In this document: in pieces, positions 1 through 64,000 of the stretch
Layout: every line of letters begins with the position of its first letter
Position numbering within the stretch: position 1 is the stretch's first letter
Origin: Escherichia phage PSD2002
Direction: 5' to 3' (one strand)
Length of the DNA stretch: 64,000 nt
Sequence record: OK335775.1
Notes under the pieces: model-generated
Databases searched by the model: none
What the model saw: the letters and a program-made list of their open reading frames with translations, nothing else
What the model was told of the DNA's origin: nothing
Translations under genes and position numbers: made by a program

Positions 1-134
1 GCATGCGGGTTGTTGCCATCACCTAATTGGTAATAAAGCTCATTGAAGTTGTTATTAATTTTAAGACCACCTGCACGCAGGTAATCACCGGACCCGTCAT
101 CAACAGCGGAACCTACTTTTAAGTCTTGTTTCAT
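1..134 (-). CDS. 10: baseplate wedge protein gp10, N-terminal 44 codons (gene continues beyond window start)
   Basis: Reverse-complement translation MKQDLKVGSAVDDGSGDYLRAGGLKINNNFNELYYQLGDG resembles the T4 gp10 N-terminus as I recall it; ATG at 132-134 overlaps the gp9 stop. Confidence 0.8.
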   Translation of the reverse strand, partial: MKQDLKVGSAVDDGSGDYLRAGGLKINNNFNELYYQLGDGNNPH

Positions 135-994
135 TATACTGGAACTCCAATAGTTTGGGTTTCTACGACCTTAATTGCAAGCCTCATAGGATTGACAGAA
201 GAAGCGGTCGCGATAATATAGTTTGATGTATCGAATTTAAAATCTAGGGAATAAATTTCGTCATCATCTGAAGTTTGTCCACGTTTAATAACAGCGTATT
301 CAGTGGAATAAATCTTTCTAGCTTGGTTGTCGATAAACACAAGGTATTCTGAAGCTTTGTAAATGGTTTCGTTGGCATTCACTGCCGTAACTAAAAGTTT
401 GACCAATGAATACTGACCGGAATAAACCACCGGAATATCACGAGCGACAGAAGATATATTATATGTCTTATTTAATGGAACTCGTTTATCACCAAACATA
501 CTTTCAATTGAATAATCCCATACTGCAACGCCGTTTGTATCCGATACACACCATAAAAGAACTCGTGTATAAGGTGTTACGATACGCAAAGTCGAAGTTG
601 AATGGCTTGCAAAAGTATCCAATATACGGATTTCAAGATAATTAGTGGAAGAAATACTCCCGTTAGAGTTGATAATCTCGATTCCTTCACCGACTGCACC
701 TTTTACAGTGGTTAATACGATAGAACCGGTAGAAGCATCGATATCTACCAAAGAGCCTAAATCAACTGAACTTGCTTGGTCCGTATCACCAAATTTTTGA
801 TAGTAGCCTGTAGCGTGTAATTTCTGACCTGTTAATTCGCCGGTTAAAGCAGTTTTACGTTGGTCACCGAAAGTATTATAAATGTTGTTTAAGTCAGTGT
901 TCAGTTTAACACCGCCGTCATAAAGAATGTCGCCGGTGCTGGCATTACCAATTTCACCGACGTCAATTAGTTCTTTACCAGTTTGCTTAATCAT
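134..994 (-). CDS. 9: baseplate wedge tail fiber connector gp9
   Basis: 286 aa; N-terminus ...LIDVGEIGNASTGDILYDGG... resembles T4 gp9 (288 aa); synteny 10-9-8-7-6. Confidence 0.85.
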   Translation of the reverse strand: MIKQTGKELIDVGEIGNASTGDILYDGGVKLNTDLNNIYNTFGDQRKTALTGELTGQKLHATGYYQKFGDTDQASSVDLGSLVDIDASTGSIVLTTVKGAVGEGIEIINSNGSISSTNYLEIRILDTFASHSTSTLRIVTPYTRVLLWCVSDTNGVAVWDYSIESMFGDKRVPLNKTYNISSVARDIPVVYSGQYSLVKLLVTAVNANETIYKASEYLVFIDNQARKIYSTEYAVIKRGQTSDDDEIYSLDFKFDTSNYIIATASSVNPMRLAIKVVETQTIGVPV

Positions 995-1024
995 AGGTAT
1001 GCCTCATTATTGATATACTGTATT

Positions 1025-1056
1025 TATTAAACCCCGAAAGGGCCTTGCGGCCCTTA
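1025..1056 (-). other. intercistronic tandem hairpins between genes 8 and 9
   Basis: On the minus-strand RNA: GGGCC-GCAA-GGCCC then CCC-UUUC-GGG followed by U-rich sequence. Confidence 0.4.
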
Positions 1057-2061
1057 TTAGAATTCGAAGATAATGTTAATTTCTTCTGTTTGGTCCATGG
1101 AACGAATAACCGGAGGACGGTTTTCCATATAAATCATTTCACCGGAATGGCGGGAGAGGTCTATAACATCATAGTACTCTTTTTCGGCTTTAATGATCGG
1201 ATCGGATGGGTGAGCTTTAGCTTCTAATGGATTAGAGATTATCGAAAGCTGTCTAAATCCTTTGTTACCAGGAAGACTAAATTCAGGGAAGTAAACTGAA
1301 TCTAAGAATGCTTTAAAACGAATGGTATTGCCTTTAATACGATAAATCAATCCATAATCGTCTTGCTGCCAAGTAAGGTTATTCTCGTATCCCCAACGTT
1401 CTGGGTCTTCAGCAATTTCTTCCGGCCATGGAACCACAATATATTCATTAGTGCAACGGTTGATACTTACATCAGGTGGAATCTCATACAAATATTCCCA
1501 GAGATATCCATCACCTGTATCAACCATACCTTCCGTATCGCCTTGTCCTGCAGGGGCTTTAACCGATTGTACGTTTGAAGTCCATTTACCACCAAGTTTA
1601 ATACACTCAGTTTTATTATCAAGGGACAAAATAGAACATGTACCCGATTCAGGAATATCTACACAACGATAAACCATCCACCCAGCGCCGACATCAGTAC
1701 GGTTTTGCGGCTGGCTGTTCGCCACTACAATTTCACCAATCTGGAAAGTAAATGGGTTAGGATAAGAGGTATCGCCCCAGTCTTTGCGCGGGACAACACA
1801 ATCCAACATGCTCTTATAAACCTTAACACAACCCATCATGTTTGTCCAGACGTCTTCTACGCCCTCAGAATCATCTACAGGATATGGTGGTGCAAAACCC
1901 GGGTCATTTTCGTTATCGGCCCATGGTCGGGCCCTTCCGAAAGATACATACATGGTGTTCTGGTCTTCACCATCACCTATTGTTCTGTAAAAGTTGTACA
2001 TTTTTTCCGTTCTAAATTTTGAAGTAACAATAGAACGATAAACTACTGTAGAATTAATCAT
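1057..2061 (-). CDS. 8: baseplate wedge subunit gp8
   Basis: 334 aa, same length as T4 gp8; position between gp9 and gp7; stop/start overlap with gp7. Confidence 0.8.
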   Translation of the reverse strand: MINSTVVYRSIVTSKFRTEKMYNFYRTIGDGEDQNTMYVSFGRARPWADNENDPGFAPPYPVDDSEGVEDVWTNMMGCVKVYKSMLDCVVPRKDWGDTSYPNPFTFQIGEIVVANSQPQNRTDVGAGWMVYRCVDIPESGTCSILSLDNKTECIKLGGKWTSNVQSVKAPAGQGDTEGMVDTGDGYLWEYLYEIPPDVSINRCTNEYIVVPWPEEIAEDPERWGYENNLTWQQDDYGLIYRIKGNTIRFKAFLDSVYFPEFSLPGNKGFRQLSIISNPLEAKAHPSDPIIKAEKEYYDVIDLSRHSGEMIYMENRPPVIRSMDQTEEINIIFEF

Positions 2062-5000
2062 TAATTTTTACCTGAGTTGGAACTTTAGGGTCTCTAGGAT
2101 TTCCAATACCGTCTTTAAGACGCTTATCAACCAGTGCACGCCAATTGGCAAAGGTCACCACACTTTGGTCAAACAATGGACTATGCTTTTTAATACGTTC
2201 GTGTGGTAATTGACCTTGGAATACAGAGAAATCATTTTCTGCATCATAATCGGCAGGAATATCAAACGGTTCTCCTGCTTTAGGTCCTACGTTGTACGTT
2301 GGAGCACCTGTACGAGGGTCTCGTTCTATATTACCATCAAAACCTATTACAGCAACTCTATCATACCATTCAGATGGCAAACCTGAGTCCCATTTATAGT
2401 TCTTAAGGATATTAATAATAGTTTCTGTATGTTTTAGCGTTAAACCTACGTTAACAAACATAGAAAGCAAAGTTATACCTACAAAGCCGAAACCTACTGG
2501 ATGAACAAATCTCAAAACATCGTTGCGGTAACGAGAGGTAGGGAGATTAGACTTAATAGTCATAACATAATAAGAACGGTTACGGTTGATATAGTCGATA
2601 TTGTTACTCAAAAGCTCTTTACCACGTACACCCCGAACAATCATACCCTTGAACGAAGTACGTTCAGATTTAATTTCCTGACCGACTATAAAACGACCTA
2701 AAAGGTTATGAATGGTTAAACGCCATTGCAGTTTACCTTGTTTATAGTTACGTTCAATATAAGTAACATTACTACGTCCTGTAGGAGTATAAATGGTTTG
2801 GCCGACAATATCTTCACTGATATTATCAGATTCTACGATGATATCATATTCGATAGAGTTCTTGGACTCGATATCAATTTCGACATCTTCGTTGTAAAGC
2901 AATTTAAACAGGAATTTATATGAAGCTTCGGTACCTTTAGTAGACCAAAAATCGCTTTGGCGCGCCTGGAAAAAACGAACAACTTCATCGCGTTTTTCCT
3001 TCGACAAATAGATATTACGCTTATAGATTTCTGACCACAAATATTCCCATGAATCTTCTTCACGTGGGTATTGGTTACGAATAAGATTCAACAAATTATT
3101 ATAGTGTGTACCAGAACCATCACTAATAAATTGGAGATAGTATTCACAGAATTTTTCAAAGTTAGAATCTTGAAGCAAATAACTATCTGGAATCATTTTA
3201 ACCAGTAAAGGCTGGAGGTCTGGGTCCTGCTCACCAACTTCCTCTTTAGGTTTCCATGGGATTTCATGTTCTTGGTTTTGCAATTCTGCCGTAAACATAA
3301 TTTCTTTAGGCTTCCAAATAACACGGACTTCATCACGCACGCGATAGTCAAATTCAAAATATCCAACCAATTCGCCTGTAGATTTGTGAATCATCATTCC
3401 GGAAGAATATTTCTTAAAGCCATTAAACTCTATATTAGGAGATGTGACTTTACAAAAACCTTTATTCCAAATCTCATGAACAATACGTTCAGGTGAAGAA
3501 CCACTGTTCAGGTCGATAATTTTCTGGTATAAAGCATCATTATAAACAACCATCGCATGGTCGCCAGTAGTAATCCATGAACGGGTTCCATCACGACGAG
3601 ACCAACTAAAGAATGGTTCGGCATAATAAGCCATACGCCCAGGTTTAAATTCTTTGAAATCGGATTTAGAGTTAGACCTAAAACTCATCATCAAATAATG
3701 TTTATCGTGAATCCATTGTTCATCTTTAACATATTTAACGGCGGAGGTGACAATTTCAGGGTATTCCAAAGGAAGCTCAGAATCAACCTCTACTTCATAT
3801 CTAAAGTTGCTTGAACTGAAAAATAATTCCTCTCCGTCGGTAGACATGCTGGTATATCCATGCTCTATACGACGACGTTCTTCTTCTGTGTTTCCAAATA
3901 CACGAGTCCATGTATCAGTTGAAGTGTCTAACCAATAAACACCTTTGGATTCAGAATCAACCACATTGGATTCGACCGTAGGGTCCATTTTTTCTTCTTT
4001 AACTTCACCTGTAATTAAAGCAAATGTATGGCCTTGGATAGAATCTAATTTATAACAAACAGCTTTAGGGTTCCCTGTGATAGTCGAATATCCGCTTTCA
4101 AATATCTTCTCTCCATAAGTCGGAGAACTAGGGTCGGTGTCTATAGGGGCTTCAGATGTTTTTGCTTTATAAACTCTGTCTCTACCGGCAACATAAATGA
4201 ATTCATCAGATGCGCACATGGCCTCGGCAATAGTAGAAATAGGTAAAGGAAGCTTTGCATATGAACCGAATATCTCAATTTCAAATGGAAGGTCGATATC
4301 GCTACCTATTTTAGCAAAAGTTACATCTTGGGAACTAAATCTAACGTCATCAGCAGACCAACGAATATCACTTGATTTACGTCCGTAAAATATTTGGTCA
4401 TAACCTAGAACATAAGTGGTCGTGTCGGTTTGGTAGTGTACCGTACGTGAAACAGGGTTACCTACTCGGTCATTAAACAAACGGATATAATGCCAGTTCT
4501 GCCCTTTATCATTAGAAACCTTAGCGGTACTTTGGAATCTTTCTAAAAGGTAAAGTACGCCACCGAGTTCCATTAAAATAGAACGTTTAGGGTCTTTACA
4601 AACCGCTTGGATGCTTCCTTGGATTTCATGGAAACGGTCAGCTTTTAAAACATAATTTGATATAGATGACAAATGCGAATATGCAGGGGTAAAGTTAAAA
4701 TCTTCACTCATCAAAGAAGCCATAATGGCGTCAGTATTAAAGTTCACATAATTCTGATTATTTTTTGTGAATTTTTCTTCAATAAATTTATTAGACAAAG
4801 TGAATTCGCGCATATGCTCAAATGTATATGCGTTGGTAGAGAAAGTTTCAAATTCTTCAGTGTAAACCCATTCGGACTGCTCAAACCCCTGGGCGGCCAC
4901 CGCAACTCGCATTTTATAAAATGAATTAGGAGAAATGAATGCCTCTTCAAACCATTCGTTATTAGGGGTGTAACCTAAATTTCTCCAAAATAATCTATCG

Positions 5001-5149
5001 TCGGGAATTTCTACACCCGCATCCTTCGTTTGGGCCAGTTCTACGAAATAATAGAAGTTGGCGCCTACGTCATCCCAAAGAATGCTCACATGGTTAGCCG
5101 AGAGTTTATCAATTCTCAGACTAGTAACATAAGGCGCTTGTACAGACAT
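2054..5149 (-). CDS. 7: baseplate wedge initiator gp7
   Basis: 1031 aa (T4 gp7 is 1032 aa); synteny. Confidence 0.85.
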   Translation of the reverse strand: MSVQAPYVTSLRIDKLSANHVSILWDDVGANFYYFVELAQTKDAGVEIPDDRLFWRNLGYTPNNEWFEEAFISPNSFYKMRVAVAAQGFEQSEWVYTEEFETFSTNAYTFEHMREFTLSNKFIEEKFTKNNQNYVNFNTDAIMASLMSEDFNFTPAYSHLSSISNYVLKADRFHEIQGSIQAVCKDPKRSILMELGGVLYLLERFQSTAKVSNDKGQNWHYIRLFNDRVGNPVSRTVHYQTDTTTYVLGYDQIFYGRKSSDIRWSADDVRFSSQDVTFAKIGSDIDLPFEIEIFGSYAKLPLPISTIAEAMCASDEFIYVAGRDRVYKAKTSEAPIDTDPSSPTYGEKIFESGYSTITGNPKAVCYKLDSIQGHTFALITGEVKEEKMDPTVESNVVDSESKGVYWLDTSTDTWTRVFGNTEEERRRIEHGYTSMSTDGEELFFSSSNFRYEVEVDSELPLEYPEIVTSAVKYVKDEQWIHDKHYLMMSFRSNSKSDFKEFKPGRMAYYAEPFFSWSRRDGTRSWITTGDHAMVVYNDALYQKIIDLNSGSSPERIVHEIWNKGFCKVTSPNIEFNGFKKYSSGMMIHKSTGELVGYFEFDYRVRDEVRVIWKPKEIMFTAELQNQEHEIPWKPKEEVGEQDPDLQPLLVKMIPDSYLLQDSNFEKFCEYYLQFISDGSGTHYNNLLNLIRNQYPREEDSWEYLWSEIYKRNIYLSKEKRDEVVRFFQARQSDFWSTKGTEASYKFLFKLLYNEDVEIDIESKNSIEYDIIVESDNISEDIVGQTIYTPTGRSNVTYIERNYKQGKLQWRLTIHNLLGRFIVGQEIKSERTSFKGMIVRGVRGKELLSNNIDYINRNRSYYVMTIKSNLPTSRYRNDVLRFVHPVGFGFVGITLLSMFVNVGLTLKHTETIINILKNYKWDSGLPSEWYDRVAVIGFDGNIERDPRTGAPTYNVGPKAGEPFDIPADYDAENDFSVFQGQLPHERIKKHSPLFDQSVVTFANWRALVDKRLKDGIGNPRDPKVPTQVKIND

Positions 5150-5176
5150 TAAATCTCCTTAAACCTCCGAAGAGGC

Positions 5177-7135
5177 TTATATTGTAATTGGTTCCAACTC
5201 TATAGTTGTGTACTGAGGACGAAGGTCATCTTCAAATACGATTAAAGAACCGTCTTTGGTAAAGATGTTGTCTTGGTCTGGCCCTGCATAAAGTTCAATA
5301 GACTGGACTTCAAAACGATCGGAAGTAAGGCCTATTGCGGCGATATCCCAGAAAATAAAGTCCGAGTAATAATCAATTTCGCCAATAACATAGTAGACCG
5401 ATTGGTCTGCAGGCGCTGCCATTTTATCAAAGTCATCTCCGGTGTAAGGTTGGATGTATTGGTTTTCAATTACATCGCCAGGTCGGAAAGGACCTATAAC
5501 CATTTTACCATCGCCTCGTTCGTCTTTATCTGTGGCAACAATACGTACGTTGTAAGATTTAACAACATCAGATACGTTTGTTGGGACGAACTCAAATTCA
5601 CTAGAAGTTACAGAACGGTTGGTGTATTGATTATAGTATTTAATACCCGCTTCAGGTGTTTTGAAGAAGTTTAATACCTCGCGAACCATTGTTACCGTAG
5701 CCGAAGAGCCAAGGATACTGTGGTCTGCATTATCAATATAAGTCAGCATTTTAGACTTGGCAAATCCGTGGTTGAATATTTCAACTTCGTTAATATAATA
5801 ACGGTCTATTTGGGAAAGGATTTGGGCCGTTAACCATTGTTCGGATTCCTGTAATTTGTTCAGTGCATATGAAACCTTAATTTTATGCTTCAAGAACAAG
5901 TAGTCAGGAGAAATAACCGAAGGGGTAATAGGTGCCAAGTTAAATTCTGAAAGATAATTTTGGATATCTTCGCGTTGAACCGCAGTCAAATACAATCCTG
6001 ATTTAGGTTTAATGGTAACAAAGGCATAACCTGGTTTATTTGGGTCTGTAAAGGTTTGTACTGCTTGTACAATAGAACCAAATCGCTCCGAAACGAATGT
6101 ATCATAATCTGTACCGGTTACAGCACGCATCTGGGCTTCACGTTTAACTACAGCAAGTTCACGAATACGTTCAATATCTTCAGGGTCACCACCACCGTCA
6201 GCACCTACATAATCCGGGTTTTCATCGTAGTTTTCTGTAATTTTTTCAACCGTAATATATGCCAAAGAATCCGCATAACTAAAGTCCACTGCCCCGTTAG
6301 CAACTTCACCATCTGTACGAAGGTATTCTATAACAATGGTAGCATCTTTAACAGGTTTTAAACCACCAATATAATTAGCTTCTAATACCCCACCTGCAAC
6401 TGATTTTTCAGCAACACCTTCACCAAAGAAGAATTCAGTATTACCATCTACGGTTTCACGCATATAGTAAATTGTTGATGTACTACCAGCATGAACCATG
6501 GATTTATTAGTCCAGTTAGTCCATTCTGCGCCATCGACATAAAGTTTAACTTCCTGTCTATCAATATCCGGGTCACGAATAAGAATAGGAGTTTTAGGGT
6601 CATACTTAAGTTCAGTACGGATAATACGACCTTGTGCTAAAGATACGATAGGAAGATATTGGTTATTAACATCACGTACGGCAATAACGTTTTCCGTGGT
6701 AACAAAAGAATACGGGTCTGCTGAAGTATCACGGGCATAGGCCAAGAATTTAGTACCACGTGGGATACGAATATTCTTTTCATTCAGGGCTTGGGTACAG
6801 GTCAACATGATACTTGTTTTGGCTGCTGATTTAGAACTTGGCAAATAGCCGTTATCCTGTGCAGCCTGGACGACGGAGGAACGCAAGTTAGCAGTACCGA
6901 TGAAAGATTCATATACCGCGGTATTAGCAAACTGCTGCATATACAGGGTGTTGTAAGCTAACATGTCAATCAGGATATTCATTCGCGAACCAACGAAATC
7001 GTAATCCTTAAATTCGTCCTGGCTAGAAAGCCAATCGATAATATTCTTTTTAATCTCTTCAAACGTAGCTCCCACAAATACTTTTGGGATAGCGTTAACG
7101 GTTCTTGTTAATTGGTAATTCGTAGGAGTAGCCAT
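5177..7135 (-). CDS. 6: baseplate wedge subunit gp6
   Basis: 652 aa (T4 gp6 is about 660 aa); synteny between gp7 and the gene 5 region. Confidence 0.85.
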   Translation of the reverse strand: MATPTNYQLTRTVNAIPKVFVGATFEEIKKNIIDWLSSQDEFKDYDFVGSRMNILIDMLAYNTLYMQQFANTAVYESFIGTANLRSSVVQAAQDNGYLPSSKSAAKTSIMLTCTQALNEKNIRIPRGTKFLAYARDTSADPYSFVTTENVIAVRDVNNQYLPIVSLAQGRIIRTELKYDPKTPILIRDPDIDRQEVKLYVDGAEWTNWTNKSMVHAGSTSTIYYMRETVDGNTEFFFGEGVAEKSVAGGVLEANYIGGLKPVKDATIVIEYLRTDGEVANGAVDFSYADSLAYITVEKITENYDENPDYVGADGGGDPEDIERIRELAVVKREAQMRAVTGTDYDTFVSERFGSIVQAVQTFTDPNKPGYAFVTIKPKSGLYLTAVQREDIQNYLSEFNLAPITPSVISPDYLFLKHKIKVSYALNKLQESEQWLTAQILSQIDRYYINEVEIFNHGFAKSKMLTYIDNADHSILGSSATVTMVREVLNFFKTPEAGIKYYNQYTNRSVTSSEFEFVPTNVSDVVKSYNVRIVATDKDERGDGKMVIGPFRPGDVIENQYIQPYTGDDFDKMAAPADQSVYYVIGEIDYYSDFIFWDIAAIGLTSDRFEVQSIELYAGPDQDNIFTKDGSLIVFEDDLRPQYTTIELEPITI

Positions 7136-7136
7136 T

Positions 7137-9224
7137 TTAATTCCTAGTAGGAGATTCTAAACAAGGTATGCAAATGGAAAGGGATGGAAATGCAATCGTT
7201 AAACCGAATATTCCCAGCATCTTATTAATCCATTGTACCACCTTACTTAAGGATAATGTTGATATTTGGTTATACATTGATTTGCACAAGTCTTTCATTG
7301 ACCTGGAACCATCAGTAAATTCGTGATATAAAGATTTTGCTTTAGTTACTGAGTTCTCGTATATAACCATGATATCATCTACAGTAGCTCCGAGCATACC
7401 GAGAAGTTCTTCCATTTGAGCCACAATAGGAAGTTTTTTGAATTCTTCTAAAGCCATATCTAATACATCAGAAACGGAGGTTTGACTTTCGGTAATAGAG
7501 TTCTTAATCTGATTATATTTATTCTTTAAAAGTTCGAGTGCAGCTTCAGCTTGTGCTAATGCGGCTTCCTTCTGAGCAGTTAGCTCGTCTGTAACTTTTT
7601 CGTACATTCCTGAAAGATATTGTTTAAATTCAATAGCTTGTTTTTGTACTTCTTGCTTTTTGAGCTTAATCTCATTCCACAGATTGAGTGCCTGGGTTTT
7701 AAGAGCCTCAATCATTGCATAAGCTTCGTCTATTTTCTGGTCTACCTTTTCCATAACCATTTGATAAACATCTGATGCTGTGAATCCTGGAAAGTTACCG
7801 CTCATTATCATGTCCAGTGGTTTAACTTGCTTCATCATTTCCTTGACCGCAGTAATAACGCTCCAAACTGGGTTCGGAACTATAGGAGGCATACTCCATA
7901 TTTGAGCGAGGTCTACACACAGTTTTGATAATGCAACACCAGCCATAAGCAATTGAGACCAGGCCCAGTCATACAAGTCTGTAATTGCATCAATAAGGTC
8001 ACGCGAATACATCTTGACGCGTTCAACCGAATAATCGTATGCAGACCCAATGGCAGAATAAATCGATTGGATGGTTTCTTCTAAATTAAAGTTTTTCCAT
8101 GCTTCTTTTAATTTCTGTACACCATCACCTGAAGTGCAGAGGTCTTCTAGGTCAATAGTCATGCCCATAATAGTAATCGAGGGTAAAAAGCTTTTAAGTA
8201 AGTCCCACCCACCGCCAACAATATCCAAGACCTGTGATATGGCATCTTTAAATGCAAGAAAAGCCATTTGCTGAACATATTGACACATAGCAACAGCTGA
8301 GTTGCCTAGCTCTTCCATTGCGACCGATAGCTTACTATAACCAGAATCGAAGAATTTTTCCCAATCGGTTCCACCAGATGATGGCCATCCAGGGAGCATA
8401 TCCCAATATAATTTGAATGAATTCCTAGATGTATTCCATGAAGCCATAATCGCATTGGTCAATCCGTTGTAAGGGAATTCCGCTGTAAAAGGAACACAGC
8501 TTATTGCCCTGGCTCGCCCGGTTATTTCTGGCGGTAAAGACCCGATGGATACCGGTCCCGGAATCGGAGTTCCTGGGATACTCATATCAACATCTAGATT
8601 TAATACCAGTCCAACATAAGTACAAGGTTTTGTCTCATAGTACTTCAAATAAGCCCTGCGGGAGTCACCAAGGCCGTTAAAGTTGACATACATATGATAA
8701 TCAGCCGTAACTGCAATCATCGTCCTGGGGTCCATTCTGGGGCCTTGTGATGTCCATACACCGCCACAGTTTTCGATGCGATACATATCATATTCAATAG
8801 ATGTTTTATACAATACAGATTTTGATAAATCAGCGCCGTACCAATCATTACCGGGCAAAAGAGTTGCACCAATCGATTCTACATAATTTTCTAAATCCAA
8901 TTGCGTAATAAAGAATATTCCGAGTTTAGCACACCAGATACCTTGACTTGTTCCATCTTCCGGTGGGGGAGGTGCAGGAAAAGTTTCGGACTTATTACCA
9001 AATGGATTTTGTGTGTATAAATGTGTAGCTAGTGGAATAATCTCGGTATCCCATTCAACGCCATTCCCAGGTTGAATAAAAGCACCTGTTGGGTTATATA
9101 ATTCCCATTTAACCCGGCGATATTCACCGGGTCCTACTGCGTCATCACAGGGACTTGTTACAGTCCCTACCACTTCATCAACTTTATCGTAGTAATTCAT
9201 ATTAACCGACCTGTACGTTGCCAC
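7137..9224 (-). CDS. large uncharacterised protein between gp5 and gp6 (695 aa; globular N-terminal two-thirds, C-terminal coiled coil and hydrophobic tail)
   Basis: Long ORF translationally coupled to gp5 (23-nt overlap) and gp6 (adjacent codons); occupies the slot where T4 has small genes 5.1-5.4; no motif I recognise. Confidence 0.7.
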   Translation of the reverse strand: MATYRSVNMNYYDKVDEVVGTVTSPCDDAVGPGEYRRVKWELYNPTGAFIQPGNGVEWDTEIIPLATHLYTQNPFGNKSETFPAPPPPEDGTSQGIWCAKLGIFFITQLDLENYVESIGATLLPGNDWYGADLSKSVLYKTSIEYDMYRIENCGGVWTSQGPRMDPRTMIAVTADYHMYVNFNGLGDSRRAYLKYYETKPCTYVGLVLNLDVDMSIPGTPIPGPVSIGSLPPEITGRARAISCVPFTAEFPYNGLTNAIMASWNTSRNSFKLYWDMLPGWPSSGGTDWEKFFDSGYSKLSVAMEELGNSAVAMCQYVQQMAFLAFKDAISQVLDIVGGGWDLLKSFLPSITIMGMTIDLEDLCTSGDGVQKLKEAWKNFNLEETIQSIYSAIGSAYDYSVERVKMYSRDLIDAITDLYDWAWSQLLMAGVALSKLCVDLAQIWSMPPIVPNPVWSVITAVKEMMKQVKPLDMIMSGNFPGFTASDVYQMVMEKVDQKIDEAYAMIEALKTQALNLWNEIKLKKQEVQKQAIEFKQYLSGMYEKVTDELTAQKEAALAQAEAALELLKNKYNQIKNSITESQTSVSDVLDMALEEFKKLPIVAQMEELLGMLGATVDDIMVIYENSVTKAKSLYHEFTDGSRSMKDLCKSMYNQISTLSLSKVVQWINKMLGIFGLTIAFPSLSICIPCLESPTRN

Positions 9225-10989
9225 CAGATACTTTAGCTAATGAACCGCCATCCATATGCACAGTATTTGATGCGTTTAAATTAATGTTCGTCGCTGCAAA
9301 ATTTAAATCTTGTTCGACATTTACATCCATATTTTGAGCATTGATTGTGGCCTTTTGTTTAACGCTTATATCTGCATTCTGGTTGACATTAACTGTTGTA
9401 TCTTTTTCAACCGTAATATATGCTTCTTGTTCAACAGTTATATCAGCAGTACCCATAATAACTATTTTAACATTTCCTTTAACAAGCAGAGTTCCATTAC
9501 CTTCTACAGTTTTGGTTTCATTCCCTCGAATATGAATGCTTTCAGACCCATCAGTTTGACGGCGCACGTTTGCCATATTATAATAGGTTTCATCGCCACC
9601 AACGTTGACTTTATTATTACCACCAACATAAGTATTTGAATCGCCTTGGGTCATATAATAACCATCGGCTACCGTCTTAGAAGTTTTACGTCCATCAGGA
9701 GCAACTTCTTCATAACTACCGGTAGGATGGATTAAACGGTATCGTTCTTGCCCTGGGGTATTATCGAATTCTTGGATATGCCCGCCTTCAGTTTGCATGG
9801 TTTGGACATATGGATATTCGCCTTTATAACTAGAATCAGGTTCTTTAAAAAGAATCCTTGTGTCTTCTGGAGTCCACGGGTCGGCAGGGTCTGAATTTGT
9901 AGGGGCCACAAAGGTTTGAATCATTCTATACGAACGGCCATTAAATGACCTTTCTTTAGGGGCCATAATACCATATGATTCCATGTTACCTGTGAGGATA
10001 ATCATTGACACCCTTGATGCGCGACCTTTAGTTTGGTTAAACCATACCGAATTACGGGCTTCTTCAAATGCCTTTTTATAATCGCCTATTAACATTGCAC
10101 TAAGCATTCCACGGAATTTAGCAAGCCCACCTAATCCCATTTGGAAAGCCATGTTTTCAAGAGCCATTTGTCTCGAACGGTTTTCTTTATTATAAACAGG
10201 ACCTACAACACTATGCAGGCCTATATCATTTTGGACTTTTTTAAGGTCGTCTTGGAATAATTTAGAAACCTCGTCCATTGATATTGCACCAGGGTTACCT
10301 TTAACTTCTCGTCCTACCTGATTAGATAATATTTTGTTTATTTGATTCATATCTCTAATAGGTTGTGGCGTAATAAGGTGACCTATACCTATAGTAGGAT
10401 AACCTTCGGTATCCCAATATACCTTCAGTCTAAGCCCTTCATCACGATGAAGCATGTTTTCTATTGTGAAATTAGGATTATCATCAGGCTTGACTTGGCT
10501 CAAATCCAAACCGTCTGGGTTAATACCTACATCGGTGTTTGCATCTTGTATTACGTTGGAAGTGGCATCATATCCAACTTCACCACCTCGGTTTAAAGCC
10601 GCGGCATCATTACCTAAATAAAGTGGGTATTGACCTGTCGGGTCGCTAAAACCTTCATTAGGATTAGCCTTTTGTCTTGAAGCGGAACCGTATGTACCAA
10701 GGACCAGTCCGTTTAATTTCCACTTATCAAGAAAATGCCCATAAACCTGTGTACCAGGAACCATACCGGTCATGGCGGTTTGAATACCTGAAACAGAGGC
10801 TGAAGATGTAGGCATTAATACCGACATCCATGGTAAATCTTCTGTACGAAGGCCTTTTACTGGACCTTGCACTTTTTCGTATGGATGCATGCCCCATACG
10901 CGCACGCGTACTCGGCCTTGTTGGAGTGGGTCCATTCGGTCTTCAACTACGCCGACGAACCAACTGACATTATCAGACATGTTAATCAT
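9202..10989 (-). CDS. 5: baseplate hub subunit and tail lysozyme gp5
   Basis: 595 aa; N-terminal OB region NVSWFVGVVEDRMDPLQQGRVRVRVWGMHP; lysozyme segment DEGLRLKVYWDTEGYPTIGIGHLI; C-terminal repetitive VxVxxN beta-helix. Confidence 0.9.
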   Translation of the reverse strand: MINMSDNVSWFVGVVEDRMDPLQQGRVRVRVWGMHPYEKVQGPVKGLRTEDLPWMSVLMPTSSASVSGIQTAMTGMVPGTQVYGHFLDKWKLNGLVLGTYGSASRQKANPNEGFSDPTGQYPLYLGNDAAALNRGGEVGYDATSNVIQDANTDVGINPDGLDLSQVKPDDNPNFTIENMLHRDEGLRLKVYWDTEGYPTIGIGHLITPQPIRDMNQINKILSNQVGREVKGNPGAISMDEVSKLFQDDLKKVQNDIGLHSVVGPVYNKENRSRQMALENMAFQMGLGGLAKFRGMLSAMLIGDYKKAFEEARNSVWFNQTKGRASRVSMIILTGNMESYGIMAPKERSFNGRSYRMIQTFVAPTNSDPADPWTPEDTRILFKEPDSSYKGEYPYVQTMQTEGGHIQEFDNTPGQERYRLIHPTGSYEEVAPDGRKTSKTVADGYYMTQGDSNTYVGGNNKVNVGGDETYYNMANVRRQTDGSESIHIRGNETKTVEGNGTLLVKGNVKIVIMGTADITVEQEAYITVEKDTTVNVNQNADISVKQKATINAQNMDVNVEQDLNFAATNINLNASNTVHMDGGSLAKVSGGNVQVG

Positions 10990-11591
10990 TAGAGGGCTTT
11001 CTCCATTTCTCTAATTAAAGCGGAAACAAAGGACTCGATGTCATTAGGGTCTATAATCTTTATTTCGCGCTTATATTCATTTTTACGAATGGCGTCCTCG
11101 TAAATATCTACTGCAGCCAAAGGACCTTCATATTGAGGATAACGTTTTTCTGTATCACCTTTATCGTACCAAGTATAAGGATTTTCCGGAGTATTTACTA
11201 GATTCCAGAATTTCTCACCCTTTTCATTGACATGATAAAGGACTTGGTTTCCGCCTGCAGTAGCATAACGTTGAATAGCTGCTTGATACGCAGATTCTTG
11301 GCCTGTAATCCAGCCGTAATAAGGGTCATATACGTTATTACACATCAATAAAACCCAATATAATTGCACGTTACCATAAAGTTGATGGGCTAATTCTTCT
11401 GGACGAGGGGCCCCACTGATATAATATGTTTTAAGTGTATAATTTTTAGCCACTTTATCAAAATATTCTTTATAGTTTCTAAATATATCAGTCATCGGTA
11501 CGCTCAGTACATCGGCATCAGTTAATGAGCCGGAATCTGGCTTGACTGTTTTTGATTCGTAATTTATAGGATCGAAAAATGAGAAGAGCAT
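10989..11591 (-). CDS. 53: baseplate wedge subunit gp53
   Basis: 200 aa (T4 gp53 is 196 aa); position upstream of gene 5; divergent late promoter immediately upstream. Confidence 0.75.
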   Translation of the reverse strand: MLFSFFDPINYESKTVKPDSGSLTDADVLSVPMTDIFRNYKEYFDKVAKNYTLKTYYISGAPRPEELAHQLYGNVQLYWVLLMCNNVYDPYYGWITGQESAYQAAIQRYATAGGNQVLYHVNEKGEKFWNLVNTPENPYTWYDKGDTEKRYPQYEGPLAAVDIYEDAIRKNEYKREIKIIDPNDIESFVSALIREMEKAL

Positions 11592-11603
11592 AGTGCCTCC
11601 GAG

Positions 11604-11611
11604 TATAAATA
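11604..11611 (+). promoter_or_regulatory. late promoter (TATAAATA) for gene 4
   Basis: Plus-strand TATAAATA 26 nt upstream of the gp4 ATG, followed by AAGGAGG. Confidence 0.6.
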
Positions 11612-11618
11612 ATATTAA

Positions 11619-11626
11619 TATTTATA
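11619..11626 (-). promoter_or_regulatory. late promoter (TATAAATA) for gene 53
   Basis: Minus-strand TATAAATA about 25 nt upstream of the gp53 ATG, followed by GGAGG. Confidence 0.6.
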
Positions 11627-11636
11627 AGGAGGCACT

Positions 11637-12086
11637 ATGGCCTACTCAGGGAAATTTAAACCTACAAACTTACAAAAATATAAAGGTGATTGGAAGAAAA
11701 TCCAATATCGTTCCTCTTGGGAAGCATGGCTTATGCGTTGGCTTGACAACCATCCTAATGTCGTCCAGTGGAACTCGGAAGAGGTTGTGATTCCATATTT
11801 TAGTAACGCTGATGGAAAGAAACGTCGGTATTTTATGGACTTCTGGGTGAAGTTCGACAATGGTCAACAATTCTTTTTCGAAGTCAAACCTTTTAAAGAG
11901 ACCCATCCTCCAGCGGCGCCTGCTAAAATGACTACAGCTGCTAAAAAGAGATATATCAACGAACATTATACATGGAGTGTAAATAAAGATAAATGGAAAG
12001 CTGCTAAAGCTACAGCAGATAAAATGGGAATTAATTTCAGATTGATTACCGAAAACTCACTGAAAAAATTAGGATGGAAAGGATGA
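11637..12086 (+). CDS. 4: head completion protein gp4
   Basis: 149 aa; [19 protein letters not shown]... resembles T4 gp4 as I recall it (about 150 aa); synteny 53/4/2/3/1. Confidence 0.8.
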
Positions 12087-12910
12087 GTATATTTTCTTAC
12101 ATCAACGAGGCTACTGAAACTACAAAAGGTTCCAAGCCTACTCGTTCAGAACAACAATGGATAACTTTAGGCGTTGAATATGCCAACGCTAAGGCTAAAG
12201 GTGTTTCGGCTAAGAAATTCGCTGAAGATAAAGGCATCAAGTATTCTAGCTTTACATCTGCGATGTCTCGATACTCGAGTCGAATTAAAACTGCTGTACA
12301 GGTTGAAAAACTTCAGAAGAAACCTGGCAATAAATTAACCAAAGCCGAACGTCAATTAATTTTGGTGAATAGTTTTAGAAAGAGTATTCGCGATAAGATT
12401 GCTAACGAAGGCGCTGCCGTAAACAATAAATCAGCTAAATGGTTTACAGAAACATTAAAGAAAGGAATTCGTGGACACCAGGTATCTAAACCGTCTCCTG
12501 GTAAGCTTTATGCTTATATCTATGATGCCAAACATAAGGATACCCTACCATACTGGGACAAATATCCTTTAATAATTTATCTTGGGTTAGGTAAGCATAA
12601 TTTAATGTACGGACTGAACTTACACTATATTCCACCTAAAGCACGTCAGCAATTTCTGGAAGAATTGCTGAAGCAATACGCGAGTACGCCTACCATTACG
12701 AACTCGACTAAATTAAAAATCGATTGGAGTAAGGTAAAAGGATTCGCTGGCGCCGACGTGATGATTAAGGCTTATATCCCTGGAAATATTAAGGGACCTT
12801 TAGTAGAGATAAAACCGTCTGATTGGGCTAATGTCGTAATGATGCCGCTCCAACAGTTCATGTCTAAAGGCAAGCGTTATTCAGCTCAGAAAGTATGGAA
12901 GAATTCATAA
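12083..12910 (+). CDS. 2: DNA end protector protein gp2
   Basis: 275 aa from the ATG overlapping the gp4 stop (ATGA); T4 gp2 is 274 aa; an alternative in-frame ATG lies at 12074. Confidence 0.7.
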
Positions 12911-12992
12911 TCTATTATCCCAGCCAGTTATTGAATGGAACAGACCTAGGACCATTATACACTGTCTGGGACTTAAGCAATATAGGAACCCT

Positions 12993-13583
12993 ATGAACGG
13001 TTTATTTAACCAAACTAACACTACTAACTTTATCTTAGAGGTTAGTGACGCAGGAATGACGCAGGCATTCAAATTGAACGTACAAGATGTAACACTACCG
13101 GGTATCCATATTCCGGTCTCAGACGTCCCGGGATCGACCCAGGGCATACATCGTGCTAAGCTGCCAGGTTCTACGGTAGAATTCGATCCATTGATTGTGA
13201 ACTTTCTTGTAGACCGTGAATTGAAATCATGGCTTGATGTTTATAAGTGGATGTTGTCATTAAACAACTATGTAACCCATGATTCAGAAGCCTGGCACCC
13301 TAAAGGACAACCGGAAGCTATCACCCTCCACATCCTTGATAACAACAAACAAAAAATCGTAATGAGCATTCATTACTACGGTGGTTGGCCATCTGACCTC
13401 TCGGAAATCCAGTACTCTTATAAAGAGGATTCTGACCCGGCGATAATCGCCACAGCAACATTCAACTTCAAATCGTTTGCTGTAGAAATAGATGGTACAA
13501 TAGTTACAGGTCGTCCACAAATTGATTCGTATGCCGAACAACGAGTGGCTCGTATGTCTATGCATCCATCTATGAGAAAATAA
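12993..13583 (+). CDS. 3: tail completion / sheath stabiliser protein gp3
   Basis: 196 aa ORF in the T4 gene 3 position between genes 2 and 1. Confidence 0.6.
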   Translation: MNGLFNQTNTTNFILEVSDAGMTQAFKLNVQDVTLPGIHIPVSDVPGSTQGIHRAKLPGSTVEFDPLIVNFLVDRELKSWLDVYKWMLSLNNYVTHDSEAWHPKGQPEAITLHILDNNKQKIVMSIHYYGGWPSDLSEIQYSYKEDSDPAIIATATFNFKSFAVEIDGTIVTGRPQIDSYAEQRVARMSMHPSMRK

Positions 13584-14333
13584 TGAAACTAATATCAATT
13601 GTAGGAATCAAACGTAGCGGTAAGGATACCGTTGCTAACTATGTAATCGAAAATATGGATTCGGTAAAATTTCAGCTCGCAGGTCCTATTAAAAAGTATC
13701 TGGCTGAAGCCTATGAATACATCTCTGATGACCCTGTATTCGACCGTAGTTACATGCCTAAACTAGATTTTAACTGTTTTGAAGGTATCGGTTACGACCG
13801 TGAAGAAATCCTTCCTTTAAAACCAGATGATGTGATTGATATCTTTGAACATGCTATTGTCAAACTGAATAATATCCTTCCTATTCCAGGAATTGATACC
13901 GTAACTACGTATCATTATGGTCCTACCATTCAATATCTGTCTGAAGAAACAAAAGACCAACTGTTTGAAGTAATAAATAAAAATAACAATTGGTCAGTAC
14001 GTCGTCTCATGCAGACCCTTGGGACTGATATTATTGTTAACCAATTTGATAAGATGTATTGGGTTAAGTTGTTCGCTTTAGACTATTTTGATAAAATATA
14101 CTCTGATGCGAAATACTATGTCGTACCTGATGTTCGTCAAACACACGAAATTGATTCGCTCAGAGCGATGGGTGCTACGATTATTCATGTAGTTCGCGCT
14201 GAAACCGGTCAAGTACAAGACTCGCACATCACTGAAGCGGGTCTACCAATTTTACCCGGTGACGTTGTTATTGAAAATAACGGCACTCTTTCTGAACTAT
14301 ACACCACTATTGATAAATTATTAGGAAATAAAA

Positions 14334-14341
<8 letters not shown>
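13583..14341 (+). CDS. 1: deoxynucleoside monophosphate kinase gp1
   Basis: P-loop SIVGIKRSGKDT; WSVRRLMQTLGTDIIVNQFDKMYWVKLFALDY closely resembles T4 gp1. Confidence 0.9.
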
Positions 14342-15034
<693 letters not shown>

Positions 15035-15041
15035 GAACAAA

Positions 15042-15371
15042 ATGAAAACATATAACGAATTTGTACAAACTGAAGCAATTAATGAAGTAGCCATCCCTAA
15101 ACCGGCTAAAGCTGACGGTACTGAGTACTACCATATTGAAACATCTTTTGATGCAGCTTCAGATATGGCTAACGGGCTTGGTGATTTCATCCGTCAAGCT
15201 AAGTCCGACCTGGCTAAATTTACAAAGACCCTTGATAAAGAGCAAAAGAAACCTTTCTCGGATCTGGCTAAAAAACTGGACGCGTTAAATGACAAGGTCT
15301 TTAAAGAAGTTTACCACGGTATGATTGGTCTTACCCGTGAATTCAATGCTGAAGTTAAAAAACTTCCCTAA
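15042..15371 (+). CDS. internal protein (IPI-position) with capsid-targeting N-terminus
   Basis: Starts MKTYNEFVQTE; T4 internal proteins begin MKTYQEFIAE (capsid targeting sequence); located after 57B as ipI is in T4. Confidence 0.65.
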   Translation: MKTYNEFVQTEAINEVAIPKPAKADGTEYYHIETSFDAASDMANGLGDFIRQAKSDLAKFTKTLDKEQKKPFSDLAKKLDALNDKVFKEVYHGMIGLTREFNAEVKKLP

Positions 15372-15380
15372 GTACAGATA

Positions 15381-15402
15381 AGGAGCCACAAAGCTCCTTT
15401 TT
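15381..15402 (+). terminator. rho-independent terminator
   Basis: AGGAGC-CACAAA-GCTCCT hairpin followed by TTTTT. Confidence 0.6.
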
Positions 15403-15419
15403 GTATCTAAACAAAAGGT

Positions 15420-15450
15420 GTTTACTTTCCTGGATAGCCGTGATACTATA
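15420..15450 (+). promoter_or_regulatory. T4-type early promoter cassette
   Basis: GTTTAC ... TGATACTATAGCCCTATCAA; one of at least 15 near-identical copies. Confidence 0.6.
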
Positions 15451-15486
15451 GCCCTATCAAAACAAACTAACCAAACGGAAATCAAA

Positions 15487-15711
15487 ATGAAAACTTATCA
15501 AGAATTTATTACCGAAGCTAAAAGACATGAAGATGAACTGCCAATTGTTACAAAAACCTTTGATGGCACACTGGCTGATTTTAAAAAAGTCCCTAGTGAT
15601 AAGCTTGCTAAATTGACTGGCTCTATCAATGAAAAAGGTGGCAAGGTCACATTTTCTGCTCAAGGCACTGCCAATCTTAAAAAACTTTTGAAAGCCGCAG
15701 GCGTAGAATAA
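15487..15711 (+). CDS. internal-protein-like protein
   Basis: Starts MKTYQEFITEAK; SD-like GGAAA upstream. Confidence 0.6.
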   Translation: MKTYQEFITEAKRHEDELPIVTKTFDGTLADFKKVPSDKLAKLTGSINEKGGKVTFSAQGTANLKKLLKAAGVE

Positions 15712-15712
15712 A

Positions 15713-15985
15713 ATGAAATCATACCAAGAATTTATCGCTGAATCTATTCTTAATGAAGAAGTAAAAATTAACAAATCTGTTAAGACCATGATTGATAATA
15801 TAAATCATCTCTATAACATCGATTTGACTAATCACGTAACTTTAGGCAATAAGCGAAACTTTTTTGTATTTGATACTTCAGAACTTGACCAGAATCAAAT
15901 TAACAATATTGAACGTTTTGCTAATGAAAAAGGGCTGCGCCACGAGACAGCCGGTTATAAAAAGTATGCAATTTATTTAAAATAA
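15713..15985 (+). CDS. internal-protein-like protein
   Basis: Starts MKSYQEFIAES. Confidence 0.55.
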   Translation: MKSYQEFIAESILNEEVKINKSVKTMIDNINHLYNIDLTNHVTLGNKRNFFVFDTSELDQNQINNIERFANEKGLRHETAGYKKYAIYLK

Positions 15986-15987
15986 TT

Positions 15988-16018
15988 GTTTACAACGGGC
16001 TTTAGCCGTGATACTATA
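15988..16018 (+). promoter_or_regulatory. T4-type early promoter cassette
   Basis: GTTTAC ... TGATACTATAGCCCTATCAAAACAAA, then conserved leader GAGTGAATGGAGAATAAAATG. Confidence 0.6.
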
Positions 16019-16053
16019 GCCCTATCAAAACAAATGAGTGAATGGAGAATAAA

Positions 16054-16239
16054 ATGAAACGTTGTGAATTAATTAGAAATGTTACTGCACTGGCCGCTGT
16101 TACTGCTTTTGGCTTTAGTATGTTTGCAGGATTCATGCTCGATATGCTTTCAACTTCCGAGAATATAATCTCTTTAGTAGTGGCATTTTTAATTGGTTCA
16201 ATTTCTTTTGTTATGGATAAAATCTCTAAAGGTGAGTAA
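16054..16239 (+). CDS. small membrane protein (61 aa)
   Basis: ATG after GGAGA; hydrophobic core VTALAAVTAFGFSMFAGFML and LVVAFLIGSISFV. Confidence 0.5.
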   Translation: MKRCELIRNVTALAAVTAFGFSMFAGFMLDMLSTSENIISLVVAFLIGSISFVMDKISKGE

Positions 16240-16240
16240 A

Positions 16241-16621
16241 ATGTATAAAGTGTATGCAGATTATCAGGCAAATCCATCTGAAAAACCAGATTGTCAAATT
16301 GGGTGGGCACACGACACCCTGCTTAAGGCGGTAGATAAAGCCCAGGAATTAGGGTATAGTTATGTGGATATTGTTCAACCCAATGGGACCGTTATTACAC
16401 TTGAAGAATTCAAGAATATCAAAACAAACTTTTTGCTCTTTGCGGGTGATAACTATTACCCTCGTGGCGGTTATGCCGACTTAATCGCAAAGGCCGCTAC
16501 TGAAGATGAACTGCGCGATATCATTAAAGAAAATGAGAATAACCCTCTTTACGGTTCTAATCGTTTTGACTGGTGGCAGATTGTTAATGCCAATACCCAT
16601 ACTATTGTAGACGAGGGTTAA
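16241..16621 (+). CDS. hypothetical protein
   Basis: ORF with AAAGGTGAG SD; start immediately after the stop of the upstream gene. Confidence 0.5.
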   Translation: MYKVYADYQANPSEKPDCQIGWAHDTLLKAVDKAQELGYSYVDIVQPNGTVITLEEFKNIKTNFLLFAGDNYYPRGGYADLIAKAATEDELRDIIKENENNPLYGSNRFDWWQIVNANTHTIVDEG

Positions 16622-16912
16622 ATGTTATACGTTAAGGTTACTAATCCAGAGAATGGATATAATTCAGACCAGGTTGCAGCAGAGCTACTGATTCGCAACT
16701 TTGGCAAAGGTGCTGTGCTTGATGTCCAACAGGTTAATATTGGTCGTAGTTCAAGCGACGTTAAACTAAAAGTTAACGGTCGCCGTTATAATTCTGTTAA
16801 CTTTACTTTCTACACCGCAACTGAAAACGGGTTGGTCGAATACGACATCTTTAAAAATCCTTTGAAGATTGCTTCTATTAAACTTGATTACATTAATATG
16901 TGGCCACAATGA
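16622..16912 (+). CDS. hypothetical protein
   Basis: 96-aa ORF, ATG overlaps the upstream stop (TAAATG). Confidence 0.5.
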   Translation: MLYVKVTNPENGYNSDQVAAELLIRNFGKGAVLDVQQVNIGRSSSDVKLKVNGRRYNSVNFTFYTATENGLVEYDIFKNPLKIASIKLDYINMWPQ

Positions 16913-17086
16913 ACCAAATTTGACCAGACTATTCCTAAAAATAGTAATATGCTTTAAGAGTAATGTGTTATTATTACTCTATCATTAATACCCTCTATTA
17001 CCAAAGGTTCTTCCCTCAAAGAACCTTTCATAATAGACAAGGTCTATTAATCAAACTTACTTTACTTAATTTTATTTGAGGTGTTT

Positions 17087-17353
17087 ATGTTAGTATTAAA
17101 ATTAGCTTTTTATGACCCGGCAACCAAGACAACAACAACCAAACGTTGTTCTATTTCATATGAATGTCAATTTGGTGAAGTTGAGACCGACGGCGGGCCC
17201 TTTATGGCAATTGCCGATAGCACATTCGCTAAACCAAAAATAATTCCACTAGTTAACGCTGCGGCTTATCTGGTTGCTCCTGAAGAAATGACTTATCACA
17301 CAATTCAGCACATGGCTAAAGATGATAATGCTCCTGCTGGATTTGTAGTTTAA
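17087..17353 (+). CDS. hypothetical protein
   Basis: 88-aa ORF with GAGGTG SD-like sequence upstream. Confidence 0.45.
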   Translation: MLVLKLAFYDPATKTTTTKRCSISYECQFGEVETDGGPFMAIADSTFAKPKIIPLVNAAAYLVAPEEMTYHTIQHMAKDDNAPAGFVV

Positions 17354-17358
17354 ATTAA

Positions 17359-17435
17359 GGCCCTGTAGCTCAATGGTTAGCAGCAGTCCCCTCATAAGGG
17401 AAAGGTTACCAGTTCAAATCTGGTCCGGGTCACCA
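17359..17435 (+). tRNA. tRNA, anticodon CAT (Met/Ile-lysidine type)
   Basis: Acceptor stem GGCCCTG/CCGGGTC, T-arm ACCAG-TTCAAAT-CTGGT, anticodon loop CTCATAA, encoded CCA. Confidence 0.75.
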
Positions 17436-17440
17436 ACTAT

Positions 17441-17515
17441 GTCCCGCTGGTGTAATGGATAGCATACGATCCTTCTAAGTTTGCGGTCCTGGTTCGATCC
17501 CAGGGCGGGATACCA
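17441..17515 (+). tRNA. tRNA-Arg (anticodon TCT)
   Basis: Acceptor GTCCCGC/GCGGGAT, T-arm CCTGG-TTCGATC-CCAGG, anticodon loop CTTCTAA, encoded CCA. Confidence 0.8.
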
Positions 17516-17754
17516 AATGAAGACTATTATATAGTCAAGCCGTCGTATGAAGACTGATTACCAGCATTCACCGGCGCAACAAACAAGAAACCGGGTCGCT
17601 ACCGGTAAGTCGTCGGACTGATGTTCCCTGAGTAAGGACTGGCATTAACAAATCTTTACGATCTGTTAACGTTCCCTTACATCACAGCAGAAACGGCGCA
17701 CCGAATTATCGATTCGAGGAAATATCTTTGCCGTAAGCCGAGTAGCGTTTTTGA

Positions 17755-17846
17755 CGGAACGTTCGGATATGGTCGAGATATGGCCTTTTAAAAATATTGA
17801 GTGGCGTCAACTACTTAATAACCGGGTTCGAATCCCGGCGTTTCGT
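17755..17846 (+). ncRNA. tRNA-like element (7-bp acceptor stem plus canonical T-arm, no encoded CCA); possible small stable RNA
   Basis: CGGAACG pairs with CGTTTCG; T-arm CCGGG-TTCGAAT-CCCGG; D and anticodon arms do not fold canonically; lies in a 600-bp ORF-free region. Confidence 0.35.
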
Positions 17847-17896
17847 ACAAACACTTGCCTAGCAGGTGGAACCCCGACAAGGTTACCCTAGGTTAA

Positions 17897-17927
17897 AGGC
17901 CCTTCCGAAAGGTTGGGCTTTTTTTGT
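17897..17927 (+). terminator. terminator-like hairpin with T-tract (repeat copy 1)
   Basis: AGGCCCTTCCGAAAGGTTGGGC followed by TTTTTTT; a near-identical copy lies at 18541. Confidence 0.5.
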
Positions 17928-17934
17928 ATAAATA
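17927..17934 (+). promoter_or_regulatory. late promoter (TATAAATA)
   Basis: TATAAATA about 27 nt upstream of the ATG at 17961. Confidence 0.5.
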
Positions 17935-17960
17935 TGTAGTAAACTAACTTAGGAAATAAT

Positions 17961-18425
17961 ATGAAAACTTACAATGAATTTTTGACTGAACAATCTAGTT
18001 CAGATGTAAAAGCCGCTGCTATTGCAGCAATTCAAGCAGGTAAATATTCTTACAAAGACGCCTCTGATGAAGAACGTTTCCGTTTTATTAAAGATTTTAA
18101 AGCCGAAGGTTTTACTAATGCTAATACTGTTAGCCGAGTTTTTAAAAGCCTAGCTGCATCAGGTGAATTGTTCCAGAAAGCTACAGGTAAAGCACCTGCG
18201 TCAAAAGCGGACCCTAAAGCCGCTCAAGAAAAAAATATCGCCAAAGGAATTATTTCTAAGTATGAAGCAATTCTTAAAGAGCTTTTAGTAATCAAAACAG
18301 AAGGCCAGAAACTGGCACGAGCACATAGCTTCAAAGATAATCCACATGCTCACGACTTAGAGTATGTTGAAGATATTCAGAAAATCATCAAAGACCGTAT
18401 CTGGTCTGCTAAACAAATCAAATAA
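17961..18425 (+). CDS. internal-protein-like protein
   Basis: Starts MKTYNEFLTEQ; 154 aa. Confidence 0.6.
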   Translation: MKTYNEFLTEQSSSDVKAAAIAAIQAGKYSYKDASDEERFRFIKDFKAEGFTNANTVSRVFKSLAASGELFQKATGKAPASKADPKAAQEKNIAKGIISKYEAILKELLVIKTEGQKLARAHSFKDNPHAHDLEYVEDIQKIIKDRIWSAKQIK

Positions 18426-18428
18426 CGA

Positions 18429-18449
18429 AAGCCCCAGATGGGGCTTTTT
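18429..18449 (+). terminator. rho-independent terminator
   Basis: GCCCC-AGAT-GGGGC followed by TTTTT. Confidence 0.65.
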
Positions 18450-18540
18450 GGTTAACTTAGAGAAATATATGAAACTTTTAAAATAAAGCTATGTTAGCCT
18501 TCCACATAAACCCATTCCGGTTCTACAAGAACTGATTCTA

Positions 18541-18568
18541 GGCCCTTCCGAAAGGTTGGGCCTTTTTT
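18541..18568 (+). terminator. terminator-like hairpin with T-tract (repeat copy 2)
   Basis: GGCCCTTCCGAAAGGTTGGGCC followed by TTTTTT. Confidence 0.5.
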
Positions 18569-18591
18569 GTTTCTAAAAAGTTTAAAAAGTT

Positions 18592-18620
18592 GTTTACACC
18601 TCCTTTAAACATGATACTAT
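18592..18620 (+). promoter_or_regulatory. T4-type early promoter cassette
   Basis: GTTTAC ... TGATACTATAGACCTATCAAAACAAC. Confidence 0.6.
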
Positions 18621-18655
18621 AGACCTATCAAAACAACAGAGTGAAGGAGAGTAAA

Positions 18656-18919
18656 ATGGATAATTATGGTGAATTGTTTAATTTCTTTATGAAATGCGTT
18701 CCGGAAGAATTTGGTGCTACAGTTAACGATATTAAAGTTATCGGTCCTGAACACCCGGTGTATGAAACCTATGCAGTAATGGGTAATGAAGATGGACAGT
18801 GGTATACAATTAAAGTTGTGATTAATATGTTCTCAGCTGAAGGTTACGCCAAATCGTCTACCAAAGTTTACCATGGTAATGATTTTGATGCAGAAAATTA
18901 TTTCAATAATATGAAATAA
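18656..18919 (+). CDS. hypothetical protein
   Basis: ATG preceded by AGGAGA; the ORF-track N-terminal extension starts at GTG inside the leader. Confidence 0.5.
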   Translation: MDNYGELFNFFMKCVPEEFGATVNDIKVIGPEHPVYETYAVMGNEDGQWYTIKVVINMFSAEGYAKSSTKVYHGNDFDAENYFNNMK

Positions 18920-18977
18920 AACGTTTACATGGGCTCATGATTAAGATATTATGAGCCCATAATTTGAGGAGAACATA

Positions 18978-19376
18978 ATGAATATCGAAGATAAAGAAAT
19001 GCAAGAGTTGTATAATTCATTAACACCTGAACAACAAAAATATGCCAAAGAACTAGAGAAAGCTCTTACTTTCAACTTGGCAAAAACTGATTGGGCCGCG
19101 ATGTATGAAGAAAAAACTAGATTAGAAATTGAAGCTGCTGAGAGAAATGAATGGGTTGTCGAAACCAAGATTTCTGATGGTGGTTGCTCTGTTGAGGTGT
19201 CAGCTGTAGTTAAAGGTACCCATGGCGAAAAATCATGGGGCTGGCATAATGAAGCAAACAAATGTATTGTTCTCTCAACGTCAAAAACTTATGGGCAAAG
19301 GGCTCCTGTATCCAAAGCTATTATTAAGCAAGCTCAATGGGAAGCCAATGAAATTTGCCTCGCAAAAATGAAATAA
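18978..19376 (+). CDS. hypothetical protein
   Basis: 132-aa ORF with TGAGGAG SD. Confidence 0.5.
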   Translation: MNIEDKEMQELYNSLTPEQQKYAKELEKALTFNLAKTDWAAMYEEKTRLEIEAAERNEWVVETKISDGGCSVEVSAVVKGTHGEKSWGWHNEANKCIVLSTSKTYGQRAPVSKAIIKQAQWEANEICLAKMK

Positions 19377-19380
19377 AAAT

Positions 19381-19410
19381 GTTTACAACCCTCAGAGGAC
19401 AGGGTATAAT
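19381..19410 (+). promoter_or_regulatory. early-type promoter with -10 TATAAT inside an inverted repeat
   Basis: GTTTAC ... GAGGAC-AGGGTATAAT-GTCCTC; a TATAAATC late-like box follows at 19423. Confidence 0.5.
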
Positions 19411-19452
19411 GTCCTCATGGATTATAAATCTTAATCAACTGAAGGAAATACT

Positions 19453-20046
19453 ATGAACACTTTAAAGAAAATCGTTGAATTCATCCGTTCTAAACTGGGT
19501 ACCGCAATGACTCAGAACCTGTCAATCGAAGACCAATACACCAAAGCGGCTTCTACCCTGATTGATAAAATCACTGAACTCCAGACTGCTCATGTTAAGT
19601 CTGTGAATGAAGAAAAACGTATTCGTGCTTTGGCTAATGAAAAAGACCAGCTCGCTGCTTCTAAAGAACGTGAAATTCGTAAACTGATTGCCGAAGGCTC
19701 TGATGTCCAGGTACATGCTAAACTCGGCCTCCTTTATCGTCGTACGGCTACTCAACTTCGTAAGAAAGCTGATGATTATGTTGAAATGCGTAATGAAATT
19801 AAACTGAAGGTTAAGGAACTTGATGACTCTCGTCAGGAACTGGCTGTTAAGCTCGAGTACATCCGTGAAACTCGTAATATGGCTGCCCTTGGTATTGCTA
19901 CTGCCGATGATGTTGTTGAAATCGCTGCACTGACTAAGATTGATATTGAAGACACCCTACTGCGTGTAGAAACGTTTAAAGGCCCACAAGTTGGAATGGA
20001 TACGACTTCTGCCGATATCGAAGACTACATTAATTCACTTAAGTAA
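19453..20046 (+). CDS. coiled-coil protein
   Basis: 197 aa; long heptad-like helical segments; no fold assignment made. Confidence 0.5.
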
Positions 20047-20054
20047 TGTTACCG

Positions 20055-20072
20055 GGAGACTTCGGTCTCCCT
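20055..20072 (+). other. UUCG-loop hairpin
   Basis: GGGAGAC-TTCG-GTCTCCC directly after the stop codon; weak T-tract. Confidence 0.4.
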
Positions 20073-20094
20073 ATTTGGAGGAGAGGAGAATATT

Positions 20095-20631
20095 ATGAGT
20101 TTATATGATAACCTTATATCAAATATTGATTGGTTTAAAAATAGTGGTCTTTCCCATGAAACCAATTCAGTTCTTTATAGAATTCGCCAAGACCTAGGCT
20201 ATTCAAACGATTTCTTAAGCAGAACATCTAGCCGTGGGCATACTACCAAATTACCCTTTATCTTTGCTTTAGCTGAGGACCTTTCTTTTGCAGATGCTTT
20301 AGAAATTATTGACCTTGAATTAGGTATACAACGTGTGGAGTTCGCTGGGCTACGCTATTCAGTATACTCTTTAAATGAACCAAGCGATTATAAACAGCTT
20401 GTTGATGCCGACGATGATTACCATTTAGTATGCTATTTGATGTTAGAAAATGGTGACCACTTTGGTATGGTCGACCGCCGCCCGAGTTATTCGGATATTA
20501 AAAATTACGATAAAGATGAGCTTATTATTTTAGCCAATGAGTATACATCAGAGATTCGTAAACAACAACGTAAACTTAATCGTTTTATTACTGAATGTCG
20601 CGAATACGCTAAAGAGGTTCAAAATGCATAA
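20095..20631 (+). CDS. hypothetical protein
   Basis: 178-aa ORF with GGAGGAGAGGAG SD region. Confidence 0.5.
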   Translation: MSLYDNLISNIDWFKNSGLSHETNSVLYRIRQDLGYSNDFLSRTSSRGHTTKLPFIFALAEDLSFADALEIIDLELGIQRVEFAGLRYSVYSLNEPSDYKQLVDADDDYHLVCYLMLENGDHFGMVDRRPSYSDIKNYDKDELIILANEYTSEIRKQQRKLNRFITECREYAKEVQNA

Positions 20632-20977
20632 GCCTAGTAAAACCGACCCTGGTTACGCATTAGCAGATTATGATATAGCTATTTCCTTATTCCTCGGCAT
20701 TGCTACTAGTATGACTGCAGGGATAATTGGATTTCTTGTCGGTGGGATTATTAATGGTATGCCTCGCCATCCGTTTGAAGATATGAGCCTTGCATGGATT
20801 TGGGTTCCGGCTTTAATAGGATTTTTTATCCCATGGGTCTTTGATATTGCCCAAACTAATAAAATAAACAAGCCACGTAAAAAGAGATATGCTTTAGCTA
20901 TGGCTAATTATAATGAGTATGTAAAACAAACTAAACGTAATGACCTTGAAACCTTTATTAAGGAATGTAAATCATGA
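20624..20977 (+). CDS. membrane protein (two predicted TM segments)
   Basis: ATG after AAAGAGG; hydrophobic segments ISLFLGIATSMTAGIIGFLVGGII and IWVPALIGFFIPWVF. Confidence 0.5.
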   Translation: MHKPSKTDPGYALADYDIAISLFLGIATSMTAGIIGFLVGGIINGMPRHPFEDMSLAWIWVPALIGFFIPWVFDIAQTNKINKPRKKRYALAMANYNEYVKQTKRNDLETFIKECKS

Positions 20978-21264
20978 ATAAAATTGAAATTGAAATCCCG
21001 GAACACAATGACGAGAAATCTGCAGAAAAGGCTATATATGCTCTTCTGAATAAAGCGAATACCATCGAATATGAATGTGAAGCTATTGCCGATAAGTATG
21101 GTATCCAATTCGGTACCGGTGGTTATGGTTCAGGCCGTACATATTATCCTGTCGGTTATGAATGCTCCCAGTGGTTTAAAGATGAAATTGAAAACAACGG
21201 CGGTGAAGTTGAAAACGGTGTCGTTACAGTTGGTGCTTGGGTCTCCTCTTCGGCAATGTGCTAA
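20974..21264 (+). CDS. small acidic protein, C-terminal WVSSSAMC (paralog 1 of 4)
   Basis: Tandem family sharing a W-x-x-S-S-x-x-C terminus; ATGA overlap with the upstream gene. Confidence 0.55.
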   Translation: MNKIEIEIPEHNDEKSAEKAIYALLNKANTIEYECEAIADKYGIQFGTGGYGSGRTYYPVGYECSQWFKDEIENNGGEVENGVVTVGAWVSSSAMC

Positions 21265-21273
21265 GGAAACGCT

Positions 21274-21555
21274 ATGATGAATGATTACCGTAAAAATAAA
21301 GAGCTGGCTGACGCAGTAAATGATATCCATAAAGCTATTCGTCGTGCCGAGGAAATTGCTAACAAATATGAGACTCATTTTAATATATACCCTGCTCGCG
21401 GTATGGGCGGTGACTATTATTCTCCTGGCGCCCTGAAAGCCGACCTTGCCCACTGGGAAGAATACGGTGAAGCTCAGTACGCTATTGTAAACCAACATGA
21501 TTACACTACCAGCCTAGAAAATGGTGGTTGGGTGTCCTCTTCTTCTGAATGTTAA
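21274..21555 (+). CDS. small acidic protein, C-terminal WVSSSSEC (paralog 2 of 4)
   Basis: Same family; SD AAGGAAA. Confidence 0.55.
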   Translation: MMNDYRKNKELADAVNDIHKAIRRAEEIANKYETHFNIYPARGMGGDYYSPGALKADLAHWEEYGEAQYAIVNQHDYTTSLENGGWVSSSSEC

Positions 21556-21564
21556 GGAAATAAA

Positions 21565-21777
21565 ATGACTATTGATGAAATTGAAAACCAAATCCGTGAA
21601 TTAGTACGTAAAGGCCAGTCTGTGGCTGACGAAACGGGTGAAGAGTTCCGTGTTTCTGGTCGTGGAGAATACATTTCTCCAAAGAACCCGGAATATGATG
21701 ATTACGAATGGGTCCGTGATGACTACGGTATTCCGGAAGGTGAAGGTTTCTGGTTTACATCCTCTATGTCTTGCTAA
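21565..21777 (+). CDS. small acidic protein, C-terminal WFTSSMSC (paralog 3 of 4)
   Basis: Same family; SD AAGGAAA. Confidence 0.5.
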   Translation: MTIDEIENQIRELVRKGQSVADETGEEFRVSGRGEYISPKNPEYDDYEWVRDDYGIPEGEGFWFTSSMSC

Positions 21778-21788
21778 GGTGATAAAAA

Positions 21789-22013
21789 ATGTCTGATATT
21801 AATGAATTAGAAAAAGCTGCACTTGAACTGGCTGCACTGTATAAGAAAGTAAAAGATATGGCTTCTGCTCAAAGTTTTGGTGTTGAGCTCGACGATTATG
21901 ACGGTGAAGTTCGTCTCGAAGATTGGCTGAATAGCTCGTGTTATGGCGAAGAAGCTGGTCGCACCTTCGTTGCTCAGGCCGATGGTAAAATCTGGTATCC
22001 GAGCTCATGCTAA
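21789..22013 (+). CDS. small acidic protein, C-terminal WYPSSC (paralog 4 of 4)
   Basis: Same family; SD AAGGTGA. Confidence 0.5.
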   Translation: MSDINELEKAALELAALYKKVKDMASAQSFGVELDDYDGEVRLEDWLNSSCYGEEAGRTFVAQADGKIWYPSSC

Positions 22014-22234
22014 AATTAAAGAAAAGATACATTCGTAAAATAAATGGTCTTCGCGATTATGCCAAAGGTTGGCCGTTAAGTATTATTATGGCTGATAGAC
22101 ACCCGCGTTATAATACTGAGATGACTTATTACAAAAAGTACGATTCATATTGTCGGTCTAAAGCAGGTCGTTTAGATGGTTCTTATGAAGACTATTTCGG
22201 TAAAAAACCTACTCGTATTTCGTTAGGAAAATAA
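22007..22234 (+). CDS. hypothetical basic protein
   Basis: 75-aa ORF overlapping the upstream stop. Confidence 0.4.
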   Translation: MLKLKKRYIRKINGLRDYAKGWPLSIIMADRHPRYNTEMTYYKKYDSYCRSKAGRLDGSYEDYFGKKPTRISLGK

Positions 22235-22264
22235 TTTAACCACATGGATGTGGTAGGAGGACTT

Positions 22265-22594
22265 ATGCATAAAGATTCAGTATTCAAATATCTTTTGAAA
22301 ACAAATAAAGAATTCTATATGAATGGACAGGCCTTCTTGTTCGTTCGTGGTAAACGTGAGATGTTTTACAAATGCGACCTCTCAATGCACCATCATATGT
22401 ATCACACCCGCGGTGAGCCTATACTGGGGTTCTCTGGTGACGAGACTAGACACATAGCTATGTACTACGACCATTTTAAGCTCAATGATTGTGGTGACAA
22501 CGCTTTGGTCTGGAATCCATCTTGGTGTCGTTGGGATACGGTAGACAACGATAAATTATTTTTAGAATATTGCAGAAGCGATGTACAACTCTAA
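22265..22594 (+). CDS. hypothetical protein
   Basis: ATG preceded by GTAGGAGG. Confidence 0.45.
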   Translation: MHKDSVFKYLLKTNKEFYMNGQAFLFVRGKREMFYKCDLSMHHHMYHTRGEPILGFSGDETRHIAMYYDHFKLNDCGDNALVWNPSWCRWDTVDNDKLFLEYCRSDVQL

Positions 22595-22637
22595 AAATAC
22601 GTGTTACTATTACCCTACACAAACATGAGGAGAACAT

Positions 22638-22877
22638 ATGTGGTATTACGCTCCGATGTCCGATAAGTCTAATGAACCGGTACGCATTACTCGCGCCAAG
22701 TTTAAAAAGATTTATGGCTTCTCTTATAAGAAGTCTGATTACGGTGTTCGTTTTGAAGATGCCCACTGTATCAATGACCCTTATGCTGAAGAAATCTCTA
22801 ATGAGATAATTCCTATCATTAAGAATAATTCTGATGATATGTGGGAATTGCATAACGATTACGTCGCTGAAATTTAA
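22638..22877 (+). CDS. hypothetical protein
   Basis: ATG after GAGGAGA; promoter-like TGTTACTAT box upstream. Confidence 0.45.
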   Translation: MWYYAPMSDKSNEPVRITRAKFKKIYGFSYKKSDYGVRFEDAHCINDPYAEEISNEIIPIIKNNSDDMWELHNDYVAEI

Positions 22878-22896
22878 GTTTACTGAGGAAAATATT

Positions 22897-23856
22897 ATGA
22901 TGTTAGTTATTGGTTCTCGTGCACTGCACCACGCTGGTTTGATTGAAAGTAAGCATATCGAAAATTCTGATTGGGATTTCATTGCCGACCAAGGCTCATG
23001 GAATCACTTTAAAGCACGTATGTTCGGCGCCCATGTACACGTTGACAATCCTGATGTCCAGGCTTTTAAATGCATGTACAACGGTAAAGAAACCTATTTT
23101 GAAGCATATATCGTTCGTGCTCTGACTAACGTACGAGAAATTACCGGCGAGCTTCAAGACGAAGATTTCACTTCAAGCTATCGTCTCCTGAAATATGCTG
23201 AAAATCATATTAAAAAGGACCGTCTTACTGGTTTCTATTGGGCCACCCTTGATATCTGTCTGGCTATCAAAACCTCTCATCGTTTCCTTAAGAATAATCC
23301 GTTCTTCTTGAAAACTATGTCACACATCAAATACCTTCGTAATAAAGGTATCACCCTTAACGAAGAACTCCAGGAAATTATGCTGCAACGTCAAAAAGAA
23401 ACGTTGAGCTATTCTCACCCTAAATTGGACGTAAACAAATCATCGTTCTTTAATGATACCATTTATACGCTGGACCATGACTCTATTCATGAAGCAGTGG
23501 CATTGGCAGGGCGCCCTGCATATACCTTTTATATGAAGGAAGGTTCTGAAGTCATGACCTCTCGTGAGAAGTTCGAGGCTTTGCCTGAAGCTATTAAACT
23601 GGCTGGTGTATATGAAGAAACTTGTGTCCTGGCACTAGAACGTTCACAGGTTCCTAATGACTTCAATATTTCACCATCATTAAGTTTTTATATGGCTCTT
23701 GAGAAAGTGTGTACCTCAATCACTTCAGGTTGGTTCCGCGAGTACGCCTGGGAAAACTACCAAGCTGTAGTGAATATGTATAAGACTTTAGGTGAAAACG
23801 ACTACATTGAACGGTTTAAGCGTAACCAACATTTAATTCGTCCTTTCGAAAAATAA
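22897..23856 (+). CDS. hypothetical protein (319 aa)
   Basis: ATG after TGAGGAAAA; N-terminal IGSRALHHAG...SDWDF faintly resembles a nucleotidyltransferase GS...D.D motif (weak). Confidence 0.5.
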   Translation: MMLVIGSRALHHAGLIESKHIENSDWDFIADQGSWNHFKARMFGAHVHVDNPDVQAFKCMYNGKETYFEAYIVRALTNVREITGELQDEDFTSSYRLLKYAENHIKKDRLTGFYWATLDICLAIKTSHRFLKNNPFFLKTMSHIKYLRNKGITLNEELQEIMLQRQKETLSYSHPKLDVNKSSFFNDTIYTLDHDSIHEAVALAGRPAYTFYMKEGSEVMTSREKFEALPEAIKLAGVYEETCVLALERSQVPNDFNISPSLSFYMALEKVCTSITSGWFREYAWENYQAVVNMYKTLGENDYIERFKRNQHLIRPFEK

Positions 23857-23868
23857 TTGCACAAAACA

Positions 23869-23897
23869 GTGTACAAGGTCTATAGGTGTGATACTAT
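23869..23897 (+). promoter_or_regulatory. T4-type early promoter cassette (variant -35 GTGTAC)
   Basis: GTGTAC ... TGATACTATAGACCTATCAAAACAAC plus conserved leader GAGTGAAATGGAGAATAAAATG. Confidence 0.55.
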
Positions 23898-23934
23898 AGA
23901 CCTATCAAAACAACAGAGTGAAATGGAGAATAAA

Positions 23935-24147
23935 ATGAAACTTTCTAACCAAGCAATCAACATGTTAAACGAAGTTCGTGCAGCTGGTGCTAAATGCCTG
24001 ATGGTTAACACTCGTGACGGTGACCTTCGTCAAGCATTTGGTGAATTGAAATCTGCTGACCTGGTTAAATGTTCAGTTGGTATTGGTAACGCACTTCGTG
24101 TATCCTTATCCCCTAAAGGTAAAATGTACTTTTTCAACAAAAAGTAA
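23935..24147 (+). CDS. hypothetical small protein
   Basis: ATG after GGAGAATAAA in the conserved leader. Confidence 0.45.
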   Translation: MKLSNQAINMLNEVRAAGAKCLMVNTRDGDLRQAFGELKSADLVKCSVGIGNALRVSLSPKGKMYFFNKK

Positions 24148-24161
24148 GTGAGGAAAATATT

Positions 24162-24848
24162 ATGAATAGTTCTAAAGTGTTTAATAGTCAAGCTCGTGCA
24201 GTAGGCGGTTTTGCTCATGCAATTAAAAACGACCAGATTAAAAACGAGCCTATGTTCTTTAACTGCGATTTGAATTTTGCTTTTGATAATGGCGGCCCAA
24301 TTACTCGTAGCTTTATCCAAAATCTTCCTGACGATTGGAAAGACTCGGATGTAGTATTTGATTCCCGTGTACACATGTTAATGCCTGGCTGGTACCCTGC
24401 AATTCCAGGCTTCCACCATGATGATGTACCACGCCCGGATATTCCGGTGGGTCAACACTTTATTACCGCAGGGCAACCTGATTATGATAATCCTCGATAC
24501 CATTCTGAACATATTCTTGGTCTTGTTAACGCTGATGTGTGTCCTACTCATTTTGCAACCGGAACTGCACAGTTCAGTCAGATTCCTGAAGGCGAACTTA
24601 TCTATCGCCAGTGGCATAAAGAAGTTCTGGAAAAAATTGAGTCCAATGAATTAACCAAGTGGAATGCTCCTGACCGCACGTTGCTCCAGTTTGATTGGCA
24701 GACATGGCATACAGGTTCTCGTGCAGTAAGTAATGGGTGGCGCTGGTTTGGTCGTGTGTCTCGTAATACAGACCGTGTTAAAAAGATTACAAATGAAATC
24801 CGCGTTAATGCTCAAGTATATCTGGAATTCCCTATGGAGGGCTGGTAA
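24162..24848 (+). CDS. hypothetical protein (228 aa)
   Basis: ORF with TGAGGAAAA SD; His/Asp-rich segment PGFHHDDVP; function unknown. Confidence 0.5.
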   Translation: MNSSKVFNSQARAVGGFAHAIKNDQIKNEPMFFNCDLNFAFDNGGPITRSFIQNLPDDWKDSDVVFDSRVHMLMPGWYPAIPGFHHDDVPRPDIPVGQHFITAGQPDYDNPRYHSEHILGLVNADVCPTHFATGTAQFSQIPEGELIYRQWHKEVLEKIESNELTKWNAPDRTLLQFDWQTWHTGSRAVSNGWRWFGRVSRNTDRVKKITNEIRVNAQVYLEFPMEGW

Positions 24849-25435
24849 TGGCCCTTTATGAACCTGGTTGTATGGGTATTGATACAAACTTCATCCGTCG
24901 GTCGGAAAATGCTGGAATTATTATCCCAAGTGGTGAGAATATGATTATTAAAAAGTCCTGGCGAAATATCGATGACGGTGATGAAGGAATTTCAGCCAGT
25001 ACAATAGATTGGTCAGGTTGTACTGCCGAAATGAAACAGCTTTTAATTGAGGAATATAAAATGGGCTATATCGTAAACGGCTGGCAAGCGGAACCACATA
25101 AAGAACAGACTCCAGACCCATTGATTTGTTATAGCAAAAAATACGGCTTCCGTGCCTGGAGTGATGAATACGACAAATTGGTGAGTTCTAGATTCTATGT
25201 TTGGATGGGTATATTATTTTTCCCACTCCTAGGGTTTTTCCTGACAACAGATAATGACCTGCCTATTTGTGTATTCGCTTCAGCGATGTCTGCTGCTATC
25301 TTAGGTCTTATCGCATCATTTTTATGGACCTCTGTTATCGAAGTACCTTTTCGTATTTCTAAAGTTAAAAAGGTATATGACGATATCACTAAGAAAAATA
25401 CATTAAACTCTTTTATTAAGGAATGCCGTAAATGA
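24848..25435 (+). CDS. membrane protein (N-terminal soluble domain, C-terminal two TM segments)
   Basis: TM segments FYVWMGILFFPLLGFFL and AILGLIASFLWTSVI; C-terminus FIKECRK paralogous to the 20624 gene. Confidence 0.5.
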   Translation: MALYEPGCMGIDTNFIRRSENAGIIIPSGENMIIKKSWRNIDDGDEGISASTIDWSGCTAEMKQLLIEEYKMGYIVNGWQAEPHKEQTPDPLICYSKKYGFRAWSDEYDKLVSSRFYVWMGILFFPLLGFFLTTDNDLPICVFASAMSAAILGLIASFLWTSVIEVPFRISKVKKVYDDITKKNTLNSFIKECRK

Positions 25436-25668
25436 GCATTGCAATTTATATTAAATCTGAGTCATGTGATTCTTATCTGTATTCCTATGATACCGGAACA
25501 TCAGAAGAGAAAATTAAAGAAGACTTAGAAAGCGATATGGATATGTTCTGTCCTATTGGTGACTATATGCTTCAAGTGTCTGATAGTGAAAGTCCATCAT
25601 CAGAAAATAGACTTCAAATTATTATGCAAGATATTTTTAAACAATCATGGGAACGAGACGATGAGTAA
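25432..25668 (+). CDS. small acidic protein
   Basis: 78 aa, rich in D/E/S; start and stop overlap the neighbouring genes. Confidence 0.4.
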   Translation: MSIAIYIKSESCDSYLYSYDTGTSEEKIKEDLESDMDMFCPIGDYMLQVSDSESPSSENRLQIIMQDIFKQSWERDDE

Positions 25669-26110
25669 GAAAGTGAAAGAACTATCTGCCGGTATTTTAT
25701 TCATGACCGTTGATAAAGAACTGGTCATGGGCCGTGTAACAGGCTCTCGTAATCCAGAGAATATGCGTCATAAATGGGACATTCCTAAGGGTCATGTCGA
25801 ACCAGGCGAAGAGCCTATTCAAGCGGCAATGCGCGAAACCGAAGAAGAGATTGGATTCACAGCATACGATCCTGCGTTCCTGAAAGACCTAGGTGAGTTC
25901 AAATATTCAAGCAATAAGAATCTACATCTGTTCTTATATACAGTGCCTGTGGAACACGAGCAGTTCAAGGATTGCAAATGTACGGCTTACCATACGTTCC
26001 CTGATGGTCGTACTATTCCTGAATTCGATGCTTTTGCCTTGATTAAACGGCCACAATGGGAATATGTCATGGGCCCGTCGATGTTTAAGGTTTTGGATTC
26101 ACTCTTTTGA
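25661..26110 (+). CDS. nudE: Nudix hydrolase NudE
   Basis: Nudix box GHVEPGEEPIQAAMRETEEEIGF; directly upstream of lysozyme e. Confidence 0.8.
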   Translation: MSKKVKELSAGILFMTVDKELVMGRVTGSRNPENMRHKWDIPKGHVEPGEEPIQAAMRETEEEIGFTAYDPAFLKDLGEFKYSSNKNLHLFLYTVPVEHEQFKDCKCTAYHTFPDGRTIPEFDAFALIKRPQWEYVMGPSMFKVLDSLF

Positions 26111-26137
26111 TATAAATACCTCCTATACTCAGGAGGT
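26111..26137 (+). promoter_or_regulatory. late promoter TATAAATA plus SD-sequestering hairpin upstream of gene e
   Basis: TATAAATA at 26111-26118; ACCTCCT (26118-26124) pairs with AGGAGGT (26131-26137), which contains the SD. Confidence 0.6.
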
Positions 26138-26140
26138 ATT

Positions 26141-26635
26141 ATGGATATTTTTGATATGTTACGTCAAGACGAAGGTCTTGATTTAAATCTTTATAAAGAC
26201 ACTGAAGGTTATTGGACTATTGGCATTGGCCAATTGATTACTAAGAACCCTTCTAAAGATGTTGCTCGTGCTGAACTTGATAAGCTTATGGGTCGAGTTT
26301 GTAATGGTCGTATTACTATGGCTGAAGCTGAACAACTCTTTAACCGATCGGTTGAAAATGCTCGTAGAGCTATTCTGCGTAATCCTAAATTGAAACCTGT
26401 TTATGATGTACTGGACGAAGTTCGTCGTTGTGCTTTAATTAACATGGTCTTCCAAATGGGTGAAGCAGGCGTAGCAGGGTTCACCAACTCTTTACGTATG
26501 CTCCAACAGAAACGTTGGAACGATGCGGCAGTTAACCTGGCTCAATCCCGTTGGTATAAACAAACTCCTAATCGTGCTAAGCGCGTGATTTCAACATTTA
26601 AAACAGGTACTTGGAAAGCATATGAAAACTTATAA
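26141..26635 (+). CDS. e: lysozyme (endolysin) E
   Basis: 164 aa; closely resembles T4 lysozyme, including E11, D20, T26 and [41 protein letters not shown]. Confidence 0.95.
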
Positions 26636-27020
26636 TGAATTTATCGCAGAGAATGTAATTCCTGCATCTAAAGAACTTTTGGCGATGTTTGAATCTGAAG
26701 AGTTCACTGAAGAACTGAATGAGAACTTGACCCAGGCCACTCCTCAGGTTATTCGCGTTCGTAATGCCCTTCAGACAGGCATGCAGGCTCGTGTATCTAA
26801 GACTATGAAGCTAGCATTCACCACTTCTAAAAATGAAGACTACGGTGATGGTATTGCAATGAACACTGGACAGTATTATGTTGAGTGGAATGGCGAAACC
26901 GGTACTGCTAAGATTCGCCAAACCAGAGCAGCGGGTGGTAAAATGTTGGACATTAAACTGAACGTTAAAGAGAAAGACGTCGCGGCTTTGTTCAAGAATT
27001 GGATGAAGACCCATAAATAA
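26622..27020 (+). CDS. internal protein (IPII/IPIII-like)
   Basis: Starts [12 protein letters not shown]; located between e and denV as ipIII/ipII are in T4. Confidence 0.6.
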
Positions 27021-27050
27021 GTTTACATCTCCTAGAATTGTGATAGTATA
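27021..27050 (+). promoter_or_regulatory. T4-type early promoter cassette
   Basis: GTTTAC ... TGATAGTATA. Confidence 0.5.
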
Positions 27051-27102
27051 TCTACAGTTACTTGAACAGACCAATTAAAATATTTACCTTTAAGGAACCC
27101 GT

Positions 27103-27699
27103 ATGAAAACGTATAAAGAATTTATCGCCGAAGCTTCTGTAGGAAAGGTCCAAGGCATTAATAAAGATGAGTGGACTTACAAAGGAAACGGCGTTGACAA
27201 CCCAGGAAACGGTTTTGACGCTAAAACAGCTCCTATTGAACGGTACTTGGCTACAAAAGCTTCCGACTTTAAAGCTTTCGCCTGGGAAGGACTTCGCTGG
27301 CGTAACGACCTAAATATTGAAGCTGATGGACTTAAATTTGCCCATATCCAAGATGTTGTTGCTAGTAACTTGGACGCAGCTTTTGTTAAAGCTGACGGTG
27401 ACCTTCGTCGCTGGAATTTAAAACTGTTCTCTAAACAGAAAGGCCCGGTGTTTGTACCTAAAGCAGGTAAATGGACTATTGATAATAAATTGGCTAAAGC
27501 AGTTAACTTCGCCGGTCTTGAATTTGCCAAGCATAAATCCGCATGGAAAGGTCTTGATGCAATGACTTTCCGTAAAGAATTTGCTGATGTTATGGTTAAA
27601 GGCGGCTTTAAGGCAGAGATAGATACCTCTAAAGGTACGTTTAAAGACGCTAATATTCAGTACGCTTACGCCGTTGCTAATGCAGCCCGTGGTAATTAA
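27103..27699 (+). CDS. internal protein (IPIII-like)
   Basis: Starts MKTYKEFIAEASVGKV; 198 aa (T4 IPIII is about 194 aa). Confidence 0.6.
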   Translation: MKTYKEFIAEASVGKVQGINKDEWTYKGNGVDNPGNGFDAKTAPIERYLATKASDFKAFAWEGLRWRNDLNIEADGLKFAHIQDVVASNLDAAFVKADGDLRRWNLKLFSKQKGPVFVPKAGKWTIDNKLAKAVNFAGLEFAKHKSAWKGLDAMTFRKEFADVMVKGGFKAEIDTSKGTFKDANIQYAYAVANAARGN

Positions 27700-27723
27700 T
27701 AAAGCCTATACTTGATAAAAGTT

Positions 27724-27774
27724 GTTTACATCTCCTGTAGTCATGATACTATAGACCTATCAACTACAGGAGAT
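27724..27774 (+). promoter_or_regulatory. early promoter / stem-loop cassette (PeSL-like) upstream of denV
   Basis: GTTTAC (27724) ... TGATACTAT (27744); inverted repeat ATCTCCTGTAG (27730-27740) / CTACAGGAGAT (27764-27774) encloses the -10 and sequesters the SD. Confidence 0.6.
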
Positions 27775-27779
27775 TAAAA

Positions 27780-28196
27780 ATGACTCGTATCAACCTTACC
27801 TTAGTATCTGAATTGGCTGACCAACACTTAATGGCTGAATATCGTGAATTACCACGTGTTTTCGGTGCAGTTCGTAAGCATGTTGCTAATGGTAAACGTG
27901 TCCGTGATTTCAAAATCAGTCCTACTTTTATCCTTGGTACAGGTCATGTTACATTCTTTTACGATAAGCTTGAATTTTTACGTAAGCGACAAATTGAGCT
28001 TATAGCCGAATGTTTAAAACGTGGTTTTAATATCAAGGATACTACGGTCCAGGACATTAGTGATATTCCTCAGGAATTCCGTGGCGACTATACTCCACAC
28101 GAAGCTTCTATTGCTATATCTCAGGCCCGTTTGGACGAAAAAATTGCACAACGCCCTACCTGGTACAAACATTATGGTAAGGCGATTTATGCATAA
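27780..28196 (+). CDS. denV: endonuclease V (pyrimidine dimer DNA glycosylase)
   Basis: 138 aa; closely resembles T4 DenV from the N-terminal [31 protein letters not shown] onward. Confidence 0.95.
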
Positions 28197-28337
28197 GGGA
28201 GCAACCTGGACCTCATAATTCAGTGAGGGACTCCCGCCAACCTGTAATAAGGTCGAGCCCAAGTGCGGTAATGGGTAAATGCAGAAAGGGACGAATTATG
28301 TGCCAAGGAATGGCCCACAACTTAAAAAGAGACAATT

Positions 28338-28883
28338 ATGAAAACGTTTTTAACCGGTAGTTATCTATCCCTGATGAATGCTTTTGCAAACCATTCTGAT
28401 GCTAGAGTAGAACACATTTGTAATAGTGGGTTTTATGTACCCGATTCACAAACCCTGTTTAAAGAATGCTGCACCTTAAAACTTGATGGTGGGCGCCAAT
28501 CCGGTAAAACTAAAGCAGTATCCATTTTTGCGTCTGATTGGTTAGCTGATGGCGGCTCTATTGTTATTTTGTCTAATTGCGCCGCGTATGCTAATGTTTC
28601 GGCTACTGCAATCCGAAAGGAATATTTTAATAACCATACAGAAAGTATTAAGTATCGTTTGTACACTGATTCTGTTCGTAGTTTTATTGGTAATACTGCA
28701 TGCAAATTCCGTGGATTATCGCTTTCACGTGTTCTGTATATAATTGATGAGCCTGTTAAAACACCCGATATGGATAAGATTTATGATGCCCATATAAAGG
28801 CGGTGCAACATTGCTGTCATGCATCATGTGTCGAAACCAATCAAACTGCACGTCCTCTGTTCTTTGTGATAGGAATGCAATGA
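28338..28883 (+). CDS. P-loop NTPase-like protein
   Basis: Walker A-like GGRQSGKT and Walker B-like LYIIDEP. Confidence 0.5.
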   Translation: MKTFLTGSYLSLMNAFANHSDARVEHICNSGFYVPDSQTLFKECCTLKLDGGRQSGKTKAVSIFASDWLADGGSIVILSNCAAYANVSATAIRKEYFNNHTESIKYRLYTDSVRSFIGNTACKFRGLSLSRVLYIIDEPVKTPDMDKIYDAHIKAVQHCCHASCVETNQTARPLFFVIGMQ

Positions 28884-29176
28884 TGACTGATGAAGAACTT
28901 TTTGAGTTCTGTTATTTCTCACGTAAGGTCCGAAGAGAGGACCTTACTGCAAATTTCGAGTATGCTTATTTCTATCCATTAGAATATGTATTCATGACAG
29001 GCCCCTTTAAGGGCTCTCGTTTTAGATGTCATGCACCAAGCATCCGATTAATGAAACAGGTTCCTTACTTTACTCTGGAATTTATTTCTGGGCCGTGTAA
29101 GGGTATTATCACTCGCAGTCTCTTAACTTATGACCAAGAGATTCATATGATTTCTGACTGGAAAAAATATGTCTAA
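28880..29176 (+). CDS. hypothetical protein
   Basis: ATGA overlap with the upstream stop. Confidence 0.4.
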   Translation: MMTDEELFEFCYFSRKVRREDLTANFEYAYFYPLEYVFMTGPFKGSRFRCHAPSIRLMKQVPYFTLEFISGPCKGIITRSLLTYDQEIHMISDWKKYV

Positions 29177-29387
29177 ATTGACAATTGAAGGCTCTGATGA
29201 AGCTCTGAAAAGATTTGTTGAATGGTTTAATGGACCAGGTGAACAAGACTTTCTGGAAGTCTGGGATGGCGGTCGGTGGAACGGTAAAGAAATGATTTAC
29301 CCGACTACCTATATCTCCGTGCAAGGTTGGACTGAAGGCCTTCGTTTGGTAGAATATGATATCGCAACTGGCGAGGAAGTGAAATGA
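29169..29387 (+). CDS. hypothetical protein
   Basis: 72-aa ORF translationally coupled to its neighbours. Confidence 0.4.
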   Translation: MSKLTIEGSDEALKRFVEWFNGPGEQDFLEVWDGGRWNGKEMIYPTTYISVQGWTEGLRLVEYDIATGEEVK

Positions 29388-29662
29388 TTGAAGATATAAA
29401 GGGTTATAAACCACATACCGACGATAAAATCGGTAAAGTGAATGCTATTAAAGATGCCGAAATTCGGTTAGGGCTGATGTTTAAAGCTCTGGAAGAAGAA
29501 CATGTTACTCATTATATGAACTTAGATACCGAAGAGGTTTCTGAACAAGAACTAGACCAGGCTCATGAACGCATCACCCAGATTCGTAATGCAATTGACC
29601 GTCTGAAAGAAGCAAGCATGTGGGCGTGTCGCTCTGTGTTCCAACCGGAAGAAAAGTACTAA
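29384..29662 (+). CDS. hypothetical protein
   Basis: 92-aa ORF with ATGA overlap. Confidence 0.4.
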   Translation: MIEDIKGYKPHTDDKIGKVNAIKDAEIRLGLMFKALEEEHVTHYMNLDTEEVSEQELDQAHERITQIRNAIDRLKEASMWACRSVFQPEEKY

Positions 29663-29668
29663 AGAGCA

Positions 29669-29719
29669 GTTTACATCTCCTGTAGACGTGGTACTATAGA
29701 CCTATCAACTACAGGAGAT
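29669..29719 (+). promoter_or_regulatory. early promoter / stem-loop cassette (PeSL-like)
   Basis: GTTTAC ... TGGTACTATAGACCTATCAA; inverted repeat ATCTCCTGTAG / CTACAGGAGAT identical to the denV cassette. Confidence 0.6.
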
Positions 29720-29725
29720 TACAAA

Positions 29726-30184
29726 ATGTCAGAAATTAATTCAGAAGTATTCATCCGCCGCAACAAATTACGTCGTCAGTTCGAAACCGAATTCCGCGAA
29801 CTGAACACGTCCATCAAAAAAGCCGCCGTTAAGAGCGGAGTCCCGGCCTTCTTTATTAAGTACTCTAATCACTTGTTGGACCGTGCTATCCAACGTGAAA
29901 TCGACGAAAAATACGTTTTTGCTTTATTCAAGCAACTCCATAACCATGTTAAAGAAATCCATGAATTTTTAATCCAGGAACCTCTGCCTGATGTAGAATC
30001 CGAAATTGTCCCTGGTAAAGTGTATCGTCCATTGCGTCTCGAAATTACCGATAAAACCTTATGGCTAGGTATGACCGTAGACCGTAAACATCCTGATAAA
30101 GGATATTCCCTTAAATGTCGTATGGCATTTGTTAACTCTAAACGTTTAGAAGGTAAAACCAGCACGAAAGTAATTTACTTGTGA
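29726..30184 (+). CDS. hypothetical protein
   Basis: 152-aa ORF downstream of the cassette. Confidence 0.45.
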   Translation: MSEINSEVFIRRNKLRRQFETEFRELNTSIKKAAVKSGVPAFFIKYSNHLLDRAIQREIDEKYVFALFKQLHNHVKEIHEFLIQEPLPDVESEIVPGKVYRPLRLEITDKTLWLGMTVDRKHPDKGYSLKCRMAFVNSKRLEGKTSTKVIYL

Positions 30185-30191
30185 GGACAGT

Positions 30192-30938
30192 ATGGAAACT
30201 ATAAAATATCCATATGACTACTATAAAATAATAAATGACGCCTTATCTAGGGATACACCTAATGATGCCTATACAGAAAAGCACCATATAATACCGAGTT
30301 GCGTTGGTGGTCCTGACACTCAAGACAATTTAGTTGAGCTTTATGCTGACGAACATTATTTGGCCCATATGTATCTAGCCAAAGCTAATCCAAACCACTA
30401 TGGGTTGAATTTTGCTTGGCTAAATATGAGCTCTACTTCAAATTCAAAACAAAGGTCTTATTTTGTAGATTCTGAAAATTATAAGTTGGCTAAAGAATCA
30501 TTTTCAAAATTGCAATCTATTAATAAAATTTTATTTTTCTCTAAAAAGGAAAATAGGGCTGCTCATTCAATGGCTTTAATAAAGTATTTTGAAAAGGAAG
30601 GCTCTAAAGAACGGCTCAAAGAAATTTTAAATTCGCCAAAAGTAAAAGCTAAAATGTCTGAAAAACGGGTTAAGTATTTTGAAAATCCTGAAAATAGACA
30701 AAAATTTAAAGCCATACAAAATTCTAAAGAAACTATAGAAAGGAAAAAAGCCTCTTTGCGGAAATCCCCTATATGGCATGAACCGATGTATTCACAATTA
30801 TATAAATTATGGGTAGATAATAATAAACTCAAGTGTGGAAGATTTAGTAAAATCGCAATTAAGAACGGCTTCCCTAATGTAGATTACCGAGGACTTATTG
30901 ATTATGATTTTTCTAAAAAAAACTTAAATATTCTTTAA
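30192..30938 (+). CDS. freestanding HNH homing endonuclease
   Basis: HNH motif EKHHIIPSCVGGPDTQDNLVELYADEHYLAHM; C-terminal basic module shared with the endonuclease at 53672. Confidence 0.7.
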   Translation: METIKYPYDYYKIINDALSRDTPNDAYTEKHHIIPSCVGGPDTQDNLVELYADEHYLAHMYLAKANPNHYGLNFAWLNMSSTSNSKQRSYFVDSENYKLAKESFSKLQSINKILFFSKKENRAAHSMALIKYFEKEGSKERLKEILNSPKVKAKMSEKRVKYFENPENRQKFKAIQNSKETIERKKASLRKSPIWHEPMYSQLYKLWVDNNKLKCGRFSKIAIKNGFPNVDYRGLIDYDFSKKNLNIL

Positions 30939-30940
30939 TA

Positions 30941-31462
30941 GTGGCTATTATGTGTGGTTCGTTTTCTGTAAGTGCAGCAGAACCCGTATTTACAGAAACC
31001 CAGCTTGATAATTTACATTATGCGTATGCTTTCGGTGAACAATACCAAAAGTCGGGAAAGTTCAAAGAAAACCCTAATCAAAAAGGATTAGGATATATTA
31101 TGGCCGGATTACTATGGCAGGAATCATCCGCCGGAATTAATCAGGGTTTAAATAAAGATAAGCACCATGCTTATGGCATGTTCCAAAATTACTTGCCTAC
31201 TTTAAGAAGTCGTGTTCAACAGGTAGGTTGGAAGATGTCTGATAAAGAAATAATTCGTATGGTCCAAAAACGACAGAACAGTGCCTCTTGGGCCTACATT
31301 GAACTGTCTTATTGGATTGATGTTCACAAAGGTGACCTGAGAAAAGCGATTGCTTCTTATAATGCGGGCTGGAACGTCAAAGTAGGCAGTAAATATGCTT
31401 CTGAAGTTCTAGAAAAGGCCAATTATCTAAAATCTAAAAAGATGTTTGAGGCGGTATATTAA
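30941..31462 (+). CDS. lytic transglycosylase-like (SLT domain) protein
   Basis: GLLWQESS ... GMFQ ... ASYNAG resemble SLT motifs (ES, GLMQ, AYNAG); hydrophobic N-terminus. Confidence 0.5.
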   Translation: MAIMCGSFSVSAAEPVFTETQLDNLHYAYAFGEQYQKSGKFKENPNQKGLGYIMAGLLWQESSAGINQGLNKDKHHAYGMFQNYLPTLRSRVQQVGWKMSDKEIIRMVQKRQNSASWAYIELSYWIDVHKGDLRKAIASYNAGWNVKVGSKYASEVLEKANYLKSKKMFEAVY

Positions 31463-31819
31463 ATGATTAAGCAGATGACTATAGCGCTTATGTTGATTGC
31501 TCCGGGAGTATTAGCGTCACAAGTTTATGATAGTAATAATTCAATTGTCGAGTATGCTACCCGTACAGCAAAAGATTATTGTCATCCGAGTAATACTGAA
31601 TGCATTATCGAATTCAGTTCAAAAATCACGGCTGCTTTTAAAGATGGGCAGAACGACGTAGAGCATCGACGAATGAAAGAGAAAACTCTTTCTAAAAGAT
31701 ACGAGCAACGTCTAAACGTTACTGAATGTATTCCATCTGATAAAAAGTACAAAGAAATGTGCGCGTCTATGGTAGACAGACTCGTTGACTCGTACAACCG
31801 AGGATTAAACTCTAAATGA
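31463..31819 (+). CDS. secreted/periplasmic small protein
   Basis: Signal-peptide-like N-terminus MIKQMTIALMLIAPGVLASQ. Confidence 0.45.
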   Translation: MIKQMTIALMLIAPGVLASQVYDSNNSIVEYATRTAKDYCHPSNTECIIEFSSKITAAFKDGQNDVEHRRMKEKTLSKRYEQRLNVTECIPSDKKYKEMCASMVDRLVDSYNRGLNSK

Positions 31820-32283
31820 TTATTGATTATATTAAGGGCGATATTGTCGCCCTGTTTCTTCAAGGTAATAATGTTGCACACGGGTGCAACTGTTTCCATA
31901 CAATGGGTTCAGGTGTAGCCGGACAATTGGCTAAGGCTTATCCACCTATTCTCGCTATCGATAAAACAACTTGTTTAGGTGATTTGGCAAAACTTGGCAC
32001 GTTTACTCAAGCTACAGGTAATAATGGCCAAATTTGCTATAATTTATATACCCAATACGAACCGGGCCCTAATCTTGATTACGGTGCTTTAGTAAACTGT
32101 ATGATAGAATTAAACCGTACCGCAAAGGGTCTTTTGTTTAAACCAAGAATTTATATCCCTCGTATCGGTTGTGGTATTGCTGGTGGTGATTGGGACAAGG
32201 TTTATCAATTGATTAATTTGTTTACTCCTGATATTAATTTAGTGGTGGTAGATTATGAAAGCCCATTACCCGCATCCGTTTGA
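31816..32283 (+). CDS. macro-domain protein (ADP-ribose binding / processing)
   Basis: GDIVALFL...NVAHGCNCFHTMGSGVAGQL and PRIGCGIAGGDW match macro-domain signature blocks. Confidence 0.6.
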   Translation: MIIDYIKGDIVALFLQGNNVAHGCNCFHTMGSGVAGQLAKAYPPILAIDKTTCLGDLAKLGTFTQATGNNGQICYNLYTQYEPGPNLDYGALVNCMIELNRTAKGLLFKPRIYIPRIGCGIAGGDWDKVYQLINLFTPDINLVVVDYESPLPASV

Positions 32284-32467
32284 CCCTAAAAATAAAGCGG
32301 AAATTATTCGACACTGGTCCGAAACCCGAGTAACTAAATGCCCTATAAAAAGTCAACACAACACCGATAAATGGTATATCGGTGAATATGTTGAATATAC
32401 TTTTATAGATAAAAATAAACGTAAGCAGCATGTAGAAGAATATTGCTTAAAGGTACAATGGTTATGA
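32255..32467 (+). CDS. hypothetical protein
   Basis: 70-aa ORF overlapping the macro gene end. Confidence 0.35.
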   Translation: MKAHYPHPFDPKNKAEIIRHWSETRVTKCPIKSQHNTDKWYIGEYVEYTFIDKNKRKQHVEEYCLKVQWL

Positions 32468-32649
32468 GCCTGAGTAAAGAACAGAAAGATAAATTGTTTG
32501 AGCTTATCCATGAACTTCTAGATGAGCATGCAGAAGCAAATTCTTTTTATGATGAATATGGCCCTATAGATGCCGAACACCAGGAAGAATTTGCTAATCG
32601 ATTTGATGAGAAAGAAAATGAATTAATTGCTTATGTAAATAGTCTTTAA
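32464..32649 (+). CDS. small acidic protein
   Basis: ATGA overlap; 61 aa, D/E-rich. Confidence 0.35.
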   Translation: MSLSKEQKDKLFELIHELLDEHAEANSFYDEYGPIDAEHQEEFANRFDEKENELIAYVNSL

Positions 32650-32658
32650 GAAGGTAAT

Positions 32659-33231
32659 ATGGCTCAACTTTATTTTCACTATGCGGCGATGAATTCTGGG
32701 AAGACCGCTTCATTGCTAACAGCGGCTCATAACTACAAAGAACGCGGTATGGGCGTACTCCTTTTAAAGCCTGCGATAGACAATAGAGAATCAAGCCATA
32801 GCATTTCGTCTCGTATAGGGATTAGTCAAGAGGCTAATGCCGTGACTCCGGATATGGACCTATACGAGTTCTATCGTTGGGCTGAATCTCAAAAAGATAT
32901 CCACTGTGTATTTGTGGATGAAGCACAGTTCTTAGAACCTGCACAGATAAAACAACTGGCAAAGATAGTAGACAATTATAATGTTCCGGTTATGTGCTAT
33001 GGGCTAAGAACTGATTTTCAGGGTAAACTGTTTCCTGGCTCTGCTGAATTACTCGCTACGGCAGATAAACTCGTTGAGTACAAAGGTGTGTGCCATTGTG
33101 GCCGTAAAGCTACTATGACTGCTAGGGTCCAGGATGGTATCGCAATTAAGGACGGCGCCCAAGTTTCTATAGGTGGCAACGATTCTTACGTGTCATTGTG
33201 CAGGAAGCACTGGATAGAAATAACGAGTTGA
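32659..33231 (+). CDS. tk: thymidine kinase
   Basis: P-loop AAMNSGKTASLL; DIHCVFVDEAQFL; Zn-ribbon VCHCGRKATMTAR ... SLCRKHW; closely resembles T4 Tk. Confidence 0.9.
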   Translation: MAQLYFHYAAMNSGKTASLLTAAHNYKERGMGVLLLKPAIDNRESSHSISSRIGISQEANAVTPDMDLYEFYRWAESQKDIHCVFVDEAQFLEPAQIKQLAKIVDNYNVPVMCYGLRTDFQGKLFPGSAELLATADKLVEYKGVCHCGRKATMTARVQDGIAIKDGAQVSIGGNDSYVSLCRKHWIEITS

Positions 33232-33238
33232 GGGTATT

Positions 33239-33517
33239 ATGGACCTAAATTCAAAGATTTTAATTCTAGCGTTCGCTGTGGCTATTTCTTATATTGTTCT
33301 TTCGCCTATCATGGATGATGTGGCTTACAAAAGAGAGATAGAGGTTGTAGCAGCGACGTATAATGCTAATAATAAAGAATGTCCTAATAAAAATGGGATG
33401 GATTTAATTAAAGCGCATTATATGCTTTCCATTAACTCGCCTATACAGAGGAATTGGGTTGAATATAATTTTAACGACGTGTTCTATTCTTATTGTCGTA
33501 AGCTTAAAAAGCTATAA
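33239..33517 (+). CDS. small membrane/secreted protein
   Basis: N-terminal hydrophobic segment ILILAFAVAISYIVL. Confidence 0.4.
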   Translation: MDLNSKILILAFAVAISYIVLSPIMDDVAYKREIEVVAATYNANNKECPNKNGMDLIKAHYMLSINSPIQRNWVEYNFNDVFYSYCRKLKKL

Positions 33518-33609
33518 ATAATAATACTAACCGTAGAGCTTTAGCTTTTGGTAATCGCTATCGGTTAAGGCCGAAAGGCAAATAGTATAAAACAACAAAG
33601 GACTTTTGT

Positions 33610-33903
33610 ATGGATATTTTCCGTACAGCGGCTTGTATCCTTATGGCGGGATGTTTAAGCCCTACAGTTTCACTAGCAAATAATACTCACGATAAATTGA
33701 TGGATGCATTTGCTAGTAGTGCGATGCCTGTTTATGCGCAAATGAGTAGACCTAGCATAAAGGCCTCCGAAGACTATTGGGCCTATGTTACGGCTTCCTG
33801 GAAGATTTCAAGTTGTCAGACTGTAGAAACATGCTCAATTGAAGGTCGTGCCATCGGAGAGCGTTATGTAAAACTAATGAAGGTGGAAGATGAAGTTCAA
33901 TGA
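33610..33903 (+). CDS. small secreted protein
   Basis: Signal-peptide-like AACILMAGCLSPTVSLA. Confidence 0.4.
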   Translation: MDIFRTAACILMAGCLSPTVSLANNTHDKLMDAFASSAMPVYAQMSRPSIKASEDYWAYVTASWKISSCQTVETCSIEGRAIGERYVKLMKVEDEVQ

Positions 33904-34273
33904 TTTCGTACCCGGTCGAGGGTCTGAAGTGGATTCTTATATTGGTTGGCTACTGGTTTCTTTAGCCTATTTTAAGTCAGCCCATTTAGAAACCAAAAGC
34001 TATGCAAGACACAAAGCATATGACTTCTATTATGTAGAAGTTCAAGGACCGCTGGACCAATTTAGTGAGCAATATCTTGGATTCAGTGGCAAAGAATATA
34101 AAGCATCATTACCGTCTGCTTCAGACTTGCCTAAGGACCCGGTAGATTTTCTTGATGAGCTTCTTAAAGCATCTGATAAAATCTATGATACCCTTCCTAA
34201 GGCCATCCAGTCGACTTTGGACGATATCACTGGTGTCTTTTACCAGACTAAGTATTTGTTGACGTTAGAATAA
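33890..34273 (+). CDS. hypothetical protein
   Basis: 127-aa ORF. Confidence 0.4.
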   Translation: MKFNDFVPGRGSEVDSYIGWLLVSLAYFKSAHLETKSYARHKAYDFYYVEVQGPLDQFSEQYLGFSGKEYKASLPSASDLPKDPVDFLDELLKASDKIYDTLPKAIQSTLDDITGVFYQTKYLLTLE

Positions 34274-34278
34274 TCAAA

Positions 34279-34304
34279 GGTCTCACTTCGGTGGGACCTT
34301 TTTT
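34279..34304 (+). terminator. rho-independent terminator
   Basis: GGTCTCAC-TTCG-GTGGGACC followed by TTTTTT. Confidence 0.7.
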
Positions 34305-34313
34305 CGTTTAGGT

Positions 34314-34342
34314 GTTTACATCCTCTAGGAACATGATACTAT
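34314..34342 (+). promoter_or_regulatory. T4-type early promoter cassette
   Basis: GTTTAC ... TGATACTATAGACCTATCAACTAATGAGGAGAA. Confidence 0.6.
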
Positions 34343-34370
34343 AGACCTATCAACTAATGAGGAGAACAAA

Positions 34371-34607
34371 ATGAAACTTACAAGTACTACGGTTTCATTA
34401 GAATATGAAATCAACGGTCGTATCCTTGAGATTAAGATATTCGACGACCGAAGTATCTTTGCCGATTATCGAGGATACAGAATTCGTCTAGAAAAGGACG
34501 AGCTCAAGGAACCCTGGCTCCTTAAAGACACATTAAAGGGTTGTGGATGTAAACTGAATACAGCCCAGGCCCAAGAATTAATTTCTACTATCAACAAATA
34601 CTGGTGA
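34371..34607 (+). CDS. hypothetical protein
   Basis: 78-aa ORF after GAGGAGAACAAA. Confidence 0.4.
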   Translation: MKLTSTTVSLEYEINGRILEIKIFDDRSIFADYRGYRIRLEKDELKEPWLLKDTLKGCGCKLNTAQAQELISTINKYW

Positions 34608-34611
34608 TATT

Positions 34612-34794
34612 ATGTTAACTACTGAACAGATTGAACAAATCCTTAAACTAGCTACTGCTATTGAACGTGATTCTTATGATAGTGCAGTAGAACATTGCGA
34701 AGGCTATTCATATTCCGGAATAGAGCAGTGTAAACGAGATTTGGCTAATTCTAAAGCGGCCTTGGTTGAGTATCTGAATGGGTTGAAAGCCTAA
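34612..34794 (+). CDS. hypothetical protein
   Basis: 60-aa ORF. Confidence 0.35.
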   Translation: MLTTEQIEQILKLATAIERDSYDSAVEHCEGYSYSGIEQCKRDLANSKAALVEYLNGLKA

Positions 34795-34819
34795 TGGCTG
34801 TCGGCATAGGAGCATGAAG

Positions 34820-34915
34820 ATGATTTATTACTTAGAACCCTGGGCTTGGTCAACAATGATTATAGGCCCTATTTTAATCGGTTTATTCTTTTCATGGTTA
34901 GCGAGGAAATTGTAA
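34820..34915 (+). CDS. hydrophobic micro-protein (31 aa)
   Basis: Below the ORF-track size cutoff; ATAGGAG SD; MIYYLEPWAWSTMIIGPILIGLFFSWLARKL; stop abuts the next ATG. Confidence 0.35.
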   Translation: MIYYLEPWAWSTMIIGPILIGLFFSWLARKL

Positions 34916-35113
34916 ATGTTATACGATCCAAATGGTTGTTCTGAAGATGGTGTGATTGCCCTTTTAGCAGATGTTGAAGAATCTGACGATGACGTCTTTG
35001 TTAAAGATTGGGAAGAAAAAGGTGGAATTACGCTCCAACAAGAAAATGATATGATTTGTCTGAATGCAGACCAAGTCGAAGAGCTTTATAGTATTTTAAA
35101 ACATAACCGTTGA
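34916..35113 (+). CDS. small acidic protein
   Basis: 65 aa, D/E-rich. Confidence 0.35.
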   Translation: MLYDPNGCSEDGVIALLADVEESDDDVFVKDWEEKGGITLQQENDMICLNADQVEELYSILKHNR

Positions 35114-35123
35114 GGAATAGAAA

Positions 35124-35684
35124 ATGATTATTGAAACAACTGAATTGTTTGGCGAACTGTCCGCTGAAGTAGTTAATAACGCAATTGAGCTTTCACAAGA
35201 AGACGATAAAATCGTACTGACTATCGCTGATATTAAACCGCTTTATGATTTAATGGTTTTAGATAGACACGATTATCTTAACGGTCGACATAGCGCTCCT
35301 ATCGATATCAATGATGGTGTGTTTGCCTATATCTATAAAAATGAAACTGGGTTTAATCTGGAAAATGGTATTGAATGTCTGAGCATCAGCGATTCTGATA
35401 AATTCTTTGATTGTATTTTCAAACTGTTCCAGGAAGAATGCAAGCCAGAAGTTGAATGGAAAGTCCCAGGTCAAGATGCACTGATTCGTTCTAGTGAAAC
35501 GTTTGAAGGCGATGAAGAGGAATTAGATTATAATACTGAACTGACTGTGCTTCAACATCAGGGTCGTGATTTGCTATCCTTGACCCAAAGACACGATGGT
35601 GAAAGTGAAGTGGTATTTACTAAGGATGAGCTCAAAGCTTTAGTCTCTTATCTGAACTCTGTTATCCCAACTATGAACTCTTAA
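35124..35684 (+). CDS. acidic protein (186 aa)
   Basis: ORF with GAGGAATAGAAA SD; strongly acidic. Confidence 0.45.
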   Translation: MIIETTELFGELSAEVVNNAIELSQEDDKIVLTIADIKPLYDLMVLDRHDYLNGRHSAPIDINDGVFAYIYKNETGFNLENGIECLSISDSDKFFDCIFKLFQEECKPEVEWKVPGQDALIRSSETFEGDEEELDYNTELTVLQHQGRDLLSLTQRHDGESEVVFTKDELKALVSYLNSVIPTMNS

Positions 35685-35694
35685 GGAAAATATT

Positions 35695-36147
35695 ATGATT
35701 ATCAATGCAAACTCTTGGCACGTTAAATTACACGACCGTTTTTATGACCGTCATTCTCGACCACACTCTTTGTGTGCTTACTTCTGGAAAATGGTTTGGG
35801 CTTGTTTTGCTTGTGCTGTTGTTGCAGGTAGTACGCTTTTTGGATTAACTGTTGCAGGTGTTGGTGTATTAGAGCATTTCTTTGTATTAAGTACCCCTGT
35901 TCTGTTGAGTCTAGGGTTTGTTTTAGGATTGGTTGCAATAGCTCTTATTATTGCGCTATCCATTGGTTTGGCATTCGGTGTGATGAATTTACACTCATGG
36001 TATGATTTACGTAAAGAAGAAAAGGAATGGCAACTAATTAAAGCTAAACGTGAAGGAAAGGAAATTAAAGAAAACATTGTTATCCAATATATCAAAGCTC
36101 GTAAATCTAAGGTCTGTCCGGTAATCCATTTTGAGGCGAAGAAATGA
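35695..36147 (+). CDS. membrane protein
   Basis: Hydrophobic segments MVWACFACAVVAGSTLFGLTVAGVGV and LLSLGFVLGLVAIALIIALSIGLAFGV. Confidence 0.45.
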   Translation: MIINANSWHVKLHDRFYDRHSRPHSLCAYFWKMVWACFACAVVAGSTLFGLTVAGVGVLEHFFVLSTPVLLSLGFVLGLVAIALIIALSIGLAFGVMNLHSWYDLRKEEKEWQLIKAKREGKEIKENIVIQYIKARKSKVCPVIHFEAKK

Positions 36148-37154
36148 GAACAGTTGTTAAGGGCTACTTCGGTAGCCACCTTTATGGAACAAGTACTCCG
36201 GAATCTGATGTCGATTTTAAAGAAATCTTTGTTCCGCATCCGCGTGATATTCTGTTAGGTACGGCTATGAACCATACCAACCTGAACACGAATAACACTG
36301 CTTCCAAAAACACTAAAGATGATGTTGACCATGAGCTTTATAGCCTGAAATATTTCTTTAAACTGGCTGCTGATGGCGAAACCGTTGCTCTGGATATGCT
36401 CCACACTCCACCTGAACTGGTGGTTAAATCTGATTTACCTGATGTATGGAAATTTATCCAAGACAATCGTTCTCGGTTCTATACGACTAACATGAAAGCC
36501 TATTTAGGGTATGTCCGTAAGCAAGCTTCTAAATATGGTGTTAAAGGTTCTCGTCTGGCTGCTCTGCGTGGTGTACTGGCTATTGTTAACCAGATTCCTG
36601 AACAGTGGGTCGACTATCAAGAAGGAATCCCTGATAGACTTCGTCGTACTAAGGTAGAAGATATCAAACATCGACTCCCTGAAAACGAATTCTGTGAATG
36701 GGTATTCCATAACCATGAGAAAACAGGCCCTCAAACGTTCTATACTGTTCTTGGACGTAAGTACCAAACTACTTTATCTTTAATCGAGCTCAAGCAATCT
36801 CTGAATAAGCTCGATGCGGAATATGGTGAACGGGCCCGTAAAGCTGAAGCTAACGAAGGTATTGACTGGAAAGCTCTGAGCCATGCTTATCGCGCAGGGT
36901 ATCAATTGTTGGAAATCTACCAAACAGGCGACCTGGTGTTCCCATTGCGCGAAGCCTCTATCATTAAGCTGATTAAAGCCGGTGAATTACCATTTAAAGA
37001 AGTTCAAGAACTTCTTGAAGATACTGTTGATTTGGTTGAAGTCCTAGCCATCCAGGCATCTAAGAACGGTATGCCTGAGAAGGTAGACATGAAGTTCTGG
37101 GACAAGTTCGTTGAAGAGGTATACCTCGACAACCACAACTCGTATTATAAATGA
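36144..37154 (+). CDS. Pol-beta superfamily nucleotidyltransferase-domain protein
   Basis: N-terminal GS-x10-DVD motif (YFGSHLYGTSTPESDVDF); C-terminal helical region. Confidence 0.55.
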   Translation: MRTVVKGYFGSHLYGTSTPESDVDFKEIFVPHPRDILLGTAMNHTNLNTNNTASKNTKDDVDHELYSLKYFFKLAADGETVALDMLHTPPELVVKSDLPDVWKFIQDNRSRFYTTNMKAYLGYVRKQASKYGVKGSRLAALRGVLAIVNQIPEQWVDYQEGIPDRLRRTKVEDIKHRLPENEFCEWVFHNHEKTGPQTFYTVLGRKYQTTLSLIELKQSLNKLDAEYGERARKAEANEGIDWKALSHAYRAGYQLLEIYQTGDLVFPLREASIIKLIKAGELPFKEVQELLEDTVDLVEVLAIQASKNGMPEKVDMKFWDKFVEEVYLDNHNSYYK

Positions 37155-37159
37155 TAAAA

Positions 37160-37178
37160 GGCCTTCGGGCCTTTTTTT
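37160..37178 (+). terminator. rho-independent terminator
   Basis: GGCC-TTCG-GGCC followed by TTTTTTT. Confidence 0.7.
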
Positions 37179-37197
37179 GGGTTTAGTGCAAAAAAGA

Positions 37198-37227
37198 GTT
37201 TACACTCTCGTAGAGCATGTTATTATG
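37198..37227 (+). promoter_or_regulatory. T4-type early promoter cassette
   Basis: GTTTAC ... TGTTATTATGGACCTATCAAA plus conserved leader GAGTGAAATGGAGAATATAATG. Confidence 0.55.
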
Positions 37228-37263
37228 GACCTATCAAATCTACTGAGTGAAATGGAGAATATA

Positions 37264-38244
37264 ATGTTAACTATCAAAATCAACAAAGGTATCTATCGCG
37301 GTAATGTAATCTCTGGTACGTTCATGAGTTCAGGTAAAACCTGGTTCCCTAATAAAATTCATGAATCCGAAGCTCACCTAGGTGATGGCAAGGTATTCGT
37401 ACAGATTGATGGTGTTGAACGTGGTGTATGGGTGTTCAAATGTGATATCGAAACCGAAGGTGCTGGAGCTCCTGCAATGGTTACTGAATCCGCTGAAGAA
37501 ATGAAACATCGCATTAACAAACGTTTTAAAGTAATGAACATGATGACTAATGGAATCATCGATGGTAAAATTCGTTCCCTTATCATCTCTGGTGCCGCAG
37601 GTATTGGTAAAACGTATTCTTTGGATAAAGCATTACAGAATGCCCACGAAAATGAAACTATCGAATATAAATCAATCAACGGAAAGATTAGTGGAATCGG
37701 CCTTTACGAGCAGCTTTGGAATAACCGCGGCCCTAATAGTGTTCTTCTTATTGATGATGTTGATGTATTCTCTGATATGGATATCCTGAACCTGTTAAAA
37801 GCAGCATTGGATACTGGTGAAAAACGTAAGGTGTGCTGGAGCACTTCAAGTTCTTATCTTGATGATAAAAATATCGATAAAGAATTTGAGTATGAAGGCA
37901 CCATCGTGTTCATCACCAACGTTGATATCGACCGTGAATTAGAGCGTGGAACTAAACTTGCTCCACACCTCCAGGCTTTAGTATCTCGTTCAGTTTACTT
38001 AGACCTCGGAGTTCACTCTAACGAAGAGATTATGGTCCGTGTTGAAGACGTTATCCTGTCCACTGATATGATGCAAAATCGAGGTCTGACTGATGCTGAG
38101 ACTTATCAAGCACTGTCCTGGATGAAGGCTAATGTATCTCGTCTTCGTAACGTATCATTACGTACAGCTCTTTATCTGGCTGACTTCATTGCCACCGATA
38201 AAAATGACTGGAGCGAAATCGCTGAAGTTACACTTCTGAAATAA
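37264..38244 (+). CDS. AAA+/P-loop ATPase
   Basis: Walker A GAAGIGKT, Walker B LLIDDVD; start chosen at the ATG after GGAGAATATA. Confidence 0.6.
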   Translation: MLTIKINKGIYRGNVISGTFMSSGKTWFPNKIHESEAHLGDGKVFVQIDGVERGVWVFKCDIETEGAGAPAMVTESAEEMKHRINKRFKVMNMMTNGIIDGKIRSLIISGAAGIGKTYSLDKALQNAHENETIEYKSINGKISGIGLYEQLWNNRGPNSVLLIDDVDVFSDMDILNLLKAALDTGEKRKVCWSTSSSYLDDKNIDKEFEYEGTIVFITNVDIDRELERGTKLAPHLQALVSRSVYLDLGVHSNEEIMVRVEDVILSTDMMQNRGLTDAETYQALSWMKANVSRLRNVSLRTALYLADFIATDKNDWSEIAEVTLLK

Positions 38245-38254
38245 AGGTGAAATT

Positions 38255-38596
38255 ATGTTTGAACAATTTATTTACAATCTTTATAAAGCAGGTCAGACTT
38301 TTTCCAAAGCTATGAAACAGTCTGTTGAAGACTATATTAATGAGTGTAGTACTAAGTTTTCTGAGAAATTCTATAAAAATCCGTGTAGTGGAGGAGACTT
38401 CAGGAGACTGCGCTTGGCCGTTAACACCCAGGCCTTAATAAATCTAGACCGCAAGCAGGTAAAGTTGGCAGGCGACTTCCGAGGTGAACTCTGCGCCATC
38501 AGGAATGAATATCGCATTCGTATTGAACATCAACGGAAAGAGAACACCCAATCAGCGTGGTTTAGTGGTCAAGCCGGTGAAAAAAGTTTCTATTAG
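38255..38596 (+). CDS. hypothetical protein
   Basis: 113-aa ORF. Confidence 0.4.
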   Translation: MFEQFIYNLYKAGQTFSKAMKQSVEDYINECSTKFSEKFYKNPCSGGDFRRLRLAVNTQALINLDRKQVKLAGDFRGELCAIRNEYRIRIEHQRKENTQSAWFSGQAGEKSFY

Positions 38597-38598
38597 TT

Positions 38599-38649
38599 GT
38601 TTACATCTCCAGTAGAAATGATACTATAGACCTATCAACTACTGGAGGT
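38599..38649 (+). promoter_or_regulatory. early promoter / stem-loop cassette (PeSL-like)
   Basis: GTTTAC ... TGATACTATAGACCTATCAA; inverted repeat ATCTCCAGTAG / CTACTGGAGGT encloses the -10. Confidence 0.6.
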
Positions 38650-38653
38650 TAAC

Positions 38654-39178
38654 ATGAACGCTAAAGATATTTTTTCACTCATCAATTATAACAATGGTAA
38701 TTTCAAATCCGAAAAACAAAGCAAGTTCTTTAACGACGTTGCTTGTGGTAATGAGATTACTGTATCTGGAGGAGAGATTTACAAAAGCCGTTGGAACTGG
38801 ATTGTTGTCATCGATTCAGTCGGTATTGTAGAGCTCTATAAAAACACTAACAAAAAACGTACTCTTCACTGGAGTCGTGAAACCAATCAAGCTTATCAAG
38901 CTGAACGTAACAAACGTTTAATGCCTACCGAATCTGACCTGGCAAACGTTAAATCTGATATCGCTTATTTCGATAATCTGATTGCTGAACAACAAGCTGT
39001 TATTGATAAGTTTGACGAAATCAAAGCTTGTAAAGAGATTCCTGAATTCATGCGGGAATCAGTAAACGAACAGTACGCCCTCACTTCAGGTCGTATCGAG
39101 CAGTACAAATCACAACGAGCTGAACGCCAAGCTCTGCTTCAGAAATTTGAAGAGCGTTTAAAGACGGTTCTCGCATAA
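38654..39178 (+). CDS. hypothetical protein with C-terminal coiled coil
   Basis: 174-aa ORF. Confidence 0.45.
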   Translation: MNAKDIFSLINYNNGNFKSEKQSKFFNDVACGNEITVSGGEIYKSRWNWIVVIDSVGIVELYKNTNKKRTLHWSRETNQAYQAERNKRLMPTESDLANVKSDIAYFDNLIAEQQAVIDKFDEIKACKEIPEFMRESVNEQYALTSGRIEQYKSQRAERQALLQKFEERLKTVLA

Positions 39179-39180
39179 AC

Positions 39181-39203
39181 GCTTTATACCAAGGATGGTA
39201 TAA
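39181..39203 (+). promoter_or_regulatory. possible middle-type promoter (MotA-box-like GCTTTA plus TATAAT)
   Basis: GCTTTA followed 12 nt later by TATAAT; tentative. Confidence 0.3.
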
Positions 39204-39241
39204 TGGTTCTAGGTTCTTAATTACTTACTGAGGAAATTATT

Positions 39242-40081
39242 ATGTCACAGGCAATTAATCAAATTCGTTCTGAAGTTAAAAAAGTTGTTAAATTCGGACG
39301 TATTCCGAGTTCTAAAGAAGTGGTTGAAAAGGTTTTGGCCATGATGTGGGAAAAGTTTGAAGTTTGTATTTCTGTAGATGAATTCACTAAAATCTTTGAC
39401 AAGACTAGGATGTTTACGTTAGAAGACCGAGTCATGAAATCTCTTCACAGGGCAGGTATGTTGACTCGTGCTAACGCCAGAATTATTCTTAGAAATTATA
39501 ACAAAGGCTATGACCTCTATGGTCGTTTAATCCCGGCGATGTCATTTGATGAAGTTGTTAAAGACCTTCGTACTAACCAACGACGTTTACTAGCACTGGG
39601 TGCTCGTCTAGCTTTAGGTAAAGATAAGCAAATGCCATTTAAGACTAATGGTTCAGGCGATTGGATTATCTTTAATATTGTCAACCAACCAGGTAACGAA
39701 AACGAGTATCTTACTTCAACTTTTAGTGGTTGTCAATATGACAACTGGAAATTCCATCTTCGATTGGCTTTGTCCGAACTCGAACGTAGCGGTATTCTTA
39801 CCTTCGATAATGTTAATACCAGTACAGGCTGGCGTATTAAACTTGTTAAGCCGGGTAATGAAGTTAAGAGTCATTCAGAAGCTCCTAAACCGGAACCTGT
39901 ACCAGTGCGCAGCAATGAGAAACATCAAGCCCAGATTGAGTATTTTAGCAATTTGCTTACTTGCTTGAATGTTACAATTCAGCAACAAGATGATGAGATT
40001 TTCCGACTCTCTGGTCTGAATGCTAAAGCCAAGGCTGAACGCCAGAAATATATCGATATCCTAAATCTTCTTAAGGATTAA
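39242..40081 (+). CDS. hypothetical protein with Pro-rich linker and C-terminal coiled coil
   Basis: 279 aa; SD TGAGGAAA. Confidence 0.5.
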   Translation: MSQAINQIRSEVKKVVKFGRIPSSKEVVEKVLAMMWEKFEVCISVDEFTKIFDKTRMFTLEDRVMKSLHRAGMLTRANARIILRNYNKGYDLYGRLIPAMSFDEVVKDLRTNQRRLLALGARLALGKDKQMPFKTNGSGDWIIFNIVNQPGNENEYLTSTFSGCQYDNWKFHLRLALSELERSGILTFDNVNTSTGWRIKLVKPGNEVKSHSEAPKPEPVPVRSNEKHQAQIEYFSNLLTCLNVTIQQQDDEIFRLSGLNAKAKAERQKYIDILNLLKD

Positions 40082-40082
40082 T

Positions 40083-40298
40083 ATGGCTACTTTAATTATT
40101 GGTTCTATTTTTGGATACCTTGTGATAGGATTCATTACTACTGTATTAATCCACAAATTTGACAGCTGTTTTGAAAAAGGTGATGAGTATGATGCAGTGT
40201 TCACTACTCTCGCCTGGCCTATATTCTGGGTTACAGGTATTGTTCTGGCTATAGTGTGGCCTATGGCTAAATTCTATAAAAAATTATTTGGACTTTAA
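40083..40298 (+). CDS. small membrane protein
   Basis: 71 aa with two hydrophobic segments. Confidence 0.4.
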   Translation: MATLIIGSIFGYLVIGFITTVLIHKFDSCFEKGDEYDAVFTTLAWPIFWVTGIVLAIVWPMAKFYKKLFGL

Positions 40299-40299
40299 T

Positions 40300-41169
40300 A
40301 TGAACATTAAAACACGTAAAGAATATTCCCGATATGATTTTGGTGTAACCAAGCGTATCGCTATCGATCGGCTGGCAGACTTTGGCCATATTTGTAATGG
40401 TAATTATACTTATGGTGTAGGTCGTAAAGGGACTTATATTAGTTCTTTAAATGATTATTGCCGAAGCCCAGCCCACCTGTTTGGTGCAACACTACGAGCT
40501 AATATCAAAGACCTCTTGGCTACTGCAGGACGTATTTCTACGGTTCCTGTCAATATCAAGAATATTAATTTTACGGCTCGTAACCTAGTCATTAATATTC
40601 TGCCTGACGGTATTCAAGTTCGTTTCCGTCCTACCTCAAAAGGTAATAAGGCCCTTCGTGAAGCATTCGAAACCTTATTCAGAGAGGCAATGACCCGTAT
40701 TAAGGCAGTAGAATCATATAAAGTTACAACCGATGAATATGCTGATTGTTTTGAGCGGGCTGATGCAGTGTATTTTAATGTTAAACTAACTCGTGAATAT
40801 CTTTTGTCTTATGCCCCTTATCAATCCCAACAAAAGGACCCACAAATGGAACGTCGTATCTCTGCAGTATCATGTGACAGTGTAGGCCAGTATGCGGCCT
40901 ATGACAAATTCAAAACCACTGCGGTGCCTAGTCCATTCAATTCCGAACCTTATCATTGGAAAATTAAACCTGATAATTCTTTGGTTGTTACTAACCCTAC
41001 GATGAAACCTATCGAGAAGTATCATGAGGACCACCTCCAGGAATCAATCCACCGTTTAAACGGCCAGATCGAAGATGAGAAAAAGAGTATTCAAGACGTA
41101 TTGATTCGCATCAAGAACATGGAAATCCAGCGTGACAAGCTTAGCGCGGCAGTATTAGCTCTAAAATAA
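40300..41169 (+). CDS. hypothetical protein with C-terminal coiled coil
   Basis: Start chosen at the second in-frame ATG (an alternative ATG at 40288 lies inside the upstream gene). Confidence 0.5.
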   Translation: MNIKTRKEYSRYDFGVTKRIAIDRLADFGHICNGNYTYGVGRKGTYISSLNDYCRSPAHLFGATLRANIKDLLATAGRISTVPVNIKNINFTARNLVINILPDGIQVRFRPTSKGNKALREAFETLFREAMTRIKAVESYKVTTDEYADCFERADAVYFNVKLTREYLLSYAPYQSQQKDPQMERRISAVSCDSVGQYAAYDKFKTTAVPSPFNSEPYHWKIKPDNSLVVTNPTMKPIEKYHEDHLQESIHRLNGQIEDEKKSIQDVLIRIKNMEIQRDKLSAAVLALK

Positions 41170-41170
41170 T

Positions 41171-41200
41171 GTTTACATCCAAGGACGGATGGAGTATAAT
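41171..41200 (+). promoter_or_regulatory. T4-type early promoter
   Basis: GTTTAC ... GGAGTATAAT. Confidence 0.55.
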
Positions 41201-41227
41201 CTTTTTAAATCTACTGAGGAGAATATC

Positions 41228-42238
41228 ATGACTCGTACTGAATACATCAATGCCTTTACTACGTATATCACTACCAACACCCCTCCGTTAACCCCATACG
41301 AGGTAATAGTTTCTAATATCAATAAATGGGTCGACCAAATTGATGATGCATTATCGCGCTGTTTCAAAGCTGAAATCGAAAAGATTGCAGGCCGTTTGTG
41401 CATTCATGATATCATTAAAACATTTAAAGGTTCTCGACTGCTTTCGCGCCTGGTCAATAAGGACATCCTTTCTGAGTTCGGTAAAGAGAAATATCCAGGT
41501 TCCAACCGTGTTGTTAGCTACAAATGGTTTGGTGATACCATAAAAGGTTATATCAAAATTAAAGGTATGGACCCTAATAGTTTATTTCCGCAACGTTGGG
41601 TTAGCGAATTCAAGGCTAACTCTGCATTAATTCTCAAAGCGGCCTCTAAAACTATAGTTTCCGGTGATTGTCGTACTATTCACCCGATGGCTAATTGCAT
41701 GATTAAAACAAATAGTTATAAAGGAAAAGCTATTATTTCTGTTATTTGGTCACCTAATAGGAAACCTAAAGATGATGTGGAAGTTGTAAAGTATCAAGAT
41801 ATTGCTTACGATACCTTGAATACTATCGAACAAGCTTTAGCTCTGATGGATACCGTAGAGAAATATGAGACCCAAGAAGTTAAACACCACTTAGGCTGGA
41901 AAGGATATGAAGTCTTAGTAACAGTCCGTGAAATCAAATGTACCGTTCCAAAAACTGATGCTGAAATTTACCAAGAAAAATGTGAGGAAATTGTGAACAC
42001 TGATAAAGAGCCTGCTACATTAGAAGACTTGATTAACGACTTGAACAGCCCTATCATGGCCCCTACACCAATTACTAAATCCAAGTTACCGGAAGTCGTT
42101 GCCTTGGAAAAAGCGTATAAAGATGCCCTTGCTATTAACAAAAAACTGACTGGCCAATATACCGCCGCCAAGAAACTTTGGGAAGAGTCTACCAATCGTT
42201 TAGACCGTCTTGAACAGGCTCTGGGGCTGCTGAAATGA
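41228..42238 (+). CDS. hypothetical protein with C-terminal coiled coil
   Basis: ATG after TGAGGAGAATATC. Confidence 0.5.
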   Translation: MTRTEYINAFTTYITTNTPPLTPYEVIVSNINKWVDQIDDALSRCFKAEIEKIAGRLCIHDIIKTFKGSRLLSRLVNKDILSEFGKEKYPGSNRVVSYKWFGDTIKGYIKIKGMDPNSLFPQRWVSEFKANSALILKAASKTIVSGDCRTIHPMANCMIKTNSYKGKAIISVIWSPNRKPKDDVEVVKYQDIAYDTLNTIEQALALMDTVEKYETQEVKHHLGWKGYEVLVTVREIKCTVPKTDAEIYQEKCEEIVNTDKEPATLEDLINDLNSPIMAPTPITKSKLPEVVALEKAYKDALAINKKLTGQYTAAKKLWEESTNRLDRLEQALGLLK

Positions 42239-42546
42239 AACAACGTTTAGCTGAAGATATTGCTTCAGCATCTAATACTGGTTTATTGAAATTTATTAAA
42301 GCCGAGGATGTTGAAGCTGAATTGGTTGGTAAAATTCATGGTTGTGATGATTATGGTGATGCCGTTAATTGGGATGCTGTAATGGCTATGGTCGCACGAC
42401 GAGAACAAGCTTCTAAGAATGTTCCTAACTGTCCTAAGTGCGGCACAGAACAGGTTCAATTGGTCCATTGGCAGACTAGTAATCTTCGTTACAAATGCCG
42501 CCATTGTAAACACCGATTTGAGCGAGACGAAAATGGCAAAGCGTAA
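42235..42546 (+). CDS. zinc-ribbon protein
   Basis: CPKCG ... CRHCKHRF four-cysteine motif. Confidence 0.45.
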
Positions 42547-42769
42547 AGAATATGTAGAGGCTGCCGATAAGGCGGTCCACGAACTTACCCTAGCTTATTA
42601 TAAAGAGCATGGTAAATTCCCAGACAGTTATTCAGTTTTAAAATCTGCTTTAACTCGCTCGTATAATAATATACTATCTGATGTGTATAATTTAAAATAT
42701 GAGCACATGGAAAAATATGGAACAGAACTCGACCGTTCTGAAGCATTCAAACAAATATTAGGAATTTAA
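42533..42769 (+). CDS. hypothetical protein
   Basis: 78 aa from the internal ATG; overlaps the upstream gene end. Confidence 0.4.
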
Positions 42770-42770
42770 A

Positions 42771-43034
42771 ATGTTTAAAGTTTATGGTTATGATTCAAAT
42801 ATTCACCGTTGTGTTTTCTGCGATAATGCCAAACGTCTGCTTGATGTTAAGAAACAATCTTACGAATTCATTAACGTGATGCCGGAAAAAGGCGTATTTG
42901 ATGATGAGAAGATTGCTGAACTCTTGACTGCTCTTGGACGTGAATCTCAGGTAGGTTTGACTATGCCTCAGGTATTTGCTCCTGATGGAAGTCATATTGG
43001 TGGCTTTGACCAACTGCGAGCATACTTCAAATGA
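42771..43034 (+). CDS. nrdC: phage thioredoxin/glutaredoxin NrdC
   Basis: 87 aa; closely resembles T4 NrdC (MFKVYGYDSNIH.C..CDNAKRLL ... GLTMPQVFAPDGSHIGGFDQLR). Confidence 0.9.
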   Translation: MFKVYGYDSNIHRCVFCDNAKRLLDVKKQSYEFINVMPEKGVFDDEKIAELLTALGRESQVGLTMPQVFAPDGSHIGGFDQLRAYFK

Positions 43035-43192
43035 TTGAATTATTGTTGGTTGTTTTGTATCTTATCATCGGTATTGGTTATGCTAAGACCCTAGCTAAAT
43101 TAGATGATTCAGGTGACTTTTGTTGGTGGTTGACGTCTATGATTTGTTGGCCTTTATTTCTGGTTGGTGCTTCATTCTGGAACTTCAAATGA
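43031..43192 (+). CDS. small membrane protein (53 aa) flanked by 19-bp direct repeats
   Basis: ATGA overlap with the nrdC stop; hydrophobic; ACTTCAAATGATTGAATTA occurs at 43024 and 43182. Confidence 0.4.
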   Translation: MIELLLVVLYLIIGIGYAKTLAKLDDSGDFCWWLTSMICWPLFLVGASFWNFK

Positions 43193-43497
43193 TTGAATTA
43201 AACGAACAAACCATTTTTCTAGGTGATGGTACCGAAGATGACCTGGAATATAAACTATACGAATATATGGTTTGGTTAGCCAAAGCAGAAGGTATTGACT
43301 TTGTTGTAGCCCATCCATATGGCGAGAACACCGTTGTAATCGGTGGTACTGCTTATGAAGTCCAATGGCAATACGTTGGGCTTGAATCTGAAGAATTTGA
43401 AGAAGATGAACACGGCGATTGGCATCCAGTCGGCCCTTGGTACTGGGAACACGGTGAACCTGATTTTGAAGTAAGTAGTTGGTGGTGTGACCGTTAA
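43189..43497 (+). CDS. hypothetical acidic protein
   Basis: Start at the repeated ATGATTGAATTA junction. Confidence 0.45.
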   Translation: MIELNEQTIFLGDGTEDDLEYKLYEYMVWLAKAEGIDFVVAHPYGENTVVIGGTAYEVQWQYVGLESEEFEEDEHGDWHPVGPWYWEHGEPDFEVSSWWCDR

Positions 43498-43619
43498 GCC
43501 ATGGTATACCGCTCGATGGGAAACTGTCGAGCCAGAGGAACCTGTTTACAACGATTCCGAAATAGAGTATAATGAACCTTCAAACAATGATTTAATTGAT
43601 ATGGAGTTTGGGTTTTACT

Positions 43620-43796
43620 ATGAAAACTGAATTGATTTATACCGAAAAGTTAAACGGTGGTAAGGTCTGGAAACTTCTTATTAAAGGAAGTCCTACTGAT
43701 CAGTTTATGGCCACTTGTGTAGGGTTATACACCCATCCTACTAAAAAGATGATTCGTCAATTTAAACGTTTGCATCGTTCATTCTATGGGGTCTGA
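43620..43796 (+). CDS. hypothetical small protein
   Basis: 58 aa; weak SD. Confidence 0.3.
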   Translation: MKTELIYTEKLNGGKVWKLLIKGSPTDQFMATCVGLYTHPTKKMIRQFKRLHRSFYGV

Positions 43797-43797
43797 T

Positions 43798-43890
43798 ATG
43801 GAGGCTCTTATTACGGTATTTTGGGTAGGAGTTGTTTTATTCGGATTGTTGTTAGTGCTAAGTTACACTGCTAAACTATTAGGATATTAA
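43798..43890 (+). CDS. hydrophobic micro-protein (30 aa)
   Basis: MEALITVFWVGVVLFGLLLVLSYTAKLLGY; overlaps the upstream stop; below the ORF-track cutoff. Confidence 0.3.
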   Translation: MEALITVFWVGVVLFGLLLVLSYTAKLLGY

Positions 43891-43925
43891 TAAATACCCT
43901 TATCTAATAATGGTAAGGGTTTATT

Positions 43926-44399
43926 ATGTTGTTGACCGGCAAATTATACAAAGAAGAAAAACAAAAACTTTATGATGCACAATGTGGTAAGTGTTTGATT
44001 TGTAAACGTGAATTAAACCCTGATGTTCAAAGTAACCACCTTGACCACGACCATGAATTGAACGGGCCAAAAGCCGGTAAGGTTCGTGGTTTACTATGTA
44101 ACCTGTGCAATGCTGCAGAAGGACAAATGAAGCATAAGTTCAACCGTTCTGGTCTTAAAGGTCAAAACGTTGACTACCTCGAATGGTTAGAGAATTTGCT
44201 GGTCTATCTGAAAGCTGATTATACTGAAAACAATATTCATCCTAATTTCGTTCCTGATAAAACCAAAGAGTTCAGCAGGTTAGGTAAGGAAGAAATGATT
44301 GCTGAAATGCTTTCACATGGAATGACTTATAATGAATCTGACACTAAGAAACAAATGGTCGATTCATTTAAAAAACAACTGAGGAAATCGCTTAAATGA
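43926..44399 (+). CDS. 49: endonuclease VII (Holliday junction resolvase) gp49
   Basis: 157 aa; closely resembles T4 EndoVII (MLLTGKLYKEEKQK ... NHLDHDHELNGPKAGKVRGLLCNLCNAAEG). Confidence 0.95.
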   Translation: MLLTGKLYKEEKQKLYDAQCGKCLICKRELNPDVQSNHLDHDHELNGPKAGKVRGLLCNLCNAAEGQMKHKFNRSGLKGQNVDYLEWLENLLVYLKADYTENNIHPNFVPDKTKEFSRLGKEEMIAEMLSHGMTYNESDTKKQMVDSFKKQLRKSLK

Positions 44400-44493
44400 T
44401 TAATTTTTATGCCTTAACCGAATCCATGAATGATATTATCCGGCGCATGGGTGTTGAGTATCCTGCTCAATGGTTATTTGTTGTAACTAATAC

Positions 44494-44721
44494 GTGGACT
44501 ATCGTATGAACAAATTTCGTAATGCTGTTTCCGATATCCTGGCCAATATTACATTTGCCTTGTTTATCGTGTGCCTTTTAATCCTGGTCATCCCGTTTGG
44601 ATTACTGTTTGTTATTATCGGTGCCCTGAGTACTGAAAAAGGTCTTGAAGGGTCTGAGTTCGAAAAACGAATCCAGTCTGTTCATGGTGTTATTTCTAAA
44701 ATGATGAAGGTGAAAGAATGA
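44494..44721 (+). CDS. small membrane protein
   Basis: TM segment ITFALFIVCLLILVIPFGLLFVIIGAL. Confidence 0.4.
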   Translation: MDYRMNKFRNAVSDILANITFALFIVCLLILVIPFGLLFVIIGALSTEKGLEGSEFEKRIQSVHGVISKMMKVKE

Positions 44722-45014
44722 AACGTTTTGAAGAATATGTAGCTTTGAATTGGACCGCTTGGGACAAGTTTGGTGATGATTGGTACTTCCATGACTGTGA
44801 CCTGAACCCGGAATTCTTTAAAGGTAAGGAAGACGACCTCAAGGACATCTATGCTCTGTCAGAGATTCATGGTATTAAACCTACTGTCTATTTCTCTTTT
44901 GATGATACTGGGTTCCTTGTACAGGTTTACGTTCCATACGGAACTAATGAAGACGAAGTTCTAAAAACCTGGGACTACCAAGGAGTTATTTCCTGTGGAC
45001 CAAAAGTTAACTAA
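44718..45014 (+). CDS. hypothetical protein
   Basis: 98-aa ORF. Confidence 0.4.
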   Translation: MKRFEEYVALNWTAWDKFGDDWYFHDCDLNPEFFKGKEDDLKDIYALSEIHGIKPTVYFSFDDTGFLVQVYVPYGTNEDEVLKTWDYQGVISCGPKVN

Positions 45015-45312
45015 AATTGAGATTTACGGTATCCCTGAGACAGTCATGCGCTGTCCAGGGTGCATTGCTGTTCTATCGCTCCTAAATTCCCTTTCTATCC
45101 CACATACTTTCTATCCTGTGATTAACCAGACGCCGTCAGGCGCAGTATATGACAAGCCTCTTATAGTATCATTGGCCAAACGTGCAGGCTTCAAGAGCTT
45201 AGCGATACGCTATCCTGTCATATTTGTCGATAATAAGAAAATAGAAAATATTCCTGCCTTCAAATCGCTTTTGATTGAACTTGGTTATGACCGAGATTTA
45301 ATTGAAGATTAG
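44995..45312 (+). CDS. glutaredoxin-like protein (nrdH position)
   Basis: CPGC motif; lies between gene 49 and gene 55 where T4 has nrdH/nrdG/nrdD; no nrdD- or nrdG-sized ORF here. Confidence 0.4.
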   Translation: MDQKLTKIEIYGIPETVMRCPGCIAVLSLLNSLSIPHTFYPVINQTPSGAVYDKPLIVSLAKRAGFKSLAIRYPVIFVDNKKIENIPAFKSLLIELGYDRDLIED

Positions 45313-45366
45313 TGTTTACTTCCTCTCCTCACGTGTTATAGTCTATCCTATCAACACATGAGGAGA
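45313..45366 (+). promoter_or_regulatory. early promoter / stem-loop cassette (PeSL-like)
   Basis: GTTTAC ... TGTTATAGTCTATCCTATCAA; inverted repeat TCTCCTCACGTG / CACATGAGGAGA. Confidence 0.55.
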
Positions 45367-45371
45367 ACATT

Positions 45372-45554
45372 ATGACTATCCAAGATAAAGAAATTAAAGT
45401 CGACCAGTATTATTCAGTAAATGGCTACCCTGTTCAAGTAACAAAGGTAACAAATCTCGATGTATGGTATCAACCTTTGACTCACCCTGATGCTCCATTG
45501 ATGGTGTGCGACCGTTCTTTATTTTGTTCAGTAGCAAAGGAAATTAAATCATGA
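45372..45554 (+). CDS. hypothetical protein
   Basis: 60-aa ORF. Confidence 0.35.
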   Translation: MTIQDKEIKVDQYYSVNGYPVQVTKVTNLDVWYQPLTHPDAPLMVCDRSLFCSVAKEIKS

Positions 45555-45805
45555 GTCTGAAATTACATTCAATGAAAAATATCATTACCCTTAATCTGGA
45601 TGATGAGCGCCTGATTTTTCTCACTGTCACTGATAAGAATATTGAAATCGCCAACGGCCCGAAAACTTATTGCTGTCCTGTTAAGAATTGGAAACGTGTA
45701 ACATTTCTTACTCTGGCTGAACGCCTGAAAGATATTAAGTTAGATTTGGATGTCAAAGATGTCCAATACATTAAAAATCTTATTGGATACAAACTGCTGA
45801 GGTAA
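45551..45805 (+). CDS. hypothetical protein
   Basis: 84-aa ORF. Confidence 0.4.
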   Translation: MSLKLHSMKNIITLNLDDERLIFLTVTDKNIEIANGPKTYCCPVKNWKRVTFLTLAERLKDIKLDLDVKDVQYIKNLIGYKLLR

Positions 45806-45807
45806 CT

Positions 45808-46101
45808 ATGGGTAAAACTATCCGTCGTAAAGAATTGTCTGTAAAAGATTTTTATTATTCCGGACGCCGTAAAGCACCTGACGGCGTAAGTCAGGATTTG
45901 GTTGAAGAAAATATCTTCCGTTCTGACAAGTGGAAACGTATGCGCGGTGTTGATTCTGAAGTTAAGAACGAAATGAACCGCCAGCTTCGTAAAGAAGTGA
46001 GAAAGCTGAAAAAAGATGTTTACAATGACGATGAACCTGATTACAATACTTCTCATCAAGTTGCAAAACGTAAATCAAACGAGTGCTATCGTTACAGCTG
46101 A
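45808..46101 (+). CDS. basic protein
   Basis: 97 aa, K/R-rich. Confidence 0.4.
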   Translation: MGKTIRRKELSVKDFYYSGRRKAPDGVSQDLVEENIFRSDKWKRMRGVDSEVKNEMNRQLRKEVRKLKKDVYNDDEPDYNTSHQVAKRKSNECYRYS

Positions 46102-46108
46102 GGAAAAT

Positions 46109-46240
46109 ATGAATATTAAACGAATGCTTTTTAAGCAAGGGTTATATACTTTAAATGTTACTCCAAAAGGCGATACAACCAAGTGGTCAGTAAATGACTG
46201 GGTTAAATTCATTGATGAAAACGGTAACTGGAAAATTTAA
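46109..46240 (+). CDS. hypothetical small protein (43 aa)
   Basis: ATG after TGAGGAAAAT. Confidence 0.3.
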   Translation: MNIKRMLFKQGLYTLNVTPKGDTTKWSVNDWVKFIDENGNWKI

Positions 46241-46441
46241 ATGAACCCTGAATCTAAATTATCACAGCGAATCGCCGAATCTCGTCGTCAGTTCTTTGAA
46301 AATATGATAGCCCAAGGTATTGATGACGAAGTTTTTCTGAACTGGTTTTGGAATCACAAATATTCAAGTTGCTCAGGTGCTTTGTTAATTTCCGCAGCAA
46401 TGATGTACGAAGGTTGGAAAGGCGCCAAAGCACAAAAATAG
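46241..46441 (+). CDS. hypothetical protein
   Basis: 66-aa ORF. Confidence 0.35.
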   Translation: MNPESKLSQRIAESRRQFFENMIAQGIDDEVFLNWFWNHKYSSCSGALLISAAMMYEGWKGAKAQK

Positions 46442-46470
46442 TTTACAAACTCTTGGGACCAGAGTATAAT
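46441..46470 (+). promoter_or_regulatory. early-type promoter with -10 inside an inverted repeat
   Basis: GTTTAC ... GGACC-AGAGTATAAT-GGTCC; TATAAATT late-like box at 46483. Confidence 0.5.
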
Positions 46471-46508
46471 GGTCCTACGGATTATAAATTTTAACTGAGG
46501 AAATTATT

Positions 46509-46838
46509 ATGTCACAAGCTATTAAAAACGTACTGAACTCTTTCGCTTTCGATAAAGTAAATGAACTGATGAATACAGGTTTTGTGACTCCTGAAATTCT
46601 CGACCAATGGGTTGCTGAACTGTTACCAATCATGCACTCTAAAGACCAGAAAATTGGTAAGAATGGTATTCGTGAAATCCTGGTTCAATATATCCTTGAT
46701 GAATTCGATGTCGCTGCCTTTGGTGTCGAATCCAAAGCTTGGCACCCAGGTGAAATCACGGATAAAACTATCCGTCGTATGAAAAACCAACGTAAGAAAA
46801 AATTCGTTGACCTGAAAATTGTTAAGGCAGCGAAATGA
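46509..46838 (+). CDS. hypothetical protein
   Basis: ATG after TGAGGAAATTATT; N-terminus MSQAI shared with the gene at 39242. Confidence 0.45.
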   Translation: MSQAIKNVLNSFAFDKVNELMNTGFVTPEILDQWVAELLPIMHSKDQKIGKNGIREILVQYILDEFDVAAFGVESKAWHPGEITDKTIRRMKNQRKKKFVDLKIVKAAK

Positions 46839-47101
46839 TTAAAATAAAACTCTCTAATTACGATAAAAACTTGGAAATGATTGCTATGAAAGAAGAACTC
46901 TTGAATGATGTCCGCTTTACAGGTTATGCAGTTCAATTTAATGGTGATGGGACTCTCCAGATTGAGGGTGACCACTTTATCATCGAATACGAATTTAAAC
47001 AGTATTGGCTGTATGCAAAAGATGAGGTTGGCGGTGTTGATTACGTCGACGAGTTCGATAACCTAGATGATGCCTTGGAAGGAGCTCGATTCCTACAATG
47101 A
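46835..47101 (+). CDS. hypothetical protein
   Basis: 88-aa ORF. Confidence 0.4.
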   Translation: MIKIKLSNYDKNLEMIAMKEELLNDVRFTGYAVQFNGDGTLQIEGDHFIIEYEFKQYWLYAKDEVGGVDYVDEFDNLDDALEGARFLQ

Positions 47102-47361
47102 AACCCATATCCACCACCCTCGCCTACGAAGGTCTCGGATTTTTCTTAATAGATAACTGTATGGATGTTGAGTTTGTTTGTGGTGAGACTTCTTTAGTAT
47201 GGAAGTCTCATATTTCCAAATACAACCATCGTGAATATCCAAGTCTTTTTAAAGAATTTTGTGGATATATGTCTGAACACGGGTGTACTGATACAATTTC
47301 TTATTCCGAGTTCACACAAATCCTTGAAACAGTATTTCAGGCTTATTGCTTACTCCGTTGA
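47098..47361 (+). CDS. hypothetical protein
   Basis: 87-aa ORF. Confidence 0.4.
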   Translation: MKPISTTLAYEGLGFFLIDNCMDVEFVCGETSLVWKSHISKYNHREYPSLFKEFCGYMSEHGCTDTISYSEFTQILETVFQAYCLLR

Positions 47362-47362
47362 T

Positions 47363-47396
47363 GCTTTAAAAGGGTCTTCAAATACTATGATATAAT
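47363..47396 (+). promoter_or_regulatory. possible middle promoter (MotA-box-like TGCTTTA) upstream of gene 55
   Basis: ATGCTTTAAAA followed by TACTAT / TATAAT elements; tentative. Confidence 0.35.
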
Positions 47397-47427
47397 AGAC
47401 CTATGATTTGAGTTATCTGAGGTAACA

Positions 47428-47985
47428 ATGACCGAAATTAAACTGACTAAAAATAACTATGTAAATAATAAGGAGCTTCTGAAAGCTATTACCCAATGGA
47501 AAACAGAGCTCAGAGAAAATACCGATCCTAATAAAATAGTTCGCCAGAACGACGTTATTGGCTTGGCTATTATGCTCATTGCTGAAGGACTAAGTAAACG
47601 TTTCAACTTCTCAGGGTATACCCAATCCTGGAAGCAAGAAATGATTGCTGATGGAATCGAAGCTTCTATTAAAGGTCTTCACAACTTCGACGAAACAAAA
47701 TACGACAACCCACATGCATATATCACTATGGCTTGTTTTAATGCCTTCGTTCAGCGTATCAAAAAAGAACGTAAAGAAATGGCAAAGAAATATAGCTACT
47801 TCGTCCATAATGTCTATGACAGTAATGATGACGACATGGTAGGTATTGCAGATGAAACCTTTATCCAAGATATCTACGACAAAATGACTCAGTATGAAAC
47901 CTCTTTAACTAAAGCACCAGGGTCTGATAAGAGTGCCGAACCTAAAGTCGGTGAACTGGATTTTTTATATGGAACATCAGATTAA
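47428..47985 (+). CDS. 55: late-transcription sigma factor gp55
   Basis: 185 aa; closely resembles T4 gp55 (NYVNNKELL ... [55 protein letters not shown]). Confidence 0.9.
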
Positions 47986-48199
47986 TATCACTCCACTTTT
48001 AGATGGAATGGAAGACTTCGAAGCACTCCCTTATTTTATTAAATTGATATTACGGGATGTTAAAGGTCTTCCTATTGATATTGACCCACTTAACGTCAGG
48101 AATATTGAATTCACTTCTCCTGACAATAACGTAGATTACCGTTATCATGTTGAGAACGCTAATTTCTACTTCACTATTGAATTGACTCCAAAGGATTAA
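47969..48199 (+). CDS. hypothetical protein
   Basis: 76 aa from the internal ATG overlapping the gp55 end. Confidence 0.4.
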
Positions 48200-48200
48200 T

Positions 48201-48512
48201 ATGCAAAGCCATGACATTTCTCAATTGACTGATGAGCAAATTGAAGAAGCCCAGCAACGTTTAGAAGAGCACAATATTAAAGAAGCTAATTCTCAAGCGG
48301 CTAAGATTCTTAAGAAGAATGCTCGTGAAATCCGTCGTTTAAATCTCCATGCCCAAGGCGCTGTACTTGAAAACAACTTTGAAGCATATAAGTACGCTTT
48401 AATTAAATTACGTGGTATTTACCGTCAACCTGTTACTGATGAACTTGTTCAATTGATGTGGGAATCTACCCGCAAACAAATTTGGGAAATCGTCAATGGC
48501 TCTAGTAAATAA
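48201..48512 (+). CDS. hypothetical protein
   Basis: 103-aa ORF. Confidence 0.4.
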   Translation: MQSHDISQLTDEQIEEAQQRLEEHNIKEANSQAAKILKKNAREIRRLNLHAQGAVLENNFEAYKYALIKLRGIYRQPVTDELVQLMWESTRKQIWEIVNGSSK

Positions 48513-48696
48513 ACCCTTTAAACGGCTTCTTATTGGAGCCGCCTTTAGACTTCGCTCATACGGTAATATCTGTATTAAGCAGTCCGAAACCGAATACAAA
48601 ATGGTCGGCCAGTATTCCGATGGAATTTTTCGGATTGAGCCCGTAGCCAAGGTTTGGGTAGATTCTCATCAACTTAAGAAATGGTGGCAGAGATGA
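48496..48696 (+). CDS. hypothetical protein
   Basis: 66-aa ORF. Confidence 0.3.
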   Translation: MALVNKPFKRLLIGAAFRLRSYGNICIKQSETEYKMVGQYSDGIFRIEPVAKVWVDSHQLKKWWQR

Positions 48697-48754
48697 TAAC
48701 ATGGACTGCAGGCTAATGAATGACGAATACGAAAAAGTTTAAGAGGTTGTATGA

Positions 48755-48928
48755 ATGACGAATTCGATGGATTTTGATAAGATTAAATCTGACAAAAATG
48801 AGATGATACTTCAATTTGAAGCCGCTCGTATTAAAGCAGAAAATGAAGGTACTATTACCTATAAGCCTATCAAGTTCAGGTCTAATCACGAACCTCTGTA
48901 CGGTGTATTAGTTGGTAAAGGAGCTTAG
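48755..48928 (+). CDS. hypothetical small protein (57 aa)
   Basis: Below the ORF-track cutoff; SD GAGG; followed by a terminator. Confidence 0.35.
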   Translation: MTNSMDFDKIKSDKNEMILQFEAARIKAENEGTITYKPIKFRSNHEPLYGVLVGKGA

Positions 48929-48939
48929 GCTCCTTTTTT
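48920..48939 (+). terminator. rho-independent terminator
   Basis: GGAGC-TTAG-GCTCC followed by TTTTTT. Confidence 0.65.
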
Positions 48940-48982
48940 GCTTTATATTTGGATGATAAAATGAACCAACTGAGGAGAACAT

Positions 48983-49126
48983 ATGGAACTACTTTTAGGA
49001 TATGTCGTGTTATTCATGGCATTCTACACATTCACACGAGCTTGTTGGATAGGATTCTTTTCCACTCCTGACGGGTTCATTTCAATAATTTTATTTTGCA
49101 TTGCAATAACGGCGCTTGGCTTATGA
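48983..49126 (+). CDS. small membrane protein (47 aa)
   Basis: SD TGAGGAGAACAT; hydrophobic; stop overlaps the gp47 start. Confidence 0.35.
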   Translation: MELLLGYVVLFMAFYTFTRACWIGFFSTPDGFISIILFCIAITALGL

Positions 49127-50145
49127 AAATATTAAACACAGGTGACTGGCACCTTGGAGTGAAGGCCGATGATGTGTGGGTACAAAATATCCAACGTCAA
49201 GGTATCCAAGACGCTATTAATTATTCTAAAGCAAATGGCATTACTGTGTGGATTCAATACGGTGATATCTTTGACGTTCGTAAAGCAATTACCCATAAGT
49301 GTATGGAATTCGCTCGCGAAATCTCCGATTTGCTTAAAGCCAACGGCATTACCATGTATACGGTCGTTGGTAACCATGATATGCACTACAAAAACACATT
49401 GACTCCGAACGCTGCTTCTGAAGTTCTGGGTAAATATGACCATATCAAGGTTATTGAGAAACCTACTACTGTTAATTTTGATGGCACTGAAATTGATTTG
49501 ATTCCATGGATGTGTGAAGAAAACACGACCGATATCATGGACCATATCAAAAATACCACAGCAGATTTCTGTATTGGCCACTGGGAATTAAATGGTTTCT
49601 ATTTCTATAAAGGAATGAAATCACATGGTTTAGAACCTGATTTCCTTAAGAAGTATAAGCAAGTATGGTCTGGTCACTTCCACACCATTTCTGATGCAGC
49701 AAACGTTAAGTATATTGGTACGCCATGGACCCTGACTGCTGGTGATGAGAACGACCCTCGCGGCTTCTGGATTTTCGATACAGAAACTCATAAGATGGAT
49801 TTTGTCATCAATGAAACCTGTTGGCACCGTAAGATTCATTATCCAAATGCGACTATCGATTACAAAGATTTTACAAATATCGCAGTTCGTGTTATAGTCG
49901 ATAAAATCGATGATGGCCTTACTAAGTTCGAATCTGAACTTGAAAAGGTTGTCCACTCTTTACGTATTGTGTCTAAGGTAGATAACAGCGTTGATATCGA
50001 TGATTCTGAAGAGGAAGATGAAGTTAAGTCCCTCTTGGATATGATGTATGATTATATCGATGCCCTTCCTGATGGCCACACTGAAGACGATGTTAAAGCC
50101 CTTAAGACTATGGCTGCACAACTTTATAATGAGGTTACACGATGA
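49123..50145 (+). CDS. 47: recombination endonuclease subunit gp47 (Mre11-like)
   Basis: Closely resembles T4 gp47 (MKILN.GDWHLGVK ... WIQYGDIFDVRKAITHK ... VGNHD). Confidence 0.9.
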   Translation: MKILNTGDWHLGVKADDVWVQNIQRQGIQDAINYSKANGITVWIQYGDIFDVRKAITHKCMEFAREISDLLKANGITMYTVVGNHDMHYKNTLTPNAASEVLGKYDHIKVIEKPTTVNFDGTEIDLIPWMCEENTTDIMDHIKNTTADFCIGHWELNGFYFYKGMKSHGLEPDFLKKYKQVWSGHFHTISDAANVKYIGTPWTLTAGDENDPRGFWIFDTETHKMDFVINETCWHRKIHYPNATIDYKDFTNIAVRVIVDKIDDGLTKFESELEKVVHSLRIVSKVDNSVDIDDSEEEDEVKSLLDMMYDYIDALPDGHTEDDVKALKTMAAQLYNEVTR

Positions 50146-50405
50146 CTTTAGATGAATTCAAAAAATCAGGCCTTGAACTAGAACACGACTGTATCGTTAT
50201 TGATGACGATAACCAAACGAATATCATTAAGTTCTGGTTTGAAGCCGTGAGCACTCGCGATACCAACGAGCTTATTAAAGTTTATGTTGCTACCGATTGG
50301 GCTGTGGAATTTAGCTTTAATGTAATGGTAGATGATACTCCAGAAACATTAATCCATATGGCTGAATCATGCATCAAGGATGCTTATAATGATGAAAATG
50401 TATAA
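50142..50405 (+). CDS. small acidic protein
   Basis: 87-aa ORF between genes 47 and 46. Confidence 0.45.
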   Translation: MTLDEFKKSGLELEHDCIVIDDDNQTNIIKFWFEAVSTRDTNELIKVYVATDWAVEFSFNVMVDDTPETLIHMAESCIKDAYNDENV

Positions 50406-50604
50406 ACATGATTTTCATATTGGCGATGGCCGGTTCGGTAATGTAGAATGGGACGTGGATGGTTCTTGGTATACCGGAACTATGTATGCCACTTCTGAAT
50501 ATTCTGAAGGTGTTTCATGGGCCATGGAACTTGACGACGTGTTTGCTTCTTCCGAAGAAATGCTAGAATATGTTGAACAAACAATTCGTGAGAACAATAC
50601 ATGA
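50380..50604 (+). CDS. small acidic protein (start uncertain)
   Basis: ORF overlapping the upstream gene end; alternative ATG at 50398. Confidence 0.35.
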   Translation: MLIMMKMYKHDFHIGDGRFGNVEWDVDGSWYTGTMYATSEYSEGVSWAMELDDVFASSEEMLEYVEQTIRENNT

Positions 50605-52283
50605 AAACGTTTAAGTTAAAGAAAGTAACGTATAAAAATATTATGTCTGTAGGCCAGCAACCTATTACAATCCAACTTGATAAGGTCCAAAAGACCTTAG
50701 TCACCGGTAAAAATGGCGCTGGGAAATCTACGTTCCTTGAAGCGGTAACATTTGCTCTGTTTGGTAAGCCTTTTCGTGATGTTAAGAAAGGGCAATTAAT
50801 TAACTCAAGTAACAAGAAAGACCTTTTGGTCGAACTGTGGATGGAATATGATGGCAAAGAATACTATATCAAACGCGGGCAAAAACCCAACGTTTTTGAA
50901 ATCTCTTGTGGCGGTGAACGTCTTGATGAATCTGCCAGCAGTAAAGACTTCCAAGCAGAATTTGAACAGCTTATCGGAATGTCATATGCCAGTTTCAAAC
51001 AGATTGTCGTACTTGGTACAGCAGGGTATACCCCTTTCATGGGTTTGTCGACCCCTGCGCGCCGAAAGCTTGTGGAAGACCTGTTAGAGGTTTCTGTATT
51101 AGCGGATATGGACAAGTTGAACAAATCTTTGATTCGTGAGACTAATAGCCAAATCCAGGTAATCGACGTTAAACAGGATTCTATTACCCAGCAAATTAAA
51201 ATTTATAATGACAACGAAGAACGTCAGCGTAAATTATCCGGCGAGAACGCAGCACGTCTACAGTTAATGTACGATGAGCTAGTTAAAGAAGCCAGGACTG
51301 CGAAGGGCAATATAGAAAAACTGACTGATGAATTACTCAATGTCATCGTCGATGATGACCCTAGCAACTCTATGAGTGACCTGAGCAATAAAGGATTTGC
51401 AATCAAGAATGATATGGCAACCTTTACTAAGGTCGTGAAATTATACGAAACCGGTGGTAGTTGTCCTACATGTATGCAAGGATTGGAAGAACATGGAAAC
51501 ATCCTTACTAAAATTAAGGATAAGAACTTTGAGCTTCAAAAATCTTTGGATAAGATTAATGAGCAGTACCAAGAACTCAAGCTCATTAAGGACCAAGTAA
51601 CCGAACAACGTAATAAAGCGCTGGCTATTAAATCTCAGATAGCTACTCATAAGCAACAAGCCATTACTGCCGTAGAGAAAGCTAAAAAAGTTAAAGTATT
51701 AATCGACCAAGCAGCTGCTGAGTTCGTAAGTAATGCCGAAGAGATTGCCGCGCTTCAAGCAGAGCTTGATAAAATCGTCTCTACCAAATCGTCCTTGGTA
51801 ATGGAAAAATATCATCGTGGAATTCTGACAGAAATGTTGAAGGACACAGGTATTAAAGGTTCCATTATTAAGAAATACATTCCTATCTTTAATAAGCAGA
51901 TAAATTCTTATTTGAAGATTATGGAAGCGGACTACGTCTTTACACTAGACGAAGAGTTCAATGAGACGATTAAATCACGTGGACGTGAAGACTTTAGTTA
52001 TGCTTCATTTTCACAGGGTGAGAAAGCACGTATTGATATCGCACTACTTTTTACATGGCGCGATATTGCTTCTAAGGTATCAGGTGTTAATATCAGCACG
52101 TTAATTCTTGATGAGGTATTTGACAGTGCTACTGACGCTGAAGGCGTTAAGACCATTGCAACCATCTTGAATAGCCTTGAGGATACGAACGTGTTCATTA
52201 TCTCTCACCGAGACCATGACCCACAAGCTTATGGCCAACATCTTCAAATGAAGAAAGTTGGACGATTCACGGTGATGGAATGA
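50601..52283 (+). CDS. 46: recombination endonuclease subunit gp46 (Rad50-like ATPase)
   Basis: 560 aa; Walker A GKNGAGKST; long central coiled coil; C-terminal LILDEVFD. Confidence 0.9.
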   Translation: MKTFKLKKVTYKNIMSVGQQPITIQLDKVQKTLVTGKNGAGKSTFLEAVTFALFGKPFRDVKKGQLINSSNKKDLLVELWMEYDGKEYYIKRGQKPNVFEISCGGERLDESASSKDFQAEFEQLIGMSYASFKQIVVLGTAGYTPFMGLSTPARRKLVEDLLEVSVLADMDKLNKSLIRETNSQIQVIDVKQDSITQQIKIYNDNEERQRKLSGENAARLQLMYDELVKEARTAKGNIEKLTDELLNVIVDDDPSNSMSDLSNKGFAIKNDMATFTKVVKLYETGGSCPTCMQGLEEHGNILTKIKDKNFELQKSLDKINEQYQELKLIKDQVTEQRNKALAIKSQIATHKQQAITAVEKAKKVKVLIDQAAAEFVSNAEEIAALQAELDKIVSTKSSLVMEKYHRGILTEMLKDTGIKGSIIKKYIPIFNKQINSYLKIMEADYVFTLDEEFNETIKSRGREDFSYASFSQGEKARIDIALLFTWRDIASKVSGVNISTLILDEVFDSATDAEGVKTIATILNSLEDTNVFIISHRDHDPQAYGQHLQMKKVGRFTVME

Positions 52284-52471
52284 GTGATTTTATAACAGGC
52301 CAGCATTTGTTGGCCGTTCCTGAACTAAAGCGGTATGTTTTAGTTAATAACTTCTCTGGAGACGAACATCTTGTTACTGAAGATTATCTCCGAAATGCTT
52401 TTAAGTCAGAGTATGATAGAATCATGTCGAACAGGAATCCTGCCTGGTTCGTTTATGAATACTTTGATTAA
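52280..52471 (+). CDS. hypothetical protein
   Basis: 63 aa, ATGA overlap with the gp46 stop. Confidence 0.4.
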   Translation: MSDFITGQHLLAVPELKRYVLVNNFSGDEHLVTEDYLRNAFKSEYDRIMSNRNPAWFVYEYFD

Positions 52472-52531
52472 ATTAAGTGCTTTAAAATATTGATTTATAA
52501 TACATCTACCAACCAAATGAGAGAAAATATT

Positions 52532-52945
52532 ATGTTTGCTAACGCTATTACTGTTAAAGATATCCAAGTTAAAACCATTCGTACTGATTCCAACCCACAT
52601 AATCAAAACCGTATCCGTAAATCATGGGTACTGAATATTGATACCGACTCTGCACGTCGTCTGCAGTCTCTTCCACAAGAAACTAAGTTCATGCTCTACA
52701 GTATCATTGATAACGACGTATCCGATAAGTGGGTAGAAATTATGCGTCGCCACTATAATGATTCACTGGCCGCAGGTGCTAAACTGGTTATCGACCGTGA
52801 TGGTTCTGAACGTCTCGAAGATGATTATTGTGTAGATTTTGACGAACAACTGCTTGAAGCTGGTGCTATTGTTGCTTCCCAGATTCCAGAGTATATTGAA
52901 TCTCTGCCTGAATCCATTCGTAAACAAATGATCGTTATTGCTTAA
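52532..52945 (+). CDS. rpbA: RNA polymerase binding protein RpbA
   Basis: 137-aa ORF between genes 46 and 45, as rpbA is in T4. Confidence 0.55.
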   Translation: MFANAITVKDIQVKTIRTDSNPHNQNRIRKSWVLNIDTDSARRLQSLPQETKFMLYSIIDNDVSDKWVEIMRRHYNDSLAAGAKLVIDRDGSERLEDDYCVDFDEQLLEAGAIVASQIPEYIESLPESIRKQMIVIA

Positions 52946-52973
52946 TTAATTTTTGACTTGATAAGGAAACATT

Positions 52974-53672
52974 ATGAAATTCTCTAAAGAAACTCTGAAC
53001 ATTCTGAAAAACTTCTCCGGTATTAACCCAGGTATCATGCTTAAACCTGGTAACACTATTCTAACTCGTTCAGTAACGGGTGCAAGTTATGGTGAAGCTA
53101 CTGTAAATGACACCTTTGATATCGAAGCCGCAATCTACGACCTGAACGGCTTCTTAAGTATTCTGTCATTGGTATCTGAAAGTGCTGAAGTTTCGGTAAG
53201 TGAAGACCAAACCACTTTAATTATTAAAGACCAACGTTCAACTATTAAGTGGCCTATTGCCGACCCAAGCACAATTGCATTCCCAAGCAAAGCTATTCCA
53301 TTCCCGGTGGCTGAAGTTATTTTTGACCTTAAAGCCGAAGATTACCAGCAGTTGATGCGTGTGTCCTCTGGACTGAGTATTGATACATTTGCTATTACTG
53401 TAGACAATGGTAAAATTGTAATCAATGGCTACAAACAAGTTGATGATAAGGACCTGGCCCGTCCATTGTATTCCTTAGTGGTTGCAGACCATGATGGCCC
53501 TGAATTCAAATTCATTATCAACAAAACTAATATGAAAATGATGCCTGCCGATTACCATGTATTGTTATGGGCCCGTGGTGAAGGCCAGGACGCTCGTTTC
53601 GCAGCCAAGTTTGAAGGTTCACAAGCTTCTTATGTATTGGCTATGGAAGCAGGCTCAAGCCACTCGTTCTAA
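52974..53672 (+). CDS. 45: sliding clamp gp45
   Basis: 232 aa; N-terminus resembles T4 gp45 (LKNF..IN.GIMLK ... AIYDLNGFL.ILSLV). Confidence 0.9.
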   Translation: MKFSKETLNILKNFSGINPGIMLKPGNTILTRSVTGASYGEATVNDTFDIEAAIYDLNGFLSILSLVSESAEVSVSEDQTTLIIKDQRSTIKWPIADPSTIAFPSKAIPFPVAEVIFDLKAEDYQQLMRVSSGLSIDTFAITVDNGKIVINGYKQVDDKDLARPLYSLVVADHDGPEFKFIINKTNMKMMPADYHVLLWARGEGQDARFAAKFEGSQASYVLAMEAGSSHSF

Positions 53673-54250
53673 TGTATATATGTTATCATAATACGATAAC
53701 CAACACTAAAACCAAGTGTGTCTATCATTATTTTGGTAGACACCGTGTTACTGCTGAAGAATACTACGGTACAGGTAAGTTTGTTAAGAAATGCAAACGA
53801 GAAAATGCTATTACTCCAGGTCTTTGGGAGTTTTGTGTTGAAGTTATCCATACAGTGGATACGTTTAAAGAAGCCAAGATTATTGAAGAAGAGCTTGTTA
53901 AAGAAGGCATATCAAAATATGGTATCCTTTGTGTTAATAAGAATCCTGGTGGTGATGGCGGTGTGGATTACCACACCGAAGAATCTAAACGTAAAATGTC
54001 AGAAACTAGAACAGGAAAATCAAGAATATTTTCCGAAAGTCATAAAGAAAATTTAAGTAAACGAGCCAGAAAATACTCTGATGTTTGGTCCGAACCTGTA
54101 TATTCAAATCTTAAAACCATTTGGCTGGAAACAGGTATGTTAAAACGCGGACGGTTTAGTACGCTTTTACAAAAATATGGGTATAATTATTCTGCGAATG
54201 AATTGAATAAAATTGTTAAACATTTTAATGAGGAAAATAATAATGAGTAA
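53672..54250 (+). CDS. GIY-YIG-like (seg-type) homing endonuclease inserted between genes 45 and 44
   Basis: N-terminal YICY ... VYHYFG (degenerate GIY-x10-YIG); C-terminal basic module similar to the HNH endonuclease at 30192; T4 has no gene between 45 and 44. Confidence 0.5.
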   Translation: MYICYHNTITNTKTKCVYHYFGRHRVTAEEYYGTGKFVKKCKRENAITPGLWEFCVEVIHTVDTFKEAKIIEEELVKEGISKYGILCVNKNPGGDGGVDYHTEESKRKMSETRTGKSRIFSESHKENLSKRARKYSDVWSEPVYSNLKTIWLETGMLKRGRFSTLLQKYGYNYSANELNKIVKHFNEENNNE

Positions 54251-55220
54251 AGTAGTAAATGGTTTAACTATTAATGAAAACGACTTCATGTGGGAACAGA
54301 AATATCGTCCAGGTACTTTATCTGAGTGTATTCTGCCTGCGCATGATAAAGAAACCCTCCAAGCCATTGTTGATAAGGGCCTAATCCCTAACATTATCCT
54401 AGTCTCTGCTTCACCAGGTACAGGTAAAACTACCGTAGCTAAAGCATTGTGTGCTGATACAAATTCAGACATGTTGTTTGTTAACGGTTCTGACTGCCGT
54501 ATTGATTTCGTTCGTAATGAACTTACTCGTTTTGCATCTTCCAAATCTATCGAAGGTAAGCGTAAGGTAATTGTTATCGACGAATTCGACCGCGCCGGTG
54601 TTGCTGAAGCTCAACGTCACCTTCGTTCGTTCTTAGAAGCCTATTCCTCAAACTGTTCTGTAATTATTACAGCAAACAATATTGATGGTATTATCGGCCC
54701 ACTTCAATCCCGTTGTCGTGTTATTAAATTTGGTGAAGCCACTCCGGCCGACCAAACATCCATGATGAAAGAAATGATTCATCGTGCTGTAGCAATCTGT
54801 AAAAACGAAAATATCGAAGTCGAAGACCTTAAAGTTATTGCTGCCTTAGTTAAACAAAACTTTCCTGACTTCCGTAAAACAGTTAACCAACTGGACCGTT
54901 ACTCATCCAGTGGTAAAATCGATACAGGCATTTTGAGTATTGTAATGAATACCAATTCGCCTATCGATGAAGTAGTGGCTGCACTTAAAGATAAAAACTT
55001 TAAAGAACTCCGTGCATTAGCTCCACGTCATGTCAACGATTATTCCAACTTTATTATGTCGCTGGCTAACGAACTCTATGGTAAATTGCCTGGGCCAAGC
55101 ATTGTTAGAATGTACGAAATTGTCGGTGAAAATAACCAATACCACGGTATTGCGGCTAACCCAGAAATTCACATGACTTATCTGTTCATCCAACTTGCTC
55201 TGGAGCTCCAATGGCTATAA
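54243..55220 (+). CDS. 44: clamp loader large subunit gp44
   Basis: Closely resembles T4 gp44 (EQKYRP ... SPSPGTGKTTVAKAL ... VIVIDEFDR); start at the ATG overlapping the upstream stop. Confidence 0.9.
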   Translation: MSKVVNGLTINENDFMWEQKYRPGTLSECILPAHDKETLQAIVDKGLIPNIILVSASPGTGKTTVAKALCADTNSDMLFVNGSDCRIDFVRNELTRFASSKSIEGKRKVIVIDEFDRAGVAEAQRHLRSFLEAYSSNCSVIITANNIDGIIGPLQSRCRVIKFGEATPADQTSMMKEMIHRAVAICKNENIEVEDLKVIAALVKQNFPDFRKTVNQLDRYSSSGKIDTGILSIVMNTNSPIDEVVAALKDKNFKELRALAPRHVNDYSNFIMSLANELYGKLPGPSIVRMYEIVGENNQYHGIAANPEIHMTYLFIQLALELQWL

Positions 55221-55783
55221 GTCTTTTTGATGATGACGTTGAACTGAACGAACATGAAGTTGCTTGGAAATCACGTAACGACGCTGCAATTCAAGCCTTG
55301 GCCGATTCATTTAAAGAAAAGGCTGAAAACGAACTGTTCGCCATTATGAACGATATCACATATGGTAAGAACCAACGTAACTTGGCTCAGTCGGAAAACT
55401 ACAATCAATTTTGGCTCGATAATAGTTTGAGCCAACATGTGGATTGTATTATGCAGGCTGCAATGGTTAACTGTCTGAAACTTGATGACCAAAGTCATTT
55501 CAACTATCTTTTACACGCTGTTCCTAAGGGTAAGAGGTTTGGTAAATGGGCTAAGGCCCATGATGATGAAGTTAGTGTAGTTTTTATTACTCGTTTATTG
55601 ATGAAATACCATTCAATTAATAATGATGACGCTTATCGTTATCTCGAGACTTATAAAATTAAAGGCCATCTTCCGGCAGTGCTTAAGAAGATGAAAGGGT
55701 TGGTTACGGACGAATTCCTGAAATCCGTAACTAAAAATGTTAAAGAACAAAAAGACTTGAAAAAGAAAGCATTGGAATGGTAA
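55211..55783 (+). CDS. 62: clamp loader small subunit gp62
   Basis: 190 aa (T4 gp62 is 187 aa); position between 44 and regA. Confidence 0.8.
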   Translation: MAISLFDDDVELNEHEVAWKSRNDAAIQALADSFKEKAENELFAIMNDITYGKNQRNLAQSENYNQFWLDNSLSQHVDCIMQAAMVNCLKLDDQSHFNYLLHAVPKGKRFGKWAKAHDDEVSVVFITRLLMKYHSINNDDAYRYLETYKIKGHLPAVLKKMKGLVTDEFLKSVTKNVKEQKDLKKKALEW

Positions 55784-55789
55784 ATTAAA

Positions 55790-56152
55790 ATGATTGAAAT
55801 TACTCTGAAACAACCTGAAGACTTCTTGAAAGTGAAAGAGACCCTAACTCGTATGGGTATCGCTAATAATAAAGAAAAGAAACTATATCAATCCTGCCAC
55901 ATTCTGCAAAAGCAAGGGCTATACTATATCGTCCACTTTAAAGAGATGTTGCGTATGGATGGCCGCCAAGTTGATATCGATGGTGAAGACTACCAACGTC
56001 GTGATTCAATTGCCCAGCTTCTTAAGGAGTGGGGACTGATTGATATCGTAGACGACTCTGAACTGTTCGAAATCACCAATAACTTCCGTGTCATTTCCTT
56101 TAAGCAGAAAAATGACTGGGAACTACTGTCTAAGTACACCATTGGTAATTAA
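55790..56152 (+). CDS. regA: translational repressor RegA
   Basis: Closely resembles T4 RegA (MIEITLK.PEDFLKVKETLTRMGIANNK ... LYQSCHILQK.GLYYIVHFKEMLRMDGRQV). Confidence 0.85.
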   Translation: MIEITLKQPEDFLKVKETLTRMGIANNKEKKLYQSCHILQKQGLYYIVHFKEMLRMDGRQVDIDGEDYQRRDSIAQLLKEWGLIDIVDDSELFEITNNFRVISFKQKNDWELLSKYTIGN

Positions 56153-56153
56153 T

Positions 56154-56369
56154 ATGATTCTTGAAATTGAAACGTGTGAACGTCTTAAAGAGGTATACGG
56201 ACTTTCTCCAACTCAAACTGTTTTTGACCTTTCCGAAGAGCTCCAAATAGAATTTCAAAAGGACCTCCATAAGTTATTACATCCCGGACAGCAAGTCTTC
56301 CAGGCTATGATTAGAACTAAAGACGAATATGGCAATCCATCCATTAAACGTTTTACAATAGAAATTTAA
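56154..56369 (+). CDS. hypothetical protein
   Basis: 71-aa ORF between regA and gene 43. Confidence 0.45.
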   Translation: MILEIETCERLKEVYGLSPTQTVFDLSEELQIEFQKDLHKLLHPGQQVFQAMIRTKDEYGNPSIKRFTIEI

Positions 56370-56374
56370 GCAAA

Positions 56375-56393
56375 GGGACTTCGGTCCCTTTTT
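56375..56393 (+). terminator. UUCG hairpin with T-tract upstream of gene 43
   Basis: GGGAC-TTCG-GTCCC followed by TTTTT. Confidence 0.55.
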
Positions 56394-56451
56394 GGAGTAT
56401 AATAATTCATCAACAAACAAAAGACAATCACTCGTCTATAAAGGAAATGAA

Positions 56452-58159
56452 ATGCAAGAATTCTATTTGACAGTCGAACAAATCGGTGATAATATTCTCG
56501 AACGTTACATCGATAAAAATGGTAACGAACGTAGTCGTGAAGTTCCATACAAGCCTACAATGTTTATGCATGCTAATCCAGAGCAAGCCGTAAAATACAT
56601 TGATATCTATGGTAAGGGTTGTGTTAAGAAAGAATTCGATTCTATGCGTGATGCATCCCAATGGATGAAACGTATGGATGATATGGGTCTCGAAGCCCTG
56701 GGTATGGACGACTATAAATTAGCCTATTTGTCTGATACCTATCGTAAAGAAATCAAATATGATTCTTCTAAGATTCGTATTGCTAACTTCGACATCGAGG
56801 TAACATCTCCTGATGGATTCCCTGAACCAGCTCAGGCTAAACATCCTATCGATGCCATTACCCACTACGACTCGATTGACGATAAATTCTATGTATTCGA
56901 CCTTTTAGTTTCGCCTTATGGTACTGTTGAAGAGTGGTCGATTAAAATCGCTGAGAAACTCCAAGACGAAGGTGGTGACGAAGTTCCACAGGAAATCATT
57001 GACAAAATCGTTTATCTTCCGTTTAATTCTGAAGAAGAAATGATGCTTGAGTACTTGAATTTCTGGCAACAGAAAACTCCTGTGATTTTGACTGGATGGA
57101 ACGTTGAGTCGTTTGACGTACCGTACGTTTATAACCGTCTGAAAAATCTGTTCGGTGAGAACACTGCTAAGCGATTAAGCCCACATCGTAAAACTCGCGT
57201 TAAAGTTATTGAGAACATGTACGGTGCTCGTGAAATCATTACATTGTTCGGTATCTCTGTTCTGGATTATATCGACCTTTATAAAAAATTCAGCTTCACC
57301 AACCAGCCTTCTTATTCTCTGGATTATGTTTCTGAATATGAATTGAAAGTGGGTAAGTTGAAATATGATGGTCCAATCTCTAAGTTACGTGAGACGAACC
57401 ACCAACGATATATTTCCTATAACATTATCGACGTATATCGTGTTGTGCAAATTGATATGAAACGCCAGTTCATTCTTCTGAGTTTGGACATGGGTTATTA
57501 TGCCAAGATGCAGATTCAGTCGGTGTTCAGTCCAATTAAGACTTGGGACGCTATTATCTTTAATAGCCTTAAAGAACAAGGCAAGGTAATTCCACAAGCT
57601 CGTTCGCACGTGGTCCAACCTTATCCTGGCGCTTTCGTTAAGGAACCGATTCCTAACGCTTACAAATACGTAATGAGTTTCGACCTTACATCTCTGTACC
57701 CGAGTATCATTCGACAAGTGAATATAAGCCCAGAGACCATCGCAGGGACATTCGCTAACGCACCGATACATGAATATATTGCTGGAACTGCTCAGCGTCC
57801 TAGCGACACCTACAGTTGCTCTCCTAACGGCATGATGTATTATAAAGACCGTGAAGGTGTGATTCCTACAGAAATCACCAAGGTATTCTTGCAGCGTAAA
57901 GAACATAAAGGTTATATGCTTGCAGCTCAACGTAATGGTGAGTTAATTAAAGAAGCATTGGAAAATCCTAATCCCTCAGTTGATAGTCCACTGGATATCG
58001 ATTATCGTTTTGACTTCTCCGACGAAATCAAAGCCCAGATTAAAGCACTGTCAGCGCCTTCTTTAAGAGAAATGTTGAAGAAAGCCGAGCTCACTGAAGT
58101 TGCAGGTAACACTGCTCAGATTAACCGTAAGTTGCTTATCAACAGCCTGTATGGTGCGT
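56452..58159 (+). CDS. 43: DNA polymerase gp43, exon 1 (N-terminal exonuclease domain and start of polymerase domain)
   Basis: Starts MQEFYLTVEQIGDNILERYIDKNGNE after AAAGGAAA; ends ...NRKLLINSLYGAL; the unspliced frame hits TAA at 58168-58170. Confidence 0.85.
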
Positions 58160-58389
58160 TAACCAAATAACTCGGCGCACTTTAAACTATGTGAATTCAG
58201 GGAACATCTCTAGTAGACAATCCTGAGCGAAGCCTCTATGAGGAACGTGCAACGACTATCCGAAAGGAGTACACCCAAGTGGGTGGAAGCGCATAGCATC
58301 GAAAGATGATGATATAGTCTGCTCTGCATGGCGACATGCAGCTGGATATAATTCCGGGCTGAGCTTAACGACCTCAGTTGAACACCGTG
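58160..58389 (+). ncRNA. putative self-splicing group I intron (ORF-less, 230 nt) in gene 43
   Basis: Exon GUGCGU pairs with intron GCGCAC (58175-58180) with U.G at the splice site; GACUA (58254) and UAGUC (58315) form a P7-like pairing; terminal G at 58389; splicing restores GAL-GNVWFRYYD. Confidence 0.65.
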
Positions 58390-59393
58390 TGGGTAACGTC
58401 TGGTTCCGCTACTATGATTTGCGTAATGCAACTGCAATCACACTGTTCGGTCAAATGGCCCTCCAATGGATTGAACGTAAGGTTAACGAATATCTGAATA
58501 GCGTGTGTAAAACTGAAAACCAGAAGTTCGTGCTCTATGGTGATACTGACTCCATTTATGTTAAGGCAGATGCAATCATCAATAAAGTAGGCGAAGATAA
58601 ATTTCGTGACACTAACCACTGGGTCGACTTCTTAGATAAATTTGCACGTGAACGTATGGAACCAGCTATTGATGCAGGCTTCCGTGAGATGTGCGAGTAT
58701 ATGAACAACAAACAGCACTTGATGTTCATGGACCGAGAAGCTATCGCAGGTCCTCCACTTGGTTCTAAAGGTCTTGGTGGATTCTGGACAGGCAAGAAAC
58801 GTTATGCACTGAACGTTTGGGACATGGAAGGTACTCGTTATGCCGAACCGCACTTGAAAATCATGGGCCTTGAAACTCAGAAATCAAGTACACCTAAAGC
58901 AGTTCAGAAAGCTCTGAAGGAATGTATCCGTCGTATGCTTCAGGAAGGCGAGGCATCTTTGCAAGAATATTTCAAACAGTTTAATAAGGAATTTAACGAA
59001 CTCAACTATGTAAGCATTGCAGCAGTATCCAGTGCTAACAACATCGAGAAATATAATGAAGGTGGATTCCCGGGTTCTAAATGTCCATACCACATCAAAG
59101 GTTGCTTAGCTTACATGCGTGCTTCTGCAGGTGATTTGACTATGCCTCGTATCGTTGATGGTGAAAAGGTATATGTACTGCCACTTAAAGAAGGCAACCC
59201 GTTTGGTGAAGCTTGTATGGCATGGCCGTCAGGTATTGAACTTCCGGTTCAGATTCGTGACCAAGTCCTCCGTTGGATGGACTACAACGTACTGTTCCAA
59301 AAGACCTTTATCAAGCCTCTGACCGGTTTTACTGAGTCTGCTAAAATCGACTACGAGAAAAAAGCAACATTATTTGATATGTTCGACTTTTAA
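58390..59393 (+). CDS. 43: DNA polymerase gp43, exon 2 (C-terminal polymerase domain)
   Basis: GNVWFRYYDLRNATAI ... YGDTDSIYV (polymerase motif C) ... SLFDMFDF; no SD upstream of the in-frame GTG. Confidence 0.85.
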
Positions 59394-59395
59394 GT

Positions 59396-59425
59396 GTTTA
59401 CATACCACAAGGAACGTGGTAGTAT
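59396..59425 (+). promoter_or_regulatory. T4-type early promoter cassette
   Basis: GTTTAC ... TGGTAGTATCCTTCCTATCAA. Confidence 0.55.
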
Positions 59426-59455
59426 CCTTCCTATCAACTACATGAGGAAATTACA

Positions 59456-59692
59456 ATGGAAGCTTTAATCGTTAGTGCTGGTGTTTTAGGATTTGGTTCT
59501 CTGGTTATTATGTTCATCGGTTACTTTTTACCATGGATTCTGGCTCTTCTACGAGGCACTCGTAGTAATGTCGGAATTTTCTTCCTAAACCTTCTGTTAG
59601 GATGGACTATGATTGGTTGGGTAGTGGCTTTAATCTGGGCTATCGTCGCTGAACGTAAATCAAATGCACAAATCATTATTGTTAAGCAATGA
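59456..59692 (+). CDS. imm: superinfection immunity membrane protein Imm-like
   Basis: 78-aa two-TM protein immediately downstream of gene 43, as imm is in T4. Confidence 0.55.
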   Translation: MEALIVSAGVLGFGSLVIMFIGYFLPWILALLRGTRSNVGIFFLNLLLGWTMIGWVVALIWAIVAERKSNAQIIIVKQ

Positions 59693-59826
59693 AAATAATT
59701 ATTTTATTTCTTATAATGACTGCCTTTACCATTTATTGGGCAGTGGCAATTCCACCAATGATTCCGACACTAATCATCGGATGGATTATTCTTATAGCAC
59801 AAATTAAGTATAACTGTTTTAATTGA
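59689..59826 (+). CDS. small membrane protein (45 aa)
   Basis: ATGA overlap with the imm stop; MKIIILFLIMTAFTIYWAVAIPPMIPTLIIGWIILIA. Confidence 0.35.
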   Translation: MKIIILFLIMTAFTIYWAVAIPPMIPTLIIGWIILIAQIKYNCFN

Positions 59827-59833
59827 GGATATT

Positions 59834-60334
59834 ATGAAAAAGTTAATTATCGCAATGAGTATGCTCCTATCAGGTTGCGCGGTCCAATATGGTGATGCAG
59901 TTTCGGCCGATGAAGTTGGTAAAGCTCGTATCGCAGCTGAACAGAAACAATTCGATGGCGAAATGAAATTCCGTGCAGGTTCTGGACTTGTGTACACCCG
60001 AGCTAATAATCAATGCGGTAATAACTGTGCAAAATATGCTCAACGAGAAATCGAATTCCAACGTGAACAAGAGTCCAAGCGTGAAGCGGTACTAGCCAAA
60101 CACCAGGCAGAAATGAAGCGTCAAGATGATTTGTACAAAAAGCAGAAACTGTATGCGATGTGCGTAAACCATATCAATCTACAGATTTCCATCCACGAGG
60201 CTCGTTATTACGAAATGCTCGAAACCGAGAGCTTCGGTAAAGCTCGTGATTATAAGAAACAAATCAATAAGCTCAAGACCAAAGCACTGGCGGCAATAGA
60301 ACAGTGTATTGAAATCGGTAAAGATAAGATTTAA
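59834..60334 (+). CDS. lipoprotein
   Basis: Signal peptide with lipobox LLSGC; charged helical mature domain. Confidence 0.55.
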   Translation: MKKLIIAMSMLLSGCAVQYGDAVSADEVGKARIAAEQKQFDGEMKFRAGSGLVYTRANNQCGNNCAKYAQREIEFQREQESKREAVLAKHQAEMKRQDDLYKKQKLYAMCVNHINLQISIHEARYYEMLETESFGKARDYKKQINKLKTKALAAIEQCIEIGKDKI

Positions 60335-60394
60335 GCAATACCAATTTATTAAAAATAGTGTATAATGTACCTACATTCACTTGAGGAACAGATA

Positions 60395-62068
60395 ATGAAA
60401 AAGGTTGTTATTTTAGGCGCGGGTCTTGGCTCACGGTTGTATCCAATTACCAACGAAATCCCGAAGGTACTGGTTAACTACAAACAACATACTGTATTAA
60501 AACATTTGTATGATTTGTATAGTAACCAATCAGATGAAATTATTCTGGTTATTCACAGCAAATTTAACGACCTCGTTAAAGGCTATATTAAATCCATTAA
60601 CATGATTAATAGTGATAAGCCTAAATTCACTATTCGTAACGTAGATGTGGCCAATGGTTCTGCTCATGCTATTGATTGCATTGCTGAAGATATCATTGGG
60701 CACAACGTCTTGTTTAACTGGTGTGATATTATTCCTGAAGGGCATAAAGTTGAGTGGGATAACGACTACTGTTATACCTATGGGACTGACTGTCGTTTTA
60801 CATTTGAAGAGCCATACTTGCGCGAAATTGGCACAGGTGGTGGTGTAGTTGGTTTGTATCAGGTTGCTAATTGGGCAGGTTTCAACCGTTCTAATTATGG
60901 CGAAGACCTGGCCGACAACCTGGATTCGATGGTCCATTTGACCGAACGTAAGCTGGACTTTGTGGTTGATGTCGGTGACAAATTGAAACTGGCTAAGGCC
61001 CATGAAGATTCTGAAATTAACCGTGAATTTAATAAATTAGAGTTCACTGAGAATCTGGCTATTAAAGTACCAACTAACGAATTGGGTAAAGAAATCCAAT
61101 CTAAAGAAATCAATTGGTATAATTCTATTGATTCTGAATTTGTTCCGAGCATTGTAGACTTTGCTCCAGGTGAATTCATTAAAATGGAACGTATCTTTGG
61201 TCGTACCATGGCAGATGCCTACCGGTTTATGGCTAAAGAAACTAAAGTCCTCATGGTTTATAAGGTCATTAGTGCATTACGTTCATTCGGTGGAACTATT
61301 GATAACCCATCTGATGAGCAATGGTATTCTGATGTTAAGAAAGAAGTACTAGATAAGGTCCTTATTCGTAATGCATCAATTTCTGGTCTGATTGAAGGCT
61401 TTGCTCCACAAGGTATTACCCATGTTAACGACTTCAAGGTAGGCGACCCTGAAAAACTTCTTCGCCATGCACTAGAAATTCTGTCTGAACATAAAGAACC
61501 GTACCAACTTATTCATGGTGACCCGCACTACAGTAATATTATGCTGTCGGACGAAGGTGATATTAAAATCATCGACCCACGTGGTTATTTTGGTAATAGT
61601 TCTAAAGGCCCTGCGATTTATGATGAAGCTAAGGTGCTTTATTCTATCGATGGTTATGACAAATTTAACTCCGACCCTCTATGGGGTGGCTTAACTCGTA
61701 ACGGAACTCGAGTATTCGTTGATATTGAAAAGGTTATGCCTTTAGATGATATTCCAATGTGTACATTTAAGCACAAGCTCTGGATTGCCGTTATCTGGAT
61801 GGCATTAGCAGGTTACTTTAAGAATAATCCTCTGAAAGCTCTAGGTGCTTATTACAACGGTCTATACCAACTGAGTGTGCTGCTGAAGCGGCATCCTCGT
61901 AAGCGTAAGCTTATTACAGGTGAATTTGTCGATGAAGTTCGTGACCCTATCACGGCTCAAATTATCACTCGTTGTCCTGATAAGTGGGTTTTGCTTGACC
62001 AGGAAACTGGTGTAAAATATAAACCTACAGGTTCTACTGAACTCCACAAACAATGGAAGAAAATTTAA
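60395..62068 (+). CDS. bifunctional sugar-1-phosphate nucleotidyltransferase / anomeric sugar kinase (APH-ChoK fold)
   Basis: N-terminal ILGAGLGSRLYPITNEIPKVLV (sugar nucleotidyltransferase G-x-G-x-R signature); C-terminal LIHGDPHYSNIML ... IKIIDPRG (aminoglycoside/choline kinase-type catalytic loop). Confidence 0.65.
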   Translation: MKKVVILGAGLGSRLYPITNEIPKVLVNYKQHTVLKHLYDLYSNQSDEIILVIHSKFNDLVKGYIKSINMINSDKPKFTIRNVDVANGSAHAIDCIAEDIIGHNVLFNWCDIIPEGHKVEWDNDYCYTYGTDCRFTFEEPYLREIGTGGGVVGLYQVANWAGFNRSNYGEDLADNLDSMVHLTERKLDFVVDVGDKLKLAKAHEDSEINREFNKLEFTENLAIKVPTNELGKEIQSKEINWYNSIDSEFVPSIVDFAPGEFIKMERIFGRTMADAYRFMAKETKVLMVYKVISALRSFGGTIDNPSDEQWYSDVKKEVLDKVLIRNASISGLIEGFAPQGITHVNDFKVGDPEKLLRHALEILSEHKEPYQLIHGDPHYSNIMLSDEGDIKIIDPRGYFGNSSKGPAIYDEAKVLYSIDGYDKFNSDPLWGGLTRNGTRVFVDIEKVMPLDDIPMCTFKHKLWIAVIWMALAGYFKNNPLKALGAYYNGLYQLSVLLKRHPRKRKLITGEFVDEVRDPITAQIITRCPDKWVLLDQETGVKYKPTGSTELHKQWKKI

Positions 62069-62451
62069 TGTCGCATCGAGTAGAAAATAAGCCCCATTTA
62101 TGTTTTGACATCGATAATACAATCACGGTTTGGAACCACGACCGTGATTATGAAAACTTTAAACCGGACACCGAAATGGTGTCCATGATTAATAAGCTTT
62201 ATGATGAAGGCCATGAGATTACATTGTTCACTGCTCGTGGTATGACTTCATGTGGCCCTGGTCGAATCTTGGTTGAAGTAGTTCCTGCATTAGTTAAGAA
62301 CCTTGAAAAGATTGGTTTGAAATACCATAATTTGCTTACACATAAGCCGAGTTATACTTTTATCATCGATGACCGAGCAATCCGTCCTGACCACTTTAAA
62401 GAAATGGTTCGTGAAGGAACTCTTGAAACCTATAAGGCATATCATCCGTGA
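62068..62451 (+). CDS. HAD-superfamily phosphatase
   Basis: Motif I LCFDIDNTIT (DxDxT); start overlaps the upstream stop (TAATG). Confidence 0.6.
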   Translation: MSHRVENKPHLCFDIDNTITVWNHDRDYENFKPDTEMVSMINKLYDEGHEITLFTARGMTSCGPGRILVEVVPALVKNLEKIGLKYHNLLTHKPSYTFIIDDRAIRPDHFKEMVREGTLETYKAYHP

Positions 62452-62984
62452 AACCAAAAATCATTATTATCGACGGCCCGGATAATTCCGGGAAGTCTGC
62501 TTTAATTGAATCACTTTTATCTGATAAGAAATATCGTCTTATCGATTTCCCTAAAAAGATTAATGGCAAATGCATTTCATTAGGGACCGATAATGACAAG
62601 GCTTTAGTCGAGACGTTGTATAAGTTTTTAGACCCTAATTTCGTTTACATCCTTGACCGTGGTTATCCAAGTAATATTGTTTACTCAGGATTCCTTCGTG
62701 GTGAAATGGACCCTTATGTGGAACTAGCAGATTGGATTGATTTCAAAAAAGAATTCAATATCATTGAGATTATTTTAACCCGTAATCCGTTGGATGAAGA
62801 CTTTGAAGATGACCTTATTAAATTAACCAAAGATGAGTTCAATCTAACTATCCGGCAATATGAAACATGTTTTGAAAACGTGTTTAAAATCTTAAATCAC
62901 GACGGCCATAATAACTTGCTTAACGTCGATATGGTAGAATTAAAACGTCTGAATGAATATATTGAAAATAAGGTGAATAAATGA
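62448..62984 (+). CDS. P-loop (deoxy)nucleotide/nucleoside kinase-like protein
   Basis: IIIIDGPDNSGKSALIESL resembles thymidylate/dNMP kinase P-loops; GTG start overlapping the upstream stop. Confidence 0.5.
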   Translation: MKPKIIIIDGPDNSGKSALIESLLSDKKYRLIDFPKKINGKCISLGTDNDKALVETLYKFLDPNFVYILDRGYPSNIVYSGFLRGEMDPYVELADWIDFKKEFNIIEIILTRNPLDEDFEDDLIKLTKDEFNLTIRQYETCFENVFKILNHDGHNNLLNVDMVELKRLNEYIENKVNK

Positions 62985-63679
62985 AACACATTACCGCTGT
63001 TAGTTTTGAAAACGCGTTTAAGCAAATGAACGAAGAAATCCTGGAAGCTCCACAGTTTGCAGTTGATTCTCGTATCGGCCGTTGTTATGAAATTGGTTCT
63101 GCTTCGGTAGAAGTACTGGATGCAAGCACCTATAAATTCACCGACCCTCGTATTAATCGTATCAACTACGATTATGCCGAATCTTTCTGGAAATTTATGA
63201 TTTCTGGTGGTACTGACGCCGCCGAAGCATTTAAGGAATACCCTAATGTTGCTAAGTTCATTGATAAGCCGAAAAGTGACGTATTGCCTGCAAACTTCAA
63301 CACTTTCTATGGACCTCGAATTGTGGCCCAACTCCCAGCCCTACTTAAAGAGCTTAAAGAGAAGCCTAACTCGCGAAGAGTTGTGTTCCAAATTCTCCAA
63401 GAACAAGACCAAGCCCTCCTTGATTCTGACGAATCCCTAGAATATCCATGTACCGATTCGGTAACATATTATATTCGTGATGGACGTCTGTACGCACATA
63501 CTCATATGCGTTCACAGAACTGTGCTATCGTTATGCAGCTGGATTTCTATCTGCAGGGTAAACTGATGGCCTTTATTGCTGAACAGTGTGGTGTTGGTCT
63601 GGGTACATATTCCCATACTATGGTTAGTGCACACGTATTTGAACGTGATTTTGACTACGTTCGAGGATTCCTGAAATGA
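62981..63679 (+). CDS. 42: dCMP hydroxymethylase-like (thymidylate synthase fold) gp42 homolog
   Basis: 232 aa; EYPCTDSVTYYIRDGRLYAHTHMRSQN resembles the catalytic-Cys region of T4 gp42 / thymidylate synthase as I recall it; position downstream of imm. Confidence 0.6.
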   Translation: MKHITAVSFENAFKQMNEEILEAPQFAVDSRIGRCYEIGSASVEVLDASTYKFTDPRINRINYDYAESFWKFMISGGTDAAEAFKEYPNVAKFIDKPKSDVLPANFNTFYGPRIVAQLPALLKELKEKPNSRRVVFQILQEQDQALLDSDESLEYPCTDSVTYYIRDGRLYAHTHMRSQNCAIVMQLDFYLQGKLMAFIAEQCGVGLGTYSHTMVSAHVFERDFDYVRGFLK

Positions 63680-64000
63680 GCCTGTTTATCGTTCCTATTT
63701 TCAGTATGCGTAGTTACGAAACAGGTGAATATGCCGTCCTTAAGGACGGTAATTTTCAACTCCATTTAAACCGTGCTCGCCCAGGTGATTATCTGGCTTA
63801 TCCTAGAAATTCGAGCGATATCAAAGAATGTATTGAATTGTTTCCTGAACTGAATTTCGTACCACTTTGGTATAAAGAAAATGCTTATGAAACTCGTAAA
63901 CATTTTTGGTCTGAAAATGAGTTCGTCGTTGATTCATTAATCGAATACTACGACTGCTCAGGATTAGTAACCGATATCACAGGTTATGATGGTGCTCAGA
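63676..64000 (+). CDS. hypothetical protein, N-terminal 108 codons (possible DNA glycosyltransferase in the beta-gt position; runs past window end)
   Basis: ATGA overlap with the gp42 stop; open to the window edge; functional guess from synteny only. Confidence 0.4.
   Translation, partial: MSLFIVPIFSMRSYETGEYAVLKDGNFQLHLNRARPGDYLAYPRNSSDIKECIELFPELNFVPLWYKENAYETRKHFWSENEFVVDSLIEYYDCSGLVTDITGYDGAQ

Follow-up and report, generated by a model that had tools for sequence, protein, structure and literature searches.

Gene 43, which encodes the DNA polymerase, is interrupted in the 64-kb stretch of phage DNA analysed here (the window) by a 230-nt insert. From the sequence we infer, with considerable confidence, that the segment 58160-58389 is an active self-splicing group I intron whose removal would give a normal gp43, and that it was probably acquired by homing started by the free-standing endonuclease of a donor phage. 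The group I reading is supported by the Rfam score, by a core backed by covariation, by the open reading frame that is restored when the insert is removed and by homology to, and a shared insertion site with, an intron of Aeromonas phages. An intron of this family, at this site and without an HEG, was already known from Aeromonas phage 25 (2010), and a near-identical, tagged coliphage copy is present in GenBank; new here are the exact boundaries, the Dhakavirus-type host, the intron-only allele and the sharply bounded co-conversion tract.

Gene 43 and its interruption

The last 14 kb of the window are 96-97.6% identical to the Escherichia phages Bp7, QL01, WG01 and IME08, all of them Dhakavirus, and the genome is therefore JS98/Bp7-like (Dhakavirus-type) and not RB69-like. 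Gene 43 is a single uninterrupted 2712-nt CDS in these relatives. In the window, by comparison, an upstream ORF (56392-58170, + strand) has the C-terminus ...NRKLLINSLYGALTK and ends LINSLYGALTK at an in-frame TAA (Table 1), and the downstream part of the gene lies in another frame, with a GTG start at 58389, reading (V)GNVWFRYYDLRNATAI (58389/58392). The start of gene 43 is the ATG at 56452, in agreement with the start of the QL01 polymerase.

When the gene is aligned to the intron-less genes of QL01 and Bp7 there is a sole insertion, of exactly 230 nt, at 58160-58389. With 56452-58159 joined to 58390-59393, the ORF is 2712 nt long and codes for 903 amino acids, with one terminal stop, equal in length to the CDS of QL01 and Bp7. 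Across the junction, a 99-aa peptide shows 100% identity to Shigella phage PSD9, whose polymerase is uninterrupted. All 1708 nt of exon 1 form an unbroken reading frame that is collinear with QL01. The spliced junction is predicted to read ...GGTGCGT/TGGGTAAC... (a slash marks the junction here and below) and the corresponding peptide of the spliced gp43 would be ...SLYGALGNVWFR.... The insertion falls in phase 1 of codon 570 (Leu, T/TG), three codons past the Tyr in motif B of PolB polymerases (KxxxNSxYG), in the context KxxxNSLYGAL/GN; the residue numbering is taken from RB69 gp43, which likewise has 903 aa. This junction region of gene 43 is unbroken in 2291 of the 2518 phage records that have it.

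The downstream frame contains no ATG, GTG or TTG from the stop near 58239 up to the GTG at 58389, and no Shine-Dalgarno-like sequence is found ahead of that GTG, where the preceding bases are UUGAACACC. Within the 230-nt intron there is no forward ORF and hence no internal endonuclease gene of the td/I-TevI type. A minus-strand ORF of 75 aa with a TTG start does run across the intron (58210-58437); it is not considered to be a gene, and phage G2285, which carries a near-identical intron (see below), has no counterpart of it.

Structure of the intron and covariation of its helices

The whole window was scanned with Rfam at gathering thresholds. The Intron_gpI model (RF00028), whose threshold is 50 bits, matched 58139-58341 at 75.9 bits (E 1.8e-17) over the full length of the model (1-253); three hits in the window passed their thresholds, the other two being tRNAs. 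With the same model the introns of G2285, AS-gz, phiAS4 and a contig matching phage 25 in length score 83.6, 73.8, 69.4 and 64.2 bits respectively. The helices are listed in Table 1. All 69 pairs of the placed structure are standard in the window copy, and every core helix is intact. In P1, GUGCGU (58154-58159) pairs with GCGCAC (58175-58180), so that U58159.G58175 is the U.G pair at the 5' splice site, and G58153.U58181 lengthens the helix to 7 bp. Given the U at -1, G58389 is the sole G-ending boundary which preserves the reading frame, and the position of this omega-G is identical in G2285, phage 25, AS-gz and phiAS4.

The helices P7.1 and P7.2 are characteristic of subgroup IA of the group I introns, in which the T4 introns are placed. 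The intron of the window has both helices between P7 and P3' and shows sequence homology to the td introns, and its class is called at the level of IA. The energy of the unconstrained minimum free energy (MFE) fold (z = -1.38) is indistinguishable from that of shuffled sequence, which is usual for pseudoknotted ribozymes; the thermodynamic fold energy adds no independent support.

A sequence-only reading of this DNA had proposed an ORF-less group I intron in gene 43, and the exact insertion, the Rfam match and the covariation bear this out. The frame break that it described after ...LINSLYGALTK, with resumption 230 nt further on, is confirmed by the QL01/Bp7 alignment, and it was correct that no Shine-Dalgarno sequence precedes the downstream segment. 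The elements that it had picked out (the GUGCGU/GCGCAC guide with a U.G at the junction, the GACUA/UAGUC pairing, the P9 hairpin and the terminal G) are all found where it had placed them, and the covariance-model scan with Intron_gpI that it had suggested as a check was passed, a group I core being found.

Table 1. Coordinates of gene 43, its intron and the surrounding tract in the window
Feature	Position	Strand	Evidence or remarks
Gene 43 (PolB DNA polymerase) exon 1	56452..58159	+	last base T, first of the Leu570 codon
Putative co-conversion tract	58144..58427	+	intron with exon flanks of at most ~18 nt (5') and ~40 nt (3'), donor-type (G2285/Mosigvirus)
P1	58153-59/58175-81	+	exon GGUGCGU with internal guide GCGCACU; predicted splice after U58159
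ORF-less group I intron, 230 nt, IA-type core, no P2	58160..58389	+	RF00028, exact insertion, covariation
In-frame TAA	58168..58170	+	third codon into the intron
P10	58170-74/58390-94	+	ACUCG with the first five exon 2 bases UGGGU; 5 bp
Catalytic core span	58187..58308	+	P3-P6a, P7.1, P7.2, P8
P3	58187-93/58290-96	+	Rfam alignment; recovered in MFE fold
P4	58197-202/58221-26	+	Rfam alignment; recovered in MFE fold
P5	58207-09/58215-17	+	Rfam alignment; recovered in MFE fold
P6	58227-28/58247-48	+	Rfam alignment
P6a	58233-36/58240-43	+	Rfam alignment; recovered in MFE fold
P7 pseudoknot helix, G-binding site	GACUA 58254-58/UAGUC 58315-19	+	invariant, 100% paired in 10/10 introns
P7.1, GAAA loop	58259-61/58266-68	+	Rfam alignment; recovered in MFE fold
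P7.2	58272-76/58281-85	+	Rfam alignment; recovered in MFE fold
P8	58297-300/58305-08	+	Rfam alignment; recovered in MFE fold
P9, GCGA loop	58324-30/58335-41	+	CTGCATG-GCGA-CATGCAG, 58324-58341; recovered in MFE fold
P9.1	58342-46/58353-57	+	3' peripheral domain; recovered in MFE fold
P9.2	58358-63/58373-78	+	3' peripheral domain (58324..58378)
Terminal guanosine (omega-G), predicted 3' splice site	58389	+	last intron base
Gene 43 exon 2	58390..59393	+	TG completing Leu570, then GGT AAC (Gly-Asn)

For covariation, helices were placed by hand beforehand from the Rfam alignment and the sequence, and were then read against a structure-independent MAFFT alignment of ten introns: those of the window and G2285, three from Aeromonas gene 43, three from podophage-type genomes and two ORF-less td introns. 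A standard pair is formed in 89.7% of cells, against 36-43% when the 3' partners are slid by 1-3 columns; 33 pairs are altered on both sides, against 9-14 in the slid controls; and the covariation score is 0.366, against 0.08-0.10 in those controls, a value attained by none of 500 shuffles. P4, P5, P6, P7, P7.2, P9 and P9.2 are 100% paired across the ten introns, and double-sided changes are seen in P6a (4 pairs), P7.2 (4 of 5), P8 (4), P9 (3) and P9.2 (5). Since P7 is invariant it is uninformative for covariation, though fully paired; both P7 and the segment from J8/7 to P7 are invariant throughout the family.

P1, P10 and P9.1 are weaker across the full alignment, with 55-76% of cells paired. 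Support for P1 and P10 is limited to the five gene 43 introns, since the introns from other genes have other exons and different peripheral stems. Within gene 43 the window, G2285, phage 25 and AS-gz have in common the exon sequence GGUGCGU and the guide GCGCAC, while phiAS4 and Aes508 have the exon GGAGCUU and the guide GAGCUCC, so that two pairs of P1 differ by compensatory changes on both strands (G-C to U-A and U-A to A-U). In P10 the pair C58173-G58391 becomes U-A in phiAS4, again a compensatory change. Between the introns of the window and G2285 there are ten differences, every one of which is either unpaired or preserves its pair (A-U to G.U).

Splicing of this RNA would begin with the pairing of the internal guide at 58175-58181 to the last 7 bases of exon 1, forming P1, and an external guanosine, bound in P7, would attack after U58159. 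G58389 would then take the G site, P10 would align exon 2 and the exons would be ligated, the product being the mRNA for the normal 903-aa gp43. By analogy with other phage introns, the TAA at the third intron codon may serve to halt ribosomes before they reach the catalytic core.

Relatives of the intron and the tract around it

Among 50,697 phage records the only near-identical copy is that of vB_EcoM_G2285 (Mosigvirus, RB69-like, MK327933), which is 96.9% identical, lies at the same site and has the same recoded flanking exon bases; the exons of the window are otherwise Dhakavirus-type, unlike those of G2285. The MK327933 record carries the tag 'Intron_gpI', and its polymerase note reads 'unable to determine intron/exon boundaries'. 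The intron is not mentioned in the G2285 phage paper, and no account of an intron in gene 43 of Dhakavirus, Mosigvirus or coliphages was found in the literature searched. The L8 loop of G2285 is 2 nt longer than that of the window, which creates a spurious reading frame from the intron interior into exon 2. The two phages also differ in gene order: in G2285, 43A (506 aa) is followed by a 277-aa GIY-YIG ORF, a 43B restart (MNLTYTQDF...), the intron and the rest of 43B, whereas the window has only the intron. The 277-aa ORF, on the complement of 31306-32139 in MK327933, aligns along its entire length with the seg-like endonuclease of phiAS4 at 44% identity (E 1.5e-76) and is 41% identical to the endonuclease of the phage 25-length contig; GIY-YIG is at its N-terminus, and its Pfam matches to GIY-YIG and SegE are just under threshold. 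G2285 is thus a coliphage with the gene layout of phage 25, transplanted from one setting to the other.

With regard to the host, the sequence-only reading had implied an RB69-like phage, and here it was mistaken: the 96-97.6% identity to Bp7, QL01 and WG01 makes the window Dhakavirus-type. It could not say whether such an insertion is described in RB69-like coliphages, and the tagged intron of the Mosigvirus G2285 provides the instance. It was right that gene 43 insertions occur in Aeromonas relatives of T4, the site being the same as that of 25.g43B (PMC2993671).

A blastn search at lower stringency matched 861 records, and identities of 70-73% over bases 9-185 were found to the gene 43B introns of Aeromonas salmonicida phiAS4, Aes508, Aes512, Aes517 and AS-gz; the annotation of Aes508 reads 'including group I intron'. 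The window, G2285, phage 25, AS-gz, phiAS4 and Aes508 share the insertion site NSLYGA-L/GN in phase 1, and the Aeromonas exon context (...NSLYGA-L/GNNFF...) is interrupted in the same codon and the same phase as the window. A gapped P1/IGS pattern had one match in IMG/VR, a 161,475-bp contig matching Aeromonas phage 25 in length, with a 347-nt intron that corresponds to 25.g43B, the P1 and P10 sequences of the window and a seg-like endonuclease gene directly upstream. The same pattern had zero matches in the metagenome collection, and an exact 24-mer from the 5' region of the intron had zero matches in IMG/VR; the intron appears to be rare in IMG/VR and metagenome data, with no further coliphage copies from those pattern searches.

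The intron 25.g43B and the copies in the Tulanevirus phages phiAS4, Aes508 and AS-gz agree with that of the window in gene, site, IA-type core and lack of an ORF, and those of phage 25 and AS-gz also have its P1 and P10 sequences. The Aeromonas introns, however, measure 271-347 nt to the window's 230, their P6, P7.1 and P9.1 being extended, and they lie in the 43B cistron of a split gene, usually adjoining a seg-like GIY-YIG gene, whereas gene 43 of the window is otherwise contiguous and its host is a coliphage of another genus. Petrov, Ratnayaka and Karam (J Mol Biol 2010, 395:457) reportedly found that the phage 25 intron at this same site self-splices, and the phage 25 endonuclease is said in that work to have cleaved intron-free homologues of the site. 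The intron 25.g43B is without an HEG of its own and has been predicted to rely on a free-standing HEG (PMC2993671, PMC2988022).

The td introns (that of T4, of class IA2, and the ORF-less td of Salmonella phage SEA1 and Escherichia phage N2) have the same core plan, including P7.1 and P7.2, they are 81-94% identical to the window from P9 onward to their 3' end, and the ORF-less form is similar in size (250 nt in SEA1 against 230). They differ in lying in another gene, in having a different P1 and in the presence of P2; the classical T4 td carries I-TevI in P6, and the td P3-P7.2 core is only ~60% identical to that of the window. Similarity varies along the intron. The P1 region of the window is closest to AS-gz and phage 25, and the P3-P7.2 core is closest to the introns of podophage-type genomes (82-93%) and Aeromonas phages (78-86%). 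The segment from P9.1 and P9.2 to the 3' end is 81-83% identical, near gap-free, to ORF-less T-even td introns; to the gene 43 introns of Aeromonas phages it is only 58-65% identical, and 17-18 columns of the alignment are gapped. This patchwork is compatible with an exchange of domains between introns in a T-even background.

A putative gene 43 intron has been described in coliphage JSE (Krischvirus; PMC2993671), where the gene is likewise broken by a non-coding insert. In JSE 527 nt separate a 403-aa N-terminal CDS from a C-terminal CDS that starts near ...APMHEYINK, after motif A; the site is different and there is no Rfam match at the gathering threshold, and it was rejected as the same element.

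Around 300 sites separate G2285 from QL01/Bp7 in the 43B-equivalent region, and the window has the Dhakavirus base at almost all of them. G2285-type bases occur in a cluster at -16, -15, -11, -2, -1, +1, +28, +29, +31, +32, +34 and +37 (where -1 is 58159, the last base of exon 1, and 0 is 58390, the first base of exon 2), and outside the cluster at two isolated far-downstream sites only. All of the changes in the cluster are synonymous (TCC to AGC, CTT to CTG, GCA to GCG, CTT to T/TG and GAC CTC AGG AAC to GAT TTG CGT AAT). Sites -2 to +1 are required for P1 and P10; no intron-exon pairing involves -16 to -11 or +28 to +37. The +28 to +37 patch is native Mosigvirus sequence, as in the intron-less JS09, and the recoded flanks are absent from all intron-less phage records, the best match to the spliced junction being 93.2%. 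A donor-type synonymous tract of this kind is the pattern expected of gene conversion from a Mosigvirus-like donor. The tract is a mosaic, with a few internal sites that are Dhakavirus-type or unique, and therefore G2285 itself was not the donor.

When the endonucleases of G2285 and phiAS4 were compared with the 64-kb window by tblastn no homologue was found (best E 0.38). Exon 1 is contiguous and Dhakavirus-type and no such endonuclease gene is present; the window therefore carries an intron-only allele and not a composite cassette (IC-UTS, seg-like HEG and intron). The ORF at 53672-54250, between genes 45 and 44, is unlikely to be the mobilising endonuclease: it is ~4 kb away, an 'unknown' ORF of the same size is at the same position in the intron-less Bp7, and it has no similarity to seg43-type enzymes.

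The intron was most likely acquired by homing at the DNA level, when the phage infected the same cell as a Mosigvirus-like donor: the donor's endonuclease would have cleaved the Dhakavirus allele, which had no intron, and repair would then have copied the intron with a few dozen bases around it, but not the endonuclease gene. There are precedents for such trans or collaborative homing in T4 mobE, which acts on the nrdB intron, and in the cyanophage psbA intron with its free-standing HEG (PMC2988022). The likeness is that of an intron which lacks an active endonuclease of its own and lies where a free-standing endonuclease encoded nearby would cut; in the window the putative partner endonuclease is absent altogether. 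Both the gene arrangement of G2285 and the co-conversion footprint fit the trans-homing model.

Alternative explanations and implications

The possibility that the polymerase is split, with no splicing and with the insert as an untranslated spacer as in Aeromonas phage 44RR, is hardly credible. A 43A-like product ending ...GALTK and a 43B-like product from the GTG at 58389 would then assemble into an active enzyme. Both ORFs of the window are open, and active 43A/43B polymerases do exist in the Aeromonas phages 44RR and 25 (PMC2988022). The break, however, is inside catalytic motif B, and the known 43A/43B split point is ~170 nt upstream; the downstream part has neither a Shine-Dalgarno sequence nor an ATG, and its sole start, the GTG, overlaps the 3' splice site. 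Nor would a spacer be expected to score 75.9 bits as a group I intron and to show compensatory changes in its helices, with boundaries that restore the uninterrupted protein exactly. It is also very improbable that the intron is a decayed, non-splicing relic, gene 43 being a pseudogene or a helper protein being needed for splicing. The intron is small, without P2 or an ORF, and its MFE z-score is unremarkable, all of which would suit a relic; but the replicase gp43 is essential, both exons are undamaged and obviously constrained, all core helices are intact, P7 and the J8/7-P7 segment are invariant in the family, the differences from the G2285 copy avoid or preserve pairs and the Rfam score is above those of the Aeromonas phage copies.

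Alternatively, the intron may be real but have arrived by a route that involves no endonuclease, such as reverse splicing into gene 43 mRNA with later reverse transcription and recombination, plain recombination, or descent from an ancestor with the intron and its precise loss in the other Dhakaviruses; taken together we regard these as rather unlikely. The seg43-type endonuclease gene is absent from the window, T-even-like phages that share a host cell often undergo plain recombination, and the donor-type tract is both short and mosaic. Ordinary recombination during co-infection, with no cut by an endonuclease, would leave the same footprint, and the mobility step is less certain than the splicing. 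Reverse splicing, on the other hand, would not bring in the donor-type synonymous variants at -16 to -11 and +28 to +37, outside P1 and P10. Vertical descent would need precise loss in at least 48 close relatives together with reversion of the flanks, and the recoded flanks are in no intron-less record. Further, the closest copy of the intron adjoins an HEG homologous to the one linked to the intron in Aeromonas phages. Plain recombination nevertheless keeps some probability.

With an active intron as the preferred reading, the annotation of gene 43 should be join(56452..58159,58390..59393) and not two polymerase fragments, and the same correction, with exact boundaries, can be applied to MK327933. 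The window provides a natural endonuclease-less intron within the most conserved motif of an essential replicase. In 2010 there was no convincing evidence of such elements moving between clusters of T4-related phages (PMC2993671); the site and guide that are common to the Aeromonas phages and the window bear on that statement, and the co-conversion tract documents a recent transfer between coliphage genera. The phages also make up a system in which trans-homing and intron immunity can be compared, G2285 having the HEG and the intron, the window phage the intron only and QL01 and Bp7 neither.

It is possible, though we put this forward only tentatively and consider it doubtful as a whole, that the intron parted from its endonuclease and crossed from Tulanevirus to Mosigvirus to Dhakavirus with the same P1/P10 target, its 3' domain (P9.1-P9.2) perhaps having been exchanged for one of T-even td type through recombination between introns, and that the intron-only allele acts as a 'vaccine'. 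If this is true, the intron-only allele would destroy the target of seg43-like endonucleases and would shield the replicase gene from marker exclusion by competitors, giving protection without the cost of carrying a nuclease.

The 3' domain of the gene 43 intron and td introns

In P9.1-P9.2, the 3' peripheral part of the gene 43 intron (window 58342-58389), identity to the td introns of T-even phages (L010, Salmonella phage SEA1; L011, Escherichia phage N2) is 81-83%, nearly without gaps, whereas against the Aeromonas phage introns at the same site of gene 43 (L009, L014) identity is far lower (58-65%, with 17-18 gapped columns). The alignments hint that introns may have recombined with one another.

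The td introns of N2 and SEA1, a Tequatrovirus and a Gelderlandvirus, are themselves ORF-less and around 250 nt long. The gene annotated as I-TevI in N2 is free-standing on the opposite strand; its place, around 0.6 kb downstream of td exon 2, looks as though the endonuclease gene had departed from the td intron.

Other loci of the window

Gene 46 is unbroken in the window (50601-52283, 560 aa), whereas in the Dhakavirus Bp7 (L021 602-3001) it is annotated as two pieces of 1239 and 183 nt, and a homing endonuclease gene on the minus strand, missing from the window, comes after them. Here too, members of the genus differ in whether they carry a mobile nuclease gene. The N-terminus of the 192-aa ORF between genes 45 and 44 appears Seg/GIY-YIG-like (ICYHN...YHYFG), and the ORF matches NUMOD3 weakly, at an E of 0.006 that falls below threshold; an ORF of equal length occupies the same place in Bp7, annotated as 'unknown'. 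The ORF of the window could be a homing endonuclease of the free-standing kind that has degenerated, and is unrelated to the seg43-type enzyme whose gene adjoins the gene 43 intron in other phages. In the 567-aa ORF an N-terminal nucleotidyl-transferase domain (PF00483, E 2.5e-8) is joined to an APH-like kinase domain (PF01636, E 1.8e-5); its product may make an activated sugar used in the DNA hypermodification of this phage group.

Features of the window and of compared loci (numbered L)
Feature	Location	Strand	Context
tRNA-Met (CAT), tRNA-Arg (TCT)	window 17359-17515	+	neighbouring; Rfam and ARAGORN both
192-aa ORF	window 53672-54250	+	between gene 45 (52974-53672) and gene 44 (54213-55220)
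567-aa ORF	window 60365-62068	+	downstream of gene 43/imm
Gene 43 cassette, G2285	L001 1493-5294
43A stop, G2285	within L001 1493-5294		first part of cassette
277-aa GIY-YIG ORF, G2285	L001 3057-3890
43B restart, G2285	L001 3890
Intron, G2285	L001 4059-4290
td region, SEA1	L010 2974-3217
td region, N2 (ON645936)	L011 2974-4525
43B region, AS-gz	L014 3769-6285
43B region, Aes508	L015 3319-6280

Insertions in gene 43 of other phages

In the Mosigvirus vB_EcoM_G2285 (G2285, L001), gene 43 carries the full cassette of the Aeromonas phage 25 type. Its exon boundaries are absent from the record (MK327933). Because the L8 loop of the intron is longer by 2 nt, a spurious ORF runs from an intron-internal ATG (L001 4137) into exon 2; this is an annotation trap.

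The 43B cistron of Aeromonas phages Aes508 and AS-gz contains the intron. The records annotate a further break in this cistron, made by a split intein with a VSR-like endonuclease ORF in between. The polymerase gene of these phages thus holds insertions of up to four kinds in a single gene.

Follow-up and report, generated by a model that had tools for sequence, protein, structure and literature searches.

A putative early envelope module of imm, a small hydrophobic peptide and a variable lipoprotein behind gene 43 of Escherichia phage PSD2002

Three genes directly downstream of the DNA polymerase gene

The window analyzed here is the whole of a 64,000-nucleotide stretch of DNA from Escherichia phage PSD2002 (sequence record OK335775.1). 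Directly 3' of its DNA polymerase gene (gene 43) lie three tightly packed, co-oriented ORFs, all on the plus strand. The first, imm (59456-59692, 78 aa), begins 62 nt past the gene 43 stop at 59393 and is preceded by a GAGGA ribosome-binding site. The second (59689-59826) encodes a hydrophobic membrane peptide of 45 aa, and its ATG overlaps the TGA of imm as ATGA. The third (59834-60334) encodes a 166-aa lipoprotein that begins MKKLIIAMSMLLSGC. A first-pass annotation of this DNA, made from its letters, had described three ORFs downstream of gene 43, the 45-aa ORF being coupled to imm and the 166-aa ORF carrying a lipobox. All three are indeed found where it had placed them, on the plus strand; we regard the coupling of imm and the peptide gene as real because of the ATGA overlap, and the lipobox is a canonical one, with Cys15 followed by alanine at the +2 position. 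None of the three is a chance ORF, because Imm, the peptide and the lipoprotein all match families and all three products are conserved at the protein level in other genera.

A consensus scan places an apparent early-type sigma-70 promoter at 59397-59425 on the plus strand, consisting of TTTACA, a 17-nt spacer and TAGTAT, with a TG preceding the -10 hexamer. It is followed on the same strand by a conserved leader motif, CTATCAACTAC, and then by the imm ribosome-binding site. When the window is compared with a metagenomic relative (L017), with phage VR7 and with the region upstream of T4 imm.1, the promoter hexamers and the leader motif are kept while the spacer has diverged. A scan of the three-gene block revealed no terminator-like site within it, and an extended -10 element, TGTATAAT, at 60359-60366 belongs to the next gene. 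It is reasonable to expect that one early promoter just 3' of gene 43 serves all three envelope genes.

Over the region of the block, Escherichia phage WG01 shows 99.1% identity to the window, and identities of 95-99% are found in some 30 further phage records, almost all of the JS98/Bp7 type. WG01 and Bp7 are both classified in the genus Dhakavirus of the Tevenvirinae, to which the phage of the window belongs as well. In the records of WG01 and Bp7 the first ORF is called imm and the third is listed as hypothetical; of the two, only Bp7 has an annotation for the 45-aa ORF, which the RefSeq annotation of WG01 lacks.

The product of the first ORF matches the Pfam family PF14373 (Imm_superinfect) with 65.1 bits, against a curated cut-off of 27.9 (E=5e-18), and also matches phrog_1039, "immunity to superinfection" (E=3e-32). 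Aligned with T4 Imm over its full length, it shows 43% identity (E=9e-22), and the Imm of phage MX01 is 100% identical to it. Hydrophobic stretches at residues 2-33 and 39-67 of the 78 residues run parallel to those of T4 Imm, and together with the family matches and the identity to T4 Imm they agree with the Imm-like protein with two transmembrane segments of the first-pass annotation. The gene occupies the T-even orthologous position, 3' of gene 43 and behind a promoter and leader that are conserved in T4. By these comparisons the window Imm is clearly a two-transmembrane inner-membrane orthologue of T4 Imm, and both homology to T4 imm and synteny with it lend good support to its designation as a superinfection-exclusion gene. 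T4 Imm blocks the entry of rival phage DNA, and Imm alone among the three products has a known role. As imm is already annotated in near-identical phages, it is known at this locus and nothing new comes from Imm here.

The 45-aa peptide matches phrog_3610 (E=1.4e-21), as does a 49-aa ORF of T4 (E=1e-25) that lies between imm and gene 42 and carries no annotation in the T4 RefSeq record used. The T4 ORF overlaps the stop codon of T4 imm exactly as the peptide ORF does in the window, and the two products are 53% identical over the C-terminal 30 residues (E=3e-13). A Pfam search with the peptide returned only noise; a homologue in a metagenomic locus (L018) bears the precomputed Pfam label PF26865, Phage_T4_Y02C. 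Hydrophobicity extends over residues 1-41 of the peptide, interrupted mid-way by a conserved proline-rich stretch (PPMIP), and the C-terminus is an invariant C-(F/I)-N. The peptide had previously been described as a single-pass membrane peptide; its membrane nature stands, while the single pass is doubtful, since the proline-rich break makes a two-helix hairpin equally likely.

The lipoprotein and its variable C-terminal hairpin

The signal peptide and lipobox of the lipoprotein occupy 59834-59878 on the plus strand, with MKKLIIAMSMLLSG directly preceding Cys15, the residue predicted to be lipidated. Defining a lipobox as [LVI][ASTVI][GAS]C preceded by a hydrophobic h-region and, before that, a positively charged n-region, we find one in the window lipoprotein (MKK-LIIAMSMLL-SGC). 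A lipobox is present in 33 of the 34 family members that were compared, none of which has aspartate as its +2 residue. Sorting of E. coli lipoproteins by the +2 residue is an established rule. Since aspartate never occurs at this position in the family, sorting to the outer membrane is predicted, and the lipoprotein is probably anchored there.

The conserved N-terminal part of the mature protein, residues 16-100 (59879-60133, plus strand), comprises a tether, a short helix, a beta-hairpin (GxGxxY), the motif NQCGxNC and the start of a 70-residue helix, and the remainder, residues 101-166 with the stop codon (60134-60334, plus strand), is a hypervariable helical hairpin that carries Cys110 and Cys158. 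Across 26 sequences G49, G51, Y54, C110 and C158 are invariant, and Q60-C61-G62-x-N64-C65 is nearly so. Some lineages lack both C61 and C65, while every member retains C110 and C158; because the cysteines are present or absent as pairs, and the second pair is invariant, they would fit two disulfides in an oxidizing compartment, suggesting a periplasmic location. An AlphaFold2 model of the lipoprotein (mean pLDDT 80.3, and above 90 in the C-terminal hairpin) has a flexible tether and a small head made of a helix (27-39) and a beta-hairpin (42-56), followed by the 70-residue helix (62-131) and return helices (134-162) that form a hairpin at the far end.

The boundary between the conserved and variable parts is sharpest in a comparison with one metagenomic contig (L016), which is 91-100% identical to the window DNA from gene 43 through the next gene, except over 60108-60338. 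There identity falls to 35-62%, returning to 97% past the stop codon. In protein terms Imm is 100% identical, the peptide 98% and lipoprotein residues 16-100 are 96% identical, compared with 26% for residues 101-166. In this near-identical genome the C-terminal hairpin has thus, to judge from the alignment, been swapped as a cassette; a search of 50,697 phage genomes for a donor of the variant C-terminal cassette (the P0004 variant) found none. The gradient is seen again in the other metagenomic relative (L017) and in VR7, whose lipoprotein is 62% identical to that of the window over residues 16-100. Among the relatives the C-terminal part is 26-37% identical where the N-terminal part is 62-96% identical. 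The distal hairpin appears to evolve and recombine like a specificity determinant, a pattern resembling the signature of an arms race.

The lipoprotein matches phrog_1754 (E=1.1e-51). Among 1.84 billion representative proteins, a profile search recovered only 18 clusters (at 50% identity) of this family, and all of those with known context are on T4-like contigs. Searches with tblastn found homologues in Dhakavirus, Gaprivervirus, Gelderlandvirus, Karamvirus, Kanagawavirus, Winklervirus and Kagamiyamavirus, and in T4-like phages of Klebsiella, Enterobacter, Pectobacterium and Erwinia. With the homologue from CkP1 as an intermediate tblastn query many genera could be linked, the T4 and RB69 groups not being reached. 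The family therefore seems to be small, confined to phages and restricted to those that are T4-like. Pfam searches with the lipoprotein gave only noise, searches of PADLOC, NCBIfam and PDB sequence profiles gave no match, and fold searches against solved (PDB) and predicted structures found, outside the family, only the resemblance of generic helices.

The T4 protein to be considered here is the 125-aa product of imm.1, which begins MKIAILVIALGLAGC and is also a lipoprotein. Full-length matches to phrog_1754 are obtained with T4 Imm.1 (5.2e-42) and with the proteins of S16 (5.3e-46), CHI14 (6.1e-35), PhAPEC2 (8.9e-29) and CkP1 (8.6e-39). Reciprocal HMM searches gave cross-matches of 7e-8, 6e-5 and 9e-5. 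Other comparisons are less generous. T4 Imm.1 and PhAPEC2 Imm.1 score 239 bits and 39.5 bits, respectively, against the Pfam DUF5481 (PF17578) model, to which the window lipoprotein has no match at E<=1 and the homologues in S16, CkP1 and CHI14 no match. BLASTP of the window lipoprotein against T4 Imm.1 was not significant, and an hhalign probability of 96% between the two is confined to residues 1-31, which include the signal peptide; with signal peptides removed, the profile-profile comparison gives E=0.0014 over just 15 residues. T4 Imm.1 was not reached from the lipoprotein profile among the 1.84 billion representative proteins, nor was it retrieved by Foldseek with the lipoprotein from viral models (BFVD). 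We consider the lipoprotein a probable distant relative of Imm.1, or at least its positional equivalent, although it may instead be an analogue that occupies the Imm.1 slot.

Gene orders across T-even phages

In T4 the order of genes is gene 43 - imm.1 - imm - 49-aa ORF - gene 42. Dhakavirus and Gaprivervirus have 43-imm-peptide-lipoprotein, S16 and CkP1 have 43-lipoprotein-imm, and the RB69-like Mosigvirus PhAPEC2 has dmd-imm.1-imm-sp, so that the lipoprotein gene adjoins imm in four gene orders. In PhAPEC2, imm.1 and imm are found jointly away from the gene 43 locus and now lie directly beside spackle (sp), the other known T4 exclusion gene (PMC7677548). Because T4 itself carries the imm.1 lipoprotein, imm and the 49-aa ORF, the block in the window is not a novelty, and we are confident that it is the conserved T-even backbone unit imm.1-imm-Y02C in which the lipoprotein gene has gone from first to last place. 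The suggestion of the first-pass annotation that this may be a superinfection-exclusion cluster thus holds for its Imm part, given homology and synteny with T4; taken as a lineage-specific cluster, the block fits only in part, T4 having all three genes. What deserves some attention is that, in most enterobacterial T-even genera and in T4 itself, imm comes with a phage-only outer-membrane-type lipoprotein and a tiny membrane peptide.

The association has exceptions. In Serratia phage CHI14 both the lipoprotein and the peptide are present, and a six-frame search of its 171-kb genome found no Imm homologue (best E=0.24). In CIP9, PEi20, EcS1, PM2 and L030, imm is absent at the locus, which reads 43-lipoprotein-isomerase-peptide. 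In CHI14 and its relatives the peptide gene is coupled to an arabinose-5-phosphate isomerase-type gene in place of imm. A Dhakavirus contig (L021) lacks the peptide gene. As the imm-less phages and the peptide-less contig demonstrate, the three genes are separable, the lipoprotein being the most persistent; and since CHI14 and its relatives keep the lipoprotein without imm, the lipoprotein cannot depend on Imm.

The imm-less phages also give weight to a serious rival explanation, namely that the lipoprotein and the peptide serve the envelope in a way that has nothing to do with superinfection exclusion; they might stabilize or remodel it in the infected cell, protect against lysis from without or act against a host defence linked to the envelope. 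The proximity to imm would then merely reflect small early genes gathered behind one early promoter in the plastic region between 43 and uvsX, an interval described as variable and as containing DNA-modification genes (PMC8056088). The persistence of the lipoprotein and peptide in CHI14 and its relatives, the coupling of the peptide to an isomerase-type gene, and the lack of similarity to known exclusion proteins all speak for this explanation. A common promoter at the gene 43 locus would not, however, readily account by itself for the joint move of imm.1 and imm to a place beside spackle in Mosigvirus, and the cassette-like hypervariability of the C-terminal part of the lipoprotein fits a variable opponent better than a housekeeping role in the envelope. 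Taking both sides together, we think an unrelated envelope role rather unlikely.

Possible roles and comparison with known systems

We propose that the block is the Dhakavirus version of a T-even early envelope module, encoding three envelope proteins of which the lipoprotein acts in phage competition, and, taking this statement as a whole, we are slightly inclined to believe it. Its parts differ in strength. That the block corresponds to the imm.1-imm-Y02C module of T4, with an orthologous Imm, is very probable. That the lipoprotein has a role in phage competition, or in type-specific exclusion, is a tentative suggestion that we ourselves regard as somewhat doubtful, and such exclusion activity as the lipoprotein or the peptide may have is something that we infer. 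In favor of a link between the lipoprotein and exclusion are its adjacency to imm in four gene orders, the joint move beside spackle, the shared early promoter and the swapped C-terminal domain; in its disfavor are the lack of Imm in CHI14 and the absence of any resemblance to Llp or Cor in sequence or fold.

In the proposed mechanism, Imm would stop superinfecting T-even DNA from crossing the inner membrane, as expected from its orthology with T4 Imm, and the peptide, presumably a hairpin and translationally coupled to Imm, may be a membrane accessory. The lipoprotein would sit in the inner leaflet of the outer membrane, its conserved head followed by a long helix (some 10 nm if fully extended) that ends in a disulfide-stapled hairpin, strongly variable between phages. 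It could then be a periplasmic binding protein whose variable tip recognizes either some part of a rival phage on its way in or a protein of the host envelope, and it would act in phage-phage competition alongside Imm and spackle, not strictly through Imm. In its strongest form, the suggestion is that the lipoprotein family of the Imm.1 slot is a third, hitherto unrecognized T-even competition factor, tethered to the outer membrane and reaching into the periplasm on a long helix, with the exchangeable hairpin choosing the rivals or the host partner; this we consider unlikely as matters stand. We found no experimental or functional data on imm.1 or on the lipoprotein family, and no characterization of the 45-49-aa peptide, in the searchable literature, where the one relevant mention is a speculation that imm.1 could have a part in exclusion (PMC5885020).

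If the lipoprotein family were such a third factor, there would be a function for T4 imm.1 and perhaps also for the coupled peptide of 45-49 aa. Should the hairpin set the specificity of exclusion or competition, this would bear on which T-even phages can co-infect and on the design of phage cocktails, and it would supply a missing piece for the model phage T4, in which imm.1 allows the idea to be tested directly.

A different way for a phage lipoprotein to act against rivals is known. T5 Llp and the Cor proteins of phi80, N15 and HK022 are phage lipoproteins that block the FhuA receptor. By this analogy, which the first-pass annotation had drawn, the window lipoprotein might cover an outer-membrane receptor of the host from within the periplasm, blocking adsorption of related phages and protecting the progeny from being lost to cell debris. 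It is an early, outer-membrane-type lipoprotein of a lytic phage, encoded beside imm, and its variable C-terminal domain could track the type of receptor. The receptors of T-even phages are porins and LPS rather than FhuA. T-even exclusion acts after adsorption, which counts against a receptor mask. The match to the Cor family, phrog_1119, is only E=0.014 and covers residues 1-18, which are the signal peptide; no solved structure in the PDB, including the Llp entries if present, scored above background; and the predicted fold, a 70-residue helix with a distal hairpin, is not a compact Llp-like domain. According to a recent preprint, Llp is a small lipoprotein at the inner leaflet of the outer membrane (bioRxiv 10.64898/2026.03.26.714494), the location that we predict for the window lipoprotein. 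We consider receptor masking very unlikely here.

That the lipoprotein is a lysis component, either an outer-membrane or a unimolecular spanin, as the first-pass annotation had allowed, is scarcely credible even for an outer-membrane-type lipoprotein with helical content whose neighbor encodes a small membrane peptide: its gene lies behind an early-type promoter beside replication genes, separate adjacent spanin genes are found in WG01 (99% identical to the window) at the position of T4 pseT.3/pseT.2 and in CHI14 as well, the lipoprotein lacks the C-terminal transmembrane segment of a unimolecular spanin, and the 45-aa peptide lacks the periplasmic domain that an inner-membrane spanin partner would need.

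Returning to the reading that we prefer, in which the block is a T-even early envelope module with a lipoprotein active in competition, we can compare each product with known systems. The lipoprotein shares with Llp and Cor that all are phage-encoded, are predicted or known to be in the outer membrane, and are made during infection, so that a functional analogy is plausible. The window lipoprotein differs in being larger, elongated and helical, and its similarity to them does not extend beyond the signal peptide. Spackle (T4 gp61.3, the inhibitor of the gp5 tail lysozyme) is likewise made early, is exported into the periplasm and belongs to the T-even exclusion set, but it is soluble there and not a lipoprotein, and we found no sequence relation between it and the lipoprotein family (profile against CHI14 sp, E=0.033). 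T4 Imm.1 is the closest counterpart by position and type. Both are outer-membrane-type lipoproteins (in the range of 125-166 aa) whose genes adjoin gene 43 and imm and are preceded by the same conserved promoter and leader, and both have the motif G-x-V-V-N-x-x-x-V-G-K at the mature N-terminus and the pattern of four (or two) cysteines; they differ in that T4 Imm.1 is a DUF5481 member and the window lipoprotein is not filed as one. The peptide has the features of the T4 Y02C family, with the ATGA overlap, P-x-M-I-P-T and the C-terminal C-(F/I)-N, and presents no notable difference from it. Finally, the window Imm and T4 Imm have in common two hydrophobic segments, the conserved loop LPW..AL.RG..S and a small ORF that overlaps the stop codon. 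The difference between the two phages is one of arrangement: in T4, imm.1 intervenes between gene 43 and imm, placing the lipoprotein gene 5' of imm, whereas in the window imm directly follows gene 43 and the lipoprotein gene lies 3' of the peptide.

An intron in the DNA polymerase gene

Gene 43, encoding the DNA polymerase, is split in the window into two open reading frames (56392-58170 and 58389-59393), separated by a 230-nt insert at 58160-58389. The insertion point falls within the conserved ...NSLYGAL/GN... motif of the gene product, the slash marking the position. This insert scores 75.9 bits (E=1.2e-19; match at 58139-58341) against RF00028, the model for group I introns in Rfam, whose gathering score is 50. 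In the Dhakavirus phages WG01 and Bp7 the gene is 2712 nt long, with no interruption. Silent differences from WG01 are clustered in the exon bases flanking the insertion site, as would be expected from co-conversion during intron homing.

The DNA polymerase gene of Escherichia phage vB_EcoM_G2285, a T4-like phage of 167 kb, holds an intron 96.9% identical to that of the window, and the phage collection contains no record in which Dhakavirus-type exons flank the insert. These two observations suggest that the intron has moved between T-even lineages. A search of IMG/VR for an exact 26-mer of the intron core gave no match.

The genes following imm

A conserved ORF of 45-49 aa overlaps the imm stop codon (59689-59826 in the window). 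It is annotated in Bp7 and also in VR7, where it is named '42.1'. The RefSeq records of WG01 and T4 (NC_000866) carry no annotation for it, although a 45-aa ORF is present at 6390-6527 of the WG01 locus and a 49-aa ORF at 6228-6377, on the minus strand, of the T4 locus. In a single Dhakavirus-like contig, IMGVR_UViG_2974741249_000001 (3755-4498), imm abuts the lipoprotein gene and the peptide gene is absent from between them, so there is at least one natural genome that can dispense with the peptide.

In L016, a metagenomic phage contig (3275-3498), a cassette replacement covers the final ~75 codons of the lipoprotein gene itself (59834-60334 in the window; replaced stretch 60108-60338). Outside the swapped cassette L016 is 91-100% identical to the window, and none of 50,697 sequenced phages contains an equivalent of its variant module. 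The public record names the T4 imm.1 product 'iduronate sulfatase', and Dhakavirus homologues of the lipoprotein appear as 'capsid and scaffold protein', 'DNA endonuclease IV' and 'recombination endonuclease subunit'. On a family of lipoproteins of 125-166 aa, such names look like annotation-transfer errors.

Gene order and the downstream module

The genes of RB69-like Mosigvirus run dmd - imm.1 - imm - sp - 61.2, as seen in the PhAPEC2 locus at 2236-3530, with the Imm.1 lipoprotein gene and both known exclusion genes contiguous and at a distance from gene 43.

Immediately 3' of the window's lipoprotein gene lies a DNA-modification-type module (60365-63679). It encodes a 567-aa fusion of a nucleotidyltransferase with an aminoglycoside-kinase-like domain, a 132-aa HAD-like protein labeled 'phosphoheptose isomerase' in relatives, a thymidylate-kinase-like protein and a thymidylate-synthase / dCMP-hydroxymethylase-like protein. 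The module resembles the RB69 genes, located between gene 43 and uvsX, that have been proposed for arabinosyl-hydroxymethylcytosine synthesis (PMC8056088).

Follow-up and report, generated by a model that had tools for sequence, protein, structure and literature searches.

The DNA analysed here, referred to as the window, is a stretch of 64,000 nucleotides from Escherichia phage PSD2002 (OK335775.1); it is Dhakavirus DNA, approximately 96% identical to that of WG01, QL01, Bp7, and IME341. Five plus-strand open reading frames occupy its 3′ end (Table 1), all at the coordinates first given for them, with the imm gene and a lipoprotein gene immediately upstream. The first frame is taken to start at 60395 rather than at an upstream alternative ATG (60365), because a GAGGA sequence lies 8 nt before 60395 and this start is common to all homologues. 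The stop and start codons overlap at the four junctions of the cassette (TAATG, GTGA, ATGA, and ATGA), consistent with translational coupling. The preliminary description of three coupled frames encoding a nucleotidyltransferase/kinase fusion, a HAD phosphatase, and a P-loop kinase is confirmed in its coordinates, overlaps, and domains, and T4 indeed lacks these three genes, as nothing sits between imm and gene 42 in that phage. The reported lack of alpha-gt also holds; the window, taken together with the remainder of the Dhakavirus IME341 genome, contains no homologue of T4 alpha-gt or T4 beta-gt.

Table 1. Features of the window that bear on the proposed DNA modification.
Feature	Position	Strand	Length	Assignment and remarks
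Fused nucleotidyltransferase/kinase	60395–62068	+	557 aa	AfhE-like bifunctional enzyme; N-terminal sugar-1-phosphate nucleotidyltransferase, C-terminal APH/choline-kinase-like sugar kinase
HAD phosphatase	62068–62451	+	127 aa	AfhF-like; predicted arabinose-1,5-bisphosphate to arabinose-1-phosphate
P-loop kinase	62448–62984	+	178 aa	Thymidylate-kinase-like nucleotide kinase, RB69 gp45 family; P-loop and DRG motif; GTG start
Thymidylate synthase (TS) homologue	62981–63679	+	232 aa	TS superfamily; predicted 5-hydroxy-dCMP synthase (flavin- and O2-dependent cytosine C5 hydroxylase)
Glycosyltransferase	63676–64000	+	First 108 aa (297 aa in IME341)	Predicted DNA arabinosyltransferase 1, RB69 gp46:47 family; gene cut by the window end
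gp1-type dNMP kinase	13583–14341	+		Outside the cassette; PHROG 139 deoxynucleoside monophosphate kinase, E 2e-58
Gene 55	47428–47982
Gene 47	49123–50142
Gene 46	50601–52277

The fusion enzyme contains a Pfam NTP_transferase domain at residues 3–100 (E 2e-8) and an APH domain at residues 347–417 (E 2e-5) which, together with the HAD domain of the second frame, are the profile matches that had been expected. It aligns over its full length with the LC53 protein (42.5% identity over 574 columns, E 5e-144), and with the two halves of the RB69 enzyme (p053 and p052, together gp52:53) at 41–44% identity. The catalytic motifs of both domains are intact (GxGxR...K and HGDxxxxN...D), being represented by GAGLGSRL at residue 8, HGDPHYSN at residue 374, and IIDPRG at residue 392, and the residues Gly10, Arg14, Lys24, and Asp111, as well as His374-Gly-Asp376...Asn381 and Asp394, are unchanged throughout 44 homologues. 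An AlphaFold2 model of the fusion resolves two domains with a pLDDT of 92.7, and Foldseek matches the N-terminal domain to GalU, MurU, and RmlA and the C-terminal domain to APH(2''). The N-terminal domain is predicted to be a UDP-arabinofuranose pyrophosphorylase and the C-terminal domain a D-arabinose-5-phosphate 1-kinase. In each of the metagenomic proteins P0068, P0075, and P0093, a single polypeptide carries a HAD, a SIS, a nucleotidyltransferase, and a kinase domain, which links these four activities to one another. A full-length Dhakavirus homologue, IME08 gp43, has already been cited (Thomas 2018).

The HAD phosphatase possesses the motifs of its superfamily (FDIDNT, of the DxDxT type, TARG, and IIDD), and is 64% identical to RB69 gp51 and 70% identical to the LC53 protein. 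It matches PHROG 1238 (E 4e-42), the capsule-biosynthesis phosphatase model TIGR01689 (E 4e-14), and a solved phage protein, PDB 9IQW (E 7e-56, 65% identity), whose entry name is "capsule biosynthesis protein". These names, as well as the lipoprotein gene and imm directly upstream, might suggest that the nucleotide sugar serves a target other than DNA, such as the host envelope or capsule, and that the adjacency of the TS homologue is incidental. However, overlapping stop and start codons tie the sugar genes to those for the hydroxylase and the DNA glycosyltransferase, the same genes are linked in all arabinosyl-5-hydroxycytosine phages, and RB69 DNA has been treated in vitro with UDP-arabinofuranose as the sugar donor, which leaves this explanation hardly credible.

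The TS homologue, which had been described as a gp42-like hydroxymethylase, shows a Pfam Thymidylat_synt match (E 5e-14) and is far closer to RB69 gp48 (78.8% identity), a flavin- and O2-dependent enzyme shown experimentally to make 5-hydroxy-dCMP, than to T4 gp42 (25% identity over 159 residues, E 1.6e-10). Structure entries give the same picture, with matches to the solved Mosigvirus enzyme (PDB 9IQU/9IQC, E 1e-125; 79% identity to 9IQU, itself 98.7% identical to RB69 gp48) and to the T4 gp42 structure 1B5D (E 5e-6). According to the alignment in ThyA numbering, the catalytic cysteine Cys146 and the phosphate-binding arginines Arg126/Arg127 and Arg166 are kept, and the substitutions that specify dCMP (N177D and L143E; PMC13326640) are present as Asp177 and Glu143. 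Cys146, the acidic residue at position 143 (L143D/E), and N177D are also common to T4 gp42. However, position 169 is asparagine in the TS homologue, RB69 gp48, and LC53, where T4 gp42 and E. coli ThyA have aspartate, and D169N is the proposed predictor of 5-hydroxy-dCMP synthases (Lee et al.); in addition, Glu58 of ThyA is replaced by phenylalanine. A dCMP hydroxymethylase of the T4 gp42 type was therefore rejected, as Glu58 and Asp169, the residues of folate chemistry, are lost and the identity to gp42 is low. Judged from its sequence, the TS homologue is very probably a 5-hydroxy-dCMP synthase using flavin and O2, so that the sugar acceptor would be 5-hydroxycytosine.

This assignment bears on the pathway first proposed for the locus, in which a gp42-type enzyme makes hydroxymethylcytosine (hmC), and a host sugar phosphate is dephosphorylated, re-phosphorylated at C1, activated, and transferred to yield arabinosyl-hmC. 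The RB69 base was named ara-hmC in the original 2018 report, but that assignment has been explicitly corrected, and RB69 DNA carries arabosyl-5-hydroxycytosine instead (PMC13326640, PMC13390438), so the hmC base drawn from RB69 is superseded. The order of the sugar steps is likewise reversed; although dephosphorylation still precedes phosphorylation in Table 1 of Lee et al., their text adopts an order based on HY126 biochemistry, in which, as they report, the kinase of AfhE first converts arabinose-5-phosphate (A5P) into arabinose-1,5-bisphosphate and the HAD enzyme AfhF then removes the 5-phosphate, before nucleotidyl transfer. With the close resemblance of the TS homologue to proven 5-hydroxy-dCMP makers, formation of arabinosyl-hmC at this locus is very improbable.

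The P-loop kinase contains the motifs GPDNSGKS and LDRGYPSN (of the DR(Y/F/H) type) and matches PHROG 761 "thymidylate kinase" (E 1e-38), with 37% identity to RB69 gp45, and 43% identity to its LC53 counterpart; the Pfam and NCBIfam thymidylate kinase (TMK) models give no match above threshold, and its best PDB match, YorR, is weak (E 0.11). In Rhizobium phage RL38J1, a TMK-like kinase accompanies the hydroxylase and the first glycosyltransferase, and Table 1 of Lee et al. lists galactosyl- and glucosyl-transferases for this phage, with neither a nucleotidyltransferase–kinase nor a HAD enzyme. This co-occurrence would place the kinase in the nucleotide branch rather than in the sugar cassette to which it had been assigned, and its substrate may be 5-hydroxy-dCMP or the glycosylated form of this nucleotide. 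The gp1-type dNMP kinase encoded elsewhere in the window would be needed in the same branch for the conversion of 5-hydroxy-dCMP to 5-hydroxy-dCDP, by analogy with RB69 gp159, which acts on 5-hydroxy-dCMP (PMC13326640).

The frame following the TS homologue occupies the position of T4 beta-gt, and its assignment to a DNA glycosyltransferase is borne out by homology to RB69 gp46:47. The part within the window is 77.6% identical to RB69 p047 and 99% identical to the complete IME341 protein, which in turn shares 67% identity with RB69 p047 and p046 over its full length (296 aa). Activity of the first glycosyltransferase on DNA containing 5-hydroxycytosine could not be demonstrated by Lee et al., so the first sugar may be added either on the DNA or on the nucleotide.

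By sequence comparison, the cassette genes are all orthologous to those of the RB69 and LC53 clusters, which upholds the earlier view of an RB69-related pathway by which the phage itself encodes the synthesis of an activated pentose, UDP-arabinose, to hypermodify its DNA. The cassette is very probably the Dhakavirus version of the phage arabinosyl-5-hydroxycytosine pathway, with two branches converging on the glycosyltransferase. The present analysis shows the orthology, motifs, fold, gene order, and gene absences; the enzymatic activities are those described in the literature for the orthologues. E. coli itself makes A5P, via KdsD/GutQ in Kdo synthesis, and this host D-arabinose-5-phosphate would probably be the starting sugar. 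The kinase domain of the fusion would phosphorylate A5P at C1 to generate arabinose-1,5-bisphosphate, the HAD phosphatase would take off the 5-phosphate to leave arabinofuranose-1-phosphate, and the nucleotidyltransferase domain would use UTP to form UDP-arabinofuranose. In the nucleotide branch, dCMP supplied by the dCTPase (gp56) would be hydroxylated at C5 by the TS homologue with flavin and O2, and the resulting 5-hydroxy-dCMP would be phosphorylated for the polymerase by the gp1-type dNMP kinase, and probably also by the TMK-like kinase of the cassette. Finally, the glycosyltransferase would link arabinose to the 5-hydroxyl by an ether bond, and since the genome holds a single such transferase, mono-arabinosylation is predicted. 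The 5-hydroxycytosine and arabinose chemistry has been reported in RB69 and DLP3, and Dhakaviruses are listed among the syntenic clusters in the literature; no chemical analysis of Dhakavirus DNA was found in the accessible literature, so both sugar and base are predictions for this lineage.

The least certain point is the predicted conversion of A5P and UTP into UDP-arabinofuranose by the fusion enzyme, whose clade is divergent. The fusion enzymes of the isomerase-less clade are 71–82% identical to one another and 44–48% identical to those of the RB69/LC53 clade, with 42–45% identity between the enzyme described here and those of Mosigvirus and Winklervirus, whereas the TS, HAD, and glycosyltransferase proteins are far less split between the clades. 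The arabinose-5-phosphate isomerase of RB69 (gp55, a SIS-domain protein) has no tblastn match at E<1 in the window or the rest of IME341, and is absent from approximately 75 records of Dhakavirus and Klebsiella phages (Marfavirus) that carry the fusion gene; LC53 and Bragavirus have it, and phages EI and PSTCR6 do not. As all members of the separate clade lack a phage isomerase, their sugar-phosphate specificity could differ, and the enzyme of Dhakavirus, Marfavirus, and PSTCR6 might act on another, abundant host pentose phosphate, for example ribose-5-phosphate, within the same architecture and with the same 5-hydroxycytosine acceptor, which would put a pentose other than arabinose on the DNA. 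Such a substitution is unlikely, as the glycosyltransferase (67%) and HAD phosphatase (63–69%) remain closely similar to arabinose-system proteins, every catalytic motif of the fusion is conserved, the host already supplies A5P, and the isomerase gene adjoins the fusion gene, so that one recombination block accounts for their covariation. With arabinose as the sugar, the Dhakavirus cassette is a minimal set that is predicted to depend on the host for A5P.

Two further RB69 proteins were searched for by tblastn in the window and the rest of IME341. The second arabinosyltransferase (gp3) gives two chance-level matches of 24–35 residues (E 0.65), and the interval from gene 39 to rIIA.1 in IME341 measures only 580 bp. 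The U32-family Fe–S protein (gp50) gives no match at E<1, yet it is the most conserved cluster gene outside Dhakavirus, with 83–86% identity and 13 invariant cysteines across four lineages (Marfavirus, Winklervirus, Bragavirus, and the unclassified Providencia phage PSTCR6). In LC53 and PSTCR6, the U32 gene adjoins a chorismate-mutase-like gene. U32 proteins such as RlhA, TrhP, and UbiU/V hydroxylate their substrates independently of O2 and with prephenate, and the product of RlhA is 5-hydroxycytidine in rRNA, so the phage U32 protein could allow 5-hydroxycytosine to be made anaerobically. Dhakavirus is also without the anaerobic ribonucleotide reductase NrdD/G. The combined proposal that Dhakavirus is a natural minimal arabinosyl-5-hydroxycytosine system, and that U32 in its relatives serves as such an anaerobic route, is speculative and rather doubtful; if true, Dhakavirus would need O2 to modify, and hence to replicate, its DNA, and would also rely on host KdsD/GutQ for arabinose-5-phosphate.

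The pathway itself is already known and not novel; the RB69/HY126/LC53 cluster was predicted in 2018 and experimentally worked out in 2025–2026 (Thomas 2018; Lee 2026). The Mosigvirus clusters, RB69 gp45–gp55 and HY126 Afh, contain orthologues of all five cassette products (AfhE or gp52:53, AfhF or gp51, gp45, gp48, and gp46:47), and lie, as in Dhakavirus, between gene 43 and uvsX. The primary biochemistry is reportedly that of Mahler 2025 and He 2026. Compared with RB69 and HY126, Dhakavirus lacks the gp55 isomerase, the gp50 U32/Fe–S protein, gp49, and the second arabinosyltransferase gp3; its TMK-like gene follows the HAD gene and precedes the TS gene instead of coming after the glycosyltransferase gene, imm and the lipoprotein gene separate its cluster from the polymerase gene, and its fusion enzyme is only 42–45% identical to theirs. 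The closest fusion enzymes are those of the Marfavirus Klebsiella phage EI (82%) and Providencia phage PSTCR6 (72%), which share the order of HAD and TMK-like genes and also lack the isomerase, but keep the U32/Fe–S protein (84–86% identical to RB69 gp50) that Dhakavirus has lost.

The logic is shared with the glucosyl-hydroxymethylcytosine system of T4 (gp42, alpha-gt, and beta-gt), in that dCMP is modified by a TS-superfamily enzyme ahead of replication and then receives its sugar from a transferase that depends on a UDP-sugar, and the neighborhood is the same, with imm followed by the positions of gene 42 and beta-gt. In contrast to T4, the predicted base in Dhakavirus is 5-hydroxy- rather than 5-hydroxymethyl-cytosine, made with flavin and O2 instead of folate, and the sugar donor would be phage-made, whereas T4 uses host UDP-glucose with transferases that have no Dhakavirus homologue. 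The MurNAc salvage of Pseudomonas by AmgK and MurU, one of several pairings of an anomeric kinase and a nucleotidyltransferase, similarly joins an APH-like sugar kinase with a uridylyltransferase of the MurU/RmlA fold, and MurU is among the top Foldseek matches, although the likeness is at the level of the fold only (14–21% identity). In Dhakavirus, the kinase and uridylyltransferase are fused and, since the predicted substrate of the kinase already bears a 5-phosphate, a HAD phosphatase would have to act in an additional step, unlike in the AmgK/MurU pathway.

The reading frames of the cassette overlap at successive junctions (TAATG, GTGA, ATGA and ATGA), and a GAGGA sequence precedes the ATG of the fusion enzyme by 8 nt; the coordinates and translational coupling proposed in the preliminary description are therefore correct. 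Its statement that T4 carries none of these genes between imm and gene 42 also holds, as the two are adjacent in T4. No operon boundaries are claimed, because the counts in a promoter and terminator scan of 59300-64000 did not exceed those of shuffled sequence. Between imm and the cassette lie a hydrophobic ORF and a predicted lipoprotein (MKKLIIAMSMLLSGC...; PHROG 1754, function unknown), the latter 29% identical (E 5e-21) to an LC53 signal-peptide protein encoded between the polymerase and isomerase genes. The window DNA is 94-96% identical over its full length to some fifty T4-like Dhakavirus phages, including WG01, QL01, Bp7, IME341 and MX01. Dhakavirus records label the cassette genes as hypothetical protein, "phosphoheptose isomerase", "thymidylate kinase", "thymidylate synthase" and "RNA polymerase binding protein"; the labels "phosphoheptose isomerase", "thymidylate synthase/dCMP hydroxymethylase" and "RNA polymerase binding protein" are misleading here.

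Coordinates of features in the window and in related phage sequences, with the identity of the cassette proteins to their RB69 and LC53 orthologues
Feature	Sequence	Position	Strand	Size	RB69 orthologue, identity	LC53 identity
NrdH	window	45004-45309				
Putative homing endonuclease ORF	window	53672-54250	+	192 aa		
Gene 43 (DNA polymerase)	window	56452-59393				
Group I intron	window	58160-58389	+	230 nt		
Hydrophobic ORF	window	59689-59826		45 aa		
Predicted lipoprotein	window	59834-60334	+	166 aa		
Fusion enzyme	window	60395-62068	+	557 aa	p053 + p052, 41-44%	42.5%
HAD phosphatase	window	62068-62451	+	127 aa	gp51, 64%	70%
P-loop kinase	window	62448-62984	+	178 aa, GTG start	gp45, 37%	43%
TS homologue	window	62981-63679	+	232 aa	gp48, 78.8%	78.9%
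Last ORF (first glycosyltransferase)	window	63676, continues beyond window end	+	first 108 aa present	p047, 77.6% (first 108 aa)	67.6% (first 108 aa)
U32-family gene (gp50)	L002 (RB69)	6493-7662				
U32-family gene	L009	7675-8835				
U32-family gene	L010 (PSTCR6)	8493-9656				
U32-family gene	L003	9681-10850, and a second interval at 10847-11191				
U32-family gene	L011	7826-8992				
DNA polymerase gene, two pieces	L010 (PSTCR6)	68-4474				

Every cassette protein has an orthologue in the clusters of RB69 (Mosigvirus) and LC53 (Winklervirus), located between gene 43 and uvsX; RB69 p053 and p052 are a single gene split by a sequencing error, and for the last ORF IME341 has a complete orthologue, with 67% identity to RB69 p047+p046. 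The outline first put forward holds, namely an activated pentose made by the phage for DNA hypermodification, with a relationship to RB69. The RB69-type cluster was proposed as a UDP-arabinose module by Thomas et al. 2018 (PMC6024577), who had by then noted that the Dhakavirus IME08 encodes a full-length homologue of the fusion protein, gp43; this IME08 protein is 99.1% identical to that of the window. Lee et al. 2026 (PMC13326640) described mono- to tri-arabinosylated 5-hydroxycytosine (5hoC) in RB69 and DLP3 DNA, in which an ether bond joins the sugar directly to C5, and showed that RB69 gp48 and DLP3 gp80 convert dCMP into 5-hydroxy-dCMP (5hodCMP) with incorporation of 18O2 and a flavin cofactor, and that 5hodCMP is phosphorylated by a gp1-type kinase. 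The older assignment of the RB69 modification as "arabinosyl-hmC" was later described as erroneous. Since the arabinosyl-5hoC system is published and Dhakaviruses are among the lineages listed there with syntenic clusters, the system is not new; published work likewise covers the protection that the pathway gives the DNA of a large group of T4-like phages, phage-therapy candidates included, against restriction enzymes and CRISPR, as well as the reason for the sensitivity of these phages to some type IV systems.

Gene 43 is interrupted in the window by a group I intron without an ORF, which lies within the conserved NSLYGALG motif and is matched by Rfam RF00028 at 58139-58341 (75.9 bits, gathering threshold 50; E 2e-18). 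Removal of the intron, with the exon ending in U and the intron in G, restores a 903-aa polymerase with 99.4% identity to that of IME341, which is uninterrupted, and a match of at least 95% to the intron occurs in only one phage record, vB_EcoM_G2285, likewise in the polymerase gene. An insertion of about 600 bp separates genes 45 and 44 in the window; the ORF found there, which matches the homing endonuclease PHROG 314 (E 9e-17), is not at this position in IME341. The polymerase gene of the unclassified Providencia phage PSTCR6 is annotated as two pieces about 2 kb apart, with a 374-aa ORF in reverse orientation between them; gene 43 is therefore interrupted in PSTCR6 as well.

The fusion enzyme comprises a nucleotidyltransferase and an APH-like kinase, as profile matches to NTP_transferase (residues 3-100) and APH (347-417) indicate. 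Its AlphaFold model is confident (pLDDT 92.7, pTM 0.88). By Foldseek, the structural relatives of the N-terminal domain are GalU, MurU and RmlA, and that of the C-terminal domain is aminoglycoside phosphotransferase; both the profiles and the folds are those anticipated from the sequence. A PDB sequence search returned weak matches to the N-terminal nucleotidyltransferase only, and no solved AfhE. Most of the 194 homologues found in a database search belong to T4-like phages, and in an alignment of 44 sequences the nucleotidyltransferase motif (G10, R14, K24 and D111) and the kinase motifs (H374-G-D376...N381 and D394) are invariant. The second ORF was correctly recognized as a HAD-type phosphatase, matching PHROG 1238 (E 4e-42) and TIGR01689 (E 4e-14) and carrying the DxDxT motif as FDIDNT. 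The order of the sugar-phosphate steps had been wrongly assigned relative to the published HY126-type biochemistry, in which AfhF is, according to the summary of He et al. 2026 in Lee et al. (PMC13326640), a Mg-dependent phosphatase that converts arabinose-1,5-bisphosphate into arabinose-1-phosphate. Three proteins from metagenomes (P0068, P0075 and P0093; about 920-946 aa) join HAD, SIS (arabinose-5-phosphate isomerase-type), nucleotidyltransferase and kinase domains in one chain and thus hold the entire sugar branch in one protein, which is independent support for the pathway. N, I and K residues are abundant in these proteins.

The fourth ORF is a thymidylate synthase (TS) homologue (Pfam E 5e-14) that had been taken for a gp42-like hydroxymethylase producing hydroxymethylcytosine. 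It matches PDB entries 9IQU, 9IQC and 9IR2 with E 1e-125 and 79% identity, 9IQU itself being 98.7% identical to RB69 gp48, but T4 dCMP hydroxymethylase (PDB 1B5D) only with E 5e-6. The window protein was aligned with E. coli ThyA, T4 gp42, RB69 gp48 and the LC53 protein; for the ThyA reference, the length of 264 aa and residues L143, C146, R166, D169 and N177 checked out. In ThyA numbering, the window protein keeps C146 and carries L143E and N177D. Position 169, an aspartate in T4 gp42 and ThyA, is asparagine, the signature proposed by Lee et al. (PMC13326640) for 5hodCMP synthases, and E58, conserved in ThyA and gp42, is phenylalanine in all three hydroxylase-type proteins. These signature residues, together with the identity values, lead us to reject a true hydroxymethylase and to assign the protein, by homology, as a hydroxylase; the modified base is accordingly predicted to be 5-hydroxycytosine.

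The third ORF contains a P-loop and a DRG motif and belongs to PHROG 761 ("thymidylate kinase"), with no significant match to curated thymidylate kinase (TMK) models in NCBIfam or to PDB structures. In Table 1 of Lee et al. (PMC13326640), RB69 and DLP3 each have such a kinase as a neighbour of the hydroxylase and the first glycosyltransferase; the same kinase type with the same neighbours is given for Rhizobium phage RL38J1, for which galactosyl- and glucosyl-transferases and no arabinose enzymes are listed. Because RL38J1 has the kinase without arabinose enzymes, the kinase tracks the 5hoC nucleotide branch rather than the sugar branch; its identification as a P-loop kinase thus stands, and the sugar-branch role once given to it does not. 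Lee et al. (PMC13326640) could not show action of the first transferase on 5hoC DNA and left open the possibility that the first glycosylation takes place on the nucleotide. The TMK-like kinase could possibly phosphorylate 5hodCMP or its glycosylated form.

The Dhakavirus gene set is smaller than those of its relatives. In the window and the rest of IME341 (L001, L006, L007 and L008), together one whole genome, no significant homologue was found of RB69 gp55 (arabinose-5-phosphate isomerase), RB69 gp50 (U32 family) and gp49, the LC53 chorismate-mutase-like protein, T4 beta-gt or the T4 anaerobic ribonucleotide reductase NrdD/NrdG; the second arabinosyltransferase (RB69 gp3; E 0.65) and T4 alpha-gt (E 0.06-0.19) gave only chance-level matches of 24-50 aa. 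Alpha-gt is thus missing, as first noticed, while the window does contain genes 55, 47 and 46. It also encodes NrdH, and the IME341 annotation includes NrdA and NrdB.

The isomerase is also absent from the clusters of Marfavirus EI and PSTCR6, and in the phage collection the fusion gene occurs in 367 records and the isomerase in only 276, a deficit that matches the Dhakavirus and Klebsiella-phage records. The fusion enzymes of the three lineages without the isomerase group together in a separate clade (71-82% mutual identity, 44-48% to RB69/LC53). Where present, the isomerase gene is the immediate upstream neighbour of the fusion gene, and adjacent genes are inherited jointly, which accounts for this correlation; it is not accepted as independent evidence of a changed substrate. 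E. coli KdsD and GutQ make arabinose-5-phosphate for Kdo synthesis and are the likely source of this substrate for the Dhakavirus pathway. A literature search found no chemical analysis of Dhakavirus DNA, and a pentose other than arabinose is a conceivable though unlikely alternative there.

The best conserved cluster gene in the other lineages is that of the U32 family. Among U32 proteins, RlhA, TrhP and UbiU/V act as prephenate-dependent hydroxylases that do not need O2, and the product of RlhA in rRNA is 5-hydroxycytidine. The phage protein matches Peptidase_U32 of Pfam (E 7e-11), with a weak match to UbiU as well. Thirteen of its cysteines are invariant in the related lineages, and the proteins of Marfavirus, Winklervirus, Bragavirus and PSTCR6 share 83-86% identity with RB69 gp50. 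In LC53 and PSTCR6 the U32 gene adjoins one for a protein with a type II chorismate mutase domain; Dhakavirus lacks both. Given the activities of RlhA and its relatives, it is a reasonable hypothesis that the phage protein may be an O2-independent, prephenate-dependent cytosine hydroxylase, providing an anaerobic route to 5hoC in the relatives; if so, Dhakavirus would be a natural knock-out for this route. In Lee et al. (PMC13326640), gp50 appears only as a "sugar or heterocycle reductase", with no discussion of it, and a search of the available literature collection found no paper tying phage U32 proteins to prephenate-dependent hydroxylation.

The remaining interest of the cassette is its minimal gene set and the predictions drawn from it. 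As the smallest known set for this modification, Dhakavirus would be predicted to make mono-arabinosyl-5hoC, to depend on host arabinose-5-phosphate, and possibly to depend on oxygen. Mono-arabinosylation, to be expected from one transferase only, has been reported for Shewanella phage Thanatos (PMC13326640).
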